Assembly: GCA_973895155.1 (NCBI GenBank)
Contig: OZ316893.1
Location: 12,354,359-12,418,358 of the forward strand
Source of the DNA: Marsupella aquatica
Lineage: Eukaryota; Plantae; Marchantiophyta
DNA length: 64,000 nucleotides
Direction: 5' to 3'
Shown here: positions 1 through 64,000 of the stretch, piece by piece
How the letters are laid out: each line of letters begins with the position of its first letter
Position numbering within the stretch: the first letter of the stretch is position 1
Notes under the pieces: generated by a model
The model's input: only the letters and a program-made list of their open reading frames with translations
Database searches by the model: none
Told to the model about the DNA's origin: nothing
Translations under genes and position numbers: made by a program

Positions 1-99
1 CCCTTTTAAAAATATGGGCCTCATGAGGGCTTGTTTGGGGTTGTGGTAACTGCACATCAAATAGCAGCAGTCAACTATGTAGAAAGAACAACACTTGGA

Positions 100-567
100 G
101 AGCATCTCCAACCCAAATGAGTTTTGTTGCCATAAGTTGACCAAACCCAATAAAGAAAATGCAAAAAACAAGGTCCAACCCACTCACTAGAATACTATCA
201 GGTTTTCAGGAACAGGGATTTTGGGGTTATTTGATCTCTATATGGAAGAGATTATACACTAGTTAATGTTTACTCGGTTTGTTGCAGTGTTTTCAAAATT
301 TCAATATATGGCTGTCAAATGTTGATACCTGTTGTTTAGGGAAATCACCCCATCAGGGTTGGAGCTGCTTTTTAGTTAAATCACCATTGTCCACCAAGTT
401 TGGGGAGGAGAAAATGGAGCACTTCTTTACTGTTTTGAGCACAGATTTTGTGGGGGACAGTGGCACTTTAAGCATGATAGATATGTACAATGAACTAAAA
501 AAGGGTGTTGTCAGACTCGGTATTTAATATATCTAGTAAGCAAAACCCGGATTGCTTGGAGATGCCC
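100..567. mobile_element. Tourist/PIF-Harbinger-like MITE (degenerate)
   Basis: Inverted termini GAGCATCTCCAA (100-111) and TTGGAGATGCCC (556-567). TTA follows the right end but the left TSD is not preserved. Same TIR family as the clean copy at 43195-43553. Confidence 0.5.
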
Positions 568-859
568 TTAGTGATATAAAAGAATAGTCAGGTTTATTGT
601 GGTGTGAAAAATGCGGACAACCTTTGGACACTTGCCATGCTTTTGCTTTTTGATGTGCAATTGCACCCAGGAGTTGTTTCCCTCTTTCCAGGGCCCATGA
701 GCATAGCATAATGACGCTCAGTGCACAGGGTTACTAGGTTGTAATCCTGTGACCAAAATGTGAAGAAAAAAAAGCTGAGGGGAGGTAGCCAGAAAACTTT
801 TCTAAGAATTCTGGGAGCAGCTCTTTTAACCCCAACCCAGACAGTAAGTATGGTATGTA

Positions 860-1278
860 AATTCAGTGGACTAGAGCCCAGCCAAGAATGTCATTATAGT
901 AAGTAATGAACCCAGACTGTCACTATCTTGCTTCTAAAATGCCAATTACAAGCTAGAGTTGGGGTCTAAGCTTCTAGAGTGAAGCTTCTAGCCTGTAACT
1001 CCATGGCTTATCATGTGGATGTGAAAAACTCATGACATGATGTCTGTCAAATGATAGCATGTATGTATGCTTTTCGTTATGATTTCTATTTACATTAAAA
1101 AATGATTACATGCATGATAATTTTTTCTATCAATTTCATTAACATTCATAAAATGTGAATAAATAATATATTTTGGTTCCATTTTTATTTTACTGTTTCA
1201 AAAACAAGTAATAGGAGCTAGTAGTATGGAAATTCAGTGGACTAGAACACAGCCCAGAATGTCATTATAGTAAGTAAT
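860..1278 (+). repeat. Dispersed ~50-bp direct repeat, 2 copies (~860-907 and ~1230-1278)
   Basis: AAATTCAGTGGACTAGA...AGAATGTCATTATAGTAAGTAAT occurs twice with few mismatches. Confidence 0.8.
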
Positions 1279-1634
1279 TTTCAGTACGGAAAAACATTAA
1301 CTATCATGAGGTTCCATAAATGATGTAAATAAGAGGGACCTCCAAAAATGGTTACACTCCCGGATAAACCTTACCTTGTTGCTTACGGAATTTTATTCTT
1401 TGCTTGGACTTCCTCAACCACTTCGAAGACCCTCAGAGAAGACGTCAGCAGTGAGCACACAACTGTTGTAAGCGAACCTTCCCTGGCTCTGGAAACCCAG
1501 CTCGAAGGCCCCCACGACCTCATCTGTAAGTGGGGTCCTTCCCAATCAGATACCCAATTCATCACTGCACACTGCTCACATGTGAAGCAGTCAAGGAGGA
1601 CCCATAGTCCCTGAATTGTGCATTCACCGGGTTC

Positions 1635-1640
1635 TATATA
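1635..1640 (+). promoter_or_regulatory. Putative TATA box of the Dabb gene
   Basis: TATATA about 170 bp upstream of the ATG at 1806; positional inference only. Confidence 0.4.
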
Positions 1641-1756
1641 CAAAGGAGGGGAAGGACATAATTGTTGTGGGGAATTGGCAGCTCAGACGCATCAGAGCGA
1701 AGAAGAGAGCAAAGCTAGATTGCAAATTCACTCCAGCGAAGTACAGAGTCCCCACG

Positions 1757-1760
<4 letters not shown>

Positions 1761-1806
<46 letters not shown>
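1761..1806 (+). repeat. (GA)n microsatellite abutting the start codon
   Basis: Perfect GA run of about 23 units whose last A is the A of the ATG at 1806. Confidence 0.95.
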
Positions 1807-1810
<4 letters not shown>

Positions 1811-3535
1811 GAGTAGTGGTCCGGTTCGCCATACAGTGGTACTCAAGCTGATCAACAAGGAAGATACAAAGAAAGTCGCTGACAGCCTGAAGGCAATGGC
1901 GAACGGACTTCCTGGCGTGAAGTGGACGAGCTTCAACGTCGTCACCGATCTCGGTCTGCTTACCGTCCCGGGCTCTCCGTCTCTCTGTGTCGTTGTGGGA
2001 TTTGTTTATGCGCCAGTTCATGATCAATTGTATAAAGTCCCTGTTGCTTGGCGTTGTTTGCTACCCCATTGTTTGCTACATGGTTAGCTTAATCTGGTTG
2101 TTGTCTTTGTCGGGCTCGTCAACTTTCTGTCTCTTCGCGGGTTTTGCTTATGGTGCGCTTCATACCAATTAAATAAGTCCCTGTCCATTTGCAGTTGTTG
2201 CTACCTCATCTGTTGCTCAATAGTTAGCTTGGTCTGATTGATGCCTTTCTCGTCGAGGCTGCTTCTTACTTTCATGTTCTGAAAGGCAGAAGCCACTGCA
2301 CTTTGCATTCTCAGTGTGCTTTTGGTTCAGAGGAGGTGATCGAGAATCGCTGCAGTGGGTTGCTTGTAAGGAGCACTTCCTAGTTTGTCTGATCGTTGTC
2401 CGTGCTATGTAATTGATACAAATGGTCCATCTCTAGTTGATGAGGTCGCTTAGGACTTTGGATTGACACAAGCTAGTGTTTATTTTTTTCTCTTTGCTCT
2501 CTCTTTGGACCATTTCGTTGTTGACTCCGGTGCTGACACCATTGCCAGAAATCCAGTTTGGAGTAAATACTTTCTTTACAACATTTCTTTGTTGACTCCA
2601 GTGCTGACACCATTGCCGCAAAACCAGCTTAGAGTTGAATGACTCTCTCGTCGAAGTAGTAATTTGTTTGAAACTGCCGGTACTAGTTGAATAATTTAAC
2701 AAATGAATAAATTTAATGTGAACGTCACAATATGAAGCCAAAACCAGCATCCTACCATAGAGGACAGAGTCAGCATTTCATTGCTTTTACATTTTGCGAT
2801 TGTTTGCCAACTTACAACAAGAAGAAGAATTTCTACGGGGGGAAAGAAAGAAAAATCAACATTGAGGTGCAATTCCTCGATGGTCATCCTCTCAGAAAGC
2901 CTGGTAGTCTGGTAGTGTCGTTGGTTAGAAATTCTGTGGGACTTTCTTCGAATTACAAGCATTACTTATCTCTTGTCCAATAGATAGGCCTTTAACTCTG
3001 AGGTCAATTTTTGGTCCTCTTGCTCTGGCCACTGAGGACACAGTTTCGTTATCATTTGAATCCGATGGTTGATGTCTGATGCCCTCTTGGTTAGGAAGGG
3101 TGGGCAATCAACGCCTGCCCGCTTAGAACAGACCGTAAAATTTTCTTCACAATACTACCGTGGACTTATCAATATCTTCCAGTCGAAAATTATATAGACT
3201 AGTTGGATACATGATCTCAATGAAGTATTAGAAGTCCCTTACATCTGTTGATTACTGCTCATGGACGGTTATGCGTCACATAACCCAAATTATGGAATTC
3301 AGAATAACCCAAATTATGGAATTCAGAAGCGATGGTTGTGTATAACTCGTAGTGATTGCATGAGGCAGGATTGGTTGAGACGAATGCGGATGTGTCTGTG
3401 ATTGCCGACTTTCCAGACAAGGAGAACTTTGTGGCATACGCTCAGCACCCAACGCACTTGGGCATAGTTAACAGCATCAAACCTCAAGTAGCTAATCGCC
3501 TTGCCATTCAGTATGATCCTCCGCAAAAATTGTAA
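1806..3535 (+). CDS. Stress-responsive alpha/beta barrel (Dabb, HS1/SP1-like) protein, isoform A: exons 1806-1953 + 3369-3535, 104 aa
   Basis: Exon 1 reads MASSGPVRHTVVLKL...VVTDL(G), with a GT donor at 1954. Exon 2a follows CAG and reads GLVETNADVSVIADFPDKENFVAYAQHPTHLGIVNSIKPQVANRLAIQYDPPQKL*. The H-x-V-x-L-K and Y-x-x-HP-x-H Dabb motifs are present. Phases join in frame (148+167 nt). Confidence 0.85.
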
Positions 3536-4719
3536 TTCACTCTTTGTACCGGCCCCAAAATATAGCAATTTTGTGGGTTCACTTCGGATGAAGTGTAACT
3601 CTCTACGAGAAGATGGTTTGCAGTTCGTGAAAAAGAAAGATATGTCCTGAACGGTTTTGATTGAGGAAACAGGAGGCACTTATGTACGGTTCGGTATCAT
3701 TCGTTGTACCAGATCTAGATATTAAGATTTTGACGTTATGTGTTGTCCCAGCCCCAAATAGTGAATTTTTGACGATAACTCTAGAGCTCAATATGCTCCA
3801 TGGCGGGCTGTTCTGAGTAAGATATGTGATACGTTATTTTTGGGGGAGTAAATGGTGATTATCTACAGCTGGATTCAACGTGTCCCATTTCTTCCTTTCT
3901 TTCTGTTTCTTAATGATGAGCTAAGGACTTCAAGAAGAGTATGAGATAATCGGGTCTGAGTTGTCAGTGTCTCCTATGTTCCCTTGATCCGCAGCTCTTT
4001 CCCGTTTTCCGTGGGGCTCATTCAATGGGTGCGCTTTAGTCTCAGTACTTCATATGTAGGCCTTGTTTTCTGAAATGAATCTTATTAGAACACAATCAGA
4101 TATCGGCTTGTCTCACTCCTTTCCAAAATATGAAGCCAAATTCATTAAAGAAAAGGACAACGGGCGTATGAACGCAATGTCAGTTGCAGTGCGTTTTTCC
4201 AAATTATTGCTAGAGCAAGAGCAAGGGGTCCGCCTATCTGAGGTCACTCTCGGCGATTCAAATAGTCTGGCTAGGTCAATTTAGGAAATTTTTGGGGTAT
4301 TCTAGTTCATACTCTACTAAAACAAATGGGGCTTTCAATTCTCAGAAGTTTCTTCCACGCTTCGCTCCATCAACCCAGGACACAGTTTCTGGCCAAAAAT
4401 CCTGTCCTCGGGGCTACCACAGGTTGTCCGAAGTCTGATATCACCTTTTGGACTTCTTGGCTATGAAGGTGGAGGGATTAATGCCTGGTAGCTAAGGACG
4501 ATGTTAAATCTTGCTTCATAATCTCTTTGTGGACTTCCCCTTGAAGTAAAACTGGTGAATTGACTATCGATATCCTTCAGGAGGGAAGTAGACACAAACA
4601 TCTCGAAGTAGATCTACTAGTGCTCGTGGATGCAGAAGCCTGAAAACCAACTTTTCATTGAATTCTTGTTTCAGAGTCAGTTGTTCTTGTATCTAACTCG
4701 AAGTCCCTACTTATGGCAG

Positions 4720-4886
4720 GATTGGTTGAGACGAATGCGGATGTGTCTTTGATCATCGACTTCCCCGACAAGGAGAATTATTTAGCATACTCTACGCATC
4801 CACAGCATCTGAACATAATCAAAAGCAATATACCTTTTGTGGCTAATCGCCTTGGTATCCAGTTGGATGCCTCAGCAAAATTGTAA
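4720..4886 (+). CDS. Duplicated alternative terminal exon (2b) of the Dabb gene; isoform B = 1806-1953 + 4720-4886
   Basis: Same length (167 nt), same phase, CAG acceptor and TAA stop as exon 2a. Reads GLVETNADVSLIIDFPDKENYLAYSTHPQHLNIIKSNIPFVANRLGIQLDASAKL*. No second exon 1 was seen between the two copies. Confidence 0.75.
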
Positions 4887-5924
4887 TTTGTTCGTTGTAC
4901 CAGCCCCAAATATAATAATAAGATTGAGGATAAGTCCTTTCAAAATACTCAAACAATTGATGATTTGACCTTCACAACTGAGACCCATGTGATTGTGGTG
5001 TGCTGTTTTGATGAGGAAAACTGGATGATTGTGTCAGATTGAGTTTAGAGGACCGGAAATATGTCCTCATACACAGTGTAACTGGTAATTTTCATGGCGG
5101 TATTTATGGCTAGACGTTTCAGTATGCCGAGTGAGTTTTGTACTGTCTGGCTATCTATCTGGTGCGCAGCAACGATTGACATGTCCTTTGGGGACCTATG
5201 GCAATAAAACCTGAGTTTGCTGTTTCACGTAAGGATTTTCTGGTCAAATAATTTAGATTTTCAGCCATCTCTCTTTGTGAATCTCTGCTGCTGCACCTGA
5301 TTGGATGCTGTGATCACTTTTATGACTTGATTGGTCCTGAAGAAGGCTGTCAACCAAACAGTCTGGGAGATGGGGTTAAGATAGGGGTTTGTGATGTTGG
5401 ATATTACCGTCTCCCTCCACTCGACTTGGTAGCTACTTACTTCTATTCGTGCTCCTGTCCCGTTCTGAATACGTGCTCTCATCCTTTGATGCTTACCGTG
5501 TGGCATGGAGGCTGGGAGTGCTCTCAGCAGGATTGTCTGTGGATTCTGAATTGGCCGTGGGGTAATCAAATTAGAAATGCGTGGGCGATGCATTTGTCAG
5601 ATGTCATAATGTTTTCTTGATGAAGAACAGGTATGGACGACGATCCGAAGTAACGATACCTCTGTAATTATTATACTCATTGCAAAGTTACAATGTTTTG
5701 AATAGGAGACAAAAGCCTTTAACAAAACAGATTTTGGGGTGACTGCCTTCCGCTTGAGTGAACTTTCCATCAACTTCTGTCAATATTGGAAACTTTCTAA
5801 CACATTGCGGTTTCTGTAGTGCAGTCAACTTTCTCTGTCCTGAGTAATTCTTCTGCTGAAACAACAAATTTGAGTGCTTCGTCCCTGAATTCTTCCTCTC
5901 CCTTTCGGTAATGAACAAAGTGAC

Positions 5925-6166
5925 TGTTAGAATCTATCACTGTTGTACTAAGGAAGACGCACCGGAGGCCAGGTTAAGTAGAGCCTGGAGCTACCGGAAA
6001 AAGGGGAGGATCAACAGACCAGCAGACTAACCTAAGATCAACAGCTAATCTGTCTGCCGTGAGTTGCGCATAAGCGACAAGAAGAACAACGGCACAAAGA
6101 GACTTAGGAGCCGCAGCAGCCAGCGGCTAATACGTAATACAGCTTACGAGTAATACTGTTCTAACA
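5925..6166 (-). repeat. 3' LTR of Copia-1
   Basis: TGTTAGAA...TTCTAACA, preceded on the minus strand by the polypurine tract GAGAGGGGG. Confidence 0.95.
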
Positions 6167-6209
6167 CCCCCTCTCGAGTAAGTGAGGGAGAATCAGAGCG
6201 CAGGATAGG

Positions 6210-6698
6210 ATGCAAAAAATGGAGGAAGGAACGATGACGTTCCGTCGGGCACTAATATTAGGCACAAGCCTAAGTGTTGAGGCGATTGGGCATATCTTCC
6301 GATTGCTTTATGTCGGTTGCAGCAGGTTGGCACAATGGATCCGTGCTCGAGAGAGAGAGATTCAGGAGATCAGGCCGGAAGAAAAGGAAGATGAAGCCAA
6401 GGATGAGCCGTATGAGTTGTTGCAGATGGCGACGAGTGTGGAGGCCGCAGTGGTAGGGGCCGATACCCCCTCTGGTTCTGTAGTTGAATCCAGGGACGTG
6501 AGACGTCTCGTGCAGGAATCTTTGATGCCGTTCGGTCATAGACGTCACTTCTATGCAATTGCAATAGGACATAGACCGGGGATATATACTTCATGGGCCG
6601 ATGCGAACCAGGAAGTATGTGGTTACCCCGGAAATTGTCATCAGGCCTTTCGGACATTTCGAGAGGCCGAGTACTTTCTCAGCCGCTACAGTCGATGA
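6210..6698 (+). CDS. Antisense ORF inside Copia-1: 162-aa protein with a C-terminal RNase H1 N-terminal hybrid-binding (Cauli_VI) domain
   Basis: FYAIAIGHRPGIYTSWADANQEVCGYPGNCHQAFRTFREAEYFL (nt ~6549-6680) fits the FYAVxxGxxxGIYxxWxxxxxQVxGYxGxxxKxFxxxxEAxxFL pattern. It fills the gap between the 3' LTR/PPT and the pol stop. Confidence 0.85.
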   Translation: MQKMEEGTMTFRRALILGTSLSVEAIGHIFRLLYVGCSRLAQWIRAREREIQEIRPEEKEDEAKDEPYELLQMATSVEAAVVGADTPSGSVVESRDVRRLVQESLMPFGHRRHFYAIAIGHRPGIYTSWADANQEVCGYPGNCHQAFRTFREAEYFLSRYSR

Positions 6699-6720
6699 TG
6701 TAGATAGGAACGTAGCGGAA

Positions 6721-9700
6721 TTAGGACTGCTTATGTATATCTGAAATGGACTTGACTCCGATGAACGCTCTATGTTTTTCAAACTTCAGCCGTGAGAGCG
6801 GTTTTGTCAAGAGGTCAGCAGGGTTTTCTGCTGTGTTGATGTAAGACAAAGTCACTTCCCCCTCCAGCACCCTTTCGCGCACAAAGTGGTGCTTGCCTTC
6901 GATGTGTTTGGTTCGGGCATGGAAAACAGGATTCTTGGCTAACTTAATAGAACCCTGATTATCACAATGTAAATGAATATCTAAAGCTGAGGGAACGGAG
7001 GCATGAGCAAGATTGTTATGAATGGTAGTGCTGGAAATGCCGAGCGGTACCTTCAAGGTGGAGTTGATATTTAGCTCAAGGAGAAGTCGGCGAACATGGA
7101 CAGCCTCTTTTGTCCCTTCTGATAGAGCTTTGTATTCAGCTTCAGTGGTACTGTCGGAAACGGTGGACTGCAGTTTGCTCGACCAGGAGATAGGGCCGGT
7201 TGCAAGTTGAAGTAGGTAGGCGCCACGAGACCGGCGTGTGTCGGGGCAGCCAAGGAAATCAGCATCAGTGAAGCCTCGGAGAAGTAATTTAGGGGAGCGT
7301 TGAAATTCGATACCAAAGTCACTCGTCCCTTTTAAGTAACGTAAGATGTGTTTGACGGATTCCCAGTGCCTTTGTTGGGGAGAGGACATGTAACGACTAA
7401 CGATGCCAACAGCATAGGCAATATCAGGTCGTGTGTGGGTGAGAAAGATGAGTTTACCCACCGCATGACAGTAGTCAGTGATATCCACTGAAGGGGTACT
7501 GGTCTCACTGGTAAGGACGTGACCTTCGGGAAGCGGAATGTGCTCACATTTCGAATCTTGCATGCCGAATTCTTCAACTAATTTCTGACAGTAACCGGTC
7601 TGATGAAGAATCAAGCTCGTGGGAGTCCGAAGAAATTCAATACCAAGGTATTTTTGAGCCAGGCCTAAATCCTTCATATCGTAGCGTTGATGGAGATCGG
7701 ACTTGATGGTGGCAATTAGTGCAGAATCACTGCCAGTGACAAGCAAGTCATCAACGTAGAGCATGATGATGGCAAGATGACCATTTGTGTGACAGAAATA
7801 TAAGTTGGGGTCAGCCAGGCTTCGAGTCCAACCGGTGGCCCGAAGGTAAGAGTCAATCTCTTCGTACCAGGCCCGGGGGGACTGTTTTAATCCATAAAGT
7901 GATCTTCTGAGGCGACAGACCATAGATTCCTTGCCTAGGACTTGAAAGCCTTGCGGTTGTTGCATAAAAATTTCCTCAGTAAGGGTGCCGTTCAGAAAGG
8001 CTGTAATGACATCCATGTGATGGAGTTCCCAGCCATTGGAGACAGCAAGAGCAATGATGGTGCGGAGAGTGGACCATTTTACAACAGGTGCAAATGTCTC
8101 ATTGTAATCAATGCCAAATTTCTGCTCAAATCCCCGAGCAACCAATCGAGCCTTGAGACGAAATCTGGTAGAGTCAGGTTTAACTCGATAGACCCATTTA
8201 GTAGTAAGAGCCCGACGCCCAGCGGGGAGATGCACAAGTTCCCAAGTCCCCAATTTCATGAGAGAGTCTATTTCTTCTTGCATAGCTTGCTTCCAACCCG
8301 GATGGTTAAGAGCCTGTGCGGTGGAGAGGTATTCAAATTCAGAGTTGGAGGATTCTACTAGTAATGCGCTCATGCAATAATCAGAATGCCAAGGAGGGGG
8401 ATGATGAGCTCTGAGGGAGTGTCGAGTGGCGGCAGGGCGAACAGGCCGGAGAGCTGGTTGCGGTTCGGGAGCTGCATCCATGGGTGGTTCTAGATCAACG
8501 ACTGGGATGGGATCCTGGGCTATGAGAAGATTTTGGTCAGCTATCATGGGAATAATATCTGGGGCTATAAAAGGAGCTGCTACGGGAATAATGGGGTCGG
8601 CCGCTACAGGGAGTAGGTCTGGTGCAGCTAAAGGGTTAATATGGTCCCCCTCTAGAACGTGCGGCCCTGGGAGAGGAACTAGTGCGGGTAGAGTAGGGGT
8701 GTAAGTGAGGTCGTCGGAGAGAAGAGAGCTAAAGAAGTTAGTAGCAGTGGATAGGTCAGGTTGTGATGTACCCATTTTGCTCTCATCAAAGGTAACGTCT
8801 TTGGAGATGATAATGCGACGTCGAGAAGAATCAAAGCATCGATAGGCCTTGGACTCTTCATCATAGCCAAGAAGAGACGTTTGAAGGGCTTTAACACCTA
8901 GCTTGGACTGCATGGTGTCAGGAAGAAGAACATATGCGGTGCAGCCGATAACACGAAGATGACTGAGGTCGGGTTTGGTACCATGAAGAGCTTCATACGG
9001 AGTGGAGTGGTGGAGTGCTTTGGTACCAGAGCGATTTTGAACGTAGTTGGCGGTGCGGATTGACTCAGTCCACAAGGTTGTAGAGAGTCCAGAACTGATC
9101 AGGATGCTTCGGGCACCTTCAAGGAGTGTTCAATTTTTTCGCTCTGCAACCCCGTTTTGATGAGGAGCTGATGCAACCGTGAGCTGTCGTCGAATGCCGT
9201 GTGATCTGCAAAAGCCAAGAAATTCTTGGGACATGTATTCACCACCCCGGTCAGATCGGACACATCCAATGGATCCGTGGAATTGCTTTTCGACCATGAG
9301 CTTGAATTCCTTAAATTTGTCAAACGTTTCACTCTTCCGATAGAGAAAATAAACCCAAGTATATCGAGAATAATCATCTATAAAGGTGAGAATGTACTTG
9401 TGGGAGTTGGAAGCCCGAATAGGTCCACACAGATCTGAGTGAAGGAGTTCCAGAGGTCGAGAAGAGCGAGAGTGAGAAAGCTTAGGAATTTTCTCCCGAT
9501 GATGCTTTGCAAGGACACATGTATGGCAGTTGCGTTTCGCTCGGGGAAGCAATGGTAGCCCAGTGACTAGAGAGCTCTGAGACATATGATGGACCATTTG
9601 ATAGTTGATGTGGCTAAGACGCCGGTGCCAGAGTTCCAGTGGATCTGGGGGGGAGACTTCAGCAACCAAGGTCGTGATTTTTCGAGTACATGAGAGGGAT

Positions 9701-11082
9701 GTGACCGGAGGATGCCAAGGAAGGCGTTGTCTAAGCTTGTAGAGCTTGTTCCTATGATCTCGAAAACCCTGAAGGAAGACCTTGCGTGGATTATCTTTGT
9801 CGAAAACAAAGCAGGATTTAGAATTGAAGAGGACAAGGTGACCAGCATCAGCAAAAGATCCAACGGAAAGAAGATTGCGTCGAAGACCCGGGACGTACAA
9901 AACTTCAGTCACCTCTTTATTCTGATCGACAACAATGTTGCCCTGGCCAGTAATAGCAAGCTTGCTGCCGCTGGCAGTAGTTACAGATTCTGAGTGGGTA
10001 CCAGGTGTGATGCTGCCAAACATGGCATTATCACCACTGACGTGAGCACTTGCTCCTGAGTCCAAGATCCACTCACTAGAGCTACGCTTAGTATCAATCT
10101 CAGTAAAGTTGACCTCAAGTGGGTCCGGTTCAGTGGGGTCATATTGATCGTCATCTTCAGCCTCAGCCTCATGTGGAATCTCAACCATATGTGCTTGCGG
10201 TTTGAAGCGACGAATACCTGCAGCTTTGATCTGCAAGTCAGAAATCTGGTCATCAAGTTTCTTAAGATCACAATGTGCTTCCCAGTGTCCCGTCTTGCTG
10301 CAGTAGTTGCAGTTTCCGGGCCTAGGTCCACGACCTGCAGCCAGATTCGGACGCGGATTGCGGAAAGGCATGTTGCCTCGAGGCTGGTAGCGGCCAGGCT
10401 GAAAACGTCCCCTTCCTCGCCCGAAGTGGCGTGTGACTGCCATGGCCTCTTCAGTAGTTTCGATTTGCTGCTTACCTTTCCTCCAGTACTCCTCCGACTG
10501 TAGGCGTTCAACCAGATTGTTGTAGGTTGGCTTGGGACTGCGAGTGAGATCAGCTCCAAATATACAGACAAAAGGATTCCACGAGATTGGAAGTCCCTTA
10601 AGTACGATGTGCATCAAGCGAGTGTCGTCTACCGCAGCATTGATGCTTGCTAGGTGACCAGCAAGTTCGTTGACGGTATTGATGTAGCTTTCAACAGACT
10701 GACTGTTGCTCATGGTCATGGTCTGAAGCTTTTGTTCGAGCAGAAGTTGTCGCTGCAGCAAGTCGCCTCCAAAACGTTGCTGGAAGTGCTCCCAGCACTT
10801 TGCTGGGTCATCCGAGAACTTATCGACGGTGGGCAGGAACTTAGCCTTGACTGTGGAGGCCAAGATGGAAGTTGCCCGGACCTTCTTCTTCTTCTTCTCC
10901 AGGGCAGTCAGAGTCAGACCGCCATCGATAAAGTTGCCGTTTGCGTCAGGTTTGACGCCAAAGTTCAGCTCCTCAATGAGCTCATCCCGTCGCAGTAGAT
11001 TCTTGACAACAATCGTCCAGGTCATGTGGTTAGTAGAGCCATCTAGTTTGTCAGACTCAGAGAATATTCTAAGTAGATCCAT
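6721..11082 (-). pseudogene. Copia-1 gag-pol polyprotein with one in-frame nonsense codon (TGA, 9130-9132) in integrase
   Basis: Motifs: zinc knuckle CNYCSKTGHWEAHC, protease WILDSGAS, LWHRRLSH, integrase SDLCGP/SDRGGEY/QNGVAERKN*TLLE, RT LYVDDLL, RNase H TDADF/EAEY/CDNQ. The two listed ORFs (9130-11082 and 6721-9075) are in the same frame. Confidence 0.93.
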
Positions 11083-11105
11083 AATGGCTACAGTGAATGC
11101 GGGAT

Positions 11106-11377
11106 CAAGGACTTCTCACTTGATCTGTGGGGCACACGAACAATGTGGTACCAGCGGTAAAAATGACAAAAAAATGTGAATCAATCAGTAAAAGCAAAGT
11201 CTACTGACACAGTGTAGATGATCGAGGACTTCTCACTTGATCTGAACTTACACGGATGTCTACAGTGATAAAAAAACAAAATGTGAATCAATCAGTAAAA
11301 GCAAAGTCTACTGACACAGTGTAGATGATCGAGGACTTCTCACTCGATCTGAACCTACACGGATGTCTACAGTGATA
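11106..11377. repeat. ~110-bp tandem repeat (about 2.5 copies) in the 5' leader of Copia-1
   Basis: AGGACTTCTCACT(T/C)GATCTG occurs three times; AATGTGAATCAATCAGTAAAAGCAAAGTCTACTGACACAGTGTAGATGATCG occurs twice. Confidence 0.85.
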
Positions 11378-11515
11378 GCCAGGAATAAACTGCTGCTGAG
11401 GTAAACGTCAAGCAGGGACACTTTCTACCTGAATGACATGCTACCTCCAAGTGTCTAAAGAACTCTAAAGAATTCTAGATGCAGCTAATCTTACAGAGCC
11501 TGCGCTCTGATACCA

Positions 11516-11757
11516 TGTTAGAATCTATCATTGTTGTACTAAGGAAGACGCACCGGAGGCCAGGTTAAGTAGAGCCTGGAGCTACCGGAAAAAGGGGAGG
11601 ATCAACGGACCAGCAGACTAACCTAAGATCAACAGCTAATCTGTCTGCCGTGAGTTGCGCATAAGCGACAAGAAGAACAACGGCACAAAGAGACTTAGGA
11701 GCCGCAGCAGCCAGCGGCTAATACGTAATACAGCTTACGAGTAATACTGTTCTAACA
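11516..11757 (-). repeat. 5' LTR of Copia-1
   Basis: Near-identical to 5925-6166 and followed on the minus strand by the PBS. Confidence 0.95.
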
Positions 11758-12628
11758 GTGACAACGTGGATGTGACACCAATTTATTTCTCTTTCGATGC
11801 AAGCGAGATTTGCAATAGGGCAAACACAGAACGAGTTGAAGAGAAGAAAGCCTAAAAGTCGAAAGGCATAGTTGTGTCCTTGAATGAAACTTCCTAAACA
11901 CTGGATGGCATAGTTGCGTCCTTCAATGAAACTTGCCCTCTTGCCCTGTCAAATTTACAGAACCCACTTGTCCTGAAATGTGTATAATATTTTTAGGAAG
12001 GGACTATTCAGGTCTATATAGAGAAAATCTCAGACTTTTTGTGGGAAATTATAGACATGAGAAATAACACTACCAAATTTCAACTCCCTGAATATAAAGG
12101 GCTTTGCAACCATGACAATAAGATAGATAGGAATGGAGACAGGGGCACATGTTCAAATACACATTATAGCCAGCACTTGGTTTAGAGATTTAATTAACTC
12201 ACATTAAGCCCCTTACATAGTAGAAATGGGTTCGTATTCATTGTAAATTTGCAGATAATTGTATATAATTATTTTATAATCTATTTGGAATGATGTAATC
12301 TTATTCACACATTATCAATGGTCCTTGAATGGAGATGAAATATTTTTATAAGTATGATCCCTATCCTACAATTCTTTGTGAATTATTAAATAATATAAAT
12401 ATGTATTATTGATTAATATAATACTAATATGATTTGGCCTATAAAGTGTACATTTAGGGACACAAAAATGTACATTTGGGCATCTTGAAGTGTACATTTG
12501 GGACCATGAAAGTGTACATTTCAAGACTGATTTGTGAACAAAAGAAAATACACTTTTAATGAAAACTCTTAATTAGCCTCTTTGGAGGTAACCCTTCTAT
12601 GCCCTGGATTACGAGGCTTTCGACATCA

Positions 12629-12649
12629 ACACACACACACACACACACA
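12629..12649. repeat. (AC)n microsatellite
   Basis: About 10 AC units. Confidence 0.9.
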
Positions 12650-12779
12650 GAGGCTTTAAAACTTATACAAATCAACACAGCGAAAATGCTCTTCTGAAAT
12701 TCAAAGGCCGCACACACAATTGATGGAAAAGGGGAATGAAGGATCATACTACTCGTTGGAAGGTACGACTATGCATGGT

Positions 12780-15700
12780 TCTCTGCACACCGACTCTTGG
12801 TTTAGGAACCCTCTTTACAAGTTTCCAACTCAATTTTCCTTCTTGTTGGTGGAGTCTTCCATGAGATCTTCCATGTGGACAGGTGGACCGAACTCTTCCC
12901 AGTCTTCCAGAGTTCTTAGCGAGAGGTTCAAAACTTTAGATCCTTAATCAGGGAACTGTAGCATTGGCTCCATAACTTAAGATTCTACCCCCTACTCTAC
13001 TACTGATAACATACACCTAACTCTGCTCAGCTGTTTCCATTGTATCCTCAACAGGCCTAATTAACTGGATGCCAAGTTGTGCTGCAAAGGCTGCTTTGAA
13101 CCCTGCCTCATCTATGGCACGTTGCTCGACTACTTGAATGCGATGTTGTGCCCATCGCTGCCTCCTCCATGCATTGCGCTGACGAAGGCGTCTCTCTCGC
13201 CACGATGTCCTCTTCGTGACACTCCTCGTGGGTTCCCACCTCCCATTCCTGTTCAATTTTCCATCTCATCGTTGATTGCATCACGGTTGGGGGAAAAGAC
13301 GAAGAGGTATGCCTTGGATACTGCTGGCGCACTTCCCCACCTAAGCAAAGGGCTTTCATTCTTTAGAAACTCAGCCGAGATCATCAAATTGTACATTCTG
13401 GCAGCAGAGGATCTGGCTCGACTGAACAATTTCCACATGATTAGACCTTGGCACTTCATCTCTATATTCATAGTCACATCAATCTCGTTGCCCTCCCGGA
13501 CCTGTCTACTACTTCCACTAGGGTGCGTGTGTAACAGTACCACCTGAGGTATCGGGGATCTTTTAACATCACACTATATTGATGCCAAGATGAACATCAT
13601 CAAGCCACTCCCTTGCCTGCTGGAGGAAGCTTAAGGGTGGGTCAGCATCCTGCCTAGGCATCCGCACTCAAAACCCCGGATTATGGTGCCAAATTGAATA
13701 ATACCCTTGCATGTGTTCCGGATCAATGGTCATACCATATGTACCTCCATGTGGTTCCACAAACTAGTCAATGTAATCCTGAGGAGGCGATCGCAATGTC
13801 CAGAGCATCGCTGGGCCAAAATAGTTTCCTAGTCTGTAATTATGGACACTAGCTTCTAACCACCTAATCACTTGGTCAGTGGGTGTTACTTCGTCCCAAA
13901 ATGATGACTTTTCCCATACATAGTTTTCTACATCCTGCGGATTAAAGGTGAATTCATCTGTCCGGATGAGTTCTCCTTGGCAAGCTATGGCTGTTGGATC
14001 CTTCTTTAACTCATAAAAATATTCCATAGCCTCATAACTAAGTTGGGGAAGGATAGATCCACAAAACTCATCCACTCATTGGATACATCAACGAGGGAAG
14101 TGTAAAAGGGATTAAAAACAACATGCATCTCATTTCGCATGGTCGCGTTCCACTTATCTCTGCTCCTCTCATAAATATAATCATCCTTGGAAGAGTATAC
14201 TTCCCACAATTAACAGGGACCTCCCTCTTGGCCCAAGTCTCTAATACAAGAGGCACAAGCTCATGTATTTTCCGATGAAGTCCAAGGCTATTGAACTTCT
14301 GATTGTGTTTCCTCGAGGCATCCGGATATTGTAAGTCCGCATCCCTTAGAAGGACCAAATAATCTAGATTGGCTGGATGCTCCCGTTCTAGTTTGGATAG
14401 TAAAATCTGTGTGACTCTGCTATTAGCTCTTCCTCCCAACCTAAAATACAAATCCTTGGGTTTTAGGACTCCAATGCATCCGGACCATTCAAAAATGGTA
14501 GCATGTAGCATATGCAGAGAGGTATTTCAAACCACACTTGGTCAATATCCACTGGTCGTATGGCTCTCTTGTTAATTCCTGCACTTGCTAGTATGACGCG
14601 CATGGTCTCTATTCCCATAGCTTCATCCACCTCAATTTCTGCACGGACATCTACCTTGTGTGTTGAGAAGGACTTCCAGGAATTGATGCTCACTTTCCTC
14701 AACAGGTCCACCTTCCTCTTGTTGGTGGAGTCTTCCATGGCTTCTGCTAGTAACTTTGCTGCAGTAGCCGCTTCCTCCCTTAATTCTTGTACTTGGATAT
14801 CCCAATCCTCATACGTAGTCTTGGGTATCCGCACAAACTGATCAAAATGTTGGACCAACTCCTTCCCGACTACTTCTCTCAACCACCTTGCTCGTTCTTT
14901 GCCACTTCTTTGTGCGCTGGCTTCAAGTGCTACTATGTACCCTTTTTTCTCTTCCAATTGTTCCTGGAATGTCTTGCCAATTGCTTCTTTATGCTAGAGC
15001 TTTTGCTCGTACTTGACCTTCTCTTCAGTTGCCATAACCACTTTCTCTTGGAGTGCAGTTACATACTGCCCACTCTCTGTCAATTGTCGGGACAATTGTG
15101 CTACAAGAAAATCTCCTTCTTTCACCCGTTGCTCGAGCTCTATTTCCTTCTTCCGCATTTCTTTCACCCGTTGCTCTAGCTCTGTTTCCTTCTTCTGCAT
15201 TTCTTTTGTCATTTGCTATGTCATGGGACCATACAACGCATGTTGGGTTTGTAGCTCTCTTAATTCATCCCCTAGTTTTTGTCGAATGCTCTGCTCTTCT
15301 TGCACCAGTTGATCTAATCTTGACATGGAACCTTGTGTTTCTATCAACTGTGCTTGTAATTCTTCTCCTTCTTCCTTGGCTGTTGCAACATGCCAACACA
15401 ACTCTTCGATCTTGGCCACTAGTTGCTCCTGCAATTCTTCCTTCCCTTGCTGGCTCTTTGCTACTTTGGCTCGTAAGTTTTGAACCATCTTGCTTTGCAT
15501 CTGGAAATCTCCTTGGCTTTGCTGCAAGGCCGCTTTCAATTTAGCCCCATTGTCTTTCTCTTGAGCTAACCTTTCTACTTCCTTTTCTAAGATTGAGGAA
15601 GTTTGTCGGCAGGTCGTCCTCCTCTCGAGTAATTGTTCTTCAAGCCTCACCATCTTCTCCTGTGCTTGCTTCAACTTCTCTGTGTCTTTGGTTCTACCCT

Positions 15701-17382
15701 CCGCCTCCAAGACTAGAATCCTTGCTAGTGCTTTGGTCTCCCTCAAGTCTCTCCACCAATAGCGCAGGTCCTTAGTGGTAGGGCAATTCTTGCCCATAAT
15801 TGCTTGCGTTGTGCAGGGGTCTTGAGCCTGGATAAATCAGTGGCCTCGGGTAGCTCCGAGAGGGTCGGTTGCTTCAATGTGGGCTCTCCCTCATCTTCCC
15901 CCTCTCCCACTTCACTATCTTTGGCAAAAAGATACTCTTCTCCTCTTCCTCTTGAGGTTTTTCCTGCAATGCTGAGCTCTCTCGCTTAGTGATCTCAAGG
16001 CCTCTTTGCCTCCTTCGCTCTCTGCATCCAAATTAACGGTGGGTTCTCCCTCCTCTTCTATATCCTCCTCATCTTCTTCCTCCTGTCCATTGTAGCCATC
16101 GTCGTCTACATTGTCATTTAATTTGCTGTTTCCTAGGGCTGCTACCTCCATGGCTCGTCTCATCCGAGCGTCTATTGGCTCCTCTGATTCTTCTAATAAC
16201 TGATCTTTTGCTTGGGCAATGTCTACGGAGTCTGTTAATCCCAAGTTGTTGTGCAAGACTATACTCACTACATATGCTATTAACGAAGGGAACTTTGGGC
16301 ATCCCTTTGCATCAATGGTCTCTGATAGGCAAGCCTTCCATACCTGGAGGGGATGGTATCCTCTGTCCAATATTGCTTTTGCTAACGCAAGCTGGGTGGG
16401 TGTAGAGTGATGATACCCACTCTTTATCAGCACCCACTTGGTGAAAAACTCAATGTAATTGTGTCATTTGTCATGCGCATACACATCGCTACACAACATA
16501 CATTGCTTGTCACATACATCCAAACATAGTCACACTGCCACATCACAAACACAAGAGAATGGAATACAAGTGAAACTCATGTCCACACATGTCCAAAACC
16601 CACAATAATCTTCACAGCAATCGGCACAACGATCCCGGTCAACAATACCCCATCGATCCCGCACCGATCCAATCACACACGTATGTCAAGCCAACACACC
16701 TTGCACTACTCAAGGAATCCACGTTACACAAGCGGAGCTCACAGCCACCATAGCCACACTCAAGCTCCTCTCTCTCCAAGGCTCAGCATTACAAGATAAC
16801 CTTTCAATGCCTCACAAGAGAGAACTACCCTCTCACACAAAACTAACGGAACCTTATCGGCTCATATAGCACACATACCAAACATACGGATCTAGATAGT
16901 ACGATATACTCTAACACTACCTAGAATGGTGTGACATGTTCCTTGTTTTGTATGGCACCGTACTGTATTTTGCTTTGATTTATCCGAACGTCTGCTTGTT
17001 GTAGAAAAGCGGCAGCCTGTCTAGCGTTTAAGGCCTCTACCTTATATGCAAGTGACAACTTTCCTACTACTAGCACCTCAAACATAGTGCACAAGCGCGG
17101 GTTGGAGATGTTGTAAGTTTTCCCTCCAAAAGTTATGAACATCAATTCAAGGGACATTGTCACATTGGTAATATTGGAATAAATGTCCCTAGCCTTCCTA
17201 ATAGATAGGTAGCGGTCCATTCAAATCATGCTATAGACCTTAGCCATATCCAGGAGTTGTCAACTCTCCTCGATTTCTTGTACCTCAGCATTGGAATTGC
17301 GTAGCTTCTCCTCTTTGGTTAGGACGCCTTTCTTGTTCCTGGCTGGTGGGACCTCAGCCCGATGTGCACTTGATGATGCCAT
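12780..17382 (-). pseudogene. Decayed long intronless ORF (acidic tract, long coiled coil, unknown globular region), probably a TE accessory gene
   Basis: Begins MASSSAHRAEVPP at ~17382. Consecutive minus-strand ORF pieces (16921-17220, 15915-16433, 15216-15797, 14994-15212, 14463-14957, 14068-14511, 13764-14075) are separated by stops or frameshifts. Heptad-rich E/K/Q/L segments are present. No family recognised. Confidence 0.6.
16439..16916 (-). mobile_element. Probable old solo LTR interrupting the decayed ORF
   Basis: TG...CA ends (TGGTGA...CTAACA) and an abrupt shift to CA-rich non-coding sequence. Flanks CCACT/CTACC match 3/5 with two C/T transitions. Confidence 0.45.
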
Positions 17383-17501
17383 GACTTCTAATGGACCTTG
17401 TGTCAAATGTGCCTAACAATCACAGAGTGTTGGGCTCCTTCTTTGATCACACTGATTGCCTTTGCTGACCAGGTGGTCAGCTCAAAGTTACACAATGAAT
17501 C

Positions 17502-17904
17502 TGTTGAGTATAGACGATAATCGCAACGGTAAGCACATGACATATCCAACATGCAAGTAGTCGACACAAGAGATACGTGGTTCACCTCCTTGAGGCTACG
17601 TCCACGGGAACACACAAGAGAGCTTTACTGAACTCTAAGCCCATCGGCTATACCGAGTCTCCACAATGTAAGCTCTCCCTATCTCTCAAGTGGCTCCATA
17701 ACAATGAGCCTTGGTTCTACCTCTCCAAGCACACGTGCCTCTTATGATATAGTGTGCAACTTAGTTAACCTAACCACATTGTTGTACCTAATCACGTAGT
17801 TGTACCTAACCACGTAGTTGTACCAAACCATGTTGTTGTACCAACCCACGTTGTTGTACCAACCAAGTCATACCTAACCTAGACATAAGAGTAAATACCC
17901 AACA
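17502..17904 (-). repeat. 3' LTR of Copia-2, containing 18-bp tandem repeats
   Basis: TGTTGAG...CCCAACA; internal repeats of the form ACCTAA(C/T)CAC(A/G)T(T/A)GTTGT. Confidence 0.95.
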
Positions 17905-18094
17905 ATCTTCTCCTTGACTCTGGTCTAGGGGAGAGTAATACTGCCAATGTATATGATCCCTCAGCGGGAAGTTCTGGACAAAAACCAAACCGGTTTCCCT
18001 CTCTAACTAGAGCAAACCAGAACTAAGCCGTAGCCTTATACATAGGAATGAGGAAGAGCATATATCAGTAATTACAATGAATGTTAAGAAAACT

Positions 18095-19750
18095 CTACTT
18101 GTGATGCAATTGCAAAACCTGCAATACGTCACGGTGTCTAGAGAAACTCTCCAAAGGAATCACTTTGGTAAATGCGTCAGCCGGGTTGAGTTTACCATCA
18201 ATCTTGACTACCTCAAACAAATTATCAAACACACCCTGCCTGATAAAATGGTACCTGACGTCAATGTGCTTCACTCTGCTGTCCATCACCTGGTTCACAG
18301 CAAGGTGGAGCGCACTTTGACTATAACAATGGAGCTTCACATTCCCCTGTGGCAATCTCATTTCAATTATAAGTCTATCCAACCAAATCGCTTCCTTTGC
18401 TGCTTCCGCAGCTGCAACATACTCCGCTTCTATAGTAGACTGAGCAATACACTTCTGCAAAGTAGATCTCCAACTTATGCATCCACCGCCAAGTGTGAAC
18501 ACGTATCCTGTTGTTGATCTCCTTCGGTCCAAATCTTGTCCATAGTCAGAATCTACATAGCCAATCAATGATCTAGCATTCTTTGCATTCGCATCAAATA
18601 AAAGACCATGATCCACGGTACCCTTCAAGTACCTGATAATCCACTTCACTGCTTCCCAATGTACCTTCCCTGGATTTGACATGTACCTACTCACCTTGCC
18701 CATAGCCATGGCAAGATCAGGTCTAGTGCAAGTCATCAAATACATGAGACTTCCCACTACCTTATCATAAGGAACCTTTGACATCAGCCCCTTCTCAGTC
18801 GCATCTGTGGGGCAGAAAGCTGATGATAATTTGAAGTGTGCAGCCAAAGGAGTACTTACTGGCTTGCTATCCCCCATGTTGAACCTAGCAATTACCTTTC
18901 TTGCATAACTGCTCTGTGTCAACCATAGCTTACTAGCCTCTAAGTCCCTAGTGATCTCCATACCCAAAATCCTCTTAGCTGGCCCTAGGTCTTTCATCTT
19001 AAACTCTACACTGAGCAGTGCCTTAAGCTTAACAATCTCAGACCTATCCTTGGCCGCAATAAGCATGTCATCCACATAAAGTACTAAAACAATGAACCCA
19101 AAGACAACATTCTTCACCGGTTTCAAATACACACAAGGGTCAAATACACTTCTGTGAAAACCCTGTGACCGAATCCAATCGTCAAACCGCTTGTTCCATT
19201 GTCTTGGTGACTGCTTCAACCCATACAAGGATTTCAGCAATCTGCAAACCAATTCCTCCTGTCCTCTCTTCACAAAACCTAACGGTTGTCTCATGAAAAT
19301 CACCTCTTCCAATGTGCCATAGAGGAAAGCTGTGACAACATCCATCTGATCTAGCAGCAGACCAAACATTACAACAAGTACACACAATAGTCGTATTGTA
19401 GAGTACTTAGCAACTGGTGAGAAGACCTCATTGTAATCCACACCTTTCTCTTGTGTGAATCCCTTTGCTACCAACCTAGCCTTGTAGACCTTTGATCCAC
19501 CTCCTGTGGAATTATCCTTCAACTTGTAAATCCACTTGCTGTCCACCACTTGCTGACCCTTAGGCAGCTTAACAAGCTCCCAAGTTTTGTTGTCCTTTAG
19601 TGACTGCATCTCCGTTTGCATTGCTGCAGCCCACTTCTGCTTCTCCTTTGAAGCACTGGCCTCATGAAATGAAGAAGGTTCCCCTTCTTCCGAAATTAAT
19701 GCATCATCCTCATCATCAGCTGCAAAATCATCCTCTTGCAGTTGAGATAA
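18095..19750 (-). pseudogene. Copia-2 pol, RT and RNase H portion (3' of the CACTA insertion)
   Basis: Motifs YKARLVAKGF, LYGLKQSPRQW, LYVDDML, YVDSDY and EAEY. The RNase H CD motif is altered to CYSQS. Confidence 0.93.
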
Positions 19751-22700
19751 CACTAGTAGAAACCGGGGTAATTTAGACCATACCTTATAGGACTAAGCCC
19801 ACTAAGTCCTTCTTCCATACTTTAAATGACTTGCACCCATTGCCAAGGTTTTGTTAAAGACTATAAAAGACTTTGAGTGTTTTCCGGTTTAGTTAAAGAC
19901 TATGAAAAGTAACCTTGCTACTTTGTGAAGGGTGAACACTCTAGGACATCATGGGTTTTGTTCTTGGAATCACTCTAAAGGTCCACACAAAGACTAGTTT
20001 AATACAAAGTCTTACAAGGGTTCATGATAAGAGTATACTTAAGAAGGACCGGGCGACATGCTACTTTTGGGTCTAAGTGCTTAAGGACATGCCTTCTATA
20101 TATCACCAACCTTAACTAACATTGCATCGTAAATATCCATGTAACGGGTACTTTTCATAACTTAGGGTACAATTGTACTAGAGGGCTTAGGGTGGTTTCT
20201 AACCGGAATCGGAACTAATGCATCACTATAACCCTAGCTAGGTACAACTCCCACACCATGATATATTCCGCATTGCCAACTAGTGTTGTTTTGACAGGGT
20301 CATGGGCACTAATTGACACAATGAACAGTCCACAACTTGATTGATTTGAGTGTAAATGATGGTGCCTTTTGATCCAAGATTAATTCCACAAGGGGGGGGG
20401 GGAGGGTTAGGGGGGCCCACAACTAATTAAGTGGCCATGACTTTGTCACCAAAGGGATTTATTTAAAGTTATCCTTAACCCTCTTTAGTTTTGTGTGTTG
20501 CCTAACACTCTGGCGCAAACGTACTTATTATGCTCAACGGGTCACCTCAACGGAAACGAGCTTACATGACTGCTTGCACTAAGTATTGGGTTAGGGTGAG
20601 TGTGCTTTGGTCATCAGGTGATTATTGGGTTTTTGTGAAGGGAACTATCGAGTACTTGCGCCCATGTGTTCGGGCCCCATTGTGCGACAGAACATTGTGC
20701 TTTGCTTCTATGAGTGGAGCATACGAGTAGGGTTTAGGGTTAACATTTTGCGAGGGAAGCTGGGAGGCGATTGTAGTCAATTGTTGCCATCCACTCCTGC
20801 GAGCGCTTTTGACAGTTCTACCTGCATGCCCCTTACAATTGTTTGGACAAAGGAGTTCAGCAAGTGGTTTGCGCTGGTTTGGGACCTTGACAGTCGTGAG
20901 GTGGTAAGGACATTGAGGCATCCCTGAGAAGCGCTTGATGGTAAGGACATTGAGGTGTTGGAGACATTGAGGCGTTGCGGACATTGCCTTAGAGGCTCTT
21001 GAGGCCAGTGACAGCTTTTGGCGCGAAGGCAAGCGGAGATTTGTCTCTTGCCTGAGAGCTGACAGCTTCGGATTGAGACAACGTGGGCGCACCAAGATTC
21101 AGAGAAGACTGACTGGCTGGGACCGACCGGTCTTGGGAAGTTGCAGCCGTGGAGGGACCGGGAGCGCTAAGGTACATTGCAGCTACGAGCAGCAATGCAC
21201 CTGCCATAGTGACATTGAACTGCCCTGAATCACCCTGGTTAGTCCAAACTTCCATTTGCAAGTTAGTTTTGGTAGTGGCTTTGGTTTTCTAGGCGGAATG
21301 AGCTCCGATGCCATGCATTAAGAATGTGGGAAATGCTATTTTGTAGCTTGCTACCTCATAGTGCTAATTTCAACTTCAGGTTTGCGTGGTTTTGGGCGAT
21401 AAGCTTGTGGCTCATTCGGACTGAGTGACCTTCCTGCGGGCCCTGCCCTAAGTGTTCACACTTCTCGCCGTCCCAAACTGCGAAAGGCTTCTCCCCGTTC
21501 TGTATCCCTGCTTCAGTAATTGTATTGAGGTCTTTCAATCAGTCTCATAGGGGAGGTCATTGTCTTCTCTGTAAGTTGTTGCTCCTATCGCACTACCAAG
21601 CTTGTTGAAGGGAGCTACTATCGCGAGCTGCTACCATTGCGAGCTACTACCATCGCAAGTTGTTGAGGAGAGGGCCAGTTGTTTGCGAAAGGATTTCCAG
21701 ATTGTGTCGGAGGTCCAGATTTCTTGCCTGTGGGTCCCCATGTTTGCAGTTTTTTCCTGGCTTCTTGCGCAGTGCTCCGACGTAGTACCCATGATGCTAG
21801 TCTGAACGGATTCATGAGCTGTGACTGATTTGCTGTTCAAATGATGTCTTCAACTAGAGCTACAATTAGTGTCTGCGGAGCTGCCAACCAGGTGCAGGTG
21901 TGATTGAGGTCAGTTCAACTGTTGGGTTGCCCGAATGTTCCGTTGCCATCATTTGTAACCACGAGCAATGGACTTTAGAGGCGGGATTTTCTAGGGATTT
22001 CTGCTCAACCCTTTGCTGGCTTTCTACTTTGAGGTCTATTTTGGGGTTCGGGCAAAGGGCGGAGGGCGAAGATCAAGCATTGCAGTTTTGCTAACGCTGC
22101 ATGGTGGAAATTGGACCAGCCAACTCCTTGTCTACGGTGTTGTGGAGCTGGGCGAGCTGCGACAAGGGACCAAGCCAGGCGACCTGTAAATCAAAGCCCA
22201 TTGACCGCTGCTGAAGGTTTGATGTTCTATATTTGAAGCTCTCGTTTGCTTTCTATTTGTCAGTCTTTCACAGCTGCGCATTAGTGTTGGCCCTATCCTC
22301 CGTCCCTCTACTGGCCTGCTACTGACATTTGGTTAATCATAGTTGTTCACTGCTGTGCATTAGTGTTGGCCCTATCCTTCGTCCCTCTGCTAGCCTGCTA
22401 CATTTGGTTAATCAAAATGCAATGTCTGTCTGAGTGAGCTGATCATCTCCAATGTAGTATGGGCTTGGGATTTACATATATGTTTCCTGCTTCCAGCAGA
22501 TAGGCAATTGCTTCCAAGCTCTTTGGTGCAGACGTCTCTATGGAATGCAATGCCCTATATGCCAGAGCTTTCATATATTGGCATGTTCACATTTGCTCTT
22601 GGAATATATGATCCCGAAAGCTTCATGAGCAGTTTATGTTCAGAATTCTGTTTATGTTATTGTTTCCGTCAATTGCAGCTTGGATTTTTGAATATATGTC

Positions 22701-23829
22701 CTGTCATTGATGATAGAGGGTGGTTGAGATTGGTTTTCGTTCTTCTTGGTAGTGGGTCAGTGTGTTGGCATTTTCCTCATGTCACTCATTCTCATCGGAC
22801 GAGCTGCGGATTGGTACTGAATAGTCATTTAGCCTATTGCTGCCTCCCACCGCCATTGCCGATTGCCGCTATCATCGTGTATTGCTTGCTTGCTTGCCAC
22901 TGCCTTTGTTGGTTGCCACCCTCTTCACACTCTCGCATCTATCTTCCGATATGAACGCGCAGCCAAGCCCACCAAAAGCTCTGTCCCTACAATCCCTCCC
23001 AAATCAACTTCCTTGTTTCCTACTGCTCATGATCATCGCATTGTTCTTCCCTATTTTGTTTACTTATTGGTCTCTCCACACTTGTTGCTTCACATGACTA
23101 TTTTGCTCCTCCCTGGATCCGAACATGCCTTGTGCCCAATGCTCCCACGGTGGAGTTGGGTGGTGAATAGACGACCTCAACACCATTGCAATCACATTTG
23201 GATGGGTTAGTTTTTTGCAGCTTAAACCTGTCGGGATTTTGTGCTTGTGGCGACGCTATCCTTTCTGCCACTTCATGAGTTTGTTTATGCTGCAGTGGGC
23301 GGTCTTGCGCAACTCAATGAGCCAATTTCATTTTCCCTGTGCACTTCTATTTCTCAGAGAATTCCCTGGTCATGCTCATTTGCCCCAGAGTTAGAAAACA
23401 AAGAAGAAGAAGAGCTGACTAATTGTAATTCCAATCCATATCCTGATCGGTCAAGGATTGTGAACTACATTGGCCTTGTCATTGGCCGAGGTCACCAAAT
23501 TTTGCTTGGTTTCATTCCTGTGGAGCACTGTTGTGATGGATGAATAGTTGTCGTAGCATTCTGCAAACTCTCACGGTTTGCTTATGGCCATTATTTGCAA
23601 TTTGCTGCTACTAATATGTCTCCGACTGAGCAGCATACACCGGAAGTAAGCAATAGTGGAGGTTTAACTGCACATCAACACATCCAGTGAACTACCTCTC
23701 TGCTGCTCACTGGAGGGTGAGACTTTCACTCTTTCTGGATATTGTAGTTTGTAAGCAAGTTGATTAGGAGTGTTTCATGCTATGTTTACATTGTGACCCC
23801 TAGCTGGAACCAATGGAATGACACAGTGA

Positions 23830-24402
23830 GTGGGAACTGATAATTTAAGGTTGGTTGCTGTTGGTGAGGCAAGTACAGCTCCTGCTCACCTTGCTGATCG
23901 AAGGTGCTTATCAGAGGACGTGAACACACGACACTCCACAAAAGCAACACTTATGGTGAGGACCCGCAATGCTGAACATGTGCGGCTTGCACGCAAGGCA
24001 GAGATGTTGCGCCTTGAGTATGTCAGACTTGGGATCCTTCCAGCCCAGTCTGCATGGTACTTTGAGTACCCAGTTGTTGCCAGGAATAACTACAGCCGCC
24101 CTGTACCTGCTTCTCCACCCTTCCCAACATCCTTGGTATTTTTGTCTCTCGTACATGACCCGCCACAAATTAGGGCCCAAGGGTGTGTGCACAGTTGCCA
24201 GTATGACTGTCCTGCCTGTAGGGCTTCTGGCCTAGAGTTGGATGACCGTTCTCTTGGATGTCGGTTTTTTCACAGAGCACAATGTATCATCTGGAACCAC
24301 TCGCCATCCTGCAGTGTGCCTGGCGATGTCACTTGTCCTGCCCTCCCAGACCCCACCACCGGTCACTTTGGTGTCTACACATGTTTGGATCACACGCTAT
24401 AG
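23830..24402 (+). CDS. Cys/His-rich hypothetical protein in the CACTA (start uncertain; first ATG at 23953)
   Basis: 190 open codons. The C-terminal half CVHSCQYDCPAC...GCRFFHRAQC...HSPSC...TCP...TCLDH is a possible zinc-binding fold. Co-oriented with the other cargo ORFs. Confidence 0.45.
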   Translation: MGTDNLRLVAVGEASTAPAHLADRRCLSEDVNTRHSTKATLMVRTRNAEHVRLARKAEMLRLEYVRLGILPAQSAWYFEYPVVARNNYSRPVPASPPFPTSLVFLSLVHDPPQIRAQGCVHSCQYDCPACRASGLELDDRSLGCRFFHRAQCIIWNHSPSCSVPGDVTCPALPDPTTGHFGVYTCLDHTL

Positions 24403-25071
24403 AAGACCACTTGTCACACCGCATGCACAGACCAGAGACCATTGACCTATAACTTAACACTTTGACTTGAACAGAGAGGATATTTACTTAAGATTTTGAA
24501 TTATGAGCAATTTTGGGTCCAGGGTTTACGGTCAACAGTACATAACTTATCCTATTATGGCTGCACTAAGTACAATATCCTAATTTAAGAGGCTAGCAAG
24601 CTCACTTAAAAGTCTCCTTTCAAAGACTGGAATTAATGGGCCATGTGATAACCTGGAAAAAGTGATTTATGCCTAACTTATTTGTCTCATTCACTATCAT
24701 AGCCTATTTAGGATGTATAAATTACAACCCTGATCACACTGCTTGATACCAATCCTGTTCAAAAAATGTATGTTTTACATGTCACGACTGTTATATGTGA
24801 TTCAAATGCATTAAATCTTGTTGCAGATCTCCTTTGGTGAATCATAGCCACAAAATTGAGGTGTAGGTGGAGCTATTGTACGAGGGGATCAGTTTTTAGT
24901 GTGGGCTCAATAAACCAAAAAGTATGTCTACTCTGCACATGTGTGTGAACATTTCATTGCAGTAGCAATTGCCACTCTAGTCTATATGCTACATTGTACT
25001 TTTTGTACACTGCACTAAATTGTATTGTCTGTGCACTCTACTAAATTGTACTATCTGTCTCAGGCATAGGC

Positions 25072-25752
25072 ATGGCACGCCCTAAAATCCGAGCCAAGAA
25101 GCGGGGGACAGAGGTGAGCAACACAGGTGTAGTTGGGCCAGATGGTAGTAACTTCTCCGCAAGTCAGATTTTCCAGAAGGCAGCTCATTGTTGTGCCATT
25201 TGTGACGATGGTGGTGGCTTAGCCATATGTGAGGGCCCTTGCATGAGGCATTTCCACCTCAACCCGGAGTCTGACCTTGCTGCAGAAAACAACTGTCCAG
25301 GGGTGGGCCTCCCGTCAGCACACCAGGGAGGCTGGATGTGCACTGCTTGTTTGGAGAAGCAGGCTAAGTGTGCACAGTGTGGGAAGTTGGGGTCTTATGA
25401 GGGCTCTGTTGATGCTCCACCACTTGTTAGGAAATGCCCTGACAGATATTGTGTGAGGTTCTTTTGTTTTTCATGTTTGCCCGATCTTGCCACAGCTTGC
25501 CCACTTCATAAGTGCAAGGCATGTGGTCAGCACGATGAAGATTTCTGGGTGGACATAGTCCACTGTGTTAGGTGTCCCACCATGTGGCACTTTCATTGTT
25601 TGAAGGAGCGTCAAGCAGAAGGCTATGCTTGTGACAGACACATCTATCATCACTCTGCACATGGTGTTGATCGATGGATCTTCTATTGTCATCGCCATGC
25701 CATAGATCCTACTTTGCACACTCCCATGAGAGATCACATTTCTTGGCTTTGA
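25072..25752 (+). CDS. EDM2-like PHD-finger cassette protein (226 aa), CACTA cargo
   Basis: CAICDDGG..CEGPCMRHFH..C..CTAC..CAQCGKLGS..CPDRYCVRFF..CPLHKCKAC..CVRCPTMWHFHCL..IFYCHRHAIDPTLHTPMRDHISW parallels the recalled EDM2 PHD region (CAICDNGG..CEGSCLRSFH..CPLHKC..CRRCPKSYHRKCL..IYCQEHEIDEELLTPVRDHVKF). Basic N-terminal NLS-like RPKIRAKKR. Intronless and open. Confidence 0.85.
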   Translation: MARPKIRAKKRGTEVSNTGVVGPDGSNFSASQIFQKAAHCCAICDDGGGLAICEGPCMRHFHLNPESDLAAENNCPGVGLPSAHQGGWMCTACLEKQAKCAQCGKLGSYEGSVDAPPLVRKCPDRYCVRFFCFSCLPDLATACPLHKCKACGQHDEDFWVDIVHCVRCPTMWHFHCLKERQAEGYACDRHIYHHSAHGVDRWIFYCHRHAIDPTLHTPMRDHISWL

Positions 25753-26350
25753 ACCTGAATAATGTACATGCATAGTGCACCTGATGTGGATACCTTGGAG
25801 ATTGCAGACATTCCAATTTTGAGAAGAAGGACCTCTGTAGGAGAGGATGCTTAGGCAACAAGTACCCTAAGTTCATTACTTGTTCCTGGGTACATGCCTT
25901 CAAAAACTCCCCTTAAGCCTTCTAGGAACTTTTTTAACTCTGCAATCATTTTGATCACGACTTACATGACACTGCTTAAATTAAATCAGGACTTCTCATT
26001 ATGAGCATATAAGTTACAAGGCTATTTAATTTGCGAGAATTCCCTTAAAGTGTACCAACATTTTCTATTCTCATTGAATGTCTGCCCATTTACAACATCT
26101 GTATGTGGCATCACAAAACAATTGCACTTGTCACCTTCAATATTGTCAAGGCACATATTCAAACTATGAGGTGCATGCTTGCAGGTGTCTAGTACGTTTG
26201 TCCCAATATTTCTCCCGTTTGGAATCGGAGCAGAGACTCACCAGACGACTGGACTGGACCAAGTTATAAACGCAGCATTTTAAGGGCCCTCCGATTATCA
26301 GGTGAACGCATTATCTTCCGGTCTACAGTGATTAGGTGGCCCGTGTGTAC

Positions 26351-27142
26351 ATGGCCTCTAGGAAACGTACAAAGGTTGACCACCCGCCTCTGTTGGCTGG
26401 AATCAAAGCCATTTTGATTCCTGGCCACTATGGGTTCACCCAAGTGAGTTGGCCAATCGTACAAAAACGATTCTCAGAGTTCCATGGGACTGAAGTCAAG
26501 GACATCACTCCACAGACTACACATGTTGTTGCGGGGACATGGCTGGATGTGATGAACAACTGGTCATGGTCCTTCATTGATTCTGCCATTACCAACCAAG
26601 GTCTAAAAGTAGTTGAAGTCTCTTGGCTGACCGATTCTGTTAAACATAGGTGTGTACAGAGTACTGAGCAATATGAGTTGTGGGAGAGTGAGGAGGCCAC
26701 TGCAGAGGCTTTGGCTGAAAAGGAAGCCTATGAAGCAGCGGCAGAGAAACCCAACTTTGCTTCTGTCCAATATGGACCTGTTGTCAACATAGGACACCAT
26801 CCTATGCGTGCAGATGCTATATTGAATGAGCATGGCAAGGAGAGAAATACCATTATGAAGGGGTTCAGTGTGGTATTTGCAGAAGAAGGAATTGGGGAGA
26901 CTAAGTGCAGATTGTACAAGTCTATAGTTGTTGAGCTAGGTGGGACAGTGGAGGAGAGTCTAACAGAAACCTCCACTCATGTTGTAGGTCTGTCATACAT
27001 GAAAATATGCAGAAATTTCTTTAAGACAACAGTGCGTGATTTTGTCATGAACAACAATCTTTGGGTGCTTTCCCCTGATTGGCTTCTGGAATCAACAGCT
27101 AGAGGGAAGCGACAGAATGCTTGGGACTTTGATATTTTTTAG
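26351..27142 (+). CDS. Tandem BRCT-domain protein (263 aa), DNA polymerase lambda-type BRCT-like, CACTA cargo
   Basis: Two repeats with BRCT hallmarks: LLAGIKAIL..HGTEVKDITPQTTHVVA..KVVEVSWLTDSVKH..EQYEL and MKGFSVVF..LGGTVEESLTETSTHVVG..VLSPDWLLESTARGKRQNAWDF. N-terminal RKRTK NLS-like motif. First ATG is at 26351. Confidence 0.85.
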   Translation: MASRKRTKVDHPPLLAGIKAILIPGHYGFTQVSWPIVQKRFSEFHGTEVKDITPQTTHVVAGTWLDVMNNWSWSFIDSAITNQGLKVVEVSWLTDSVKHRCVQSTEQYELWESEEATAEALAEKEAYEAAAEKPNFASVQYGPVVNIGHHPMRADAILNEHGKERNTIMKGFSVVFAEEGIGETKCRLYKSIVVELGGTVEESLTETSTHVVGLSYMKICRNFFKTTVRDFVMNNNLWVLSPDWLLESTARGKRQNAWDFDIF

Positions 27143-27439
27143 GCCTGGCCCTCCAAGATTCAGCGGAGATGTATGCTTAGCAAAGGTGGGAGAGAGTGAG
27201 GAGTAGGAGTCCCTCATATTTTTGTATAAATCACAATTTTGTAATAAATGTGATCCTTGAACTAACTCATCTTGTCATGGTTGGTCGCAGTTGAAGTGAT
27301 TGTTGTTTCCTGCTGCGTGGGGTGTGACTGTGAATCTACTTGCTGGGCTCTGTTTGGCTGAAGACTTTGGTGGGTATGCTGCCTCTTCCAGACCGTCAAG
27401 CCCTATGTAGGGTACGTCCTCCTACGGGTTGCATCGTGC

Positions 27440-27913
27440 ATGGCTACTGCTTGGGCTTACTTGTGTGGATTGGTAACCAGACAGAGTGTAGCTCCATCCG
27501 AGATAATGCCTGCAGACCTTGGATGTGTTGTGAATGCTGTGGTGAATGAGGATGCACAGTCGGAAGAGGATATTTACTTTTCAGCAGATGAGTTAGACAA
27601 GCACGATGCTGTAGGTGGTTCCTTGTTGCCTGATTTGGCAGATGATATAGTTCTTGCACATGTCTGGCCGAGGGTTCTTGTGGTGTCTGGCGCACAAGAT
27701 ATCTGCAAATATAGACTAATTAGTACCCAGTGGAGGGACTTGGTAGCAACATGTGCACCATGGAGGGCACTGCTGCCACTGCTTGTAGGCACGGATCGAA
27801 GACCACCATGGCATGAGCAGGGTTTAGACCTTGATGACTTAATGTACATGCCTGAGTACCTCAGGGCTGAGTGGCATCGACAACAGGATTGGTATCCGTA
27901 TTTGATGTGGTAG
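27440..27913 (+). CDS. F-box-only mini-protein (157 aa), CACTA cargo
   Basis: SLLPDLADDIVLAHVWPRV...ICKYRLISTQWRDLV matches the F-box pattern LPxLPDDI...RxVSxxWRxL. No kelch or LRR substrate domain follows. Confidence 0.65.
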   Translation: MATAWAYLCGLVTRQSVAPSEIMPADLGCVVNAVVNEDAQSEEDIYFSADELDKHDAVGGSLLPDLADDIVLAHVWPRVLVVSGAQDICKYRLISTQWRDLVATCAPWRALLPLLVGTDRRPPWHEQGLDLDDLMYMPEYLRAEWHRQQDWYPYLMW

Positions 27914-28240
27914 TAAGATGAGGACATCTCACACCGGTCTCGCACCTGGCACCTGTGTCTATGACTATACATGATTGGACTCTGATATGGTCATGGATGT
28001 ACGTGCAGAGGCAGTACATGTGAGGACAGCGGAGGAGTTGACACCCTCAAACATTTAGGAATTTTGTCTCATTCACTTGAGAATAGGTACATGACTCAGG
28101 CACCTATATTTTTTGTTTTTTTTGTTTTTTTGGAACGTTACGTATTTTGGCAAGTACAGTCAGGGGTGAAATCCTTAACAGGAAGTGTATTTTTCACTTG
28201 CATAATAAAATGACAGGGTGCTGAGTGCGTGTGTATAGTG

Positions 28241-31200
28241 ATGGCTCCAAGGTTGCCTCTTCACAACCCATTTAGGATTAGGCATCATGATTCTAAATTG
28301 TGGATGCGTGAACAAGCCCGGGCCGCCCAAGGTAGGAGTAGGAGGATGAGATGCCCATGCACACAGTGCCAAGGATTCAAGTCGTTGAGTTTGAACACTG
28401 TGCACCTTCACCTGCTGCGGCATGAAAGGCACCCTCGGTGGAGGGTTTGGAATGTACCAGCAGAAGAAGACTCCTCTGATGAAGAGTGGAGAGCTGACTT
28501 TGTGGATTCTAATACAGCTAGGCGTAGAGACTATGTAGAGCAGGACATAGACTGTGCAGAGGATGGTCCTGGGGTCCAACATGAGAACGTGGATGACCAA
28601 GATGGAGATGGAGAGGCAGTCACTGAGGACGGTGGGATGGATGTCCCAAGAATGGTTCAAGAGATTTTTGAAGACCTTGATGCTTTTTACGACACAGTGG
28701 AATCAGAAGAGGACAATGAACCGCAGCCACACATTGGCGACGGCCAAGCTGAACCTGACTTTGACATTGGGGAAGGTGCAGCAGAGAGGGAGTGGGTGTT
28801 TGGGGGCCCAAAACACATCAAAGAAGCTTGCATTCCTATCTACGAGGGGTCGAACTGCTCCAAGCTGGGTTTTGTCGTGTTGTTGTTGAACATCTGTGGC
28901 AATCACAATGTTCCCAATATATTTGTGACAGAGTTGTTGACCTTCCTGCGCCGAAATGTGTTACCAGATGGTAATTCAATTCCAAAAAATATGTACGAGG
29001 CTAGGAAATTGATGTCTAACCTTGGGCTGAACTATGTGTCTATTGACGCATGCCCTGATGGGTGTGTTCTCTTTCGCAAAGAGCATGCAGATAAATTGAC
29101 ATGCCCTCATTGTGGTAAGCACAGGTACAAGAATGTAGGGAAATGTACACACCCTGCCAAGGTTCTTCGTCATTTTCCTCTCATTCCTAGACTACAACGT
29201 CTGTTTAGATGCCCTGCCATTTCCAAGCTGATGACATGGACTCCTGATAACAAGAGCAGTGATGGCCTGCAGCGTCACATTGGAGATTCCAACCATTGGA
29301 AATTTGTTGATGAGAGGTGGCCACAGTTTGCTGCAGAGAAGCGGAACTTTAGATTTGGTCTATCACTGGATGGAGTAAACCCATTTGGAGACAAAAACAA
29401 CCGTTATTCATGTTGGCCGGTTACGCTGCTAAATTACAACCTTCCCCCATGGATGACTACAAAGAGGTTTTTTGTCATGATGGTGCTGTTAATCCCTGGA
29501 CCAGCTTCTGTGACCGAGCAATTCATAGATATCATGTTGGCTCCAGCAGTGGAAGAGTGGAAGACTTTGTGGATAGAAGGGGTGTTAACCCATGATGTTC
29601 TGAAGGGGCTTCTTCGACCCAGCCCCTTTAGACTGCATGCAATTTGTTTGCTGGATATAGCAGATTACCCAGGCCATGGCATCATATCTGGACGAGTGAC
29701 AAAGGGCTATGTGGGGTGCACACCATGTGGGAAAAATGTGACAAGTGAGTGGTCGCATGCCCTGCACAGTATGAAATTTCAGGGGCATAGAAGGTATCTG
29801 CCTGTTGATCATCCTTACAGGCACACACGGTCTCAAATTGCACACTTCAACAACAAAACAGAGCTTCGTGGCCCACCACAGAGGGTCACCAGAGAGCAAG
29901 TCCTGAGGTGGGCAGCCAGGAAGGCTGATTGGGACAAGAGAAGTGCCACTGATCGAGAACCTGAGGATCCAGTGGTGAAACACGGTGTGAAAAGACAGAC
30001 CTTGATGGACTTGGAGTTGGAGTACTGGAGGGTAATGTACTTAGCCTCCAGCCCCTGTATGATTGCAATTTTAGATTGGAGCAATGGTGGATTGATGTTG
30101 GTTACAATCCTCCTATGTGGTTAATTAGTGTTTCTGTTGTTGAATTCTTTGCTTTGTGGAGTGCAGGAATTCGAGCCCAGCAAACACAATATGGACGTCA
30201 TGCACATTGAGAAAAATATTTGTGAGAGCTTGCTGAAGTTCTTGTCGGGTGAGAAAGATACAGGAGCAGTTCGAGCTGATATGCAACAGAAGGGGATTCG
30301 CCCTCACCTTTGGTTGAAGCCCCATGCAAGCAATCCCAATGTACTTCTCAAGTTCCAAGCTCCCTATGTGTGCACACAGGATGAATGGAAGACATTCTTG
30401 TATAGATTGAGCTGTCTGAAAGTGCCCTCTGGCTATGCTGGTGCCTTCAAGAAGCATATTACAAAGAATAAACTTGGCAGTATGAAAACACATGACTACC
30501 ATGTGTTGATGCAGCACATTCTGCCCCTATGCCTCAGAGGTCTCATGCAGAAACCAGTCCGTAATGTCATTCTTCGACTGTGCAATGTATTTCGCCGTAT
30601 ATGTGTGAAAGTGTGGGATCCCCAAGGATTGGAGCAGTTGAAGCAGGATGCTGCTTATGTCCTCTGTGACTTGGAGATATACTTCCCCCCTGCTTTCTTT
30701 GATGTTATGACTCATCTCCTAATCCATGTGGTAGAAGAGCTAGGGCAGTATGGGCCAGTCAGTACCAGATGGATGTACCCTATGGAGCGATACATGAAGT
30801 TGTTGAAAGGTCATGTGAGAACATACTACAGGCCAGAGGCTTCCATGGCATTGGGGTACATTAAGGATGAGACGTTGGGATTCCTAACAGAGTACATGGC
30901 TGGGTCTGGTGAAGCTATGACAAGAGTTTGGAAATCTGGTGAAGATGATGGAGTGAGTGGCGAGGTTGTTGAAGGTGTGGGACGTGCTGTTCAACTGCCT
31001 GTTGCGATTCGAGACAAGGCTCATTCATATGTGCTGGCAAACACAGAGCCTATGCAACCATGGTGGAGGTGAGTGATTGAATTGACTTGCCTTTGTTGTG
31101 ATGCTTCTTGTCTGTTCCAAGGGTGATCTTAGGTTGTCATGTGTTGTTTAGACTAACTATGCCTGTACCTCATATTGCAGAGAATATGATATGCAAAAAG

Positions 31201-31940
31201 CTGCACACTCTGGGCAGCAGGATCCCTTCCCACAGTTCGAGCAGTGGATTCGGGTGACAATTCGAGAGCATAGTAGACATCACCCAGATATGGAGAAGGA
31301 TTTGTATCTTCTATCTGTGCCACCACGATTGTCTATTCTGACCTACAAACGGATGAGAGCTTATGGAAATCATTATCGAGTGAGGGATGAGCAGGGTGAC
31401 CATTGTGTATCATATGATTGTGGTTTGATTTCTGTGTTTGAGCAGAGAACCTCTGAAGAACAGAGGGGGTGGATGAAGATGGGTTACGTGGGGGAGTTGA
31501 CCGACATTTGGGTGTTGAATTATGGTAACACAAGTGTCCCAGTGATATTGATGAAGGGATCATGGATGAAATCAGAGTGGCAGAGACCAAGGGTCACCAT
31601 GAAGCGTGATCATGATGGGTTCTTGTTGGCCAATTTTAGGTCCAGAGTACCAGAATGGTCTGAGCCTTTTGTTTTCCCTAGCCAAGTTGAACAGGCTTTC
31701 TTTGCAGATGTGGAGGAGTCACATGGCTGGAGGGTGGTATGCCATAGCCAAGCACGGAACAGGCGGATGGATGGAAGTAAAGTAGAGTTCAGTTTGGATG
31801 ACCATGCTGCATTCGAGCATCCTAGTCATGAGACTGTACTTCCAACTCGGGCAGGGACTGACTACATCCCCTTAACATTGAGAGAGACATATGATGAACC
31901 TGGGCAAATGGAATATGATGAGGTTGATGATTTGCAATAG
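28241..31940 (+). CDS. CACTA TnpD/Tnp2-type transposase; exons 28241-30031, 30167-31068, 31181-31940; ~1150 aa, apparently intact
   Basis: Motifs CPCTQC (transposase-associated), IDACPDGCVLF, RHFPLIPRLQRLF, LSLDGVNPF, NYNLPPW, DYPG, DVMHIEKN, KTHDYH, FPPAFFDVMTHL and RWMYPMERY, with a DUF4216-like C-terminus (EPFVFPSQVEQAFF). GT-AG introns keep the frame. Confidence 0.93.
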
Positions 31941-32117
31941 GCAACAGCTGGCGATTGGCAAGTATGAGGTTGAGGATGACTACCTGCACAGAGTCACAGA
32001 ACGGGAATTGTTGCCTGGAATGATGTTTAGGATAGTTGGATATGCATGAAATTGATTGATACTTTGAATTTAGTGTGCTGATTCTCCCTGTTTGGTTGTG
32101 GGTGCTGTGCAGAAGCT

Positions 32118-35100
32118 ATGGGGGAAGAGGGTGATGACATGGAGACAGACATGGGGCTTGGAGAGTGGGGTGAAGAGGAAAGATTGGATATGGATGGAGA
32201 CCCAGGTGTAGGGGGCTCACAGAAAAATGCACCTGTGCAAGATGCACAGGGCCCTCATCAAGTCCCAGGTAGGTGGGCAGCTAGAGAGAAATAACATAAT
32301 CCATACCCTAGAAGGAGCCAGAGTTATTGGCAAGGGACGCCTGATAATTATGATGATGACTATGATGGAGCAGAAGATGGATGGGATGAATATGAACACC
32401 CAGAGCGTGGTAGAGACGGGTACAGAGGGCAATGGAAAGGTGAGGAGGATGATTGGACAAGTAAGTGCCTTGTGCTAGTGATTTTGTGATGGTAGTAGAG
32501 ATTTAGCTCAATATGCACTTATCTGATGTGTAGCTAGGGCAAAGAGTTTATCTTACAGGTCCATGAGTGTGGCATGTACCTGTTGGTATGCAGACTCTGA
32601 TTGGGACAATCACGAAAACAACAAAGGCCATCCACGTTCAGATAGGAGGCAATCATTCACAGGCGGGAGAAACGCCCCTAATTCATCAAGACAAAGCAAT
32701 AGGACAGGTGGTCCAGAACCATCTATGCGCCAAGGGAGAGGTAACTTGGTCATTGCAGAATTGCTCTGAAGTCCACTGTATATTTGGCAGCGGGATTTAT
32801 GATTCATACTTACCTAATGTAAGTGACTGTAAATGGATCCTGTAAATGTGCAGGGACTCCAGGGAGGTTTGGACAATGCAATCCAGGCCGTGGGGGGAGA
32901 TCAGGCCGTGGAGGGACCCCAGGCCGTGGGGGGACACCAGGCCGTGGAGGGACACCTAGTAGCGCTTCAGGGAGTACCAGGGCAGGAGACAGTAACAAAT
33001 TTGGTAAAGTAGAAGTGAATTCCGAAGGTTGGATAACTCCCACATGTGATGGTAAGAACCGTTGGCATTCTGACCTAAGAGGAGAAGTATTGCGTTGGTT
33101 AGATTTGAGCATTACAGAGTTTAGGAGTTAGAATAAAGCTGATTGGGCTGCTATCTGCAAGGACATTCTTGAACGGTGGGAGTATGTTGGTAATGATGGT
33201 AAGGGCCCAGTTGAAGATTGCATATCAGATTATGCAATGAGGATTTTGAAACAAGAGAGGCATAGGTTGAAAAGGATGTGGATAGACAATGGTTCTAACA
33301 GGAGAATGCCACCACCCCCATCATTGGAACTGGATCAATGGACACGGTTAATCAAAGGGTTCATGTCGGAGGCTGGACAGAGCAAGAGTGAACTGATGTC
33401 AAATGCTCGAGGCAAAGTGAAACACCTTTCACAGGCTGGGAGAGGAAGTTATGCTCCAGTGAAAGAACAATTGGTAAGGCAGTGACATGCCTGATAGTAA
33501 GCCTCAAACTTATCATCTTGCTACCATTGACAATCAACACTTGGTTTCATTCATATGTATGTTGATGTGGACTGCAGAAGAAATTGACAGGTGAAGAACC
33601 ATCAGCACAAGAAGTGAGAGAGGAGTTCATGAAACAAAGGAGTGAGGTGACAAGTGTAACTTCCAAACAGGTGATTATGTTGTAATTCTGTATGTTCTGT
33701 GACTATTTGGCCTTGAGCATCAGAAAGAAATGTAGTAGGAAGTAAGCAACCAGTTCTTGGGGACAGTTATCTGAGATATGTAAGCTGTGTTATGACAGGG
33801 AACTGTTACAACTCTCACAGAGATGTGTGAACGGTTGAAGTCATTAGAGTGTGGACTCCCTCAAGTGGAAAGTAAATTGGCTGATCGTTTGGATATTGTG
33901 GAGGCATCTGTAGCGAACCTTCTTGCATCAGTGGAATCTAATTTCAAGCTTGTGATTGAAAAATTGGGTGGTTCCCAACCAAACAATGAGGGCAACATTG
34001 TACAAAGTGTGCCCTTGTTAACAAAAAAAGGAATTGGCAAATCTGACACAGGTATGGAAATGACACCGGCCCATTGTTCATTGTGTCCTATGTTCAAATG
34101 TTAGAAGTAAGTTTTCATGAATTGAGTGAATGGTTTGAATGCAGGAAGAGTGGAGGCAGAGAAGGACCCTGTAATCAGTAAGCAGAAGGGCAAGAAGGTT
34201 GCTGAGACAGGTAACCTGCTATGATCCAGTACATTACATTTGAAAAGTGCATGGAGTTTTGTGAAGCTTAAGCCGGTTGGAGGTAATCTTTTCTGTAAGA
34301 ACTGGTTGGATGAACTGGGATCTGAAGTGACATCATGATTGATGTATCAGGTGATTCAAAGAGCAATAATGAAGAAGATGTGCCCAGTGCCTCAGTGACC
34401 ATAGCCAAGGAGGTATCAGGTAAGCTGATGCTTTAAATTCCTCTATATGAATGTTGAGCAACAATTCAGTGGTTAATAGATTCAACGTGAATATTGTGGT
34501 GTGTTTATTGATCAACAGAAGCAGACATGGAGCATATGGCAATGGCAAAGAAGGGGAAGAAGGCTGTTCATAATGGTAAGGAGATAGTGACAACTTTGTG
34601 GTTGGTGACATGTACATTTAGCACATGTGATGAGTGATTCACTTATGTTGGACATGACACTGAATTGTAGTTGATGCAGAGTTGACAGACTCTCAACCAA
34701 GTGGGAGCAGGGTGAAGCGACGTCGAAACTTGGGAGCAACATTGGATGCAAGTAAGATTGTAGATGCTTCAATTGAAGCAAGTACAATGTTGGCAGATAC
34801 TGAGATGATGTCGCAGGGAAATCCTGCTACACAATCAGAAGTGTCAAATATGGATGCAGATTCTTTGAAGAAGAGTGTAGCCAATTCTCGATCACCAGCA
34901 CAAAACACTCGTGCCAAAGTCATGACTCGCAACCAAGGTATGAATAATGTCATGTATAAGCCACCCAGGAAAGCCAAGAAAAACAGCCAGGGTAAGGTGG
35001 AGGTGATAGCCATAGCAGAGCCAGTCCATAATCTTCTATCATGGGAGGATGACTCGCAGGTATGTGTGGGTACAGGCATTTTGCGACCGGATCATGCAAA

Positions 35101-35275
35101 ATTCCATGGCAAAGTGGTCCCGGATGACCATGTAGTAGTGTTGTTGACTACAGTGATTGTATCTGATTGTAATTTGCTATTTCCGAATAGAGACGATGAT
35201 CCACCTCAGGAAATAATTGCAGATGCAGTAGGATCTCTTGTGCTCTGGCCATCAGAGTGTGTTAGTCTGCAGTGA
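32118..35275 (+). pseudogene. CACTA TnpA/Ptta-like multi-exon gene with premature stops
   Basis: The ATG at 32118 follows a CAG acceptor. Many short GT-AG exons. Ptta-like WTRLIKGFMSEAGQSKSELMSNARGKVKHLSQAGRGSY and C-terminal FHGKVVPDDHVVV...DAVGSLVLWP. In-frame stops TAA (~32292) and TAG (33129-33131). Internal exon boundaries are not fully resolved. Confidence 0.75.
32884..32957 (+). repeat. 18-bp coding minisatellite x4 encoding (P/S)GRGG(R/T)
   Basis: CAGGCCGTGG(G/A)GGGA.. repeated four times in the TnpA-like exon. Confidence 0.85.
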
Positions 35276-36102
35276 TTGAATGCAAGTGTAGATAGAATCA
35301 TGTGAATTGTGTCACATTTTGACATTGCCTTGGAAAGATCCAAGAAATATCTGTACCAATTTTTCCATTTGGTAAAGAGGATGAAGGAGCCGTTGTGTGT
35401 GACATTGATATTTCTGAATTCTGTATGTATGAAACAATTGATTGATGTCAAACTATGGCTCTATGGTGATTGTCTATGATACTTGAATCTGTTTTGTATC
35501 ATTTCAGTATTAGTGTGTATGGTATAGAGGAATACTTTGTGACCTTCTTTGTAGTCTATGAAGTTTGAATCTGTGAATTCATATTAGTGTACATGGTATA
35601 GAAGATGGCTTTCTGAAACTATGTATTCTAATGTTAACATGATGAATGGTGAACTTATAGAGTGAGTTCATTCAAGTACACAATAAAACATGAATGCAAT
35701 ATGTTATTTGTGCACAAGAGTGGGTTCATTCCAAGTAGTATAGTGGGGTCTTCATCACTCATATCCAGTTGACATGAAAGACTTATACATACCCCACAAA
35801 GTATATTTAAAGACTACCCTCCATAACCTTTTTAGTCGTTCCCAACGACTCACCATCTCAGCCCATAAAAGACTGAAAACGACTCACCAAAGCTACCCAC
35901 ACAAAGACTAAAATAGACTGAAAATCCAGTCTATTAAACGACTTATAAACCAGTTCTATAAAGGACTCAGTTGATTATAGTAACAAAACATACGACTCGC
36001 AGTCCTATAAAGGACTGGAGTCCTTCCCAGTCGTTTCCAAGTCCTATACGGTACTGAATAGTCGTTTAATGGGGTCTAAATACCCCCCAGTTTCTACTAG
36101 TG

Positions 36103-38700
36103 TAAATCAACCCACTGTCCATACCTAGGAGGAGCACGTACAGTACGACCAGATGTTCTTCTAGCCGATGACTCTGGTTGAATTGCGTCTACTGGTACAA
36201 TTTGAAGCTCAGCAGCATCCATTTGCTGCTCACCAACATCAATAAACTCCTTTTTTTTCTCTGGCACAGGAACCAGCTCCATGCTTGGAGCACCTTCTTC
36301 TCTCCGATCATGCACTTCATGATCAATCTCCCCCTCAATGAGATTCGGGATAGGAGATTTTTCTTTGTCAGTACGGGAGACCTGAGTATTCTTCCTCTCC
36401 TTCAATAATCTGGATTCATTGAAAGAAACATCCCTACTAACAACGAGCTTACAGGCAATAGGATCCCATAACCTGTAGGCCTTCACACCACTCTGATACC
36501 CAAGAAAAATACATTTCTTGGACGTAGGATCCAACTTGGTCCTATTCTACTTTGGTGTGAGAGCATATGCATCACTTCCAAAAACTACCAAGCCATGATA
36601 GACTGCTTGCCGCTAATAACGCATTTCAAACGGCGTTTTGAAATTGACTGCACTAGAAGGAGAAAGATTTACCAAATAAGCTACAGTATTGACAGCTTCT
36701 GCCCAAAATTCCTGTGGTAAACTTGATTGGCTTAGCATACTCCGTGACCGCTCCAATAGTGTTCGATTGAGCCTCTCAGCTACACCATTCTGCTGTGGAG
36801 TATAAACTGAGGTGAGATGACGAGTTATCCCCTGTTCTGCACAGTACTCTTCAAATTCTATTGAAGTGTACTCCCCACCGTTGTCTGACCTTAGACTCTT
36901 CACCCTTGTATCCAAACACTTAACCGTGTTTCCTGTCTGATTCTCTACTTGGGCCTTCCACTTTGTAAAAATGGACAAGACATCAGACTTATGCGTCATG
37001 AAATAAATCCATACAAATCTTGAGTAATCGTCAATAAAGGATACATAGTATAATTTTCCAGAATGTGAGGGAGTCGGGGATGGTCCCCACACGTCACTAT
37101 GTATGTACTCAAGAACCATTTTGGAATGATGAGTTCCAACACCGAAAGCACGACGATGCTGCTTTCCAAAAATGCAATGCTCACAGAAATCCAATTTACA
37201 AGACTGCAAATCAGAAATGAGCCCATTCTTCTGCAAGATAGCCAAACCCTTCTCACTCATGTGGCCTAGCCGTGAATGCCACAGTTGAGTCATTTCCTCG
37301 TGAGACTTGGTCACATTGGCCTCTCCACATACTGTATTGCCCTGCAACACATACAAATTCTTCTGTCTGCGCCCCTTCAAAATCACTGTCTCTCTCGACA
37401 TGACTTGAAGTTCATCATCAATTACTCGCTATTGATGACCATTTGTATCCAACACACCGAGTGAAATCAAATTCTTACGCATGCCAGGTATGAACCTGAC
37501 TCCGGACACTATGCGCACAATGCCATCAAACATTTGAATCTTTACAAACCCAATACCCTCAACTTGACAGGAGTGATCATTTCCCATCAAAACTGAACCG
37601 TTTGACACAGAATAAGAATTAAAATACTCGCGAATGTAACAAATGTGAAAGGAGCAAGCACAATCAAGAATTCACACATCATTTGCTCTCCTAGATGATG
37701 TGCACAGGGCATACTCCTGACTTCATAAAACATACTCATCGTTGAGTAAATCAACTTCTCCATCAACACTAGCCACATTGGCTGATGAAGATTCAACTAC
37801 CTTACCCTTACAATCCCTCTTAATGTGGCCAGTCTTGCCACACTTCCAGCATACCACCGGCTTCCTCTCTTGGGACTTCCCCCTTGAAGCAAATCTTGTC
37901 CTAGATTTACTTCTTCCCCTGCCATTCGTGTGGTGCTCTGGATGCTTCTGTGACCTCCCACGATTCACATTCAAGGCAGCACCAGACGACGATGATGGCT
38001 GAGAGGGCATGGTCAATTTCTGCTGCAAGTCATCAGTCAACAGAGCACTTACAACTTCATTGTAAGTGATAGTCTTCCTGTCATGATGAAGCAGCACTCG
38101 TGACAATGACTGATACGACAAGGGTAAAGAGCTAAGCAAGTGAAGAGCCTGTCGCTCATCACTCAAATCCTCCCCCAGATTTTGCAAATCAACGACCAGG
38201 TCGTTGAAACCATCGATATGGTCCTGAATCTTTGCACTTCCCTCCTTCATCTTGAAGCTCATAAGCTTCAAAGATGTGTAGAGCCGATTCGATAGCTCAT
38301 TTTGATGGTACTTTTGCTCCAACGCGGCAAACAATGATGCACAATTGACATGGTCTACCAATTGCTTGATGACATTAGGCTGAAGATAGAGCATCACGGT
38401 GCTCATAGCCTACTCCTGCATGTCCTGCCAATCATCATTGTCGACATCATTTGGCTGGTCCTTCAGCAATTTCCCAAGCCCGGTCACACGAAGTACCCCC
38501 TTCACTTGTCGCTCCCACAATAAGTAGTCCGTGCGGCCATCGTATTTTGTAACCTCAAACTTGGGACCTCCAAGCTTGATTGTCCCCATCCTTTTTCTTG
38601 TCACTCGCCACAATACCGGTGACCACAATTCCGCTAGATCTTCTGCTTCCTCCTCTGTTCTCTCCGGTGACTCAATAGAACCCTCCTCCAAGTCACTCAT
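36103..38700 (-). pseudogene. Copia-2 gag-protease-integrase portion with multiple stops and frameshifts
   Basis: KFEVTKYDGRTDYLLW gag start, CWKCGKTGHIKRDC knuckle, LWHSRLGH, HSDVWGP, SDNGGEY, QNGVAERLN. Stops at 38410, 37723 and 36613. Confidence 0.92.
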
Positions 38701-39462
38701 GTGAGAAATCAAGAAAAAATGACTTTTTTCTTAACTTCTCAAAAAAACTCAAAGGTTATCACTGCCACGTAGCCCACGAGCCTAGTTTTCCAATGCTTGT
38801 CAACAACGAATGTTGATGAATTGCACTCGGTGCCGTCACCAAGTCCAACAAGGTAAATGATTTTTCTTAGCCTTCCTCTTCGCATCAAGAGCCAATCCCA
38901 GACTCAAAACAATTGTCTTGCCTCAATCTCTCTATTGAGTCAAAATACTTGACGTTTCTCTCTCCGAGTCGATTGCAACAACAAGAAACCCCGCTCAGGC
39001 AACAGAAAACTCCATAGCCGGTCAAAAAATCAGAATGCTTCTTTTGCTCGTTGTGACATACTCGTTACACACTCGGCAACAAACCAGCTACCGAAATGAT
39101 CAGCTCGTCCCGATCTATAAATGGAGCTATAACATGCGACGCTTCCTTCGCCGTAGAGCTCACACCGTCGAGAAAACAAACTCTGGTCCCTCCTCCGAAA
39201 AACCGTCGAACACAAATGTTGCCAACTTTCTTCACAAAATCCAGAACGACAAAAACTTAGATCTCTCCGTATCACGAGCTCCGTTCAGCGATTTCTTCAC
39301 ACCGTTAGAAAGCCCTTGCTCTGATTTATCCGTTGAGCCCATAAACTCTAAGTTCCATGCGATGGAACTCCGGAAAATCCACCGACACTCAATGCTGGAA
39401 AAAACCGTCACGAAATCCTGTCATGAACATATGTCACCTCCCAGGCATGCTCTGATACCAAT

Positions 39463-39901
39463 TGTTGAGTATAGACGATAATCACAACGGTAAGCACATG
39501 ACATATCCAACATGCAAGTAGTCGACACAAGAGATACATGGTTCACCTCCTTGAGGCTACGTCCATGGGAACACACAAGAGAGCTTTACTGAACTCTAAG
39601 CCCATCAGCTATACCGAGTCTCCACAGTGTAAGCTCTCCCTATCTCTCAAGTGGCTCCATAACAATGAGCCTTGGTTCTACCTCTCCAAGCACACGTGCC
39701 TCTTATGATATAGTGTGCAACTTAGTTAACCTAACCACATTGTTGTACCTAATCACGTAGTTGTACCTAACCACATTGTTGTACCTAATCACGTAGTTGT
39801 ACCTAACCACGTAGTTGTACCAAACCATGTTGTTGTACCAACCCACGTTGTTGTACCAACCACGTCATACCTAACCTAGACATAAGAGTAAATACCCAAC
39901 A
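39463..39901 (-). repeat. 5' LTR of Copia-2
   Basis: Matches 17502-17904 with 36 extra bp (two more 18-bp units); adjacent to the PBS. Confidence 0.95.
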
Positions 39902-39919
39902 GAATCTAGCCCCCGATCG

Positions 39920-41030
39920 AGCTCCCTCCTTGTTTGTGTAGTTCAATGTTCCAACCATTTTCAATGCGCTGCGTTCCCTTGGGTTTGGATGATCTTCCCT
40001 CAGCAGAAATGAGTCACACTCTAGCTTGTAGAGTTACTTTACACATAATACCCGCCCCTGGGGTCGGATGATCTTTGTGTGGCATAAATGCTCGGTTTGA
40101 GCTAATGGGTAAGTTTACGTGTTGCCCAACGGGGCGGGGTCGGGACCGGGTGGGGTTGGGACAGGGTTGGTTCTCGTGCCTTATGCTCGTGGGTCCTCTC
40201 CTTAGCGAATTCAAAACAGTGTAGGTCCGGAAGGTTTGGACGATCCTCTTCGCTTTGAAGTGTGAGGACGTCTCAGTCGAATGCCCAACAAATGACAGTG
40301 CTGGACCTTGAGGTGGCCACTTACAATTGATGCCTACTCATTGCGGTACTTACTGTAGTTGTTACTTAGATTTGCTTAAGGTCTGATCGGCGGCTGTACC
40401 GTAAACATGTATTATGGCCGTCCCGATTGCTTTTAAGGTAATAATTTGCCCTTTACTATAAGCGATTGAATTTTGGGGGTCACACACCTAGTCTGTAATT
40501 ATATACACTAGCTTCTAACCACCTAATCACTGGGGTTTAGGATGGGTGTTACTACCTCCCAAAACGCTGTTACTACCTCCAAAAATGTTGTCTTTTCCCA
40601 TACATAGTTTTTTACATCCTATGGATTAAAGGGAATTCACCTGTCCGGATGAGTTTTCCCTGGCAAGCTATGGCTGCTAGATCCTTCTTTAACTAATAAA
40701 AATATTTCATAGCCTCATAACTAAACTGGGGAGGGATAGGCAGATCCACAAAATTCATCCACTCGTTGGATACATCAATGAGGGAAGCATAATAGGGCTC
40801 CCTCCTTGTTTGTGTTTCTTAATGTTCCAACCATTTTCAATGTGGTGCATTCTCTTGGGTTCGGATGATCTTCCCTTGGCAAAAATGAATCACACTCCAG
40901 AGTTACTCCACACATAATAATTATTCACTTGGCCCTGGGGCCGGATGATCTTCTTGTGGCATAAATGTCCTGTTTGAGCGAAGGAGCAAGTTTACGTGTT
41001 GCCTAACAGGGCATGGTTGGGACCAGGTCT
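39920..41030. repeat. Mosaic repeat: diverged direct repeats (~39920-40170 and ~40797-41030) plus a copy (40487-40790) of 13829-14100
   Basis: GCTCCCTCCTTGTTTGTGT...AATGTTCCAACCATTTTCAATG occurs twice. CCTAGTCTGTAATTAT...GGATACATCAA..AGGGAAG is shared with the decayed ORF region. Confidence 0.8.
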
Positions 41031-41350
41031 GGTATTGGATAAGGGTAGATATATTCAAGATATGGGGGCAAGGTTGCTATGAGTTTTTTAGGACAAGAAA
41101 TGAGGGGCCAGGGGACCATATTTAATTGTATTTTGGTGTCACCTTCCAAAAATTTACTTGTTTGAGACAAGACAAAACTTCATATTCTTTGGACGCATCC
41201 TTGCATCTGTAGCCTACTACCTTGCATGTTCCCATGGGGGGAGGGGAGCAATGAAAATAGGGATATTAATTGTAACCACGTCCAAAAGGTGATATCTTTG
41301 ATAGCCATTCAAAAATAGTGTCCTCGAAACTCTAGTTTAAGAACTTTTCT

Positions 41351-41466
41351 AACAAAAAGTTCAAGAATATTGTCATGACAAAGAATCCAATAAAGCGTAA
41401 ACTTCAATAACAAAAAGTTCAAGAATATTGTCATGACAAAGAATCCAATAAAGCGTAAACTTCAAT
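41351..41466. repeat. 58-bp tandem duplication
   Basis: AACAAAAAGTTCAAGAATATTGTCATGACAAAGAATCCAATAAAGCGTAAACTTCAAT x2. Confidence 0.9.
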
Positions 41467-42291
41467 TTCATGGTGTTCAATTTTTTTAGATCTTCCCACA
41501 CTGTAGCAAACAAATCCACTGAAATTTTTTCTTCCAATCCAAATTCAGTAAAAATTATAATTCTGGTCAAATAGTACACGAACCATTTTATATTTGAGTA
41601 CCGAAATGCTATAAGTTATTTTTATCATTAGATTATGAATAATTCAACATGTAGGTGGGGAGAAATGGGAATTTTGATGTTAAGGTACTCATTTTCATAA
41701 ATCTATTATTGATTTGTCCCAAAGGTGTACAGTTCTTTCCTTGGTCTCGCCTCAATATTTGTACAATGTAAATACATCAAACCCCAGTATTTCAGATCTT
41801 CAGGAGTCTCTGAAAAGGGTTTGAGCTGAGCACATATCACTCGAACAGACTTTACAGTTCAAAATTCCGAAGTGTTGAGTGAAGTTTTGATTTATAATAT
41901 CTGATGTATTAGTGCTCATTGGAAATGGAACAAAGTAATAGATTAGACATTAGAGAACATGCTGGATAAATGTGTGATAAACCACAGATCTAGAAGTACT
42001 CCATATAAATTAGCAAAGACTATTACACTGTTTATTGCAATTAGTCTTGGTAATACTAATTGTGTATCCTAAATTTTTGAGGCTTAATTTTCAATTGACA
42101 TCACTAATTTCAATTATGGACAAGCACTAATAATGTACATATTAAATAATATTAGTGTAATACTAATTCCTGTTTTTGCATAGCACTATTTGGAGAGTAA
42201 AGGTAATACTAATTGGAGAGTAAAGATAAAAATGACATTGCTCTCTCATCTCAAACACCTAGGGAAGAGAGCCTGTCTCATGCATCCAAGA

Positions 42292-42566
42292 CTGTTTTTT
42301 TTAGTGGCGAAAATTCGCTAGATTCCACCTCCCCAAAAATCCTTTGCCACTTTTGGCTAAAATTCGCTACTTTTTTGCTGTCTCATTAGCCAGTGTTCCA
42401 CCTAATCCTAGGCCCCTTTAGCCAGAATCTAACGGTCTGCCTTAAATCTAGGGAGATCTGACGGTCAAGAACATAATTGAATACAGAATCTTTTGAGCAT
42501 CTTCTCCTTGACACACTTTACATTCGCCACCTTGGCGAAAAAGTGAAATCCTTAAAAAAAACACTG
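42292..42566. mobile_element. hAT-type MITE (~275 bp)
   Basis: 8-bp TSD ATCCAAGA (42284-42291 and 42567-42574). Termini C(--)TGTTTTTTT and AAAAAAAACACTG. Internal TGGCGAAAATTCGC/TTCGCCA motifs. Confidence 0.75.
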
Positions 42567-43194
42567 ATCCAAGATCACAAGAAAAGGAAAATTACCTCTA
42601 GGGAACAGAGTCTCAAGAGGGTTACACTACTTGTCAAACAATGTCTGCACAATCAAGCGTAGGACTAGACAAATTTGGATTGCTCTGATGTACAGTAGTT
42701 CAGGGAATTCCAACTCTAAATAGTATCAGCCTATAAAAATCCATCGCATTTAGTGTTATTTTCTATTCAAACCTGTCCCACTATTAAATTAAAATTATCA
42801 ACATTTATCTCAGACTTCATATAATTTTGAGATAAGACCAATTACAGTGAACAGTGTAATAGCATCTGACAATACTACTCGTAGAGTCTGACTGAAAAAC
42901 TTGCAGTATCTGACAAGACTACTCATAGAGGCCGATTGAAGTACTCATTGCATCTGATAAAAATAGTGGTGGTGCCCAAAACTTACTTTAGAGTAAGGTG
43001 GGCATCCAGTCAACGTGTGTGAGGATCAATTCCTGTTGTTGTTGACCAGTGAAGTTGCTCCCCTAATTAATTACTGAAAGGTTTTTATCCACATTTAGTG
43101 GATTGAGCCAAATAAAAATTGATTTCAGTGCATGTGAAGCTTGCATTGATTTTCAGAGTCCAAACTAGTTGCTCTAGACAAAGTGCCGGTCTAA

Positions 43195-43553
43195 GAGCAT
43201 CTCCACCAGTTTAGCGGCACGTGACCGCTATCGGCAAATTTTTCCAGGCGATTTGCGGGCCCCATAGTTTAGGGGCCAACTTTAAATTAAGGAATTCCCC
43301 ACCGGCACCCCCCAAACGATGGCAACGCGCGTAGCATTTTCCATCGTTGATTCATTTGGGTCTCGATTTGGAGGTTCCAGGCCCTGACCGCCAACGCGAC
43401 CAAATCTGGCGGTCGCAGTCAGCAACTTGAGGGGACACCGTAAATGAGATGGAGGTTGCGGGGTGGCGGTGGAGTGTGTATCCGGAAAACCAAGCCGCTA
43501 TTTCCCAGGAATGGAGGTTACGGGGCTGTTTGCAGGTCCAGGTGGAGATGCTC
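43195..43553. mobile_element. Tourist/PIF-Harbinger MITE (359 bp)
   Basis: Perfect 13-bp TIRs GAGCATCTCCACC and GGTGGAGATGCTC, flanked by a TAA TSD on both sides. Confidence 0.9.
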
Positions 43554-44330
43554 TAACCAGGCACTACTTTTGGAAAAGACTATCCTTCTGTTTCCATTCC
43601 ATTTTAGGTTTTAAAATTAAAACCAATGTAAACACTGAAAGTCAGTGTTTACATCAAAGTAATTTCACACACTCTAGAATATATGATCATTTTAAAATAT
43701 ATTGTCAGTGGGGTCCAAAAATTTAATAATAACATAATTTCTGCGCAAGTCGAGATGGTGCTATGGACTGCAATGTCAGTTGGAGGGCAAACCGTCAGGA
43801 GGGCAAAGAATGTTGTGGTGCTGGCGAAGTTTGCTGTGATAAGTAAAGTATTCCAGCGCTAGAGATCATCAAACTTTGGTGCCATATATTCTGCGAAACT
43901 ATCGTTGGGTTCTAATGTGAGAAGAGGAAGCGTTTGGATATGGTGAACCTTTCGGTGCCATCTACTACTATAGTACCCCATCCTCCAAAAAACATTCATT
44001 GTCTGATTCCAAAATTAAAAAAAGTGGGAACCAATACTAGCACTTCATCAAAATCTTGCTTTTCTGGCAGTGTCAGATCCATCCATACCCCTTTCAATCT
44101 CAACTGTCTTTGTCCGAGCTACCTTTAGCCTGCCCAAACCTGCCAAAGATTAAAAAAATAATTAATTAAAAATTAAATCAAAAAAATTCAATATTGAATA
44201 TTTAAAATTTTAAAAAACTTTGAGTACAAATCAAAATTTTAGAAATAATTATTTCTTTAAAAATTAAATATTAAAACATAAGAGAGACAAATGAAACAAA
44301 TTATATTCCCTCCTTTCATGCTGTTGTGTT

Positions 44331-44781
44331 TGGACTCTGCCACATGGTGCTCCCTTTCCTCGGTGCTCCCTTTCCTCACTTACATTAACTTGCCTCTCCT
44401 CCACATCTTTTCAACTACTCATTGACTCACCCCAATATCTTGCAACATGGTGTTCCCTTTCCTCACTTACATTAACTTGCCTCTCCTTCACATCTTTTCA
44501 ACTACTCATTGATTCACCCCAATATCTTTGCCTCATCTCAACATCTAAATCTTTTGGACTCTGCAACATGGTGCTCCCTTTCCTCACTTACATTAACTTG
44601 CCTCTCCTTCATATCTTTTCAACTACTCATTGACTCACCCCAATATCTTTGCCTCATCTCATCTAAATCTTTTGGACTCTGCAACATGGTGCTCCCTTTC
44701 CTCACTTACATTAACTTGCCTCTCCTTCATATCTCTTCAACTACTCATTGACTCACCTTTGCCTCATCTCAACATCTAAAT
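44331..44781. repeat. ~115-bp tandem repeat, about 4 imperfect copies
   Basis: CATGGTG(C/T)TCCCTTTCCTCACTTACATTAACTTGCCTCTCC...CAACTACTCATTGA(C/T)TCACC repeated. Confidence 0.9.
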
Positions 44782-45754
44782 CTGTCTTTAGACATTTTTT
44801 TTTCTTTGACCTTGTTCTTTCACCGTAACATGATTTGTACAGAGAAGGGGCGTTGAGCTAGTACTCTATAATAACTGCTGTGGCTGGGTTTTCACAGATG
44901 CCTTGATGCTTACATTATTATGAAGAGCCTTAAGAGTTTGCTTTGCTTACTTGTGATTCGCTTCCTTTGTCTGGAAATTGGCTTGCATATCCTCTTCCAG
45001 CACAATTCTGGAGCGAAGGTGAGTTCCAGAGAACCGTGGTGGGGGTTGGAGGAACCCAGTGTAGCTGCTCCTTGAATTCAGCTTAGAGAGAGAGTGTGAT
45101 GTGAAGGCCAACACTTCCACACAAAATCTGGGGAAGGCACTCGCACTTTTGAAGTTGAGAGCCTCAAAAACTCGTGGAAAATCCAGTGAGACATGGTATG
45201 GTGTTATGTACAAACAGCCACAGTCAGGCTTCTTAGGCTTCCATCTGCCTCTTGAGTTCTAGATTGGCCATCTACAAAAGTAGTATCGCTACTTGAAAAC
45301 TCCATGACGTGCTTACTTCTAGTGCATTGATTTGGCCCCAATTTTGGTTGGCGTTAACCCATCATGCAAATCTTTTGGACAGTCAAAATGCATTTCATTG
45401 GGACCCCTAATTGACTAGATTACAACAGAAGCCGAACCACTGCTGTACCAATAGCACAGAATAAATTTGACGGTACATTGCCCGTGATAATCGATGGAAT
45501 ATAATGAAATCAATTTGTTTCTCTTCAGTATTATCACTGGAAGGGTCGCATGTATGTTGTCCTTGCGCCAGCTATTGAGATATATGACTATGAATCTTGG
45601 TAACACCCCGTTCTCCCAGGGCTAAAACAATAATGTGAAAAAGAACGTCACATGTCTCTAGCTGCCAGGGGGCATATGTGGCAGATCAACTGTTCCATTT
45701 CAAATAATTGTATAATACATGTCATATTTACAGATATATACTTGAAGAAATTGA

Positions 45755-48700
45755 TCAAGAAGATTTTCCGCTGTCAGTCGACTTTGCCAAATAATACTGG
45801 TCTAATCTTTGTCTTGCATACTCCAAGAAGTCATAGTCTATATCCGAAGTTAATGCCTGCATTAAAACAACCAGAGTGATACATTAGTCAGTGAGGCACG
45901 ACTAGACAATACACATTAGGTAAGGGCCCTCCAATGTCAAGATAACTAGTGTAGCTTCGGAATGATGAGGTGCACCTTTCAGAACCTTCACTCAAGAGGA
46001 TTCCGAGAGTTTTAAATAATGAGGCTGTAGATAAGATACTCACGGAAATGAATCCCCACAACGCCCAGTGGATATGGCTAGCTTGGGTATATAAATCCAC
46101 ATCTTTCATCAAGGATTCAACATCAGACTGAGAAACTGGCTTGCCTGCAACCGTAGCAAAGAGAGGGGTCAGCAAGAACTAGCATGCCAAAAACCAAAAT
46201 ATAGCAGGTACGGCGTCTAATGTTGCTGGCCTAATAGTTGTAGTGTTGGCCTGTAACCGATCGAGGAACTGAAACCGCAATCTATTATACCAAAACAAAT
46301 AGTCCGGGCTCACTTTGCTGTCGCTATTATTGTCTTATGCGAAAAGATTTAACACGTTGCGACATTTTGGAAACTAGAAATGGCAATGGCCATTGCTGAA
46401 TCTGTGATTCTACAGCATGACGGATGGCATTGGGGACTAGTATCCGTTATCTGAATGGCACAGGACAAAAAATCCCGAAATAGTACACAAACCTTCCATG
46501 ACCAACAACCGGCACTTAAGAGTTTACCAGACAAAATGAAACCTATACCTGATGCTTCCAAGTAGGTGCGAACAAATCTTAAACGCTCCTTGTGGTCTGA
46601 GGCATCCCAAAACAAACAACTTATAAGAATCAATCCGAAGTAACACACAAAACTTATCATGGAACATTATTATTGAATAGGAAAAGCATCTGAACATAAA
46701 GACGGGACGAACTACTGATGTGAAAGACGATCCTCACCGGGATATTTGCTGTAGTCAAGCACATGAGGCGTATCTGTGTGATAATTGGCAGCCATTTCAC
46801 AGAAGTGGTTCGCAATATCAAGCGCCACGGGATTGAAGCTTGCGTACTCGTAATCCTGAACAGATACAAATCACATAGGTAATCTTACGTGATGATGCTG
46901 CTATATTGATTGAAAGATCTGCAGCTAAGACACGAAGTTGCATTCAAGTGGATTTGAAACAACCTCAAAACCACATTCAAACACATTCTAGAGTATGACA
47001 GCTTGCCACAAGGCAAAGTTGACCATACCATTGCAAGTATGTTAACTTGGAACCATAGAGAGTAAACGGTTAAGGTGATCAATGAACAAAGTTGGAGATT
47101 CTAAAAATTCTGCAATCCATGAGTACGTTTGAGAGGTGAGACATACAATTAAAGTGACGGTATTGTCATTCTCATCAATCATGATGTTTCCATATTGTAG
47201 GTCGTTATGACAATACCCCACGACCTCTCCTGAATGCCAGAGTCGTTTCTCCAACTCAGTTATTTCCTCTCGTAAGGAATTCAGCCGAAACCTTTCCTTC
47301 AGTTCTGGGCTAGCTAACTCCAATGTTTTCTGCAACCACGCACTTTGAAAAATAATGCGACCCAATTGAAGTTAACTTCGCCTTCACCATAGCTATAGCA
47401 GGTGTCACGTATATCCACCATCCAAAAGCTGGGATTTTGAAACAAAGAGCAACAAATGTGATACCAAGTATCCAGGTCCTACAAGAGTGCTGATGCCTCA
47501 TTTTACAGCAAAAAACAGCGGCGAGCAAGTCGTTTTGAAAGTTAAGAATGGTGCCCATAACATCCTTTCTCATTTAAATGCAGAAGCCATGGTCTCATCA
47601 ATGCAAATATATGTCCAACAATTCCTGCCCATTAAAAATTGAGGTTGAGCGAAGAATGCGCTCACAAACCTTAGGCGTTCCCATAACTTAGGCTCTGCTG
47701 GTCCAGGCATATCCAATTCATGGAACTGTCTCAATTTGACTGCAATTTTGTCTGATACCACGGGGTTTCTCAAGTCTTCAGCTGACAAGGTCTGCACGCG
47801 GGCCATTCGAGATGTCAGTAATCAACAACGACCGTGTCACATCCACGACAATCATAGCAAACCAAACGTTTCCAATAGACATTTCCGAGAATTATGTGTT
47901 GTTGCTCACAACCCATCGTGAGCTAACAGCCATCCCTGGCCCAACTCATCTGCGATCGGCTCACACGGGACAGCTCAATTCAGTCCATTTCATCTACCTA
48001 TTCTTGAAAGCGGGTCCAGAGGGTACTGAAAAAATCTCATACAAATCAGTACAAGATGCTTCCGACAACGAATTCCGCCAGCCACGCAATGCACTCACCG
48101 TACCCTAGCATTAAGAAACTCTTCGACGCGGCCGTTGGGAAATCGTGCGAGCAAGCGGGGTCCTTGTCCATGCTGGGACATTCTCTCAAATGTGAGCATT
48201 TCGTCTTCTCTACTGAAAAACAGCTCAGAGCTTTCTCCATAAACGCGCACGAGCACCTTTCGTGACCTCTGTCCTTCCTCCATCGGGGCCCATTTGCACT
48301 GAAACACCTGGTTGGTCATCGCACCCTTCAAAGGCTTCAAACGCAAGTTGCGATATCCTGTAATATCGGTCCATCTCTTCGCCAATCTGGGCGGAAACAA
48401 GGCCACAACTCAGTACTTCGCCACAGTCAGGCTTCATCGTGGGACGGGAAGTACGGATTTTGAAACCCCAATTATAGCTGTGGAAGGAATTGAGCACAAA
48501 CAAGAACCCAAGGCATGAGGCCTCAATGTCACACGGAGCCAATGTTGCCCAAACCCACACAGTTTCAATCTGCTCAGTTCTTTAAACCTAGACGGTGCGA
48601 GTCGACCCTTCACTCTCCTGAACACTAAAAACATCCAGGTTTCCCCTTTGGAAGCACTACAACGCTCCAGTTCCCTCCACTTGAAAAGCTTGGGCGTGGA

Positions 48701-49318
48701 GTACATGGACAGAAACGAAATCCCAATGTGACTGCCCAAGAAGGCAGGCACAACACTGACTCCTTCCTTGACAGCATGTGTCTGAAGAAGAAAGCTCCCA
48801 ACGGTCAGGTCTGAAGAAGAAAGCTGTACTTGGCTTGCTTGCTCATATCGAAACGAACGACATCCGACTTTCTAGATTGATAGACCAGACACACACGGTA
48901 CAGCAGATAGGCAAGCACGCAGGCAGGGATGGGCTGGAACTGACTTGTGCAAAACGGGATACGCTTCTGAGGGAACTCTCCATCCATTCGACTCTTCTTC
49001 GACCTGGAGATCACCGTCGGCACCACTTCCTGCTCATTATACCAAAACATCACACGAGTTCGTCAATTAGTACATCATCGTAGCCATACACGACAATCCT
49101 CGAACAGCGTTTTCTGCTCAACTTAGAGACACGCACCCACAGCCTACACATCAAGCTTAAAGCGAAAATTTCTGAGCAACCAGGCACGGACGAAGGCAAG
49201 CCAGGCAAGGCAAGGCAAGGCAAGGCAAGGGAAATCTACCAAACGTTGATGTCGAGGACGTGGCGGAATGCAGATTCACGTCGCTGCTGTTGTAGTGCAA
49301 CAATTCCATCGTCTCCAT
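45755..49318 (-). CDS. Choline/ethanolamine kinase (CEK family), 9 exons: 49318-49240, 49029-48945, 48386-48104, 47791-47670, 47342-47147, 46855-46738, 46596-46549, 46144-46044, 45856-45755; 377 aa
   Basis: Motifs [34 protein letters not shown], Brenner motif [35 protein letters not shown] and [11 protein letters not shown]. All introns are GT-AG and the exon lengths sum to 1134 nt in frame. Confidence 0.93.
49195..49230. repeat. (GGCAA)n microsatellite in kinase intron 1
   Basis: About 6 units next to the intron donor. Confidence 0.85.
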
Positions 49319-49435
49319 TCAGCCGGCAATCATTCACTGCAATCCTGATCGATTGAGCTCCCTCTCCAACCAACGCAAGAAAGAACCGTGAGCTCCACAA
49401 CACCGGACGCAAAACAATTTCACAACACACAGGAC

Positions 49436-49461
49436 CACCGCACCGCACCGCACCGCACCGC
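49436..49461. repeat. (CACCG)5 microsatellite upstream of the kinase ATG
   Basis: Direct reading. Confidence 0.85.
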
Positions 49462-50150
49462 AGAGTGGCGTTGTTGTATATCTGAGTGAATCGAATGAAA
49501 GCTCTGACGGACGGAAAGAAGGGCCTAATAATAATAATGATCGAACGAACGAAGCCGAAAAGGATCCCTTGCGATGGCGTGGAGCAGCGGAATCTGAAGG
49601 GCTGACCTGACCTGTACAGCACGTCAACATAGAGCTGCTGTTCGTCGCAACGGGTGGGGCGAAGCTTCAGAGATTCAGGCCTTTCAGGGATTCAGGGATT
49701 CAGTCAGAGTCCGTGAGTGGGCCACAGATTCGCAGAATTCCGCAGCTACAGAGCGCAATCGGATCGGAGTAGCAATTTATTTAATTGCAATGCCGGACAC
49801 CGAACTGCAACGATTTTTGGTGTCCACATTGCACTCGTGTCCCTTCGTCACTGAAGGAGTGGTGGGGAAGGGAAAGTTTTGTGGGCTTGCTTGTCGAGAG
49901 TTTTGTGAGTACTTTTGTGAGTACTTTTGTGAGTACTAAAGTGTACTGTAGCGGACTAATCTAAGCATGCGCTGGGCTGGCCCTCAGCATCTCACTGCCG
50001 CGTGGCAGCTAATCTACGGTTCGTAGGATTGGGCCCACCGACTTCAAATCCAAACCAAATGTACATGCAAAAAAAACAACAACCATTTATTTAGTTAGTT
50101 ATGAAAATATCACACTCTAAGGGGGGCCTTACAAGGACTGGGATCAGGAG

Positions 50151-50470
50151 TTTCCTTTTTTTCCTATGTGTTTGAGATGTAATCCTAGCCATTCAAGAGT
50201 GTGAAAAAAGAGTGTGAAAAAAGGCTAGACTTCACTGTACATGAACTTGGGTCACGATGGGGCAAAGGTGTACTTCCTTATTTTCCTATGTGTGAGATGC
50301 AATCCTAGCCATTCAAATGTGGGAATGGGCGGACTTCACTTTACATGAACTTGGGACACAATCGGGCAATGGTGGACTTTCTTTTTATCCTATGTGTGAG
50401 ATGCTGTCCTAGCCATTCAAATGTGGGAACAGGCCAGACTTCACTTTACATGAACTTCAGGGCACAATAA
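50151..50470. repeat. ~110-120-bp tandem repeat, 3 copies
   Basis: CCTATGTGT..GAGATG...CCTAGCCATTCAA...GACTTCACT(G/T)TACATGAACTT x3. Confidence 0.85.
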
Positions 50471-53242
50471 GGCAAAACCATTGCCCAAACAAGTTAGCTG
50501 TAAGTGGGCCCCCTTGGGATCCCTTTCTTTTGTTGATGTGGACATGTTTTTTCTGTCTAAAACTTAGACCTCCTGTTGAGGTGGTCTAAAACACTGGAGC
50601 AAGTGGCCCCTTCTGTCCAGGGTATTGCATTTATACACATTTTGGCTCAGGTATTTTAACTTTGGTGTATGGATGTACCATCAACTTTGCTTTGGATGGA
50701 GAGACTGAATGGCGGCCACCACCTTCTTGTAAACCTCCTAAGAGGACAGGATCCCACAAGTAAGAGAACCAATAAGAGCCATTGTTTCTTTGCTGAGTTC
50801 TCCCTAATTTGCTGGTGCTCGGTGTCATTCGCCCAGCTTCAGTGGCCCTACCTTATTTTGTCTTGTAAAGATTTCACAGGTCAGGAACTCAATGGCCTCT
50901 GGCCCCTGTCCTTGCTTCTTCACTATGTGTGCCCCTAGGCTTACCTCACAAGGAGGTTGAGGCATAAAATTCTCAGTCAATCTTTGAGTGCCATTTGTTA
51001 AGTTAAAGGCCAAAAACAAAGGTTTGACTACATAAATATACATCACACTTCCGAAAACCAGAAGGCGCCACACAGGGAGAGACAACTCCAAGAGAAGGAG
51101 ACCCAATGAAGTGGAGAAAACAAGGTAAAAAGCCCAAGAGTCCCAAAAAGAGAGCCCTCCACAACAAAAACCCTAATGGGAGGCAAACTGAAAATCCTGG
51201 TAAAGCTATGAGGTGACCGCGTAGACATAATTAATTTCACAACTCATACAATTTCTCCACTCCTTGGGTGATTTCAGAATGACTGTGAGCAAGCTTGGCC
51301 CATGAAACATTAATTCCTCCGTCATCAAACTCACCCACTCCTTCCGTAAGAATGCAAAAGTAAGCGTTCACAATTTACAAAGGCATGAGACCCATTGATA
51401 AAGGAAGAAAATATGGGAAGAAGTAAGAGTGACCTGGTGGAAACAGGGCTGGACATAATTGGATTCTAAGGACCGTCTTGCATGTAGTAGGCCCTCAGTT
51501 TTTCTGCCTTCAAGTCTCCAAAAACTGCGGTTGGGAAAATTCATGAGGGATACCCCTTGCAATTTATGATGCTGCTATGTGTCACTGGGTCAGGCAACTA
51601 CAACTGGTGTAAAGTGAGTTAATTTGGTTTATTCAGCTTTCACAGGGTCAGGAGTTCAATCGCCAGAAAGTTTCAAGCCTTTGCCCTTCAGTCACCACTT
51701 TAATTGTTGTGAAACCTGGCTATTGAGGGGCTTCATGCATGAAATTTGCCATTTTTAATACAATGCTAGACGATCAATTTAGGGTTGCAAAAACTTATGG
51801 CCAAATACATTGAAGATAGTTCTAAACCTGGTAAATCTTCTATATGGCTTGCAGTTATCTTGCATGTAGGCCGCACAAGAGCCAGACATCAATTCTTTGG
51901 TCCTTAAAACTCCCTAAATTACAGGGAAAAAACCCTGCTATTTTATTTAGACTGTGTAGGTGTTTTGCAGGAGTTTGTACCTTCAAAAATAGGACATCAA
52001 TGGCCACAACATTTGCAAACTTTGCCCTCAGATTTCCACTTAACAAGTTGTTGAGTTTGGCTAATGCGACGGTTCAGGCATGAACTTCTCCAGCACTGAT
52101 ATGCTGCTAGACAATCAGATTAGGGCGACATGCATGAAGTTGCAGACATGACTTGCACCTACTCATATCCACTCCTATGTTGCCTAACTCCAGCATTGGG
52201 TCCTCACACGTTTATAACTGGGTTGGCATTTGGAATTTGGCCATGGATGAGGAGACCATGATGAGCATTAACGGGAGAAGTAGGGAGCGTTGGATTTAGC
52301 ATGGGCATGGGCTAGTGGCTAGACCTTTACATTCTAAAGTAAGGGATTCGTTGAACCTAGGGAGCTTAAGAAGTGATTTTGAACACACTGTTGCATATAT
52401 TCAGACTACCAAGACATTGCCGAAGCATGAGTTTGCTAAAGAAAGTGGATGTTTGCATATTGGTGTCATCAGAGCACGTGTAAATATGGGAAAATGAAAG
52501 TATTGGAAATGCAGACCCCGTGGCAGCACCTGGAATACCGTACAAGCTTGGTGGTCACAAGCATGTAAGGCATGTCTTGAATGGATATGACAATCTGTGG
52601 TTATGGCCCGAGCAAGATTGAGGTACAAAGGTGGGGGAGCTTAGATCTACACGCATGGGCATAGCTCTAAGCTTGGATACCCGTTGCACAAACAAAATCT
52701 GATGAGTGTGTCCAAGCTACTTAAGAGCGCTTATCCAAGCCCGTCAGTTGGGGCATAAGGGTGTTAACCCTTAGTTTTTGCTGATAGAAAGACTGGCACA
52801 GTTGGGGATAATGTATTTGCTTATTAGTTTACTAACAATTGTTGAACTTGAAACAAGACAACAACTAAGTTGTCCATTGCTTTATTGAGTGGGTTATGTA
52901 CCTTGGGGATATGTATGTATGTGCGGGCAGCGGAATTGAGTCTGTGCCTGGTAGCCTTGGAGAAATAAGTGTGGCTTTGTATGGAAGTTGTTGTGGGCAA
53001 CAAAGGAGTCAACTTATTCAAAGTTCTGTGTTAGATAACGCTAAGGGTTGAGCCATGTCTGATTTTCTTTATCAGAACAAGGTGGTTTAAAAAGAATAGT
53101 ATTCCTTAAAGCGGCTGCCCTGTTGCTGTTCTCTGTGCTTAAATGACTCTGCAACTTGTGTTTTCTAGTAAGTCCTCACCATTGGCAAGGAGTCTTTGAA
53201 TGTCACTGTTACCAAGTCAGTGAGAAGTAATTGCAAGTTTAG

Positions 53243-53406
53243 ATATAAGGAATAGTGTCCTTATGACAAACCTTACCATTATTGGCAATTTAGACCTAGG
53301 TTTACTAAACACCCTATGACTTGCATATAAGGAATAGTGTCCTTATGACAAACCTTACCATTTTTGGCAATTTAGACCTAGGTTTACTAAACACCCTATG
53401 ACTTGC
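53243..53406. repeat. 82-bp tandem duplication
   Basis: ATATAAGGAATAGTGTCCTTATGACAAACC...CCCTATGACTTGC x2 with 1 mismatch. Confidence 0.9.
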
Positions 53407-53407
53407 A

Positions 53408-53740
53408 CTGATTTCCCTGAGGGCCTTTGTTGTGTGCCTGTTTTGGGGCTTTCGTGTTTCCCTTGGCTTGGCGGCTGTCTTGGGTTCGCCTGGGTCCTGG
53501 TCTTTGTTTAGGGTCTTTCTTTCGTGTTGTTGGCTTGCTGCCCTGTCCTCTCTGCTGCGCCTTGTTGGGGGCCGGCGCTCTCGCCTTGGGGGGGCTTTTG
53601 GGTGCCCTGGTTTCCGGGATTTTTTCCTCCTCCCGCTGGTTTTTGCCGCGGGTGTTGTTGAATAAAAATCGGGCCCTGTTGCTTCCCCCACCCCCCCAAA
53701 AAAAAAAAACCAAAAAAAAAGGAAAGAAAGGAATAACAAT
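53408..53740 (+). mobile_element. Possible 3' fragment of a non-LTR retroelement (LINE/SINE) with an A-rich tail
   Basis: G/T-rich body, AATAAAA near 53661, then a C-run and an A-rich tail at 53698-53740. No TSD established; could also be a low-quality assembly patch. Confidence 0.35.
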
Positions 53741-56700
53741 AAAGGTGGTTTAAAAAGAACTTAGAGAAAACAAAGGCGGCAAGGTCTTGTGAGGAAGAGA
53801 AAGAGAAAGGAGAAAAGAGTCTGGAAATGATTTGATCGCTAACCCTTGTTCACGGTGAGGGCAGCACGGGCAGCTCTTATCAAAATTTATGCAATGTACC
53901 CTAATGCCTGAAAAGTTGTCATTGTGGCTATGTCATCATTGCCGTCAGGTTGCCCTTACAGAAATGTCGTTGGCACAGAAAGTGTGTCCTTGTGAAAGTG
54001 TCGTCGCTGCACAAAATCTAGGTTGTCTTGTGCACATGGTTGCAACATGAAAGTAGGGGATAGAAGTCATAAAAGGGTAGGGACGGTTGGGCCCGCAGTT
54101 GAGGCAATAGCTAGGGCAAGAGTTGGATTGGGATGGTGGGTCAAAAAGTGTCAGGTGCCAGTGCCTTGCCAGGAAAAATAAGATAAGGGGAAAGGCAAAA
54201 GCAAATTATTAAAGAAAGAAAAAAAACTCCATGCGAAAAGAAGAATACGTAGGGTGACGCAAAGAAAATTATAAAACGGGAGACAAAGATAAGTGCAACC
54301 TGAATGGGGGCCCAAACATTGTGGGAGGTAAAGTCATTTGGCCCCATGAATTTCACCCTTAACCTTACAATACAATACAGCAATATATAAAACCCAAGCC
54401 TCCTACCAACAGGATTGTTTGAAGGAAAAAAGGGAGAAAATAAAAATCTTGAATAAAGCAAAAGAATATGAAGCCCGGATGGACCCAGGGGTTTGTTCTA
54501 CTCATGGATTGCCTAAAGTTATCAGACAATTTACACCAAAATAAGAGAGACCAACTGAGTTTGGAAGGACACTTCAATATTGCTAAGGACGCCTGGAGTG
54601 GATTTTTAAATACCCAACGAACTAGGAGCTGTTGGTTTTTGGCAAAGTTATGCACTTATTTCAATAACTTTTGGATATCTACATAAATCTCAGATTTTCC
54701 AGCATGTTCTTTGACACTCAAGAAACAGACGATAGATGATGCCCCCGTCCATTACCTCCAAAGTTTGATTTTTCTGAGATCATTTGCTCCTTTTTTGATG
54801 AGCCCAAGAATGATCAATTGTTATAAACTAACTGCCAACAAATGCTTCCAGTTGTGATGAACGCTGAGTAGTTCAGAAGGAGCCATAAAATTCCATTTTT
54901 GGGAAGGACACTTCAGTTTTGTGAAGGACTCCCAGAGTTGTTTGGGCATCACGGGTGACTTACCACCCGAAGATATAAATAAAGCCAGTTAAAAATAGTC
55001 AGGAGCCCCTTGACAGGTCAGATTTCAGTCAAAACCATAAATGGTGCTACCTGAGTCTATTTAGACATTTCATACCAGTCCATCGAAGCTTTGGAAATCC
55101 ATCCAAGTTTCAGAGCAAACCCCTCCGTCCACTCCAGGTTTTATTTACGGACCCCCATTAGGGGTCCTTTGCAAAATTCCTGGCTCCATAGTGCGCCACA
55201 TCATCATGGCACGCTGCAAACAGGAAGAGACTTGTTTTTGGATAAAATTAACTTTTGCATTTGTGTTTGTGGCAAGTTTTCTGTAAAAACTGGGACGCCA
55301 TGCCATGCCGTAAAAAAGAATGTAAAAAAAAATGACATGCAAATCAAAAGACAAAAAGATTGAGGTAAAACTGCTCCCAATAACTGTTTTATTTACATTT
55401 TGATTTTATTCAAAACATAAAATTTTCTCGGTAGCAATTTTTGATTTGACATTGCTGAGTCAAATCATAATGAAAACTCACGTATAATATGGCATTAGAA
55501 AGATCTTGAAGAGACGGTCCTGATGAGCTCAGCATTGTCATCATTCGGTAAGAATTGAGTAAGTAATTTGAAAAATAAAATCTACCCGTGATTTCATAAT
55601 CTCTAACGTGAATAGAAATCTTTGTTGTACAACCCCTGACATGTTAACCCCCTCCATGAGAATGAACCTACAATTGACAGATTTTATTGAGTATTAAGGA
55701 TATTATGAATTTTAAAATTCTTTAGCTTTTTAATGAACTTAACATTGATAGATTTAGTTGAGTTCTGAGGAGATTATAAGTTTCCAATGTTCTTTAGCTT
55801 TCCAATGAGTGTAACATTGGGAGATTTTATCAGGTACTAAAGTGGTCATGAGTTTCTAAACTTCTCTAGCTTTCGATCGATTCCAAATTCCACAATTGGA
55901 GATTTGCTTCCATGAAATTTTTTGTCTTAAATGATTATGCGAGTGATTATGCAAAGTTAATGATTTGATGACACCGATGACTTCTCTCTCTTCGTCTATC
56001 TGCGTGTAGGAATTGAAAGTGATTACTTTTGATGCAACTTGAGTGCATCCAGCATCCCGTCGGTACTGTGGAAGAAACCGTCGAGCACCATTTTGCTAAA
56101 GTGGGCAATTAAGCTACCCACACATTAAACAATAGTTCACATTGCAACTGGTTTTACAAATGATGTTAATTATGGTTGCCTTGGTAAGTTTGGCAACTGT
56201 TTCAAGTGTCAAACATTGACTTGTCCATTTTTGAAATTTTTTTCTTTAGATTTGGAGGTTCATCTAGGCTTCAGTTTCTAGATAAGTGCCTCTAAAATAA
56301 CATGGGGGTCCACGGATTAATTTCAAAGAAAAGTTCTAGGAAAAACCCCAACAAAAAATCAAAGCCATCTCTTCCCACAGCACGTCTCGTTTTTCCATAC
56401 ACCGGAGTAAGGGGAAGTCAGGTACAGGTGTACCTTCATATCATAGTACTTATGTATGTCATGCATATGTACCATGTACCTTCTAATCCCTTTCCCTTGC
56501 ACACAATAAACCCCCCCTTGGACAGCTCTTTTCCGTCAATCCGAGTAGTGCCCAAACACACAATGAACACCCCTCCCCCTGGACAGCTTCTTTTAGTCAA
56601 TTCCTATAGTGCCCAAAAACAAAAGAAAACATTTGTATTTTGTTTTTTCCTATCAAGTTTGTAAAGAGATCATAGGTAGACTTTTGGCCTGATTCCCTAT

Positions 56701-57989
56701 CATTTATAAAAAGTAGATATCTCATACTCTGCTTACATAGCATTTTAGATTTAATTTAATCTATCTCCCATACACAAAGTTGAGAGACACTTGATATCGC
56801 CACAAAGACAGCTTGAGCCAAAGACTTTAAACCTAGCCCACCGCCCACTTTTGGTACCAAAAAAGTTAACAAGACTAATATTAGTCTGAGTTTTTGTGTT
56901 GCTTATGTAAGTGGGACAACTCTACTGCATGGCCGCGTGGACAGAACATCAAAACTGGCGCCAATGGAAAAATGACTCCGCTGTTGACACACTGCTTGTA
57001 GGGACTAATTATGAAATGATTGACAACAAAAAGTCTCTTGTGCTGATTTTCAACAGTACTACAGATGAGGTGAACACCACCAAAGTACTGTCTCACTCAT
57101 TGCTACAAATTTGCTAGTCTAACCTCACTGAACTTAAACCACACCTGCCACTATAAAGCTTCATTCCATGTCTCACTACTCACCATAAAAGGTGGAACAC
57201 TAGCATGTTTTGTGGAGTACTTGCCAAAAAAAGGTTTTGCAGTCAGCACCGTTTGTGGAGCTCAAAGCCATTTCTGAACTTGTACTCCTTAGAATGAGAG
57301 CTACGGGTTACCCGTAGCCCTTCATAGGGGCAGGTGTGGTTTAATGGAATGCTTCAATGCAAGAATGATGAAAGAAGTCCTGCAATTCAAGAATCTGGCA
57401 TTCAACAAGGACCTGTTGAAGTGACGCAAAGCAAAGCGAGAGCATACACAGATTACCAAGCGGGCGCACCTGGAGCACATGAGACTACTCCATCATATCT
57501 TCAAGATGCTGAATATAGACATGTTCATCGGCCTGATGAGGCTCCAAGAAAATGTTGTTGTTGACAGAAACAAGAGCAGCGACAAGGGTCTCCTCATAGA
57601 TGTTCCTGCCAGGAGGTCCCCAATGAGGACGTCTTTGCTGGGTCATCCAGCGCATTCAAAGCCCCGTGGAGATGCCATTTGCATGCTACACATATAGCAT
57701 CAACCTACTATAATACATACATTGATATGAATTCAGCCATGTTGTGAAACAGTTCACTCATGTTAAATTATTTTGTTGGGTACAACTTTGGTACATCATA
57801 TATTCAAATGTCTCTATCCACATAAATCAATACAATGGAACCTATTAAATTAAGAATCCACTGTATCTACTAATAAATTGCATAATCCATGTAATGCAAT
57901 TAATTAATCTGTCCCATCACCGAGAATAAAATCGCCCATGCACCATCTTACTAATAATTTGCAAACTAAAGTTACATTAAGGTCTACTG

Positions 57990-58540
57990 TCTAGAGTGAA
58001 GCCTATAGATTGTAACCCCCACTAAGGACAAAACTGAGAATGAGGGTGCACAAGAAAGGGAGCAAAGATGAACAAAAGTGACATTGACTCTAAATAAAAA
58101 CAAAACTGAAATGAGTATGAACAGAAAAAAGGATGAGGCAAAGATGAAGGGGAGACAACGTAGAATCTTTTTTTTGCAATACTTTTTGTTGTTGTTATGT
58201 TCATATCTACAGTATTTATGTTCTAGGAACAAGTGATTGGGGATTTTTTGTTGTTGTTATGTTCATATCTACAGTATTTATGTTCAAGGAACAAGTGATC
58301 CGGCTAATAAAGCGTGATGCAAAGTTGCTTTTTAGGACTACCGTCTAGAATGAAGCCTTTAACCGTAACTCTAATAATGGGACAAAAATGACAGTGACTA
58401 GTTAACGACAAAACTGAAAATGAGGATAATGAAGAATTTTGGGAAACAAATTTTATACAGTGATGGGGCAAAGATGAAAAAAAATAAGTAGAGGAATTTT
58501 TTTGTGCATTCTCTTTATCTTTGTTCAAGGAACAGGTAGT
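57990..58540. repeat. Diverged direct repeat (~57990-58185 vs ~58340-58535) with an internal ~62-bp tandem duplication (58183-58299)
   Basis: CTAC(T/C)GTCTAGA(G/A)TGAAGCCT and GACAAAACTGA(G/A)AATGAGG each recur. TTTTTGTTGTTGTTATGTTCATATCTACAGTATTTATGTTC(T/A)AGGAACAAGTGAT occurs twice. Confidence 0.75.
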
Positions 58541-59269
58541 TAGGCTAGTTCTGTTTAAAAAGCACAAAAAAGCACAATCACATACGGAAGGAAGGGGGGT
58601 CCATAATCTAATTTATCGCGGGGCTGGTGTGGATGGCAACTTCCTTCTAGCGACCGCCTCTCACTAACAAAGTCTCGGACCGGACATTCCCTGCACCGGG
58701 TAGGATTGCTTACAGGTCTCTTGTTGTTGGCTCAGCTCTCTGGGTGCTCATTTGTGGTACCATGGCTCCAGCGGGCATGGGTTCTCCTATCTCATCCCTC
58801 TAACAAATTGATGAACAAGTCTATAAGAAAAGCAAATTGATAAGAATACCAGGGGATTCAGTTCTCCGTAGGGTTTTTATCTTCCTAGTTACTGAGTGGG
58901 TTCTTTGTTTTTTGTCCCTTAGTTGTTGTGGAGGACCCATTCGCTTTTTCGACATCTTGTGGCTTTTGCCCCTTTCTGCCATTGGTACCCTGTCTCCGGG
59001 TTTGGCGTTTTTTTTGTACTTTGGCATGTTTTTGATACTGGCCCATCCAAAGTAAATATCGAGTACAGTTACAACATTGGCCTATCAAGGGCCTCCGTGC
59101 ATGAAGATTCCCCCTCTTCCTTATTTCAACCTCCTCCGACTGTAGATTTTTTCATTTATTGGCATATTCAAAGAGCCCTCAGTCCCTCACGGTACGATAT
59201 TCCAATCTGCCATTGAAAGCCGCCTGATTGCCGCCGGCATACAGCGTACTCTACAATATTTCTGTACAG

Positions 59270-59308
59270 CACTGGACTGGACTGGACTGGACTGGACTGG
59301 ACTGGACT
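59270..59308. repeat. (ACTGG)n microsatellite
   Basis: About 7 perfect units. Confidence 0.9.
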
Positions 59309-62300
59309 ACAGTACTGTACTTCGTTACTCGCAATTTCGCAAAAGCTAATTTGTCTTTTAACGAGATTCAATCCGTGTGGAATCTGAGATCCCGTTCTGA
59401 CGTGGGAGGTTCATCATTATCCGAATTGCAGCGTGACACGTACCTGAATTGAATCCTAGCGAAGATTCTGTTCTGGGCACCTCGGGGACTTATCTTCACA
59501 ACGTGGTATCGTCCACGTGGGACTTACGACGTATAGGTCCAACCACGTAAACAGTTGCACAATCATGATGGGCCCTTACTGTAGTCCCTCTCCTGGCCCA
59601 TTTTTGTAGAGACTGAGAATTTGTTGAAGTGGTAGAGTCCATGTTGGAGTGACCATGTATAGTTCTGACCATAAATGGTGGCACAATCCTGGACCATTTC
59701 CGCAGTCCCTATTTATTGGTCCTTTTGTTGTGGTACTCTCACGGTCCATTTGGTAGCTACTGAGAATTGTTGACGTTTAACCCTCCATGTGGGACTTACC
59801 ATGAGCTAGCCTGATCAACCTTTCCTTGAACACAAATAGAGATGAAAAAAATATTACGGATTTTTTTTTATATGCTAGGAATCATCACTTCCTTTTTGTT
59901 TACCCTCGCTTTAGGTTTTGTCCTTATTGAGAGTCATGGCTTCAATCTAGACCGTGGCCCTGAAAGTAGCTTGGTATCCCTCTTTATAAGTAAAATGACT
60001 CCAAACAAATACATTCAGTGGCACAATCATGGACCATTACCATAGTCCTTAGTTATGGGTACTTTGCTGTGGTACTCTCATGGCCCATTTTTTGTAGCTA
60101 CTGAGAAACTAAACAGTATGATATGTAATTGTGCTTTTTCTTTAGCATGCATTGGCTTGTTTACGAAATGTCAATTAGGCTGGAAGCCTCAGGCTCCCTG
60201 GCTTTTTTATTACGGTGACAGCTTTTCCTAACAATGAGATGGGCCCCAAAACTAAATGTTCCCCTAAACTAAACTCACCAACTGCTTGAAGTGTCCGACT
60301 GCCTGGCATCTCACTATGCTCAGCAACACTTCCGCTCAACATCACTTATCTCGACAATATTGTGCTATGCACGGACAGTGGGCTTGTTGTTATCTGTTAG
60401 TCCTGGTGAGGTGATGAGAAGTGTACCCTTCTTTGTTATTTTGCGATACAAAATATATGTTTTCATTTGCACAACTTGCTTTGTCCGGAGTTGTTTCCCC
60501 AATGGGGGACACTTCACATAACCCCACCATTTCCATTGTCACTGTTTGTTTTGCACTGCACATTGTTAGGCATTTGCTCTTGGGTCTTAGTTATTTTGTA
60601 GTTGTAGTTAGTCTAACACATAGTCATTACTTGATCAAGGTTAGATATGTTACTTACTATACACACAAGCAAGAGTTAGCTTGTGAATGGACCTTAGGCC
60701 CATTGTCACAGATTTGTCTGAGAGATAGGAATAGTTTGTATTGTAGGGACTTGGTGTGATTGAAGGGCCTGAAATGCAAGAAAGCATTGTTCGTTATCGT
60801 GAGCGTAGTGTTTGGAGAGGTGAGTCACTTACTTCTTGCGTTGACTAATTGCTTGTTTCATGTTTCACATGTACGAGAGTTGTAGATGGGATTGTAACTA
60901 ACCTAGGTTTGCCATTAAAATAGTGGTAGATAAGCTAATCAAATAGTGCTCGAATAGGTGACAATCTAACAAATCTCCATCCATAGCTATTTGTCAAGCA
61001 GTTCAACTCTGATATCTTCAACAGTACTGATGCAATCTTGCCACAAATTGACTGGGATGGCATATGTAGCAGCAGGGTATTGAATTCATGAACAATCTTC
61101 CTTCTGAGCTGTATGGGGCCAGGAAATGGTTAGAATTTCAAACTTTGAATCCGGGCCCCAAGTGAACTCAGAGTTTGGATTCTTCTTCATTTTGTTGTGG
61201 GTGAGGAATAGGAGTACTATCACCCACTGTTATTTACAATGACAAACTTGTTCATTATTTCTCCTTTTTCGTTACTGAGAATTTTTCCTATTGACACTCT
61301 CAATCTTTGCTTTGTCAAATTAGTTCAATTGGATTGTTCCTCTGAATTTGGCAAGCTTTCCAACTTTGCATTCAAATTATTCTCTACTTAAGTAGTATTT
61401 ATGGTCAGTATTATATATTGGGTAGGAGATTCTGCTCATATGATGAAGATAGTAGCTTGATCAATTGTAGTCCTAGTTGACCAAATCGTTTGACCTAAAT
61501 AGTCCATTGAACCAAGCATTTTCTCCTTGAAATGAATCAAGCATTTTTGAACACTCAAAAATCTATTTAACTTATTTCAAAGAGAAACTAGAGTTGGGGT
61601 TAAATCAGAGTGAAGACTCCAGACACTGACTCGGGCCCCACCAAAAGTGAGGTGTGTGGAAAGAAAGATGAGATATCATGTTATCAAAATGATGATCATG
61701 CATGATAATTTTAGTTGTAATTACTATTAGCATTCAAAGAAAGGGCATTCATGCATGTTTGGAAGGCAAACATTTATACAAAAGAAAAACATCACTTAAG
61801 AGTAAATAGTAACATATCATAGCACTCCATGCAGGTTTCAGTGGTGCATACAAGCATATTGTCAACTGTTGTTTAGGGGAGCTTCAATTTCTAAAGCTTC
61901 GACCTCATGTTTCATACATATTCATATACAGAGCCAATGACGATACAAGATAACTGATGACCTGATTCCAGAATCCAAAATCGTTCATTTATGGATTCAC
62001 AGACAGTGCATTCATTCATGGACAGTCCCTACACTATGGGAGCTTCATGAGTGTATTACCCGAGCCTCAATTTGAGAAAACACCTTGTGTACGGACTGGG
62101 GAACTACCTCAAGGACAAGCAGTTTGAGGGATTCAACTGCCAGGCAGTCCATTGACACGGGGCTTTTCCTAATAATCTCCACGTAGTCTTCAGATAAGGA
62201 TGACCAGTGGGCTCTATTCAAATTACAAGTCTTTGGAGAATTGGGACCAGTGTAATCAAGTAAGTACCATTAAATGGGTGCCCTAGAAAAACGAAGTACC

Positions 62301-63356
62301 GTTCTCTACTCGAGGAGTGTACAGGACGCCACAAGAACTCATTACAGAATGTAGAGTTACAGGGGACCAGTGCATACGAACACCTGGTGGGGGTATCTTG
62401 GTCCTCAAAGACGCATAATTTTGACATATCAACTGAGGGTAGCCTCTTTGATTACGCCTTCTCTATTTCAAGAGTACTGCAGAATAGCACTTCTAACAAT
62501 GGGGAATACTCTGCTAGAGGACAAAATTAATTTCATGACTGGATTTGTTTGACTAAAGGAAGACTAGTAAACCCAGTTTTCTGTCTTAACTAATTTTTAG
62601 ACAGCTGAAGACATTCTAAACGTCCTTTCTGAGGAAAATGACACGGATTTCCTATGATCAGCTCTGCTTTCCTGGCAGACCGCCATTCGCATAGCTGCAA
62701 GAAATTCTATTTCTTCAGAACGCATATGTACATTACCGTTGGCACGCTTAAACAATCGATGCGTCATGACTAGCAATGCAGAGTCCAAAAACACAGCATG
62801 CATAATCAATCAAAAGAACTTATTAACGAAAAGACCCACCTTCTCAGGTGTGTTCGGCAGAATTAAGAACATACTACAAATAGGGAAATGAAGTCATAAT
62901 GCAGTGTCTGTCATGACCTCAAAGCCATAAACATCCACTCTGGATGAAAAGGATTTGAAATATACCAAAATAGAAAATATTTTCATTCTGCTGTCTGTCA
63001 GACTGCCAACGCTATCTTGTAGATAGAGTTTAAGTGTCCTCATTATGCAGCGTTTGTCATAGGCTTATAGCGCAATGTCGATGTCTTGTGGAGAAAGAGC
63101 AATGGGTCTTATTGCAACAGTTACACCCAGAGAGCTCTTCCAGGATGCATTTGAACTTTAACCAATGCTGTAACAAAAACTGCTTAAATTACCCTTCCAC
63201 CAGGTTTGCAGCTGCCTCCTCGAGGAAGGTCAGCTTGATGGACATGAAGCACACGAGAAAAAGTAGTAGAACATGCATTGCATTGATTTCCACTTCAGAA
63301 TGAAATCAAACAAACAACCATTACTCTCAAGCAGGGTGCTTGAGAAAGAGTAGCTT

Positions 63357-64000
63357 ACGGTCCACTGTCGCTGGTATATCTATCACTTCTCAGCTGTCTG
63401 AACAGCTCCATCTTCTGAGGGACAGATTGCACCAAAGTCTCTTCAGATTCCATCATGGGTTGCATCTCGAAATCCTCTCGACCCCACCCTGTTTTCAATT
63501 TTCTGGAAAGTGAATTATCAATCATCTGCCTGTGTTTCACCGAATTTGAAAACCCTTCATCCATAATCCTTGTGAATGGGGAAGTAACATGATTGACCGC
63601 ATGAGAAGCCGCTTGTATTTTGAGCTCTGATATCATGTGAACTGCATGCAGCACTATGTTGGCAGCATGACCGGCGAGCATGACATTTTCAATATCACCC
63701 ACAGCATCAGCAAGAGCATGGAACACATCTGCGAATCGAGGGTAGCTAGCAACATAGCTTTCAGAGTCCTCCCTCCTCTGAAGAGACGAGTCCCCATCAT
63801 CCTCAGCTCTCGTCTCAACGACAAGACCGTTATCATCCGGATCATCTTCAGAGTCCAAATCACAGGGGGTTGAATTGGACGCAGAATTTGGTAATGAACC
63901 ATGCTCCTTGACAGGTTTGTCATGATCCAGGAACATGCAATTAAGACCCCCTTGTTGTGCACCAACGCGAGTCTTATATGTCTGAACTGCTCTGTGCCCG
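63357..64000 (-). CDS. Partial exon of an unidentified gene extending beyond the window
   Basis: The frame of ORF 63355-63936 stays open to position 64000 and ends at a GTAAGC donor-like site near 63358. It has an acidic tract and a helical segment. No family recognised. Confidence 0.55.

Follow-up and report, generated by a model that had tools for sequence, protein, structure and literature searches.

For decades, plant LTR retrotransposons have been known to carry additional genes in antisense. To our knowledge, no function has been assigned to these genes, mainly because their products resembled nothing informative. Antisense ORFs of the 3' region are described in the Gypsy elements Grande, RIRE2 and Retand, and the available text of these reports gives their function as unknown (PMC7264820, PMC11963269). 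These Gypsy ORFs, i.e. TRP28/PF04195 of Retand, the plant mobile domain ORF of Ogre, gene23 of maize Grande and the ORF of RIRE2, are antisense, lie between pol and the 3' LTR, are conserved across families and are proposed to play an accessory role (PMC7264820, PMC11963269, PMC6317226). The ORF described here, from Marsupella aquatica (Marchantiophyta), resembles them in orientation, position and proposed accessory role, and probably also in its conservation across families. It differs from them in its Copia host, in the size of its spacer (554 bp against 3-6.5 kb in Gypsy) and in a product containing a domain of known structure and ligand.

According to the initial annotation of this locus, antisense ORFs are known mainly from Gypsy lineages. 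This agrees with the REXdb survey, where those of the 3' region were found in 1% of SIRE elements and in none of most Copia lineages (Bianca and Ikeros left out) (PMC6317226). This survey counted only ORFs of at least 250 codons, and its available text does not list PF01693 among the extra-ORF domains found in at least 5 elements (PMC6317226). Copia antisense ORFs could thus have been missed, since the present one, with about 154 codons, falls under the cut-off. The env-like 3' ORFs of SIRE (Sirevirus) are also located between a Copia pol and the 3' LTR. They are, however, sense in 74% of cases and antisense in 1%, belong to long elements and have no conserved domain reported in the text available (PMC6317226).

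Three kinds of proteins share the domain itself. The N-terminal domain of RNase H1 (3BSU, 1QHK) shares with it the profile match, the predicted fold and the equivalents of Y29, W43 and F61. In contrast to RNase H1, the present domain is not joined to a catalytic RNase H, stands C-terminal behind a family-specific helix and has HQA in place of FKK, with R32 and R33 lost. The dsR domain (mini-TAV) of the caulimovirus P6/TAV protein likewise belongs to a separate gene placed right after RT-RNase H in a reverse-transcribing plant element, with its own promoter in CaMV, and its likeness to 3BSU was confirmed (PMC7102451). P6 is nevertheless a sense-oriented protein of about 520 aa that forms the viroplasm and drives reinitiation, against 154-162 aa for the present protein, and the Pfam and ESM Atlas searches revealed no likeness to it outside the 44-aa domain. 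The term 'P6-type' chosen initially is therefore correct as the label of the Pfam family and denotes no relationship, the likeness being confined to the domain and the best named matches being of RNase H1 type. Finally, the capE cargo of Pleurotus Helitrons is a separate transposon-borne gene with PF01693, as here, but in a fungal rolling-circle DNA transposon and treated as a captured gene (PMC4289320).

No description of a PF01693 domain in a Copia spacer was found in the literature covered, which included the available text of 10.1101/572842 and PMC5603734 (most subscription papers and Repbase lie outside this scope). The position and orientation are known from the Gypsy antisense ORFs, whereas the Copia host and the domain are new as far as searched. 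Antisense accessory genes are thereby extended to Copia. Because the structure of the domain is solved and its ligands are known, the function of the accessory protein becomes a direct question of binding and packaging.

The window, meaning the whole stretch of 64,000 nucleotides that was analysed, contains a Ty1/Copia LTR retrotransposon on the minus strand at 5925-11757. Its features and those of the antisense ORF are the following:

5920..5924, no strand: left target-site duplication GTGAC (same 5-mer at 11758-11762)
5925..6166, minus strand: 3' LTR, 242 bp, TG...CA, paired with 11516-11757
6167..6175, minus strand: short polypurine tract adjoining the 3' LTR
6210..6698, plus strand: additional ORF of 162 aa in antisense; its conserved coding portion of 154 aa begins at Met9 (6234)
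6234..6350, plus strand: conserved N-terminal amphipathic/hydrophobic helix, aa 9-47 (predicted from the model and the relatives)
6351..6536, plus strand: acidic, variable linker, predicted to be disordered, aa 48-109 (from pLDDT and the relatives)
6549..6677, plus strand: RNase H1 N-terminal hybrid-binding domain PF01693 (profile and fold match)
6721..11082, minus strand: gag-pol in a single frame (Gag, zinc knuckle, protease, integrase, RT, RNase H)
11168..11377, minus strand: tandem duplication of about 105 bp in the 5' UTR, 97% alike
11504..11515, minus strand: primer-binding site TGGTATCAGAGC
11516..11757, minus strand: 5' LTR, 240/242 identical to the 3' LTR
11758..11762, no strand: right target-site duplication GTGAC

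All the structural marks of Ty1/Copia are present, i.e. the TG...CA LTR pair, the 5-bp target-site duplication, the primer-binding site and the polypurine tract. The Pfam matches in gag-pol follow the order Retrotran_gag_2, Pol_BBD, gag_pre-integrs, rve and RVT_2, which is the Copia order Gag-PR-INT-RT-RH. The primer-binding site TGGTATCAGAGC is one that we take to be of the full tRNA-Met type, and this disfavours an assignment to Bryco or Osser. These Copia lineages use half-tRNA primer sites (REXdb survey, PMC6317226). The LTR sequence has no TATA box on either strand. As initially proposed, the element is young: its LTRs differ at two of 242 sites, both by transitions, and the GTGAC duplication is perfect. 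The divergence (K = 0.0083) corresponds to an insertion age of about 0.3-1.7 million years under three assumed substitution rates, which are general background values. The gag-pol of the present copy is not intact. Its 1453 codons are otherwise open and all catalytic motifs are present, but one in-frame stop interrupts it at codon 651 (9130-9132), in the integrase core just past the GVAERKN motif. On account of this stop, the copy is probably non-autonomous. The RNase H of the element has kept all four catalytic acids.

Several minor features of the element were recorded. Its RNase H (6900-7150, minus strand) has an insertion of about 25 aa between the catalytic Glu and the second Asp, the spacing being 58 here and 33 in another Copia of the window; the antisense protein might dock on this insertion, or the two might be unrelated. 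Besides the 97% pair, the 5' UTR repeats (11103-11377) include a third partial copy at 86%. The CpG observed/expected ratio is 0.98 in the spacer (6167-6720), 0.70 in gag-pol and 0.55 in the host DNA at 1-5900, as if the antisense gene had escaped methylation decay or Arg codons had been selected. Contigs of the runs labelled organism B match the stretch 6137-7500 without any difference, and a run labelled organism A shows a single changed letter. A shared insertion in close species, a difference of labels or a recent transfer could account for this near-identity.

The intact 162-aa frame annotated opposite to gag-pol is present at 6210-6698 on the plus strand. Both annotated distances hold: 44 bp separate its start, which is within the internal region and outside the LTR, from the inner boundary of the 3' LTR, and it ends 22 bp from the pol stop (6721-6723), so that it fills the 554-bp spacer. 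It is antisense and lies between pol and the 3' LTR, which is the position of an aORF-3R. An ATG-initiated ORF of at least 162 codons appeared in 11 of 5000 Markov shuffles of the spacer. No ATG occurs on the plus strand upstream of the ORF (5925-6209), which is not significant (P=0.10). The frame does open at Met1 (6210), as annotated, but the conserved start is Met9 (6234). Two related proteins, P0001 and P0004, begin at its equivalent, a third, P0026, has a Met there preceded by a 10-aa extension, and a sister copy in public run X3 has Met9 and lacks the Met1 ATG. Given the starts of P0001 and P0004, the likely product has 154 aa. No ORF comparable to this one was found in the spacer beside a second Copia pol of the window, and no second PF01693-like stretch elsewhere in the window.

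An AlphaFold2 model of the ORF, built on an 8-row alignment (mean pLDDT 66, pTM 0.34), predicts a single long helix at aa 3-54, followed by a linker at aa 55-109 with a pLDDT below 50. The net charge of the linker is -8. The N-terminal helix has a hydrophobic moment of 0.6 and a peak Kyte-Doolittle value of 1.42. No Pfam family matches it, PF01693 being the sole domain of the ORF. With its predicted amphipathic character and a peak hydropathy of 1.2-2.2, it may or may not be a signal peptide or a transmembrane segment. A spliced or micro-protein model was also considered, with a donor-like GTAAGT at about 6178 and an acceptor-like TGCAG at about 6515, or with a start at Met106. It was rejected as the main reading because the relatives hold helix and domain in one frame and P0004 has no Met106.

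The Pfam scan suggested at the outset matched PF01693 to aa 114-156 with 54 bits (cut-off 21, E=1.9e-14). The best named sequence matches in the PDB are the N-terminal domains of yeast and human RNase H1. Foldseek superimposed the predicted C-terminal domain on the human domain-hybrid complex 3BSU (E=2.7e-4, rmsd 0.7 A, 45 residues). In this alignment Y115, W129 and F147 correspond to the human Y29, W43 and F61 and are kept, Y115 and W129 being invariant in 8/8 aligned rows. Q145 and A146 occupy the positions of the human KK pair (K59, K60), as had been noticed; the losses extend further, to R32, R33, R57 and F58, replaced by A, I, C and H. The human FKK is replaced in the whole family by HQA, HQG or HRA, so its replacement does not reflect decay of this copy. 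Among 244 motif-matched repeats from 165 fetched proteins (family rows included), KK is present in 66 and K comes first in 168. An Arg cluster lies just ahead of the first strand of the domain, and the domain region has a net charge of +3 to +6 in 7/7 family proteins. Neither the ORF nor any of the 6 relatives scanned contains a catalytic RNase H domain, PF01693 being the only one present.

In human RNase H1, F58, K59 and K60 read the DNA strand and W43 contacts the DNA sugar. Roles for Y29, R32, R33 and R35 of the human enzyme were reportedly described by Nowotny in 2008. The W43A substitution abolishes hybrid binding and either K59A or K60A alone reduces the affinity about 10-fold (PMC6846478). 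Since FKK is replaced and the equivalents of R32, R33 and R57 are lost, hybrid binding by the present domain may be weak. Judged from the kept and lost residues, predicted binding is plausible, though probably weaker or re-tuned.

Relatives of the protein were searched with several methods. A word-index search with the full ORF yielded no homologue among 469 candidates, whereas a search with the domain only yielded P0001 (1/1 candidate). The HMMER library search returned 1161 proteins at E<=0.001. Among the best 150 of these, nearly all were domain-only matches, and P0001, P0004 and P0026 also matched the N-terminal part. Their identities to the window protein are 20/39, 19/39 and 19/39 in the helix, 15/62, 13/62 and 8/62 in the linker and 36/49, 35/49 and 23/49 in the domain region, respectively. 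Linker identities range over 5-15/62 across six relatives. The two full-length relatives, P0001 and P0004, are 45-48% identical overall (helix about 50%, linker 21-24%, domain 71-73%), while the domain pattern of P0026 is lost half-way. Conservation of helix and domain on either side of a diverged linker is what selection acting on the protein would be expected to produce. When P0026 was held out, a profile of the helix alone retrieved it at E=1.4e-16, with no other match below E=3. P0048, P0091 and P0120 have the same layout and an HQAF-type motif but only 5-7/39 helix identities, and their possible membership of the family rests on a weakly supported tree. The family proteins were taken as sequences from Logan or JGI contigs, which are 0.9-1.8 kb long.

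In a 50-column tree of 70 of the 394 domain hits, 8/9 family rows group together (92/74), near fungal domain-only proteins. No starred branch contains the window row and, for this reason, no donor of the domain is claimed. In the ESM Atlas, the clusters closest to the whole protein are PF01693 clusters of basidiomycetes (0.92, with a recognition of 2297, slightly under the reliable line), and aa 9-109 gave no usable match there. Metagenome scans retained 0/375 stretches and, in a second scan, 1/146, while viral contigs gave 0/8 and 0/11. The single metagenome candidate (L001) was dropped, as its domain lies at the start of the ORF, the family helix is missing and its 1064 bp show no retroelement context. 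Its ORF (193-771, plus strand) encodes an N-terminal PF01693-like domain 50% identical to that of the window, then TVRS repeats and a Cys-rich tail. Other architectures were seen among PF01693 proteins: P0003 has eight tandem domains, and P0093 and P0122 have two such domains fused to PIF1 or UvrD helicases.

The region was compared with contigs from four public runs (X1-X4), none of which is recorded as RNA. At 80% identity, the pieces listed from diverged contigs fall in the LTR end, in the domain region and in RNase H, and none of them in the helix and linker region. Six joints from 3/4 runs tie listed domain-region pieces to LTR-end or pol pieces; four entries have sides of 33-83 letters and the rest, with 21-27 letters, are weaker. 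In an X2 contig of 975 letters (depth 304), an 83-nt piece ending at 6676 is followed by pol pieces 78% and 83% alike. The conservation of the domain DNA is thus close to that of pol, and its place and orientation are unchanged. As read from these contigs, diverged Copia families about 78-83% alike in pol carry domain-like DNA beside RNase H. Three joints in the pieces listed link the LTR end to pol without a domain piece at >=80%, so some relatives may lack the antisense gene. Of the five differences listed in the domain region, three are synonymous (Q145 included) and two yield V117 and Q151, as in P0001.

The closer copies bear on the expectation that the ORF would be unbroken in sister copies, which holds for one of the two distinct copies. 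The X4 variant, in the comparison at 85%, remains open, its listed differences including 4 substitutions, no stop and no gap. The sister of about 89% identity in X3 (85% comparison) has lost a net 8 nt at 6494-6505, in the stretch connecting helix and domain. This deletion, also found in X2, splits the helix from the domain by a frameshift. Among its listed differences, 7/15 substitutions are synonymous in the helix (4.7 expected, P=0.16), 3/14 in the linker and 10/29 over codons 9-94 (P=0.34). By its sequence, this sister is a broken copy and adds nothing for selection. At the level of the family, the evidence favours a functional gene, and these comparisons support the view that the antisense ORF is no chance frame but a conserved gene associated with the element.

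The best reading, which we hold tentatively, is that of an accessory factor that would act in trans and bind the RNA:DNA hybrids formed during reverse transcription. The 3' LTR would fire an antisense transcript across the spacer, and translation from Met9 would give a protein of about 154 aa with an amphipathic helix, a flexible linker and the hybrid-binding domain. The helix may dock the protein on itself, on Gag/Pol or on a membrane. Through docking, the domain would come to lie in the virus-like particle or close to it, which could offset the weaker affinity of a single site. The tethered domain would then grip the RNA:DNA hybrid, presumed here to be its ligand rather than dsRNA, during reverse transcription. 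In this manner the antisense protein would provide, from a separate chain, the hold on the substrate that is missing from Copia RNase H; in cellular RNase H1, this domain plays the corresponding part in cis. Most Copia elements manage to replicate with no hybrid-binding domain of this sort, and the antisense gene is accordingly not generally essential. A more specific version is possible but doubtful: RNase H1 would be split in two, with the catalytic part in Pol and the antisense hybrid binder packed into the particle as a processivity clamp acting in trans. If this version were true, no antisense accessory gene of a plant retrotransposon would have had a definite biochemical role before this one, and the ORF would echo caulimovirus P6 by convergence. 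More generally, a domain serving reverse transcription in trans would represent a new way for retroelements to make use of pieces of the cellular RNase H1.

The protein could instead bind dsRNA and shield the sense/antisense duplexes of the element from Dicer as an anti-silencing factor, which seems unlikely. Any antisense transcript would be fully complementary to the genomic RNA, and the residues replaced in the domain (F58, K59, K60) are readers of the DNA strand; W43, the contact to the DNA sugar, is kept, however, and silencing would be fed by the very production of antisense RNA. In vitro, hybrids and dsRNA are both bound by this 40-aa motif (PMC5902531, citing Cerritelli 1998), but the matching domain of CaMV P6 is reported not to be needed for suppressing RNAi (PMC5902531), an activity that maps to aa 80-110 of P6 (PMC5670102). 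The analogy with P6 as a silencing suppressor is weak for this reason. Of the accessory-factor reading of the initial annotation, the domain is thus real and the gene conserved, and the silencing-suppressor idea taken from CaMV P6 is weakened.

It is less probable that the domain has turned into a protein-interaction module, as in P6, through which the ORF would regulate translation or host signalling for the element. The dsR domain of P6 binds TOR, eL18 and eL13 (PMC5902531), and five basic or aromatic contact positions are lost here in a domain that still keeps 71-73% identity, above what the fold needs. W129 and Y115 are invariant, on the other hand, and the Arg cluster precedes the domain; a one-frame gag-pol has no need for reinitiation, and the similarity to P6 stops at the domain borders.

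Improbable to a somewhat greater degree is a protein restraining its own element as a copy-number control, a catalytically empty binder that would block RNase H/RT or recruit host factors to R-loops. A dominant-negative binder would show the same anatomy, the window's family looks low-copy (contig depth in X1 of 59.4 for the LTR and 29.2 for the interior) and antisense expression was proposed to be regulatory in plant elements (PMC7264820). The domain-bearing relative in X2 nonetheless reaches about 10 times the single-contig depth (304 against about 31), depth being a poor measure of copy number.

The least probable reading, in which the ORF is a passenger captured from a host gene or from another mobile element and plays no part in retrotransposition, would fit the frameshifted sister, substitutions that look neutral and the capture of PF01693 as cargo by fungal Helitrons (PMC4289320), but it agrees poorly with ends conserved around a diverged linker in proteins 45% identical overall, an exact fit of the frame to the spacer, domain DNA whose conservation in diverged families is close to that of pol, and an antisense orientation, transduced genes being usually sense (PMC7264820).

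The rest of the window contains other genes and elements. At 1806-4890 (plus strand), with the Copia element about 1 kb downstream, lie one or more host genes with exons of the Dabb stress-responsive A/B barrel, two copies of which, 75% alike, are located at 3336-3559 and 4687-4910. ORFs with NSD-like PHD fingers and a BRCT domain are found at 25045-27139 (plus strand). They adjoin a CACTA-type transposase at 28214-31937 (Transposase_21, DUF4218, DUF4216) and are possibly transposon cargo. Judged from the Dabb exon and these CACTA-type domains, the host DNA looks plant-like. Degenerate Copia pieces are present on the minus strand at 18098-19792 (RT-RNase H) and 36616-38409 (Gag and integrase).

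Follow-up and report, generated by a model that had tools for sequence, protein, structure and literature searches.

The 64,000-nucleotide stretch of Marsupella aquatica DNA analyzed here (the window) holds a 16.4-kb CACTA element at positions 19751-36102, as delimited by its ends and by an empty insertion site (Table 1). The first-pass annotation had described CACTA ends with terminal inverted repeats and a target-site duplication, and these were found: the repeats at 19751 and 36102 agree in 15 of their first 16 bases, form the best-scoring pair within the window and have the CACTA...TAGTG form of the CACTA/EnSpm superfamily, and the 3-bp duplication TAA, likewise typical of the superfamily, lies on either side. 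An empty-site joint skipping 19749-36104 was seen in contigs of three of the four sequencing runs. The AAAGACT-type 7-mer occurs eight times in the two 400-bp ends versus two times in the 15.5-kb interior. The insertion has split a Copia LTR retrotransposon, leaving what we take from the translations to be its reverse transcriptase to the left and its integrase and gag to the right. The two LTRs differ by six mismatches and one 36-base gap, and this host Copia element is young. No Rfam family was found in the CACTA element, and no nested element with clear ends was found in its 5' part.

Table 1. Features of the CACTA element and its insertion site (window positions).
Feature	Position	Strand	Remarks
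Copia LTR retrotransposon split by the CACTA insertion	17502..39901	-	LTRs 17502-17904 and 39463-39901
Left target-site duplication TAA	19748..19750	.	end search and empty-site joint
Left CACTA terminal inverted repeat	19751..19766	+	15/16 bases match right end
Left subterminal short repeats, AAAGACT-type	19805..19995	.	7-mer counts
5' stretch, summed contig depth far below that of the remaining element	20064..22883	.	contig depth table; no gene identified
ORF1, 190 aa stop to stop	23830..24402	+	first ATG 23953; Cys/His-rich C-terminal half
ORF2, 226 aa, stand-alone EDM2-type PHD cluster	25072..25752	+	disordered, H3-like basic N-terminus
ORF3, 263 aa, two BRCT domains	26351..27142	+	less conserved linker
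ORF4, F-box-like, likely frameshifted near 27412	27376..27913	+	ATG after break 27440, 157 aa
TnpD-type transposase, 1150 aa, open	28241..31940	+	predicted exons 28241-30031, 30167-31068, 31181-31940
Second multi-exon, TnpA-like gene	32118..35275	+	PF03004, weak
Right subterminal short repeats	35777..36045	.	7-mer counts
Right CACTA terminal inverted repeat	36087..36102	-	end search
Right target-site duplication TAA	36103..36105	.	end search

Four runs, each from a different study, supplied contigs for every one of the 30 bins of the element. In run X2, summed contig depth ranges from 76,000 to 359,000 over the cargo bins (23448-27959), from 129,000 to 258,000 over the transposase bins (27960-31907) and from 5,700 to 15,600 over 20064-22883. 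Depth over the cargo and its spacers is similar to that over the transposase, with many contigs at 90-99% likeness. The CACTA family is therefore multi-copy, with diverged copies that span both transposase and cargo, and the cargo extends beyond this one copy. None of the contig pieces listed bridges cargo and transposase. The 5' stretch, whose ORFs gave no Pfam match, is likely subfamily-specific.

The transposase, reported as intact in the first-pass annotation, is indeed open as a predicted three-exon frame, and putative catalytic positions can be assigned within the spliced model. It carries PF02992 (201 bits) and DUF4218, with weak matches to PF13963 and DUF4216. The C(2)C and H(3-4)H motifs of TnpD-type DDE transposases, as defined in the text available from PMC12730594, were located in the 1150-aa model. 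A search of the transposase against viral contigs yielded no usable locus. The TnpA-like gene scores 17.7 bits with PF03004 (threshold 28.7) and has in-frame stops at 32292-32294 and 33129-33131 in the window copy.

Accessory frames upstream of the transposase

Four stop-free plus-strand frames of at least 180 aa lie within 23400-28200. Among 2000 composition-matched resamples, 1963 contained no such frame, 36 contained one and a single resample contained two; three or more never arose. That the cassette consists of chance open frames or is an assembly artefact is hardly credible: besides the resamples, domain and homologue matches of ORF2-4 and the contigs that span all 30 bins in four runs speak against it, and for ORF2-4 they refute it. 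What favors it is ORF1, which has no detected homologue (no match in Pfam, NCBIfam or the Atlas, and chance-level PDB matches only) and a low Atlas recognition value (1617), though its contig coverage is deep in all four runs. The four compact head-to-tail ORFs are present as frames, that of ORF4 likely broken in the window copy. The broader claim that all four are intact host-type modules holds for ORF2 and ORF3 and is ruled out for the set by ORF1, without a match, and by the likely frameshift in ORF4.

The EDM2-type PHD assignment of ORF2 is borne out by profile positions 33-215, which match the named EDM2 protein P0017 (E 1.6e-30) over the whole PHD cluster. Only PHD models were found in it, with neither an RFD domain nor a long C-terminal methyltransferase-like part, so the 226-aa protein is not an EDM2 orthologue, though it may work like part of EDM2. 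Its predicted fold resembles H3-binding PZP and NSD PHD-C5HCH structures, and the PHD cluster may be a reader of modified H3 tails. Five stand-alone relatives of ~220 aa are 38-81% identical to it and retain the cysteines; compared with P0004, 20 of 22 cysteines are kept versus 63 of 185 other residues (p 3e-7). In quick trees, of which one was built from rows matching at least 150 profile positions with the first 50 long relatives and the other two omitted the long-branch short rows P0144 and P0145, 12 stand-alone PHD proteins form one branch with a long stem (SH-aLRT 99), separate from the named liverwort, lycophyte and flowering-plant EDM2-type proteins. Nesting of the stand-alone family with the liverwort EDM2-like group was not rejected by the AU test (p 0.34). 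For the 15 stand-alone clusters looked up, NCBI and UniRef yielded no record, in contrast to the long EDM2-type proteins of liverworts, Selaginella and flowering plants, which are recorded from annotated genomes. Several stand-alone clusters are also truncated or lose similarity midway; both features are expected of repeat copies omitted from gene annotation. Searches of the PHD alignments against viral and metagenome contigs gave no usable locus. A metagenome search with P0157 gave one 19-residue marine match, which was rejected.

Basic, NLS-like N-termini, as noted in the first-pass annotation, are present in the sequences of ORF2 and ORF3. The PHD family often begins with a histone-H3-like tail of the form M-A-R-x-K, often with K9. 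Such a tail would be hard to tell from a basic arm that serves nuclear import or DNA contact. The initiator motif M-Z-R-x-K is the defining mark of H3 N-terminal mimics, and 48 of some 21,000 human proteins carry it (PMC8166343, available text). It stands at the initial Met of nine of 19 hand-chosen family members (ORF2 and eight others) and of none of 118 long relatives, a pattern spotted post hoc among members that are not independent. For ORF2 alone, the match in H3 register has p 0.068, and a single-sequence PDB search with its N-terminus gave no match. Mimicry of the H3 tail by ORF2 seems to us fairly unlikely.

The identification of ORF3 as a double BRCT protein agrees with PF00533, which scores 52.7 bits (cut-off 21.3) over two stretches, and with the alignment of its two halves to each other (E 1e-6). 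One stand-alone relative, near full length, is 60-61% identical, with 136 of 207 positions shared in the BRCT domains versus 23 of 55 in the linker (p 0.001). A Pol lambda or NHEJ origin had been suggested, yet the best matches among the solved structures listed are LIG4 (E 0.004), BRCA1 (E 0.04) and TdT (E 0.28), with Pol lambda not among them, and that parentage cannot be taken as established. A single-sequence PDB search with ORF3 gave no match and the BRCT alignment found no usable locus in viral contigs.

ORF4 is likely frameshifted in the window copy, as the N-terminus of its homologues matches a different frame, from the ATG at 27376, and most contig depth lacks four bases at 27412. The claim that the ORFs are open does not fully hold for ORF4. 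Regarding its F-box identity, Atlas F-box clusters agree at 0.90-0.92 with 96 shared features, and Pfam matches are below threshold in three of four family members (best E 0.0011). FBXW11 and FBXL5 are weak matches (E 0.5-0.8), the predicted structure is poor (pLDDT 37), and a single-sequence PDB search gave no match. Three stand-alone relatives, near full length, are 51-55% identical. Two short bacterial matches of the F-box alignment in prokaryote genomes (E 3-5e-4) were rejected.

Age and selection

The diverged stand-alone relatives with their conserved residues support the view that ORF2-4 encode old modules which lie at a great distance from annotated host families and were kept by long purifying selection. 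Recent Pack-type debris is rejected on the long branch of ORF2 away from annotated host genes and on its conserved ligands, in agreement with the first-pass annotation; the element also has its own open transposase. In a neutral simulation linked to the ORF2 and ORF3 comparisons, both frames were left open in 0-11 of 4000 trials, a result biased by a protein database that lists open frames only. The diverged homologues may be transposon-borne.

The dN/dS check proposed for the cassette gave a split answer: deep protein divergence indicates constraint, while 40 listed differences (of 82) among recent ORF3 copies comprise 13 synonymous and 27 non-synonymous changes. With omega about 0.6-0.8 (p 0.08-0.28 versus neutral), this variation is not distinguishable from neutral. 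All four listed ORF2 differences are non-synonymous, and other copies have a 91-base deletion within ORF3 and a 43-base deletion within ORF4. Since five of the seven listed transposase differences are also non-synonymous, near-neutral drift in recent copies is not peculiar to the cargo.

Possible roles of the accessory genes

We tentatively interpret the window copy, at somewhat less than even confidence, as a partly decayed member of a multi-copy, autonomous-type CACTA family whose accessory genes may target the chromatin, repair and ubiquitin machinery of the host. Three unrelated intronless modules lie head to tail in one unit bounded by terminal inverted repeats and target-site duplications, and they are probably long-term transposon accessory genes; if they are, the PHD protein would in turn have a good chance of a silencing-related role. 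Acceptor-like sites ahead of ORF2 (9 nt upstream of its ATG), ORF3 and ORF4 point to alternative splicing from a common 5' leader as the likely mode of expression of the ORFs. Arabidopsis EDM2 is described as binding H3K9me2, affecting over 2,000 TEs and suppressing proximal polyadenylation (PMC7529245, available text). Since ORF2 retains only the histone-reading part of EDM2, the PHD protein would sit on the H3 tails of silenced copies, either in competition with host EDM2 or in its place, and its H3-like tail could further lure readers or writers of H3K4/K9. At excision breaks, the tandem BRCT protein could recruit repair factors or shield them, the F-box-like protein could engage Skp1 as adaptor or decoy, and the three genes would keep the element expressed and mobile. 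A more specific version, in which an old plant CACTA lineage carries a virus-like cassette for manipulating the host, centered on a miniature EDM2 fused to an H3-tail mimic and supported by a BRCT repair adaptor and an F-box, is unlikely.

Another possibility is that the modules are small host genes or retrocopies from a little-annotated plant lineage, carried as passive Pack-type cargo and now drifting. The near-neutral variation among recent ORF3 copies speaks for it, as do the ORF4 frameshift, the deletions seen in copies of ORF3 and ORF4, and the fact that locus searches in viral, metagenome and prokaryote sequences gave no genomic context for the distant homologues; capture by Pack-CACTA elements is moreover presented as an established process in the available text of PMC13317346. 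However, the element would have had to capture three separate whole intronless genes, all head to tail on the same strand and preceded by acceptor-like sites. The missing annotated-genome records of all 15 stand-alone clusters, set against those of the long EDM2-type proteins, the many truncated members of the PHD family and the mostly non-synonymous differences of the transposase also weigh against passive cargo, which we consider somewhat unlikely.

The accessory genes could instead serve cut-and-paste transposition itself, the PHD protein steering the transposase to an H3 mark, the BRCT protein passing the breaks on to repair and the F-box-like protein limiting transposase levels. RAG2 offers a parallel, as its PHD steers RAG1 to chromatin with a chosen H3 mark. 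The conservation evidence fits this explanation equally, the PHD model resembles H3-binding structures, the window copy sits inside another transposon, and EnSpm transposases and RAG1 have motifs in common (PMC12730594, available text). In Arabidopsis Spm, anti-silencing is attributed to TnpA itself in the text available from 10.64898/2026.08.24.746577, and a TnpA-like gene is present here. Yet a single insertion site carries little information on targeting, and kinship with EDM2, a transposon-silencing and RNA-processing factor, together with the H3-like tail, suits a conflict over silencing better; a role in cut-and-paste appears quite unlikely to us.

Comparison with known systems

CACTA ends, a 3-bp duplication and subterminal repeats are common to this element and to the CACTA/EnSpm elements maize En/Spm and Arabidopsis Spm1/Spm3, as are a TnpD-type transposase and a putative second, TnpA-like gene by the criteria in the available text of 10.64898/2026.08.24.746577. 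The element here differs from known Spm in its length of 16.4 kb and in the four extra frames upstream of the transposase. The Spm anti-silencing factor is TnpA, a transposase-derived DNA-binding protein, and the main text of the same report does not mention PHD. Red algae and fungi are already known to harbor EnSpm elements with several genes, accessory genes of chromatin type among them. The red-algal giant Plavaka (EnSpm) elements, including those of Chondrus (PMC6431247, available text), are the closest architectural precedent: they are 17-19 kb long with three long-retained accessory genes, PAG1-3, some of them chromatin-related (10.1101/2025.02.11.637652, available text). Their cargo is given there as a DNA methylase/SET protein, a 2OG oxygenase and one unknown protein, whereas the cargo here consists of non-enzymatic reader or adaptor modules (EDM2-type PHD, BRCT pair, F-box-like), likely those of a land plant. 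Fungal TET/JBP DNA transposons, EnSpm among them, carry a captured chromatin gene with a proposed role in escape from silencing, but this is one DNA-modifying enzyme, and the available text of PMC12730594 describes no reader, repair or ubiquitin module with it.

VANC of VANDAL Mutator elements is a plant accessory protein, proposed to derive from the host chromatin regulator MAIN and turned anti-silencing; it belongs to another superfamily and is sequence-specific and experimentally proven (PMC13547354, available text). Pfam scans, the sole basis of comparison, show no likeness between VANC and ORF1-4. Host EDM2, as described in the available texts of PMC7529245, PMC3632883 and PMC10241880, has the whole PHD cluster in common with ORF2, but it is about 700-1600 aa long versus 226 aa, and the RFD seen in flowering-plant EDM2 is absent from ORF2. 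Nothing beyond the PHDs is common to the two, ORF2 lies on a separate long branch, and its H3-like start is absent from the 118 long relatives. Pack-CACTA elements also hold host-derived sequence between CACTA ends (PMC13317346, available text), but here the element has its own transposase, and in place of recent fragments it carries whole, conserved frames far removed from annotated host genes. The cargo set of EDM2-type PHD, BRCT pair and F-box-like protein was not found in our literature searches, and the frequent H3-like start of the PHD family is new here.

That none of the stand-alone families appears in the annotated records checked suggests that masking conceals a layer of genes encoded in repeats. 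Proven plant transposon anti-silencing factors are sequence-specific DNA binders (VANC, TnpA), and a conserved transposon-borne EDM2 reader, if true, would open a second front of histone-mark reading and RNA 3'-end choice. If the virus-like cassette is real, anti-silencing would combine reader and decoy, the PHD protein reading silenced chromatin while its tail baits H3K4/K9 writers and readers, a route unlike that of VANC or TnpA. The small single-domain proteins make these ideas directly testable. Histone mimicry is known from viruses and host proteins, and a conserved H3-like tail on a transposon protein, if true, would extend it to plant DNA transposons.

Element structure, insertion and copies

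In a window-wide scan of all CACTA-type start/end pairs, the top-ranked pair delimits a 16,352 bp element whose terminal inverted repeats are identical at 15/16 bases, with TAA flanking either end and AAAGACT-type short repeats concentrated at the termini (8 in the ends versus 2 in the interior). The element splits a minus-strand Copia retrotransposon, and the empty site (19748 joined to 36105) is present in contigs of three of the four public runs aligned to the region, bearing out the bounded CACTA ends proposed in the first-pass annotation. The two LTRs of the interrupted Copia, 6 mismatches and a single 36-base gap apart, set an upper age: the insertion is not older than this small divergence. 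CpG sites are depleted throughout the element, at an observed/expected ratio of 0.17-0.53, in contrast to CHG (0.93-1.44), and the flanking Copia elements are alike. Judging by the homologies of transposase, Copia and EDM2-type module, the host is probably a land plant.

Positions of the features discussed
Feature	Position	Strand	Description
Second Copia	5925-11757		LTRs 99% identical
Extra ORF in second Copia	6186-6698	+	Antisense to pol; RNase H1 N-terminal (Cauli_VI) domain, 53.9 bits
ORFs without confident Pfam match	13000-16500	-	150-206 aa; one coiled-coil-like
Repeated segment	13884-14110		Repeated at 40568-40797
Interrupted Copia	17502-39901	-	
CACTA element	19751-36102		
5' stretch of element	20064-22883		About 3 kb
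ORF1	23830-24402	+	
ORF2	25072-25752	+	226 aa
ORF3	26351-27142	+	263 aa
ORF4	27376-27913	+	
TnpD-type transposase	28241-31940	+	
TnpA-like gene	32118-35275	+	In-frame stops at 32292-32294 and 33129-33131

Each of the four runs covers every one of the region's 30 bins. Run X2 gave 15,794 contigs, with likeness from 99% down to below 90%. Its summed contig depth, which is not copy number and is used here solely for family membership, is similar over cargo and spacers (76,000-359,000) and transposase (129,000-258,000); the cargo is thus part of a multi-copy family. Among the contig pieces listed, none spans cargo and transposase of another copy. The 5' stretch, where neither a gene nor a nested element was found, has a depth far below the remainder (5,700-15,600) and is likely variable among subfamilies.

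Canonical splice ends bound the three exons of the transposase model, which encodes 1150 stop-free residues (1147 with an alternative acceptor), in keeping with the intact transposase first annotated. It matches PF02992 (201 bits) and DUF4218 (96 bits), and PF13963 and DUF4216 more weakly. The multi-exon TnpA-like gene lying 3' of it matches PF03004 weakly. Its two in-frame stops indicate that this copy is partly decayed; at the first, another base stands in the whole of the contig depth listed for three runs.

In the second Copia, a single in-frame stop near 9130 separates the gag-integrase frame from the reverse-transcriptase frame, and the antisense ORF is an extra gene within a retrotransposon. 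Given the repeated segment in the table, the interrupted Copia may itself have split an older element.

Cargo genes

Upstream of the transposase, 4.8 kb hold four plus-strand stop-free frames of at least 180 aa, exceeding chance expectation (2000 resamples gave at most two). Consensus matches alone mark acceptor-like sites upstream of three start codons (by 9 bases in ORF2, 23 in ORF3 and 86 in ORF4) and AATAAA-like signals downstream of ORF2 and ORF3; these suggest that the cargo would be expressed by alternative splicing from one common leader.

ORF2 has five stand-alone relatives, short single-module proteins of 217-245 aa (81, 75, 53, 40 and 38% identical) sharing a near-identical end point. 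With a profile search, 549 proteins reached E <=0.001; in the best 150 examined, short proteins are mostly on top and long ones follow, named as EDM2 or PHD proteins in Neltuma, Selaginella, Marchantia, Riccia and Calypogeia, which agrees with the EDM2-type PHD assignment made earlier. The proposed divergence from the host family also held: in quick trees with EDM2-type proteins, 12 stand-alone proteins form one long-stemmed branch (SH-aLRT 99) outside the sampled land-plant proteins. A further quick tree placed 15 of 21 short rows in this branch, while 5 others grouped as fragments with host EDM2. A second EDM2-like group apparently exists in liverworts (P0013, P0016, P0018, P0027 and P0030, homologues that stop shortly after the PHD cluster). 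This group is a candidate donor, and an AU test is compatible with nesting the branch there (p 0.34). The ORF2 structure model is confident at residues 27-221 (mean pLDDT 77); its best fold matches are NSD PHD-C5HCH pairs and, at E 6e-5 with low TM-scores, the H3-binding PZP domains found in JADE1 and BRPF1.

In histone H3 register, the predicted ORF2 protein starts M-A-R-P-K (25072-25104) and, numbered from the residue after Met, has A in position 7 and K in position 9. N-terminal H3 mimics have been defined by M-Z-R-x-K, found in 48 of about 21,000 human proteins (PMC8166343). Among 19 stand-alone members, hand-picked from match lists, 9 carry this motif at the first Met versus 0 of 118 long relatives, and 16 have the Z-R-x-K register anywhere before the PHD. 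The 13 members beginning M[AT]R have K4 in 10, A7 in 6 and K9 in 6; T3, Q5, T6, R8 and S10 are largely unmatched. Within-sequence shuffles put p at 1e-4 for 13 rows and at 7e-4 for 9, the rows sharing ancestry, and at 0.068 for ORF2 alone. This is a conserved basic motif within an otherwise variable disordered stretch; we take H3 mimicry as a lead, nuclear import being no less simple a reading. A combined role as reader and H3 mimic seems unlikely.

ORF3 contains two BRCT stretches that align mutually at E 1e-6, in line with the BRCT pair first annotated. It has one near-full-length relative (60-61% identical), and its solved-structure matches include LIG4 (E 0.004), BRCA1 (0.04) and TdT (0.28); Pol lambda is absent from those listed.

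The earlier picture of four open modules needs correction for ORF4 and ORF1. ORF4 has three stand-alone relatives (51-55% identical), its Pfam F-box match is below threshold in 3 of 4 family members, matches to two F-box proteins of human lie at E 0.5-0.8, and in Atlas, a protein-cluster resource, F-box clusters score 0.90-0.92 and rank below unnamed ones. The N-termini of two relatives align to another frame, from ATG 27376, and 4 bases at 27412 are absent from most contig depth (79,509/104,765 in run X3, 70/70 in X5), so ORF4 is likely frameshifted in this copy. ORF1 has no meaningful match in Pfam, NCBIfam, Atlas or PDB, and the 6 differences listed for it include 3 synonymous ones. Its summed contig depth tops the cargo in X2 and X3, and its C-terminal half is rich in Cys/His; the region may be common to non-autonomous derivatives or encode an unrecognised zinc-binding protein.

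Selection and possible function

Deep comparisons of the predicted cargo proteins show constraint. Between ORF2 and the homologue P0004, 20/22 cysteines are kept versus 63/185 other residues; ORF3 and its relative keep 136/207 positions in the BRCT domains versus 23/55 in the linker, and ORF4 and its relatives 25-32/47 in the F-box-like core versus 5-11/36 in the N-terminal part. When neutral evolution was simulated down to the observed identities, both frames stayed open in 0, 9, 5 and 11 of 4000 trials, a result biased by the protein database taking in open frames only. The expectation of selection on the cargo is thus supported at depth, but not among recent ORF3 copies: the 40 of 82 differences listed comprise 13 synonymous and 27 non-synonymous changes and no stop (omega about 0.6-0.8, p 0.08-0.28). 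Synonymous changes make up 5 of 19 coding differences tabulated from contigs. The transposase has the same pattern (2/7 synonymous), as expected if most copies drift once inserted. NCBI and UniRef records are lacking for all 15 stand-alone clusters checked, and truncated members occur several times, which favours repeat-borne homologues; locus searches in viral and metagenome contigs and prokaryote genomes yielded no genomic context for them.

Passive capture would fit the recent copies, and we find it doubtful; a targeting or transposition-helper role is quite unlikely. That the cargo are long-term transposon accessory genes is probable. Arabidopsis EDM2 is described as binding H3K9me2, altering marks or transcripts at more than 2,000 TEs and suppressing proximal polyadenylation (PMC7529245, PMC3632883, PMC10241880). 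The ORF2 protein would be the EDM2 reader module alone, most simply competing with or replacing EDM2 on silenced copies. Full host manipulation, whose every functional step we infer, falls somewhat short of an even chance. Overall, the first-pass observation was largely right, with corrections in places, and its interpretation is plausible and partly supported.

Comparison with known systems

Large EnSpm elements are described that bear accessory cassettes in red algae (10.1101/2025.02.11.637652, PMC6431247) and TET/JBP in fungi (PMC12730594), and VANC is proposed to derive from a captured chromatin regulator (PMC13547354). Titles and openings of the mainly open-access literature, Repbase and supplements lying outside it, yielded no EDM2-type PHD, BRCT or F-box gene in CACTA elements. 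A survey of Spm that covers 962 Repbase structures reports accessory domains of various kinds among them, and this absence may have to be read against its supplements; it also describes Spm TnpA as an anti-silencing factor and TnpA-like proteins as apparently confined to flowering plants (10.64898/2026.08.24.746577). Given that reported restriction, the TnpA-like gene found here would be of note if the host is a non-flowering plant.

Follow-up and report, generated by a model that had tools for sequence, protein, structure and literature searches.

EDM2 of Arabidopsis acts in the AAE complex with ASI1/IBM2 and AIPP1/EDM3. Its fingers are reported to bind H3K9me2 and other marks, and its link to ASI1 via AIPP1 favours distal polyadenylation (PMC7472560, PMC7529245). 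Together with ASI1/AIPP1, EDM2 promotes full-length transcripts through heterochromatin (PMC7472560). The mark of the family is a series of repeated PHD fingers of an atypical kind, whose ligands follow the EDM2/NSD pattern (PMC7529245, PMC3776765). The plant anti-silencing factors in the literature considered here (VANC, TnpA, and transposases) are reported to bind DNA motifs and to remove DNA methylation. Large transposons of the CACTA type have also been described; the En/Spm families of Chondrus are 16–20 kb long with 4–5 ORFs (PMC6431247), and angiosperm CACTAs may contain extra domains such as Peptidase_C48 (PMC8978399).

We analyzed a window of 64,000 nucleotides from Marsupella aquatica, in which an EDM2-type triple-PHD ORF (25072–25752, plus strand) resides within a CACTA element. 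The CACTA superfamily, large multi-ORF En/Spm elements, and stand-alone PHD-only EDM2 relatives are already known. What is new is the transposon-borne, remodelled form of the EDM2-type PHD cassette, and the EDM2 origin of a gene in a plant CACTA is a distinct point. The titles and abstracts of the literature searched revealed no EDM2-type PHD gene in a CACTA, although subscription papers, Repbase, and supplements may hold such an annotation. The term PHD is absent from the main text of PMC6431247 and zinc finger from that of PMC8978399, and the main text of the 2026 gene-capture review (PMC13317346) contains neither PHD nor EDM2.

A host gene of the EDM2 family gave rise to this ORF, which is an intact accessory gene in a CACTA family of many copies. 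We propose, with a probability of about 0.4, that its product acts in the nucleus, without catalysis, as a decoy or adaptor for the EDM2-type machinery of the host and thereby keeps the element expressed. In this scheme, the PHD protein would probably be made from a spliced element transcript. It would probably act via protein contacts or an altered preference for histone marks, and less by reading H3K9me2 as EDM2 does, and it would support continued transcription and RNA processing of the element within silenced chromatin. To be specific for copies of its own element, it would require a partner that binds DNA, such as TnpA.

The CACTA element and its cargo

The sequence-only reading had assigned the PHD ORF to a transposon, and this was confirmed. 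The ORF is located in a complete CACTA (En/Spm) element of 16,352 bp (19751–36102, plus strand), of which the terminal inverted repeats (TIRs; left, 19751–19763, plus; right, 36090–36102, minus) begin with CACTA and are perfect over 13 bp. The TAA target duplication is present on both sides (19748–19750 and 36103–36105), and contigs that join the flanks without the element, with the empty-site joint from 19748 to 36105, were found in three of four runs (X1, X2, and X5). One 7-mer, a motif chosen post hoc, occurs four times in each 350-bp end but twice in the 15.6-kb middle. The TIRs with the 3-bp duplication, a TnpD transposase (Transposase_21, DUF4218, and DUF4216), and these subterminal repeats place the element in the CACTA superfamily. 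Its ends, 3-bp duplication, TnpD/TnpA layout, and size are similar to those described for the Chondrus and angiosperm CACTAs, whereas its cargo of an EDM2-type PHD protein and a tandem BRCT protein differs from that described for them.

The cargo is arranged on the plus strand in the order of a Cys-rich ORF, the PHD ORF, a tandem-BRCT ORF, a weakly F-box-like ORF, TnpD, and a TnpA-like gene. TnpD (28241–31940, plus) encodes 1150 aa and matches PF02992 (E 1e-59), DUF4218, and DUF4216; it contains two GT-AG introns (30032–30166 and 31069–31180) and no internal stop once these are spliced out. The TnpA-like gene (32118–35277, plus) was modelled by hand with nine exons joined at GT-AG sites, which gave ~748 codons, and its match to PF03004 (Transposase_24, E 0.004) is below the cut-off. 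Two stops, at codon 59 and codon 256, interrupt this gene in the window copy, and other copies differ in reading at the first of them (32293). At least ten introns are predicted in the whole element. The stand-alone tandem-BRCT ORF (26351–27142, plus, 263 aa) matches PF00533 in two stretches (E 5e-14) and has one full-length relative with 60% identity. A search against PDB sequences gave no match for it. Judged from its sequence conservation, this ORF is a second conserved cargo gene of the element. The F-box-like ORF (27506–27913, plus, 135 aa) is located directly before TnpD; since its match to PF00646 (E 0.09) is below the cut-off, it is taken as a lead only. The Cys/His-rich ORF (23830–24402, plus) extends over 190 codons from stop to stop with the first Met at 23953, and its depth was high in X1 and X2. 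It resembles a PHD by eye, but this candidate was rejected because the EDM2 profiles, Pfam, and Atlas gave no match.

The depth of the PHD bin was 0.5–2.9 times the TnpD median in four public runs (summed contig depth, a relative value that gives no copy number), whereas that of a 5' part (20064–22883) had a median of 0.1–4% of the TnpD bins in four runs. Since the PHD depth is close to that of TnpD and the depth of the 5' part is far lower, the PHD gene belongs to the common body of the family and is not a one-copy passenger. One run (X8) had no contig over the PHD ORF. The 5' part may be a variable region or a nested insertion that differs between copies; a run rich in purines is found near 20390, and a direct repeat of 61 bp has its copies at 22262 and 22341.

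The CACTA element splits the pol region of a copia retrotransposon (17502–39901, minus), which was recognized from RVT_2, rve, and gag matches and an LTR pair. An alignment of the LTRs of the split copia over 439 columns contains 6 mismatches and one gap, and this near identity indicates that the CACTA insertion is recent.

The arrangement of the cargo is also consistent with a role in transposition, in which a chromatin reader and the BRCT protein would steer TnpA/TnpD or aid the repair of excision breaks, much as the PHD of RAG2 serves RAG1. The element that carries the PHD ORF also encodes an intact transposase and a tandem BRCT protein that is conserved, the window copy is inserted in the coding region of another transposon, and the remodelled fingers described below suggest new partners. 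However, transposition of maize Spm is reported to need TnpA and TnpD alone, and a single insertion site is uninformative on targeting. Such a cofactor role is the main alternative to the decoy or adaptor, although we consider it rather unlikely.

The PHD ORF and its EDM2-type cassette

The PHD ORF is intronless and encodes 226 aa, starting at the ATG at 25072 and finishing with a stop codon that ends at 25752. A basic N-terminal patch of residues 3–11 (25078–25104, plus) is predicted from the sequence to be a nuclear localisation signal, and a basic start is common to most of the full-length short relatives. Two candidate splice acceptors are found directly 5' of the ATG (25062–25069, plus), and acceptor-like peptides precede the equivalent Met in P0003 and P0011. 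The ORF may thus be spliced to an upstream exon.

BLASTP aligned residues 41–225 of the PHD ORF with residues 225–432 of Arabidopsis EDM2 (P0162), with 62 of 211 positions identical (29%) and a pairwise E value of 7e-25. A column table of the three fingers showed Cys or His at all 24 Zn-ligand positions, including one replacement of His by Cys. These results establish the EDM2-type PHD cassette that the sequence-only reading had recognized. Finger 1 (C41–C93, 25192–25350, plus) matches PF23011 (E 5e-4) and finger 3 (C148–H209, 25513–25698, plus) matches PF23004 (E 4e-5); these are the two NSD-type PHD models found by Pfam, and both matches are below the cut-offs. Finger 2 (C100–H146, 25369–25509, plus) carries the His-to-Cys replacement at residue 132, and its loop has 7 residues compared with mostly 25–27 in hosts, which makes it ~20 residues shorter than that of host EDM2. 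Finger 3 terminates in His as in EDM2/NSD. The PHD ORF therefore has the atypical multi-PHD cassette of Arabidopsis EDM2 with the same ligand order, the long His-to-Cys spacing in finger 1, and the terminal His. It differs from EDM2 in three respects: a Q-K/C-A/S-A/P-H motif stands in place of the acidic residues that precede C41 in host EDM2, finger 2 carries a deletion, and one ligand is replaced.

A profile made from the PHD ORF and five relatives gave 549 matches with E ≤ 0.001 among 1.84 billion representatives. Among the best 150 of these 549 matches, short relatives came first and were followed by EDM2-family proteins, and 20 matches looked up by name were liverwort, Sphagnum, and angiosperm records. 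Since the best profile matches are EDM2-family proteins and the gene is kept across a diverged family, the EDM2-type assignment withstood both comparisons at the sequence level. A search for longer relatives with a word index yielded 390 candidates, none of which scored; this blank reflects a limit of sensitivity because the profile search recovered them.

The AlphaFold model of the product has a mean pLDDT of 74 and a pTM of 0.71, with a disordered N-terminus. The structural comparison suggested in the sequence-only reading gave the tandem PHD of NSD2 (PHDvC5HCH) as the best match among 48,161 chains, with a middling Z of 5.4, an rmsd of 2.5, and 75 aligned residues. Streptophyte NSD-type PHD clusters likewise came first in the Atlas. 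Although the PHD ORF resembles the cassettes of NSD1/2/3 in the Pfam finger models and in the best structural match, it lacks the PWWP and SET domains. Foldseek gave its top E values for PZP domains, which were set aside since the TM-scores were near 0.2. Solved structures were also searched by sequence, and no entry for EDM2 was among them.

The cassette stands alone in the window. All 175 BLASTP match lines obtained with 179 EDM2-type queries mapped to the PHD ORF, and these queries matched no other EDM2 part in any frame of the window. This agrees with the earlier view of a stand-alone cassette without the methyltransferase-like domain. The C-terminal ELP domain (adenine-methyltransferase-like) is absent because the ORF stops one residue past the cassette. 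The earlier view was correct on this loss but omitted that the N-terminal RFD domain (PF12047), which Pfam detected in Arabidopsis EDM2 but not in the PHD ORF, and the acidic stretch are missing as well. The PHD ORF thus shows the PHD ligand pattern of EDM2 without its ELP and RFD/acidic features. It also lacks the PGR and Pro-rich parts, and it differs from EDM2 in being intronless and in residing inside a transposon. Pfam found no DNA-binding domain in it. A 30-residue match resembling the third finger at 60268–60411 (E 6e-4) was treated as chance since no matching flanks were present in three frames.

Donor and maintenance of the short family

Five short relatives of 217–245 aa are 81, 75, 53, 40, and 38% identical to the PHD ORF, and the profile search added 14 more, which makes 19 in total. 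Six of them are full length, two are nearly so, and eleven are apparently truncated or frame-shifted, as would fit dead transposon copies or contig ends. These relatives are known here as proteins without DNA context, and the transposon location was seen for the window copy. The nine near-complete short proteins, including the window copy, form one clade with support of 100/100 and a long stem of 1.5 changes per site, and the clade received support of 96 in a FastTree of 136 rows. The trees were made without partial sequences, with 136 of 179 rows in the FastTree and 45 hand-picked rows in the others. Pairwise identity within the clade is 31–81% with a median of 39. All nine members nevertheless have the changes Q35, R129, C132 (His to Cys), W172, and H194 as well as the 7-residue loop of finger 2, and the family has its own fixed start and end.

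Six EDM2-like paralogs of liverworts (Marchantia, Riccia, and Calypogeia; P0012, P0015, P0017, P0026, P0029, and P0056) are similar to the short family. W172 is present in all six but in 8 of 118 others, H/Y60 in all six, and H194 in five, and P0012 shares the F-S-x-x-E-V-N lead-in. Four of the six stop 3–4 residues past the last motif and thus end at the cassette as does the PHD ORF. In contrast to the short family, the paralogs are annotated genes of 280–768 aa with a long finger-2 loop and Asp before finger 1. The best tree grouped the short clade with the liverwort paralogs and one long-branch protein with weak support (71/63), while a grouping with core EDM2 was not rejected (p-AU 0.23). 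These sequence features suggest a probable origin from a paralog of the liverwort type, one in which the PHD cassette already formed the C-terminal end. The sequence-only reading noted that the ORF stops exactly at the end of the cassette, and its C-terminus indeed consists of the terminal EDM2 motif plus Leu. Since the liverwort paralogs end likewise, this stop need not be a tailored truncation and was probably inherited.

The stand-alone form is not new in itself because short PHD-only EDM2 relatives also occur as apparent host genes (P0056, a clade of 320–390 aa, and metagenome loci). Of the 11 loci obtained in a metagenome scan, none belongs to the short family or matches another ORF of the CACTA element, and a viral scan scored none of six candidates. 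As a separate observation, two further short (265–390 aa) PHD-only EDM2 clades are nested among angiosperm sequences (P0031, P0038, P0057, P0090, P0095, P0030, P0041, P0053, P0054, and P0134; loci L001 and L003–L008). These clades are independent reductions of EDM2.

Pooled contigs from runs of other organisms showed 28 differences in the PHD ORF, 16 of which are at third codon positions (p 0.008). Eleven are synonymous, giving pN/pS of 0.41–0.56 with p of 0.02–0.10 depending on the model, and one creates a stop; with a transition bias of 4 the selection test was not significant (p 0.10). When 10 rows present solely in depth-2 contigs of run X10 were removed, 9 of 18 differences were synonymous and pN/pS was 0.26–0.36. 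These codon data provide modest support for selection on the ORF. The conservation of the ligands across 31–81% identity is the stronger evidence for its maintenance. High-depth diverged contigs of run X6 lie over the PHD ORF and TnpD and leave the spacers almost bare, which may be an indirect sign that the PHD gene travels in diverged transposon copies.

A neutral piece of a captured gene, as in Pack-CACTA elements, or small-RNA camouflage without any protein function would account for part of these observations. Gene capture by CACTAs is reported to be common (PMC13317346, PMC8978399), many short relatives are broken, and the window copy is young, so that its open frame alone means little. 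However, Pack-CACTA elements are non-autonomous and carry near-identical host fragments, whereas the window element has an intact TnpD and a cargo that is 29–35% identical to the EDM2 proteins compared, a set without Marsupella's own EDM2 genes. Such identity is too low for small-RNA cross-talk. Moreover, ligands, start, and end are conserved across 31–81% identity and the differences are biased to third positions. A neutral origin is accordingly very improbable, and from the pattern of conservation the PHD ORF appears not to be a chance capture but, with high confidence, a maintained transposon gene.

Histone reading, proposed function, and chromatin context

In its strict version, the proposal of the sequence-only reading is that the product binds H3K9me2 like EDM2, so that it could secure full-length transcripts of the element by recruiting ASI1/AIPP1 or could mask the mark from the CMT/KYP readers. 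In favour of this proposal, the whole PHD region is retained with its ligands, as are D45, D/E54, and the hydrophobic residue that precedes C53, and H3K9 methylation is reported to persist on active Spm elements. PHD fingers that read unmodified H3K4 use acidic residues clustered directly in front of the first Cys (PMC3241642). The mean number of D/E per 10 residues before C41 is 0.75 in the short family (n = 16), compared with 2.83 in the liverwort paralogs (n = 6) and 4.03 in other EDM2-family proteins (n = 110). Since this acidic patch has been lost throughout the family, EDM2-like reading of H3K9me2 cannot be assumed, and the loss lowers the likelihood that the PHD product reads histones. 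The RFD and methyltransferase-like domains are also absent. In addition, the window is depleted of CpG but not of CHG, in the CACTA element and both copias alike, and the lack of CHG depletion means that the sequence bears no trace of a CMT/KYP loop for the protein to mask. Together with the liverwort-like residues, this depletion pattern suggests an early-diverging land plant, probably a liverwort. Reading of H3K9me2 with recruitment of ASI1/AIPP1 is therefore unsupported as stated, as is masking from CMT/KYP, and we regard this strict version as improbable.

Related tandem PHDs vary in their binding. That of NSD2 reads H3K4me0 plus H3K27me3 (PMC11724302), while that of NSD1 binds H3 very weakly and binds Nizp1 (PMC4838375). 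By analogy with NSD1, whose tandem PHD is described as a protein platform, the cassette might be a non-histone binding platform acting on another host pathway, e.g., ubiquitin machinery with the F-box-like cargo. The histone-facing patch is gone while new residues are fixed, and the weakly F-box-like ORF lies 1.8 kb downstream of the PHD ORF. However, the F-box match is below the cut-off, and the top sequence and structure matches are all chromatin PHDs. Such a platform is also improbable, though marginally less so than the strict version.

The anti-silencing role put forward in the sequence-only reading is thus retained in the looser sense of a decoy or adaptor, which would be the likeliest single function. 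We favor it because the donor family acts on transposon chromatin, because activated Spm elements keep H3K9 methylation, and because the window element must splice many introns. TnpA-activated Spm elements are reported to retain H3K9 methylation (bioRxiv 10.64898/2026.08.24.746577), so that a long spliced CACTA would face the problem of transcription through heterochromatin. Several points stand against a decoy or adaptor. First, the CACTA ORFs are strongly depleted of CpG (o/e 0.25–0.41), which indicates that the family has long been methylated despite its PHD gene. Second, CACTAs already have TnpA as an anti-silencing factor (bioRxiv 10.64898/2026.08.24.746577). Third, the related NSD tandem PHDs vary in what they bind. 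VANC of VANDAL and TnpA of Spm are, like the PHD protein, element-encoded and separate from the transposase, and the purpose proposed for the PHD protein is the same as theirs. They are, however, described as sequence-specific DNA binders that cause hypomethylation, whereas the PHD protein derives from a host histone reader and has no recognisable DNA-binding domain. The family has been recently mobile, and a counter-silencing role of its accessory PHD gene is plausible.

A wider interpretation is that early land plants harboured an old CACTA lineage in which an EDM2 paralog was domesticated as a miniature, rewired counter-silencer, possibly suited to the H3K27me3/H3K9me1 chromatin of liverwort transposons, and that this gene forms a host-manipulation cassette with the tandem-BRCT ORF and the two further ORFs. 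In Marchantia, H3K27me3 is reported to cover 40% of transposons, and MET1-type CG methylation is part of silencing (PMC10952607). We offer this interpretation tentatively, as it would be more doubtful than the decoy or adaptor function itself. If the decoy or adaptor function is true, a transposon protein derived from a host histone reader would represent a different anti-silencing route, via chromatin reading or RNA processing, and the transposon would turn the host's own heterochromatin reader against the host. The ORF lacks introns, occurs in many copies, and encodes a small protein with a predicted fold, so that the proposal is directly testable. The ORF would also provide a natural minimal, mutated EDM2 cassette with which mark-reading and partner-binding surfaces can be separated.

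The surroundings of the element contain further repeats. A second young copia (5925–11757, minus) has LTRs that are 99% identical over 242 bp, and its gag-pol is open save for one in-frame stop near 9130. Two repeats on both sides of the split copia (13884–14110 and 40568–40797) are 85–89% alike and 26.7 kb apart; they might represent LTRs of an older retroelement that was the insertion target of the split copia. Uncharacterised minus-strand ORFs are present at 13.2–16.5 kb near the first of these repeats. Four copies of a ~118-bp tandem unit in pyrimidine-rich DNA occupy 44334–44790, and more short tandem units are found at 41342, 50158–50434, and 53243.
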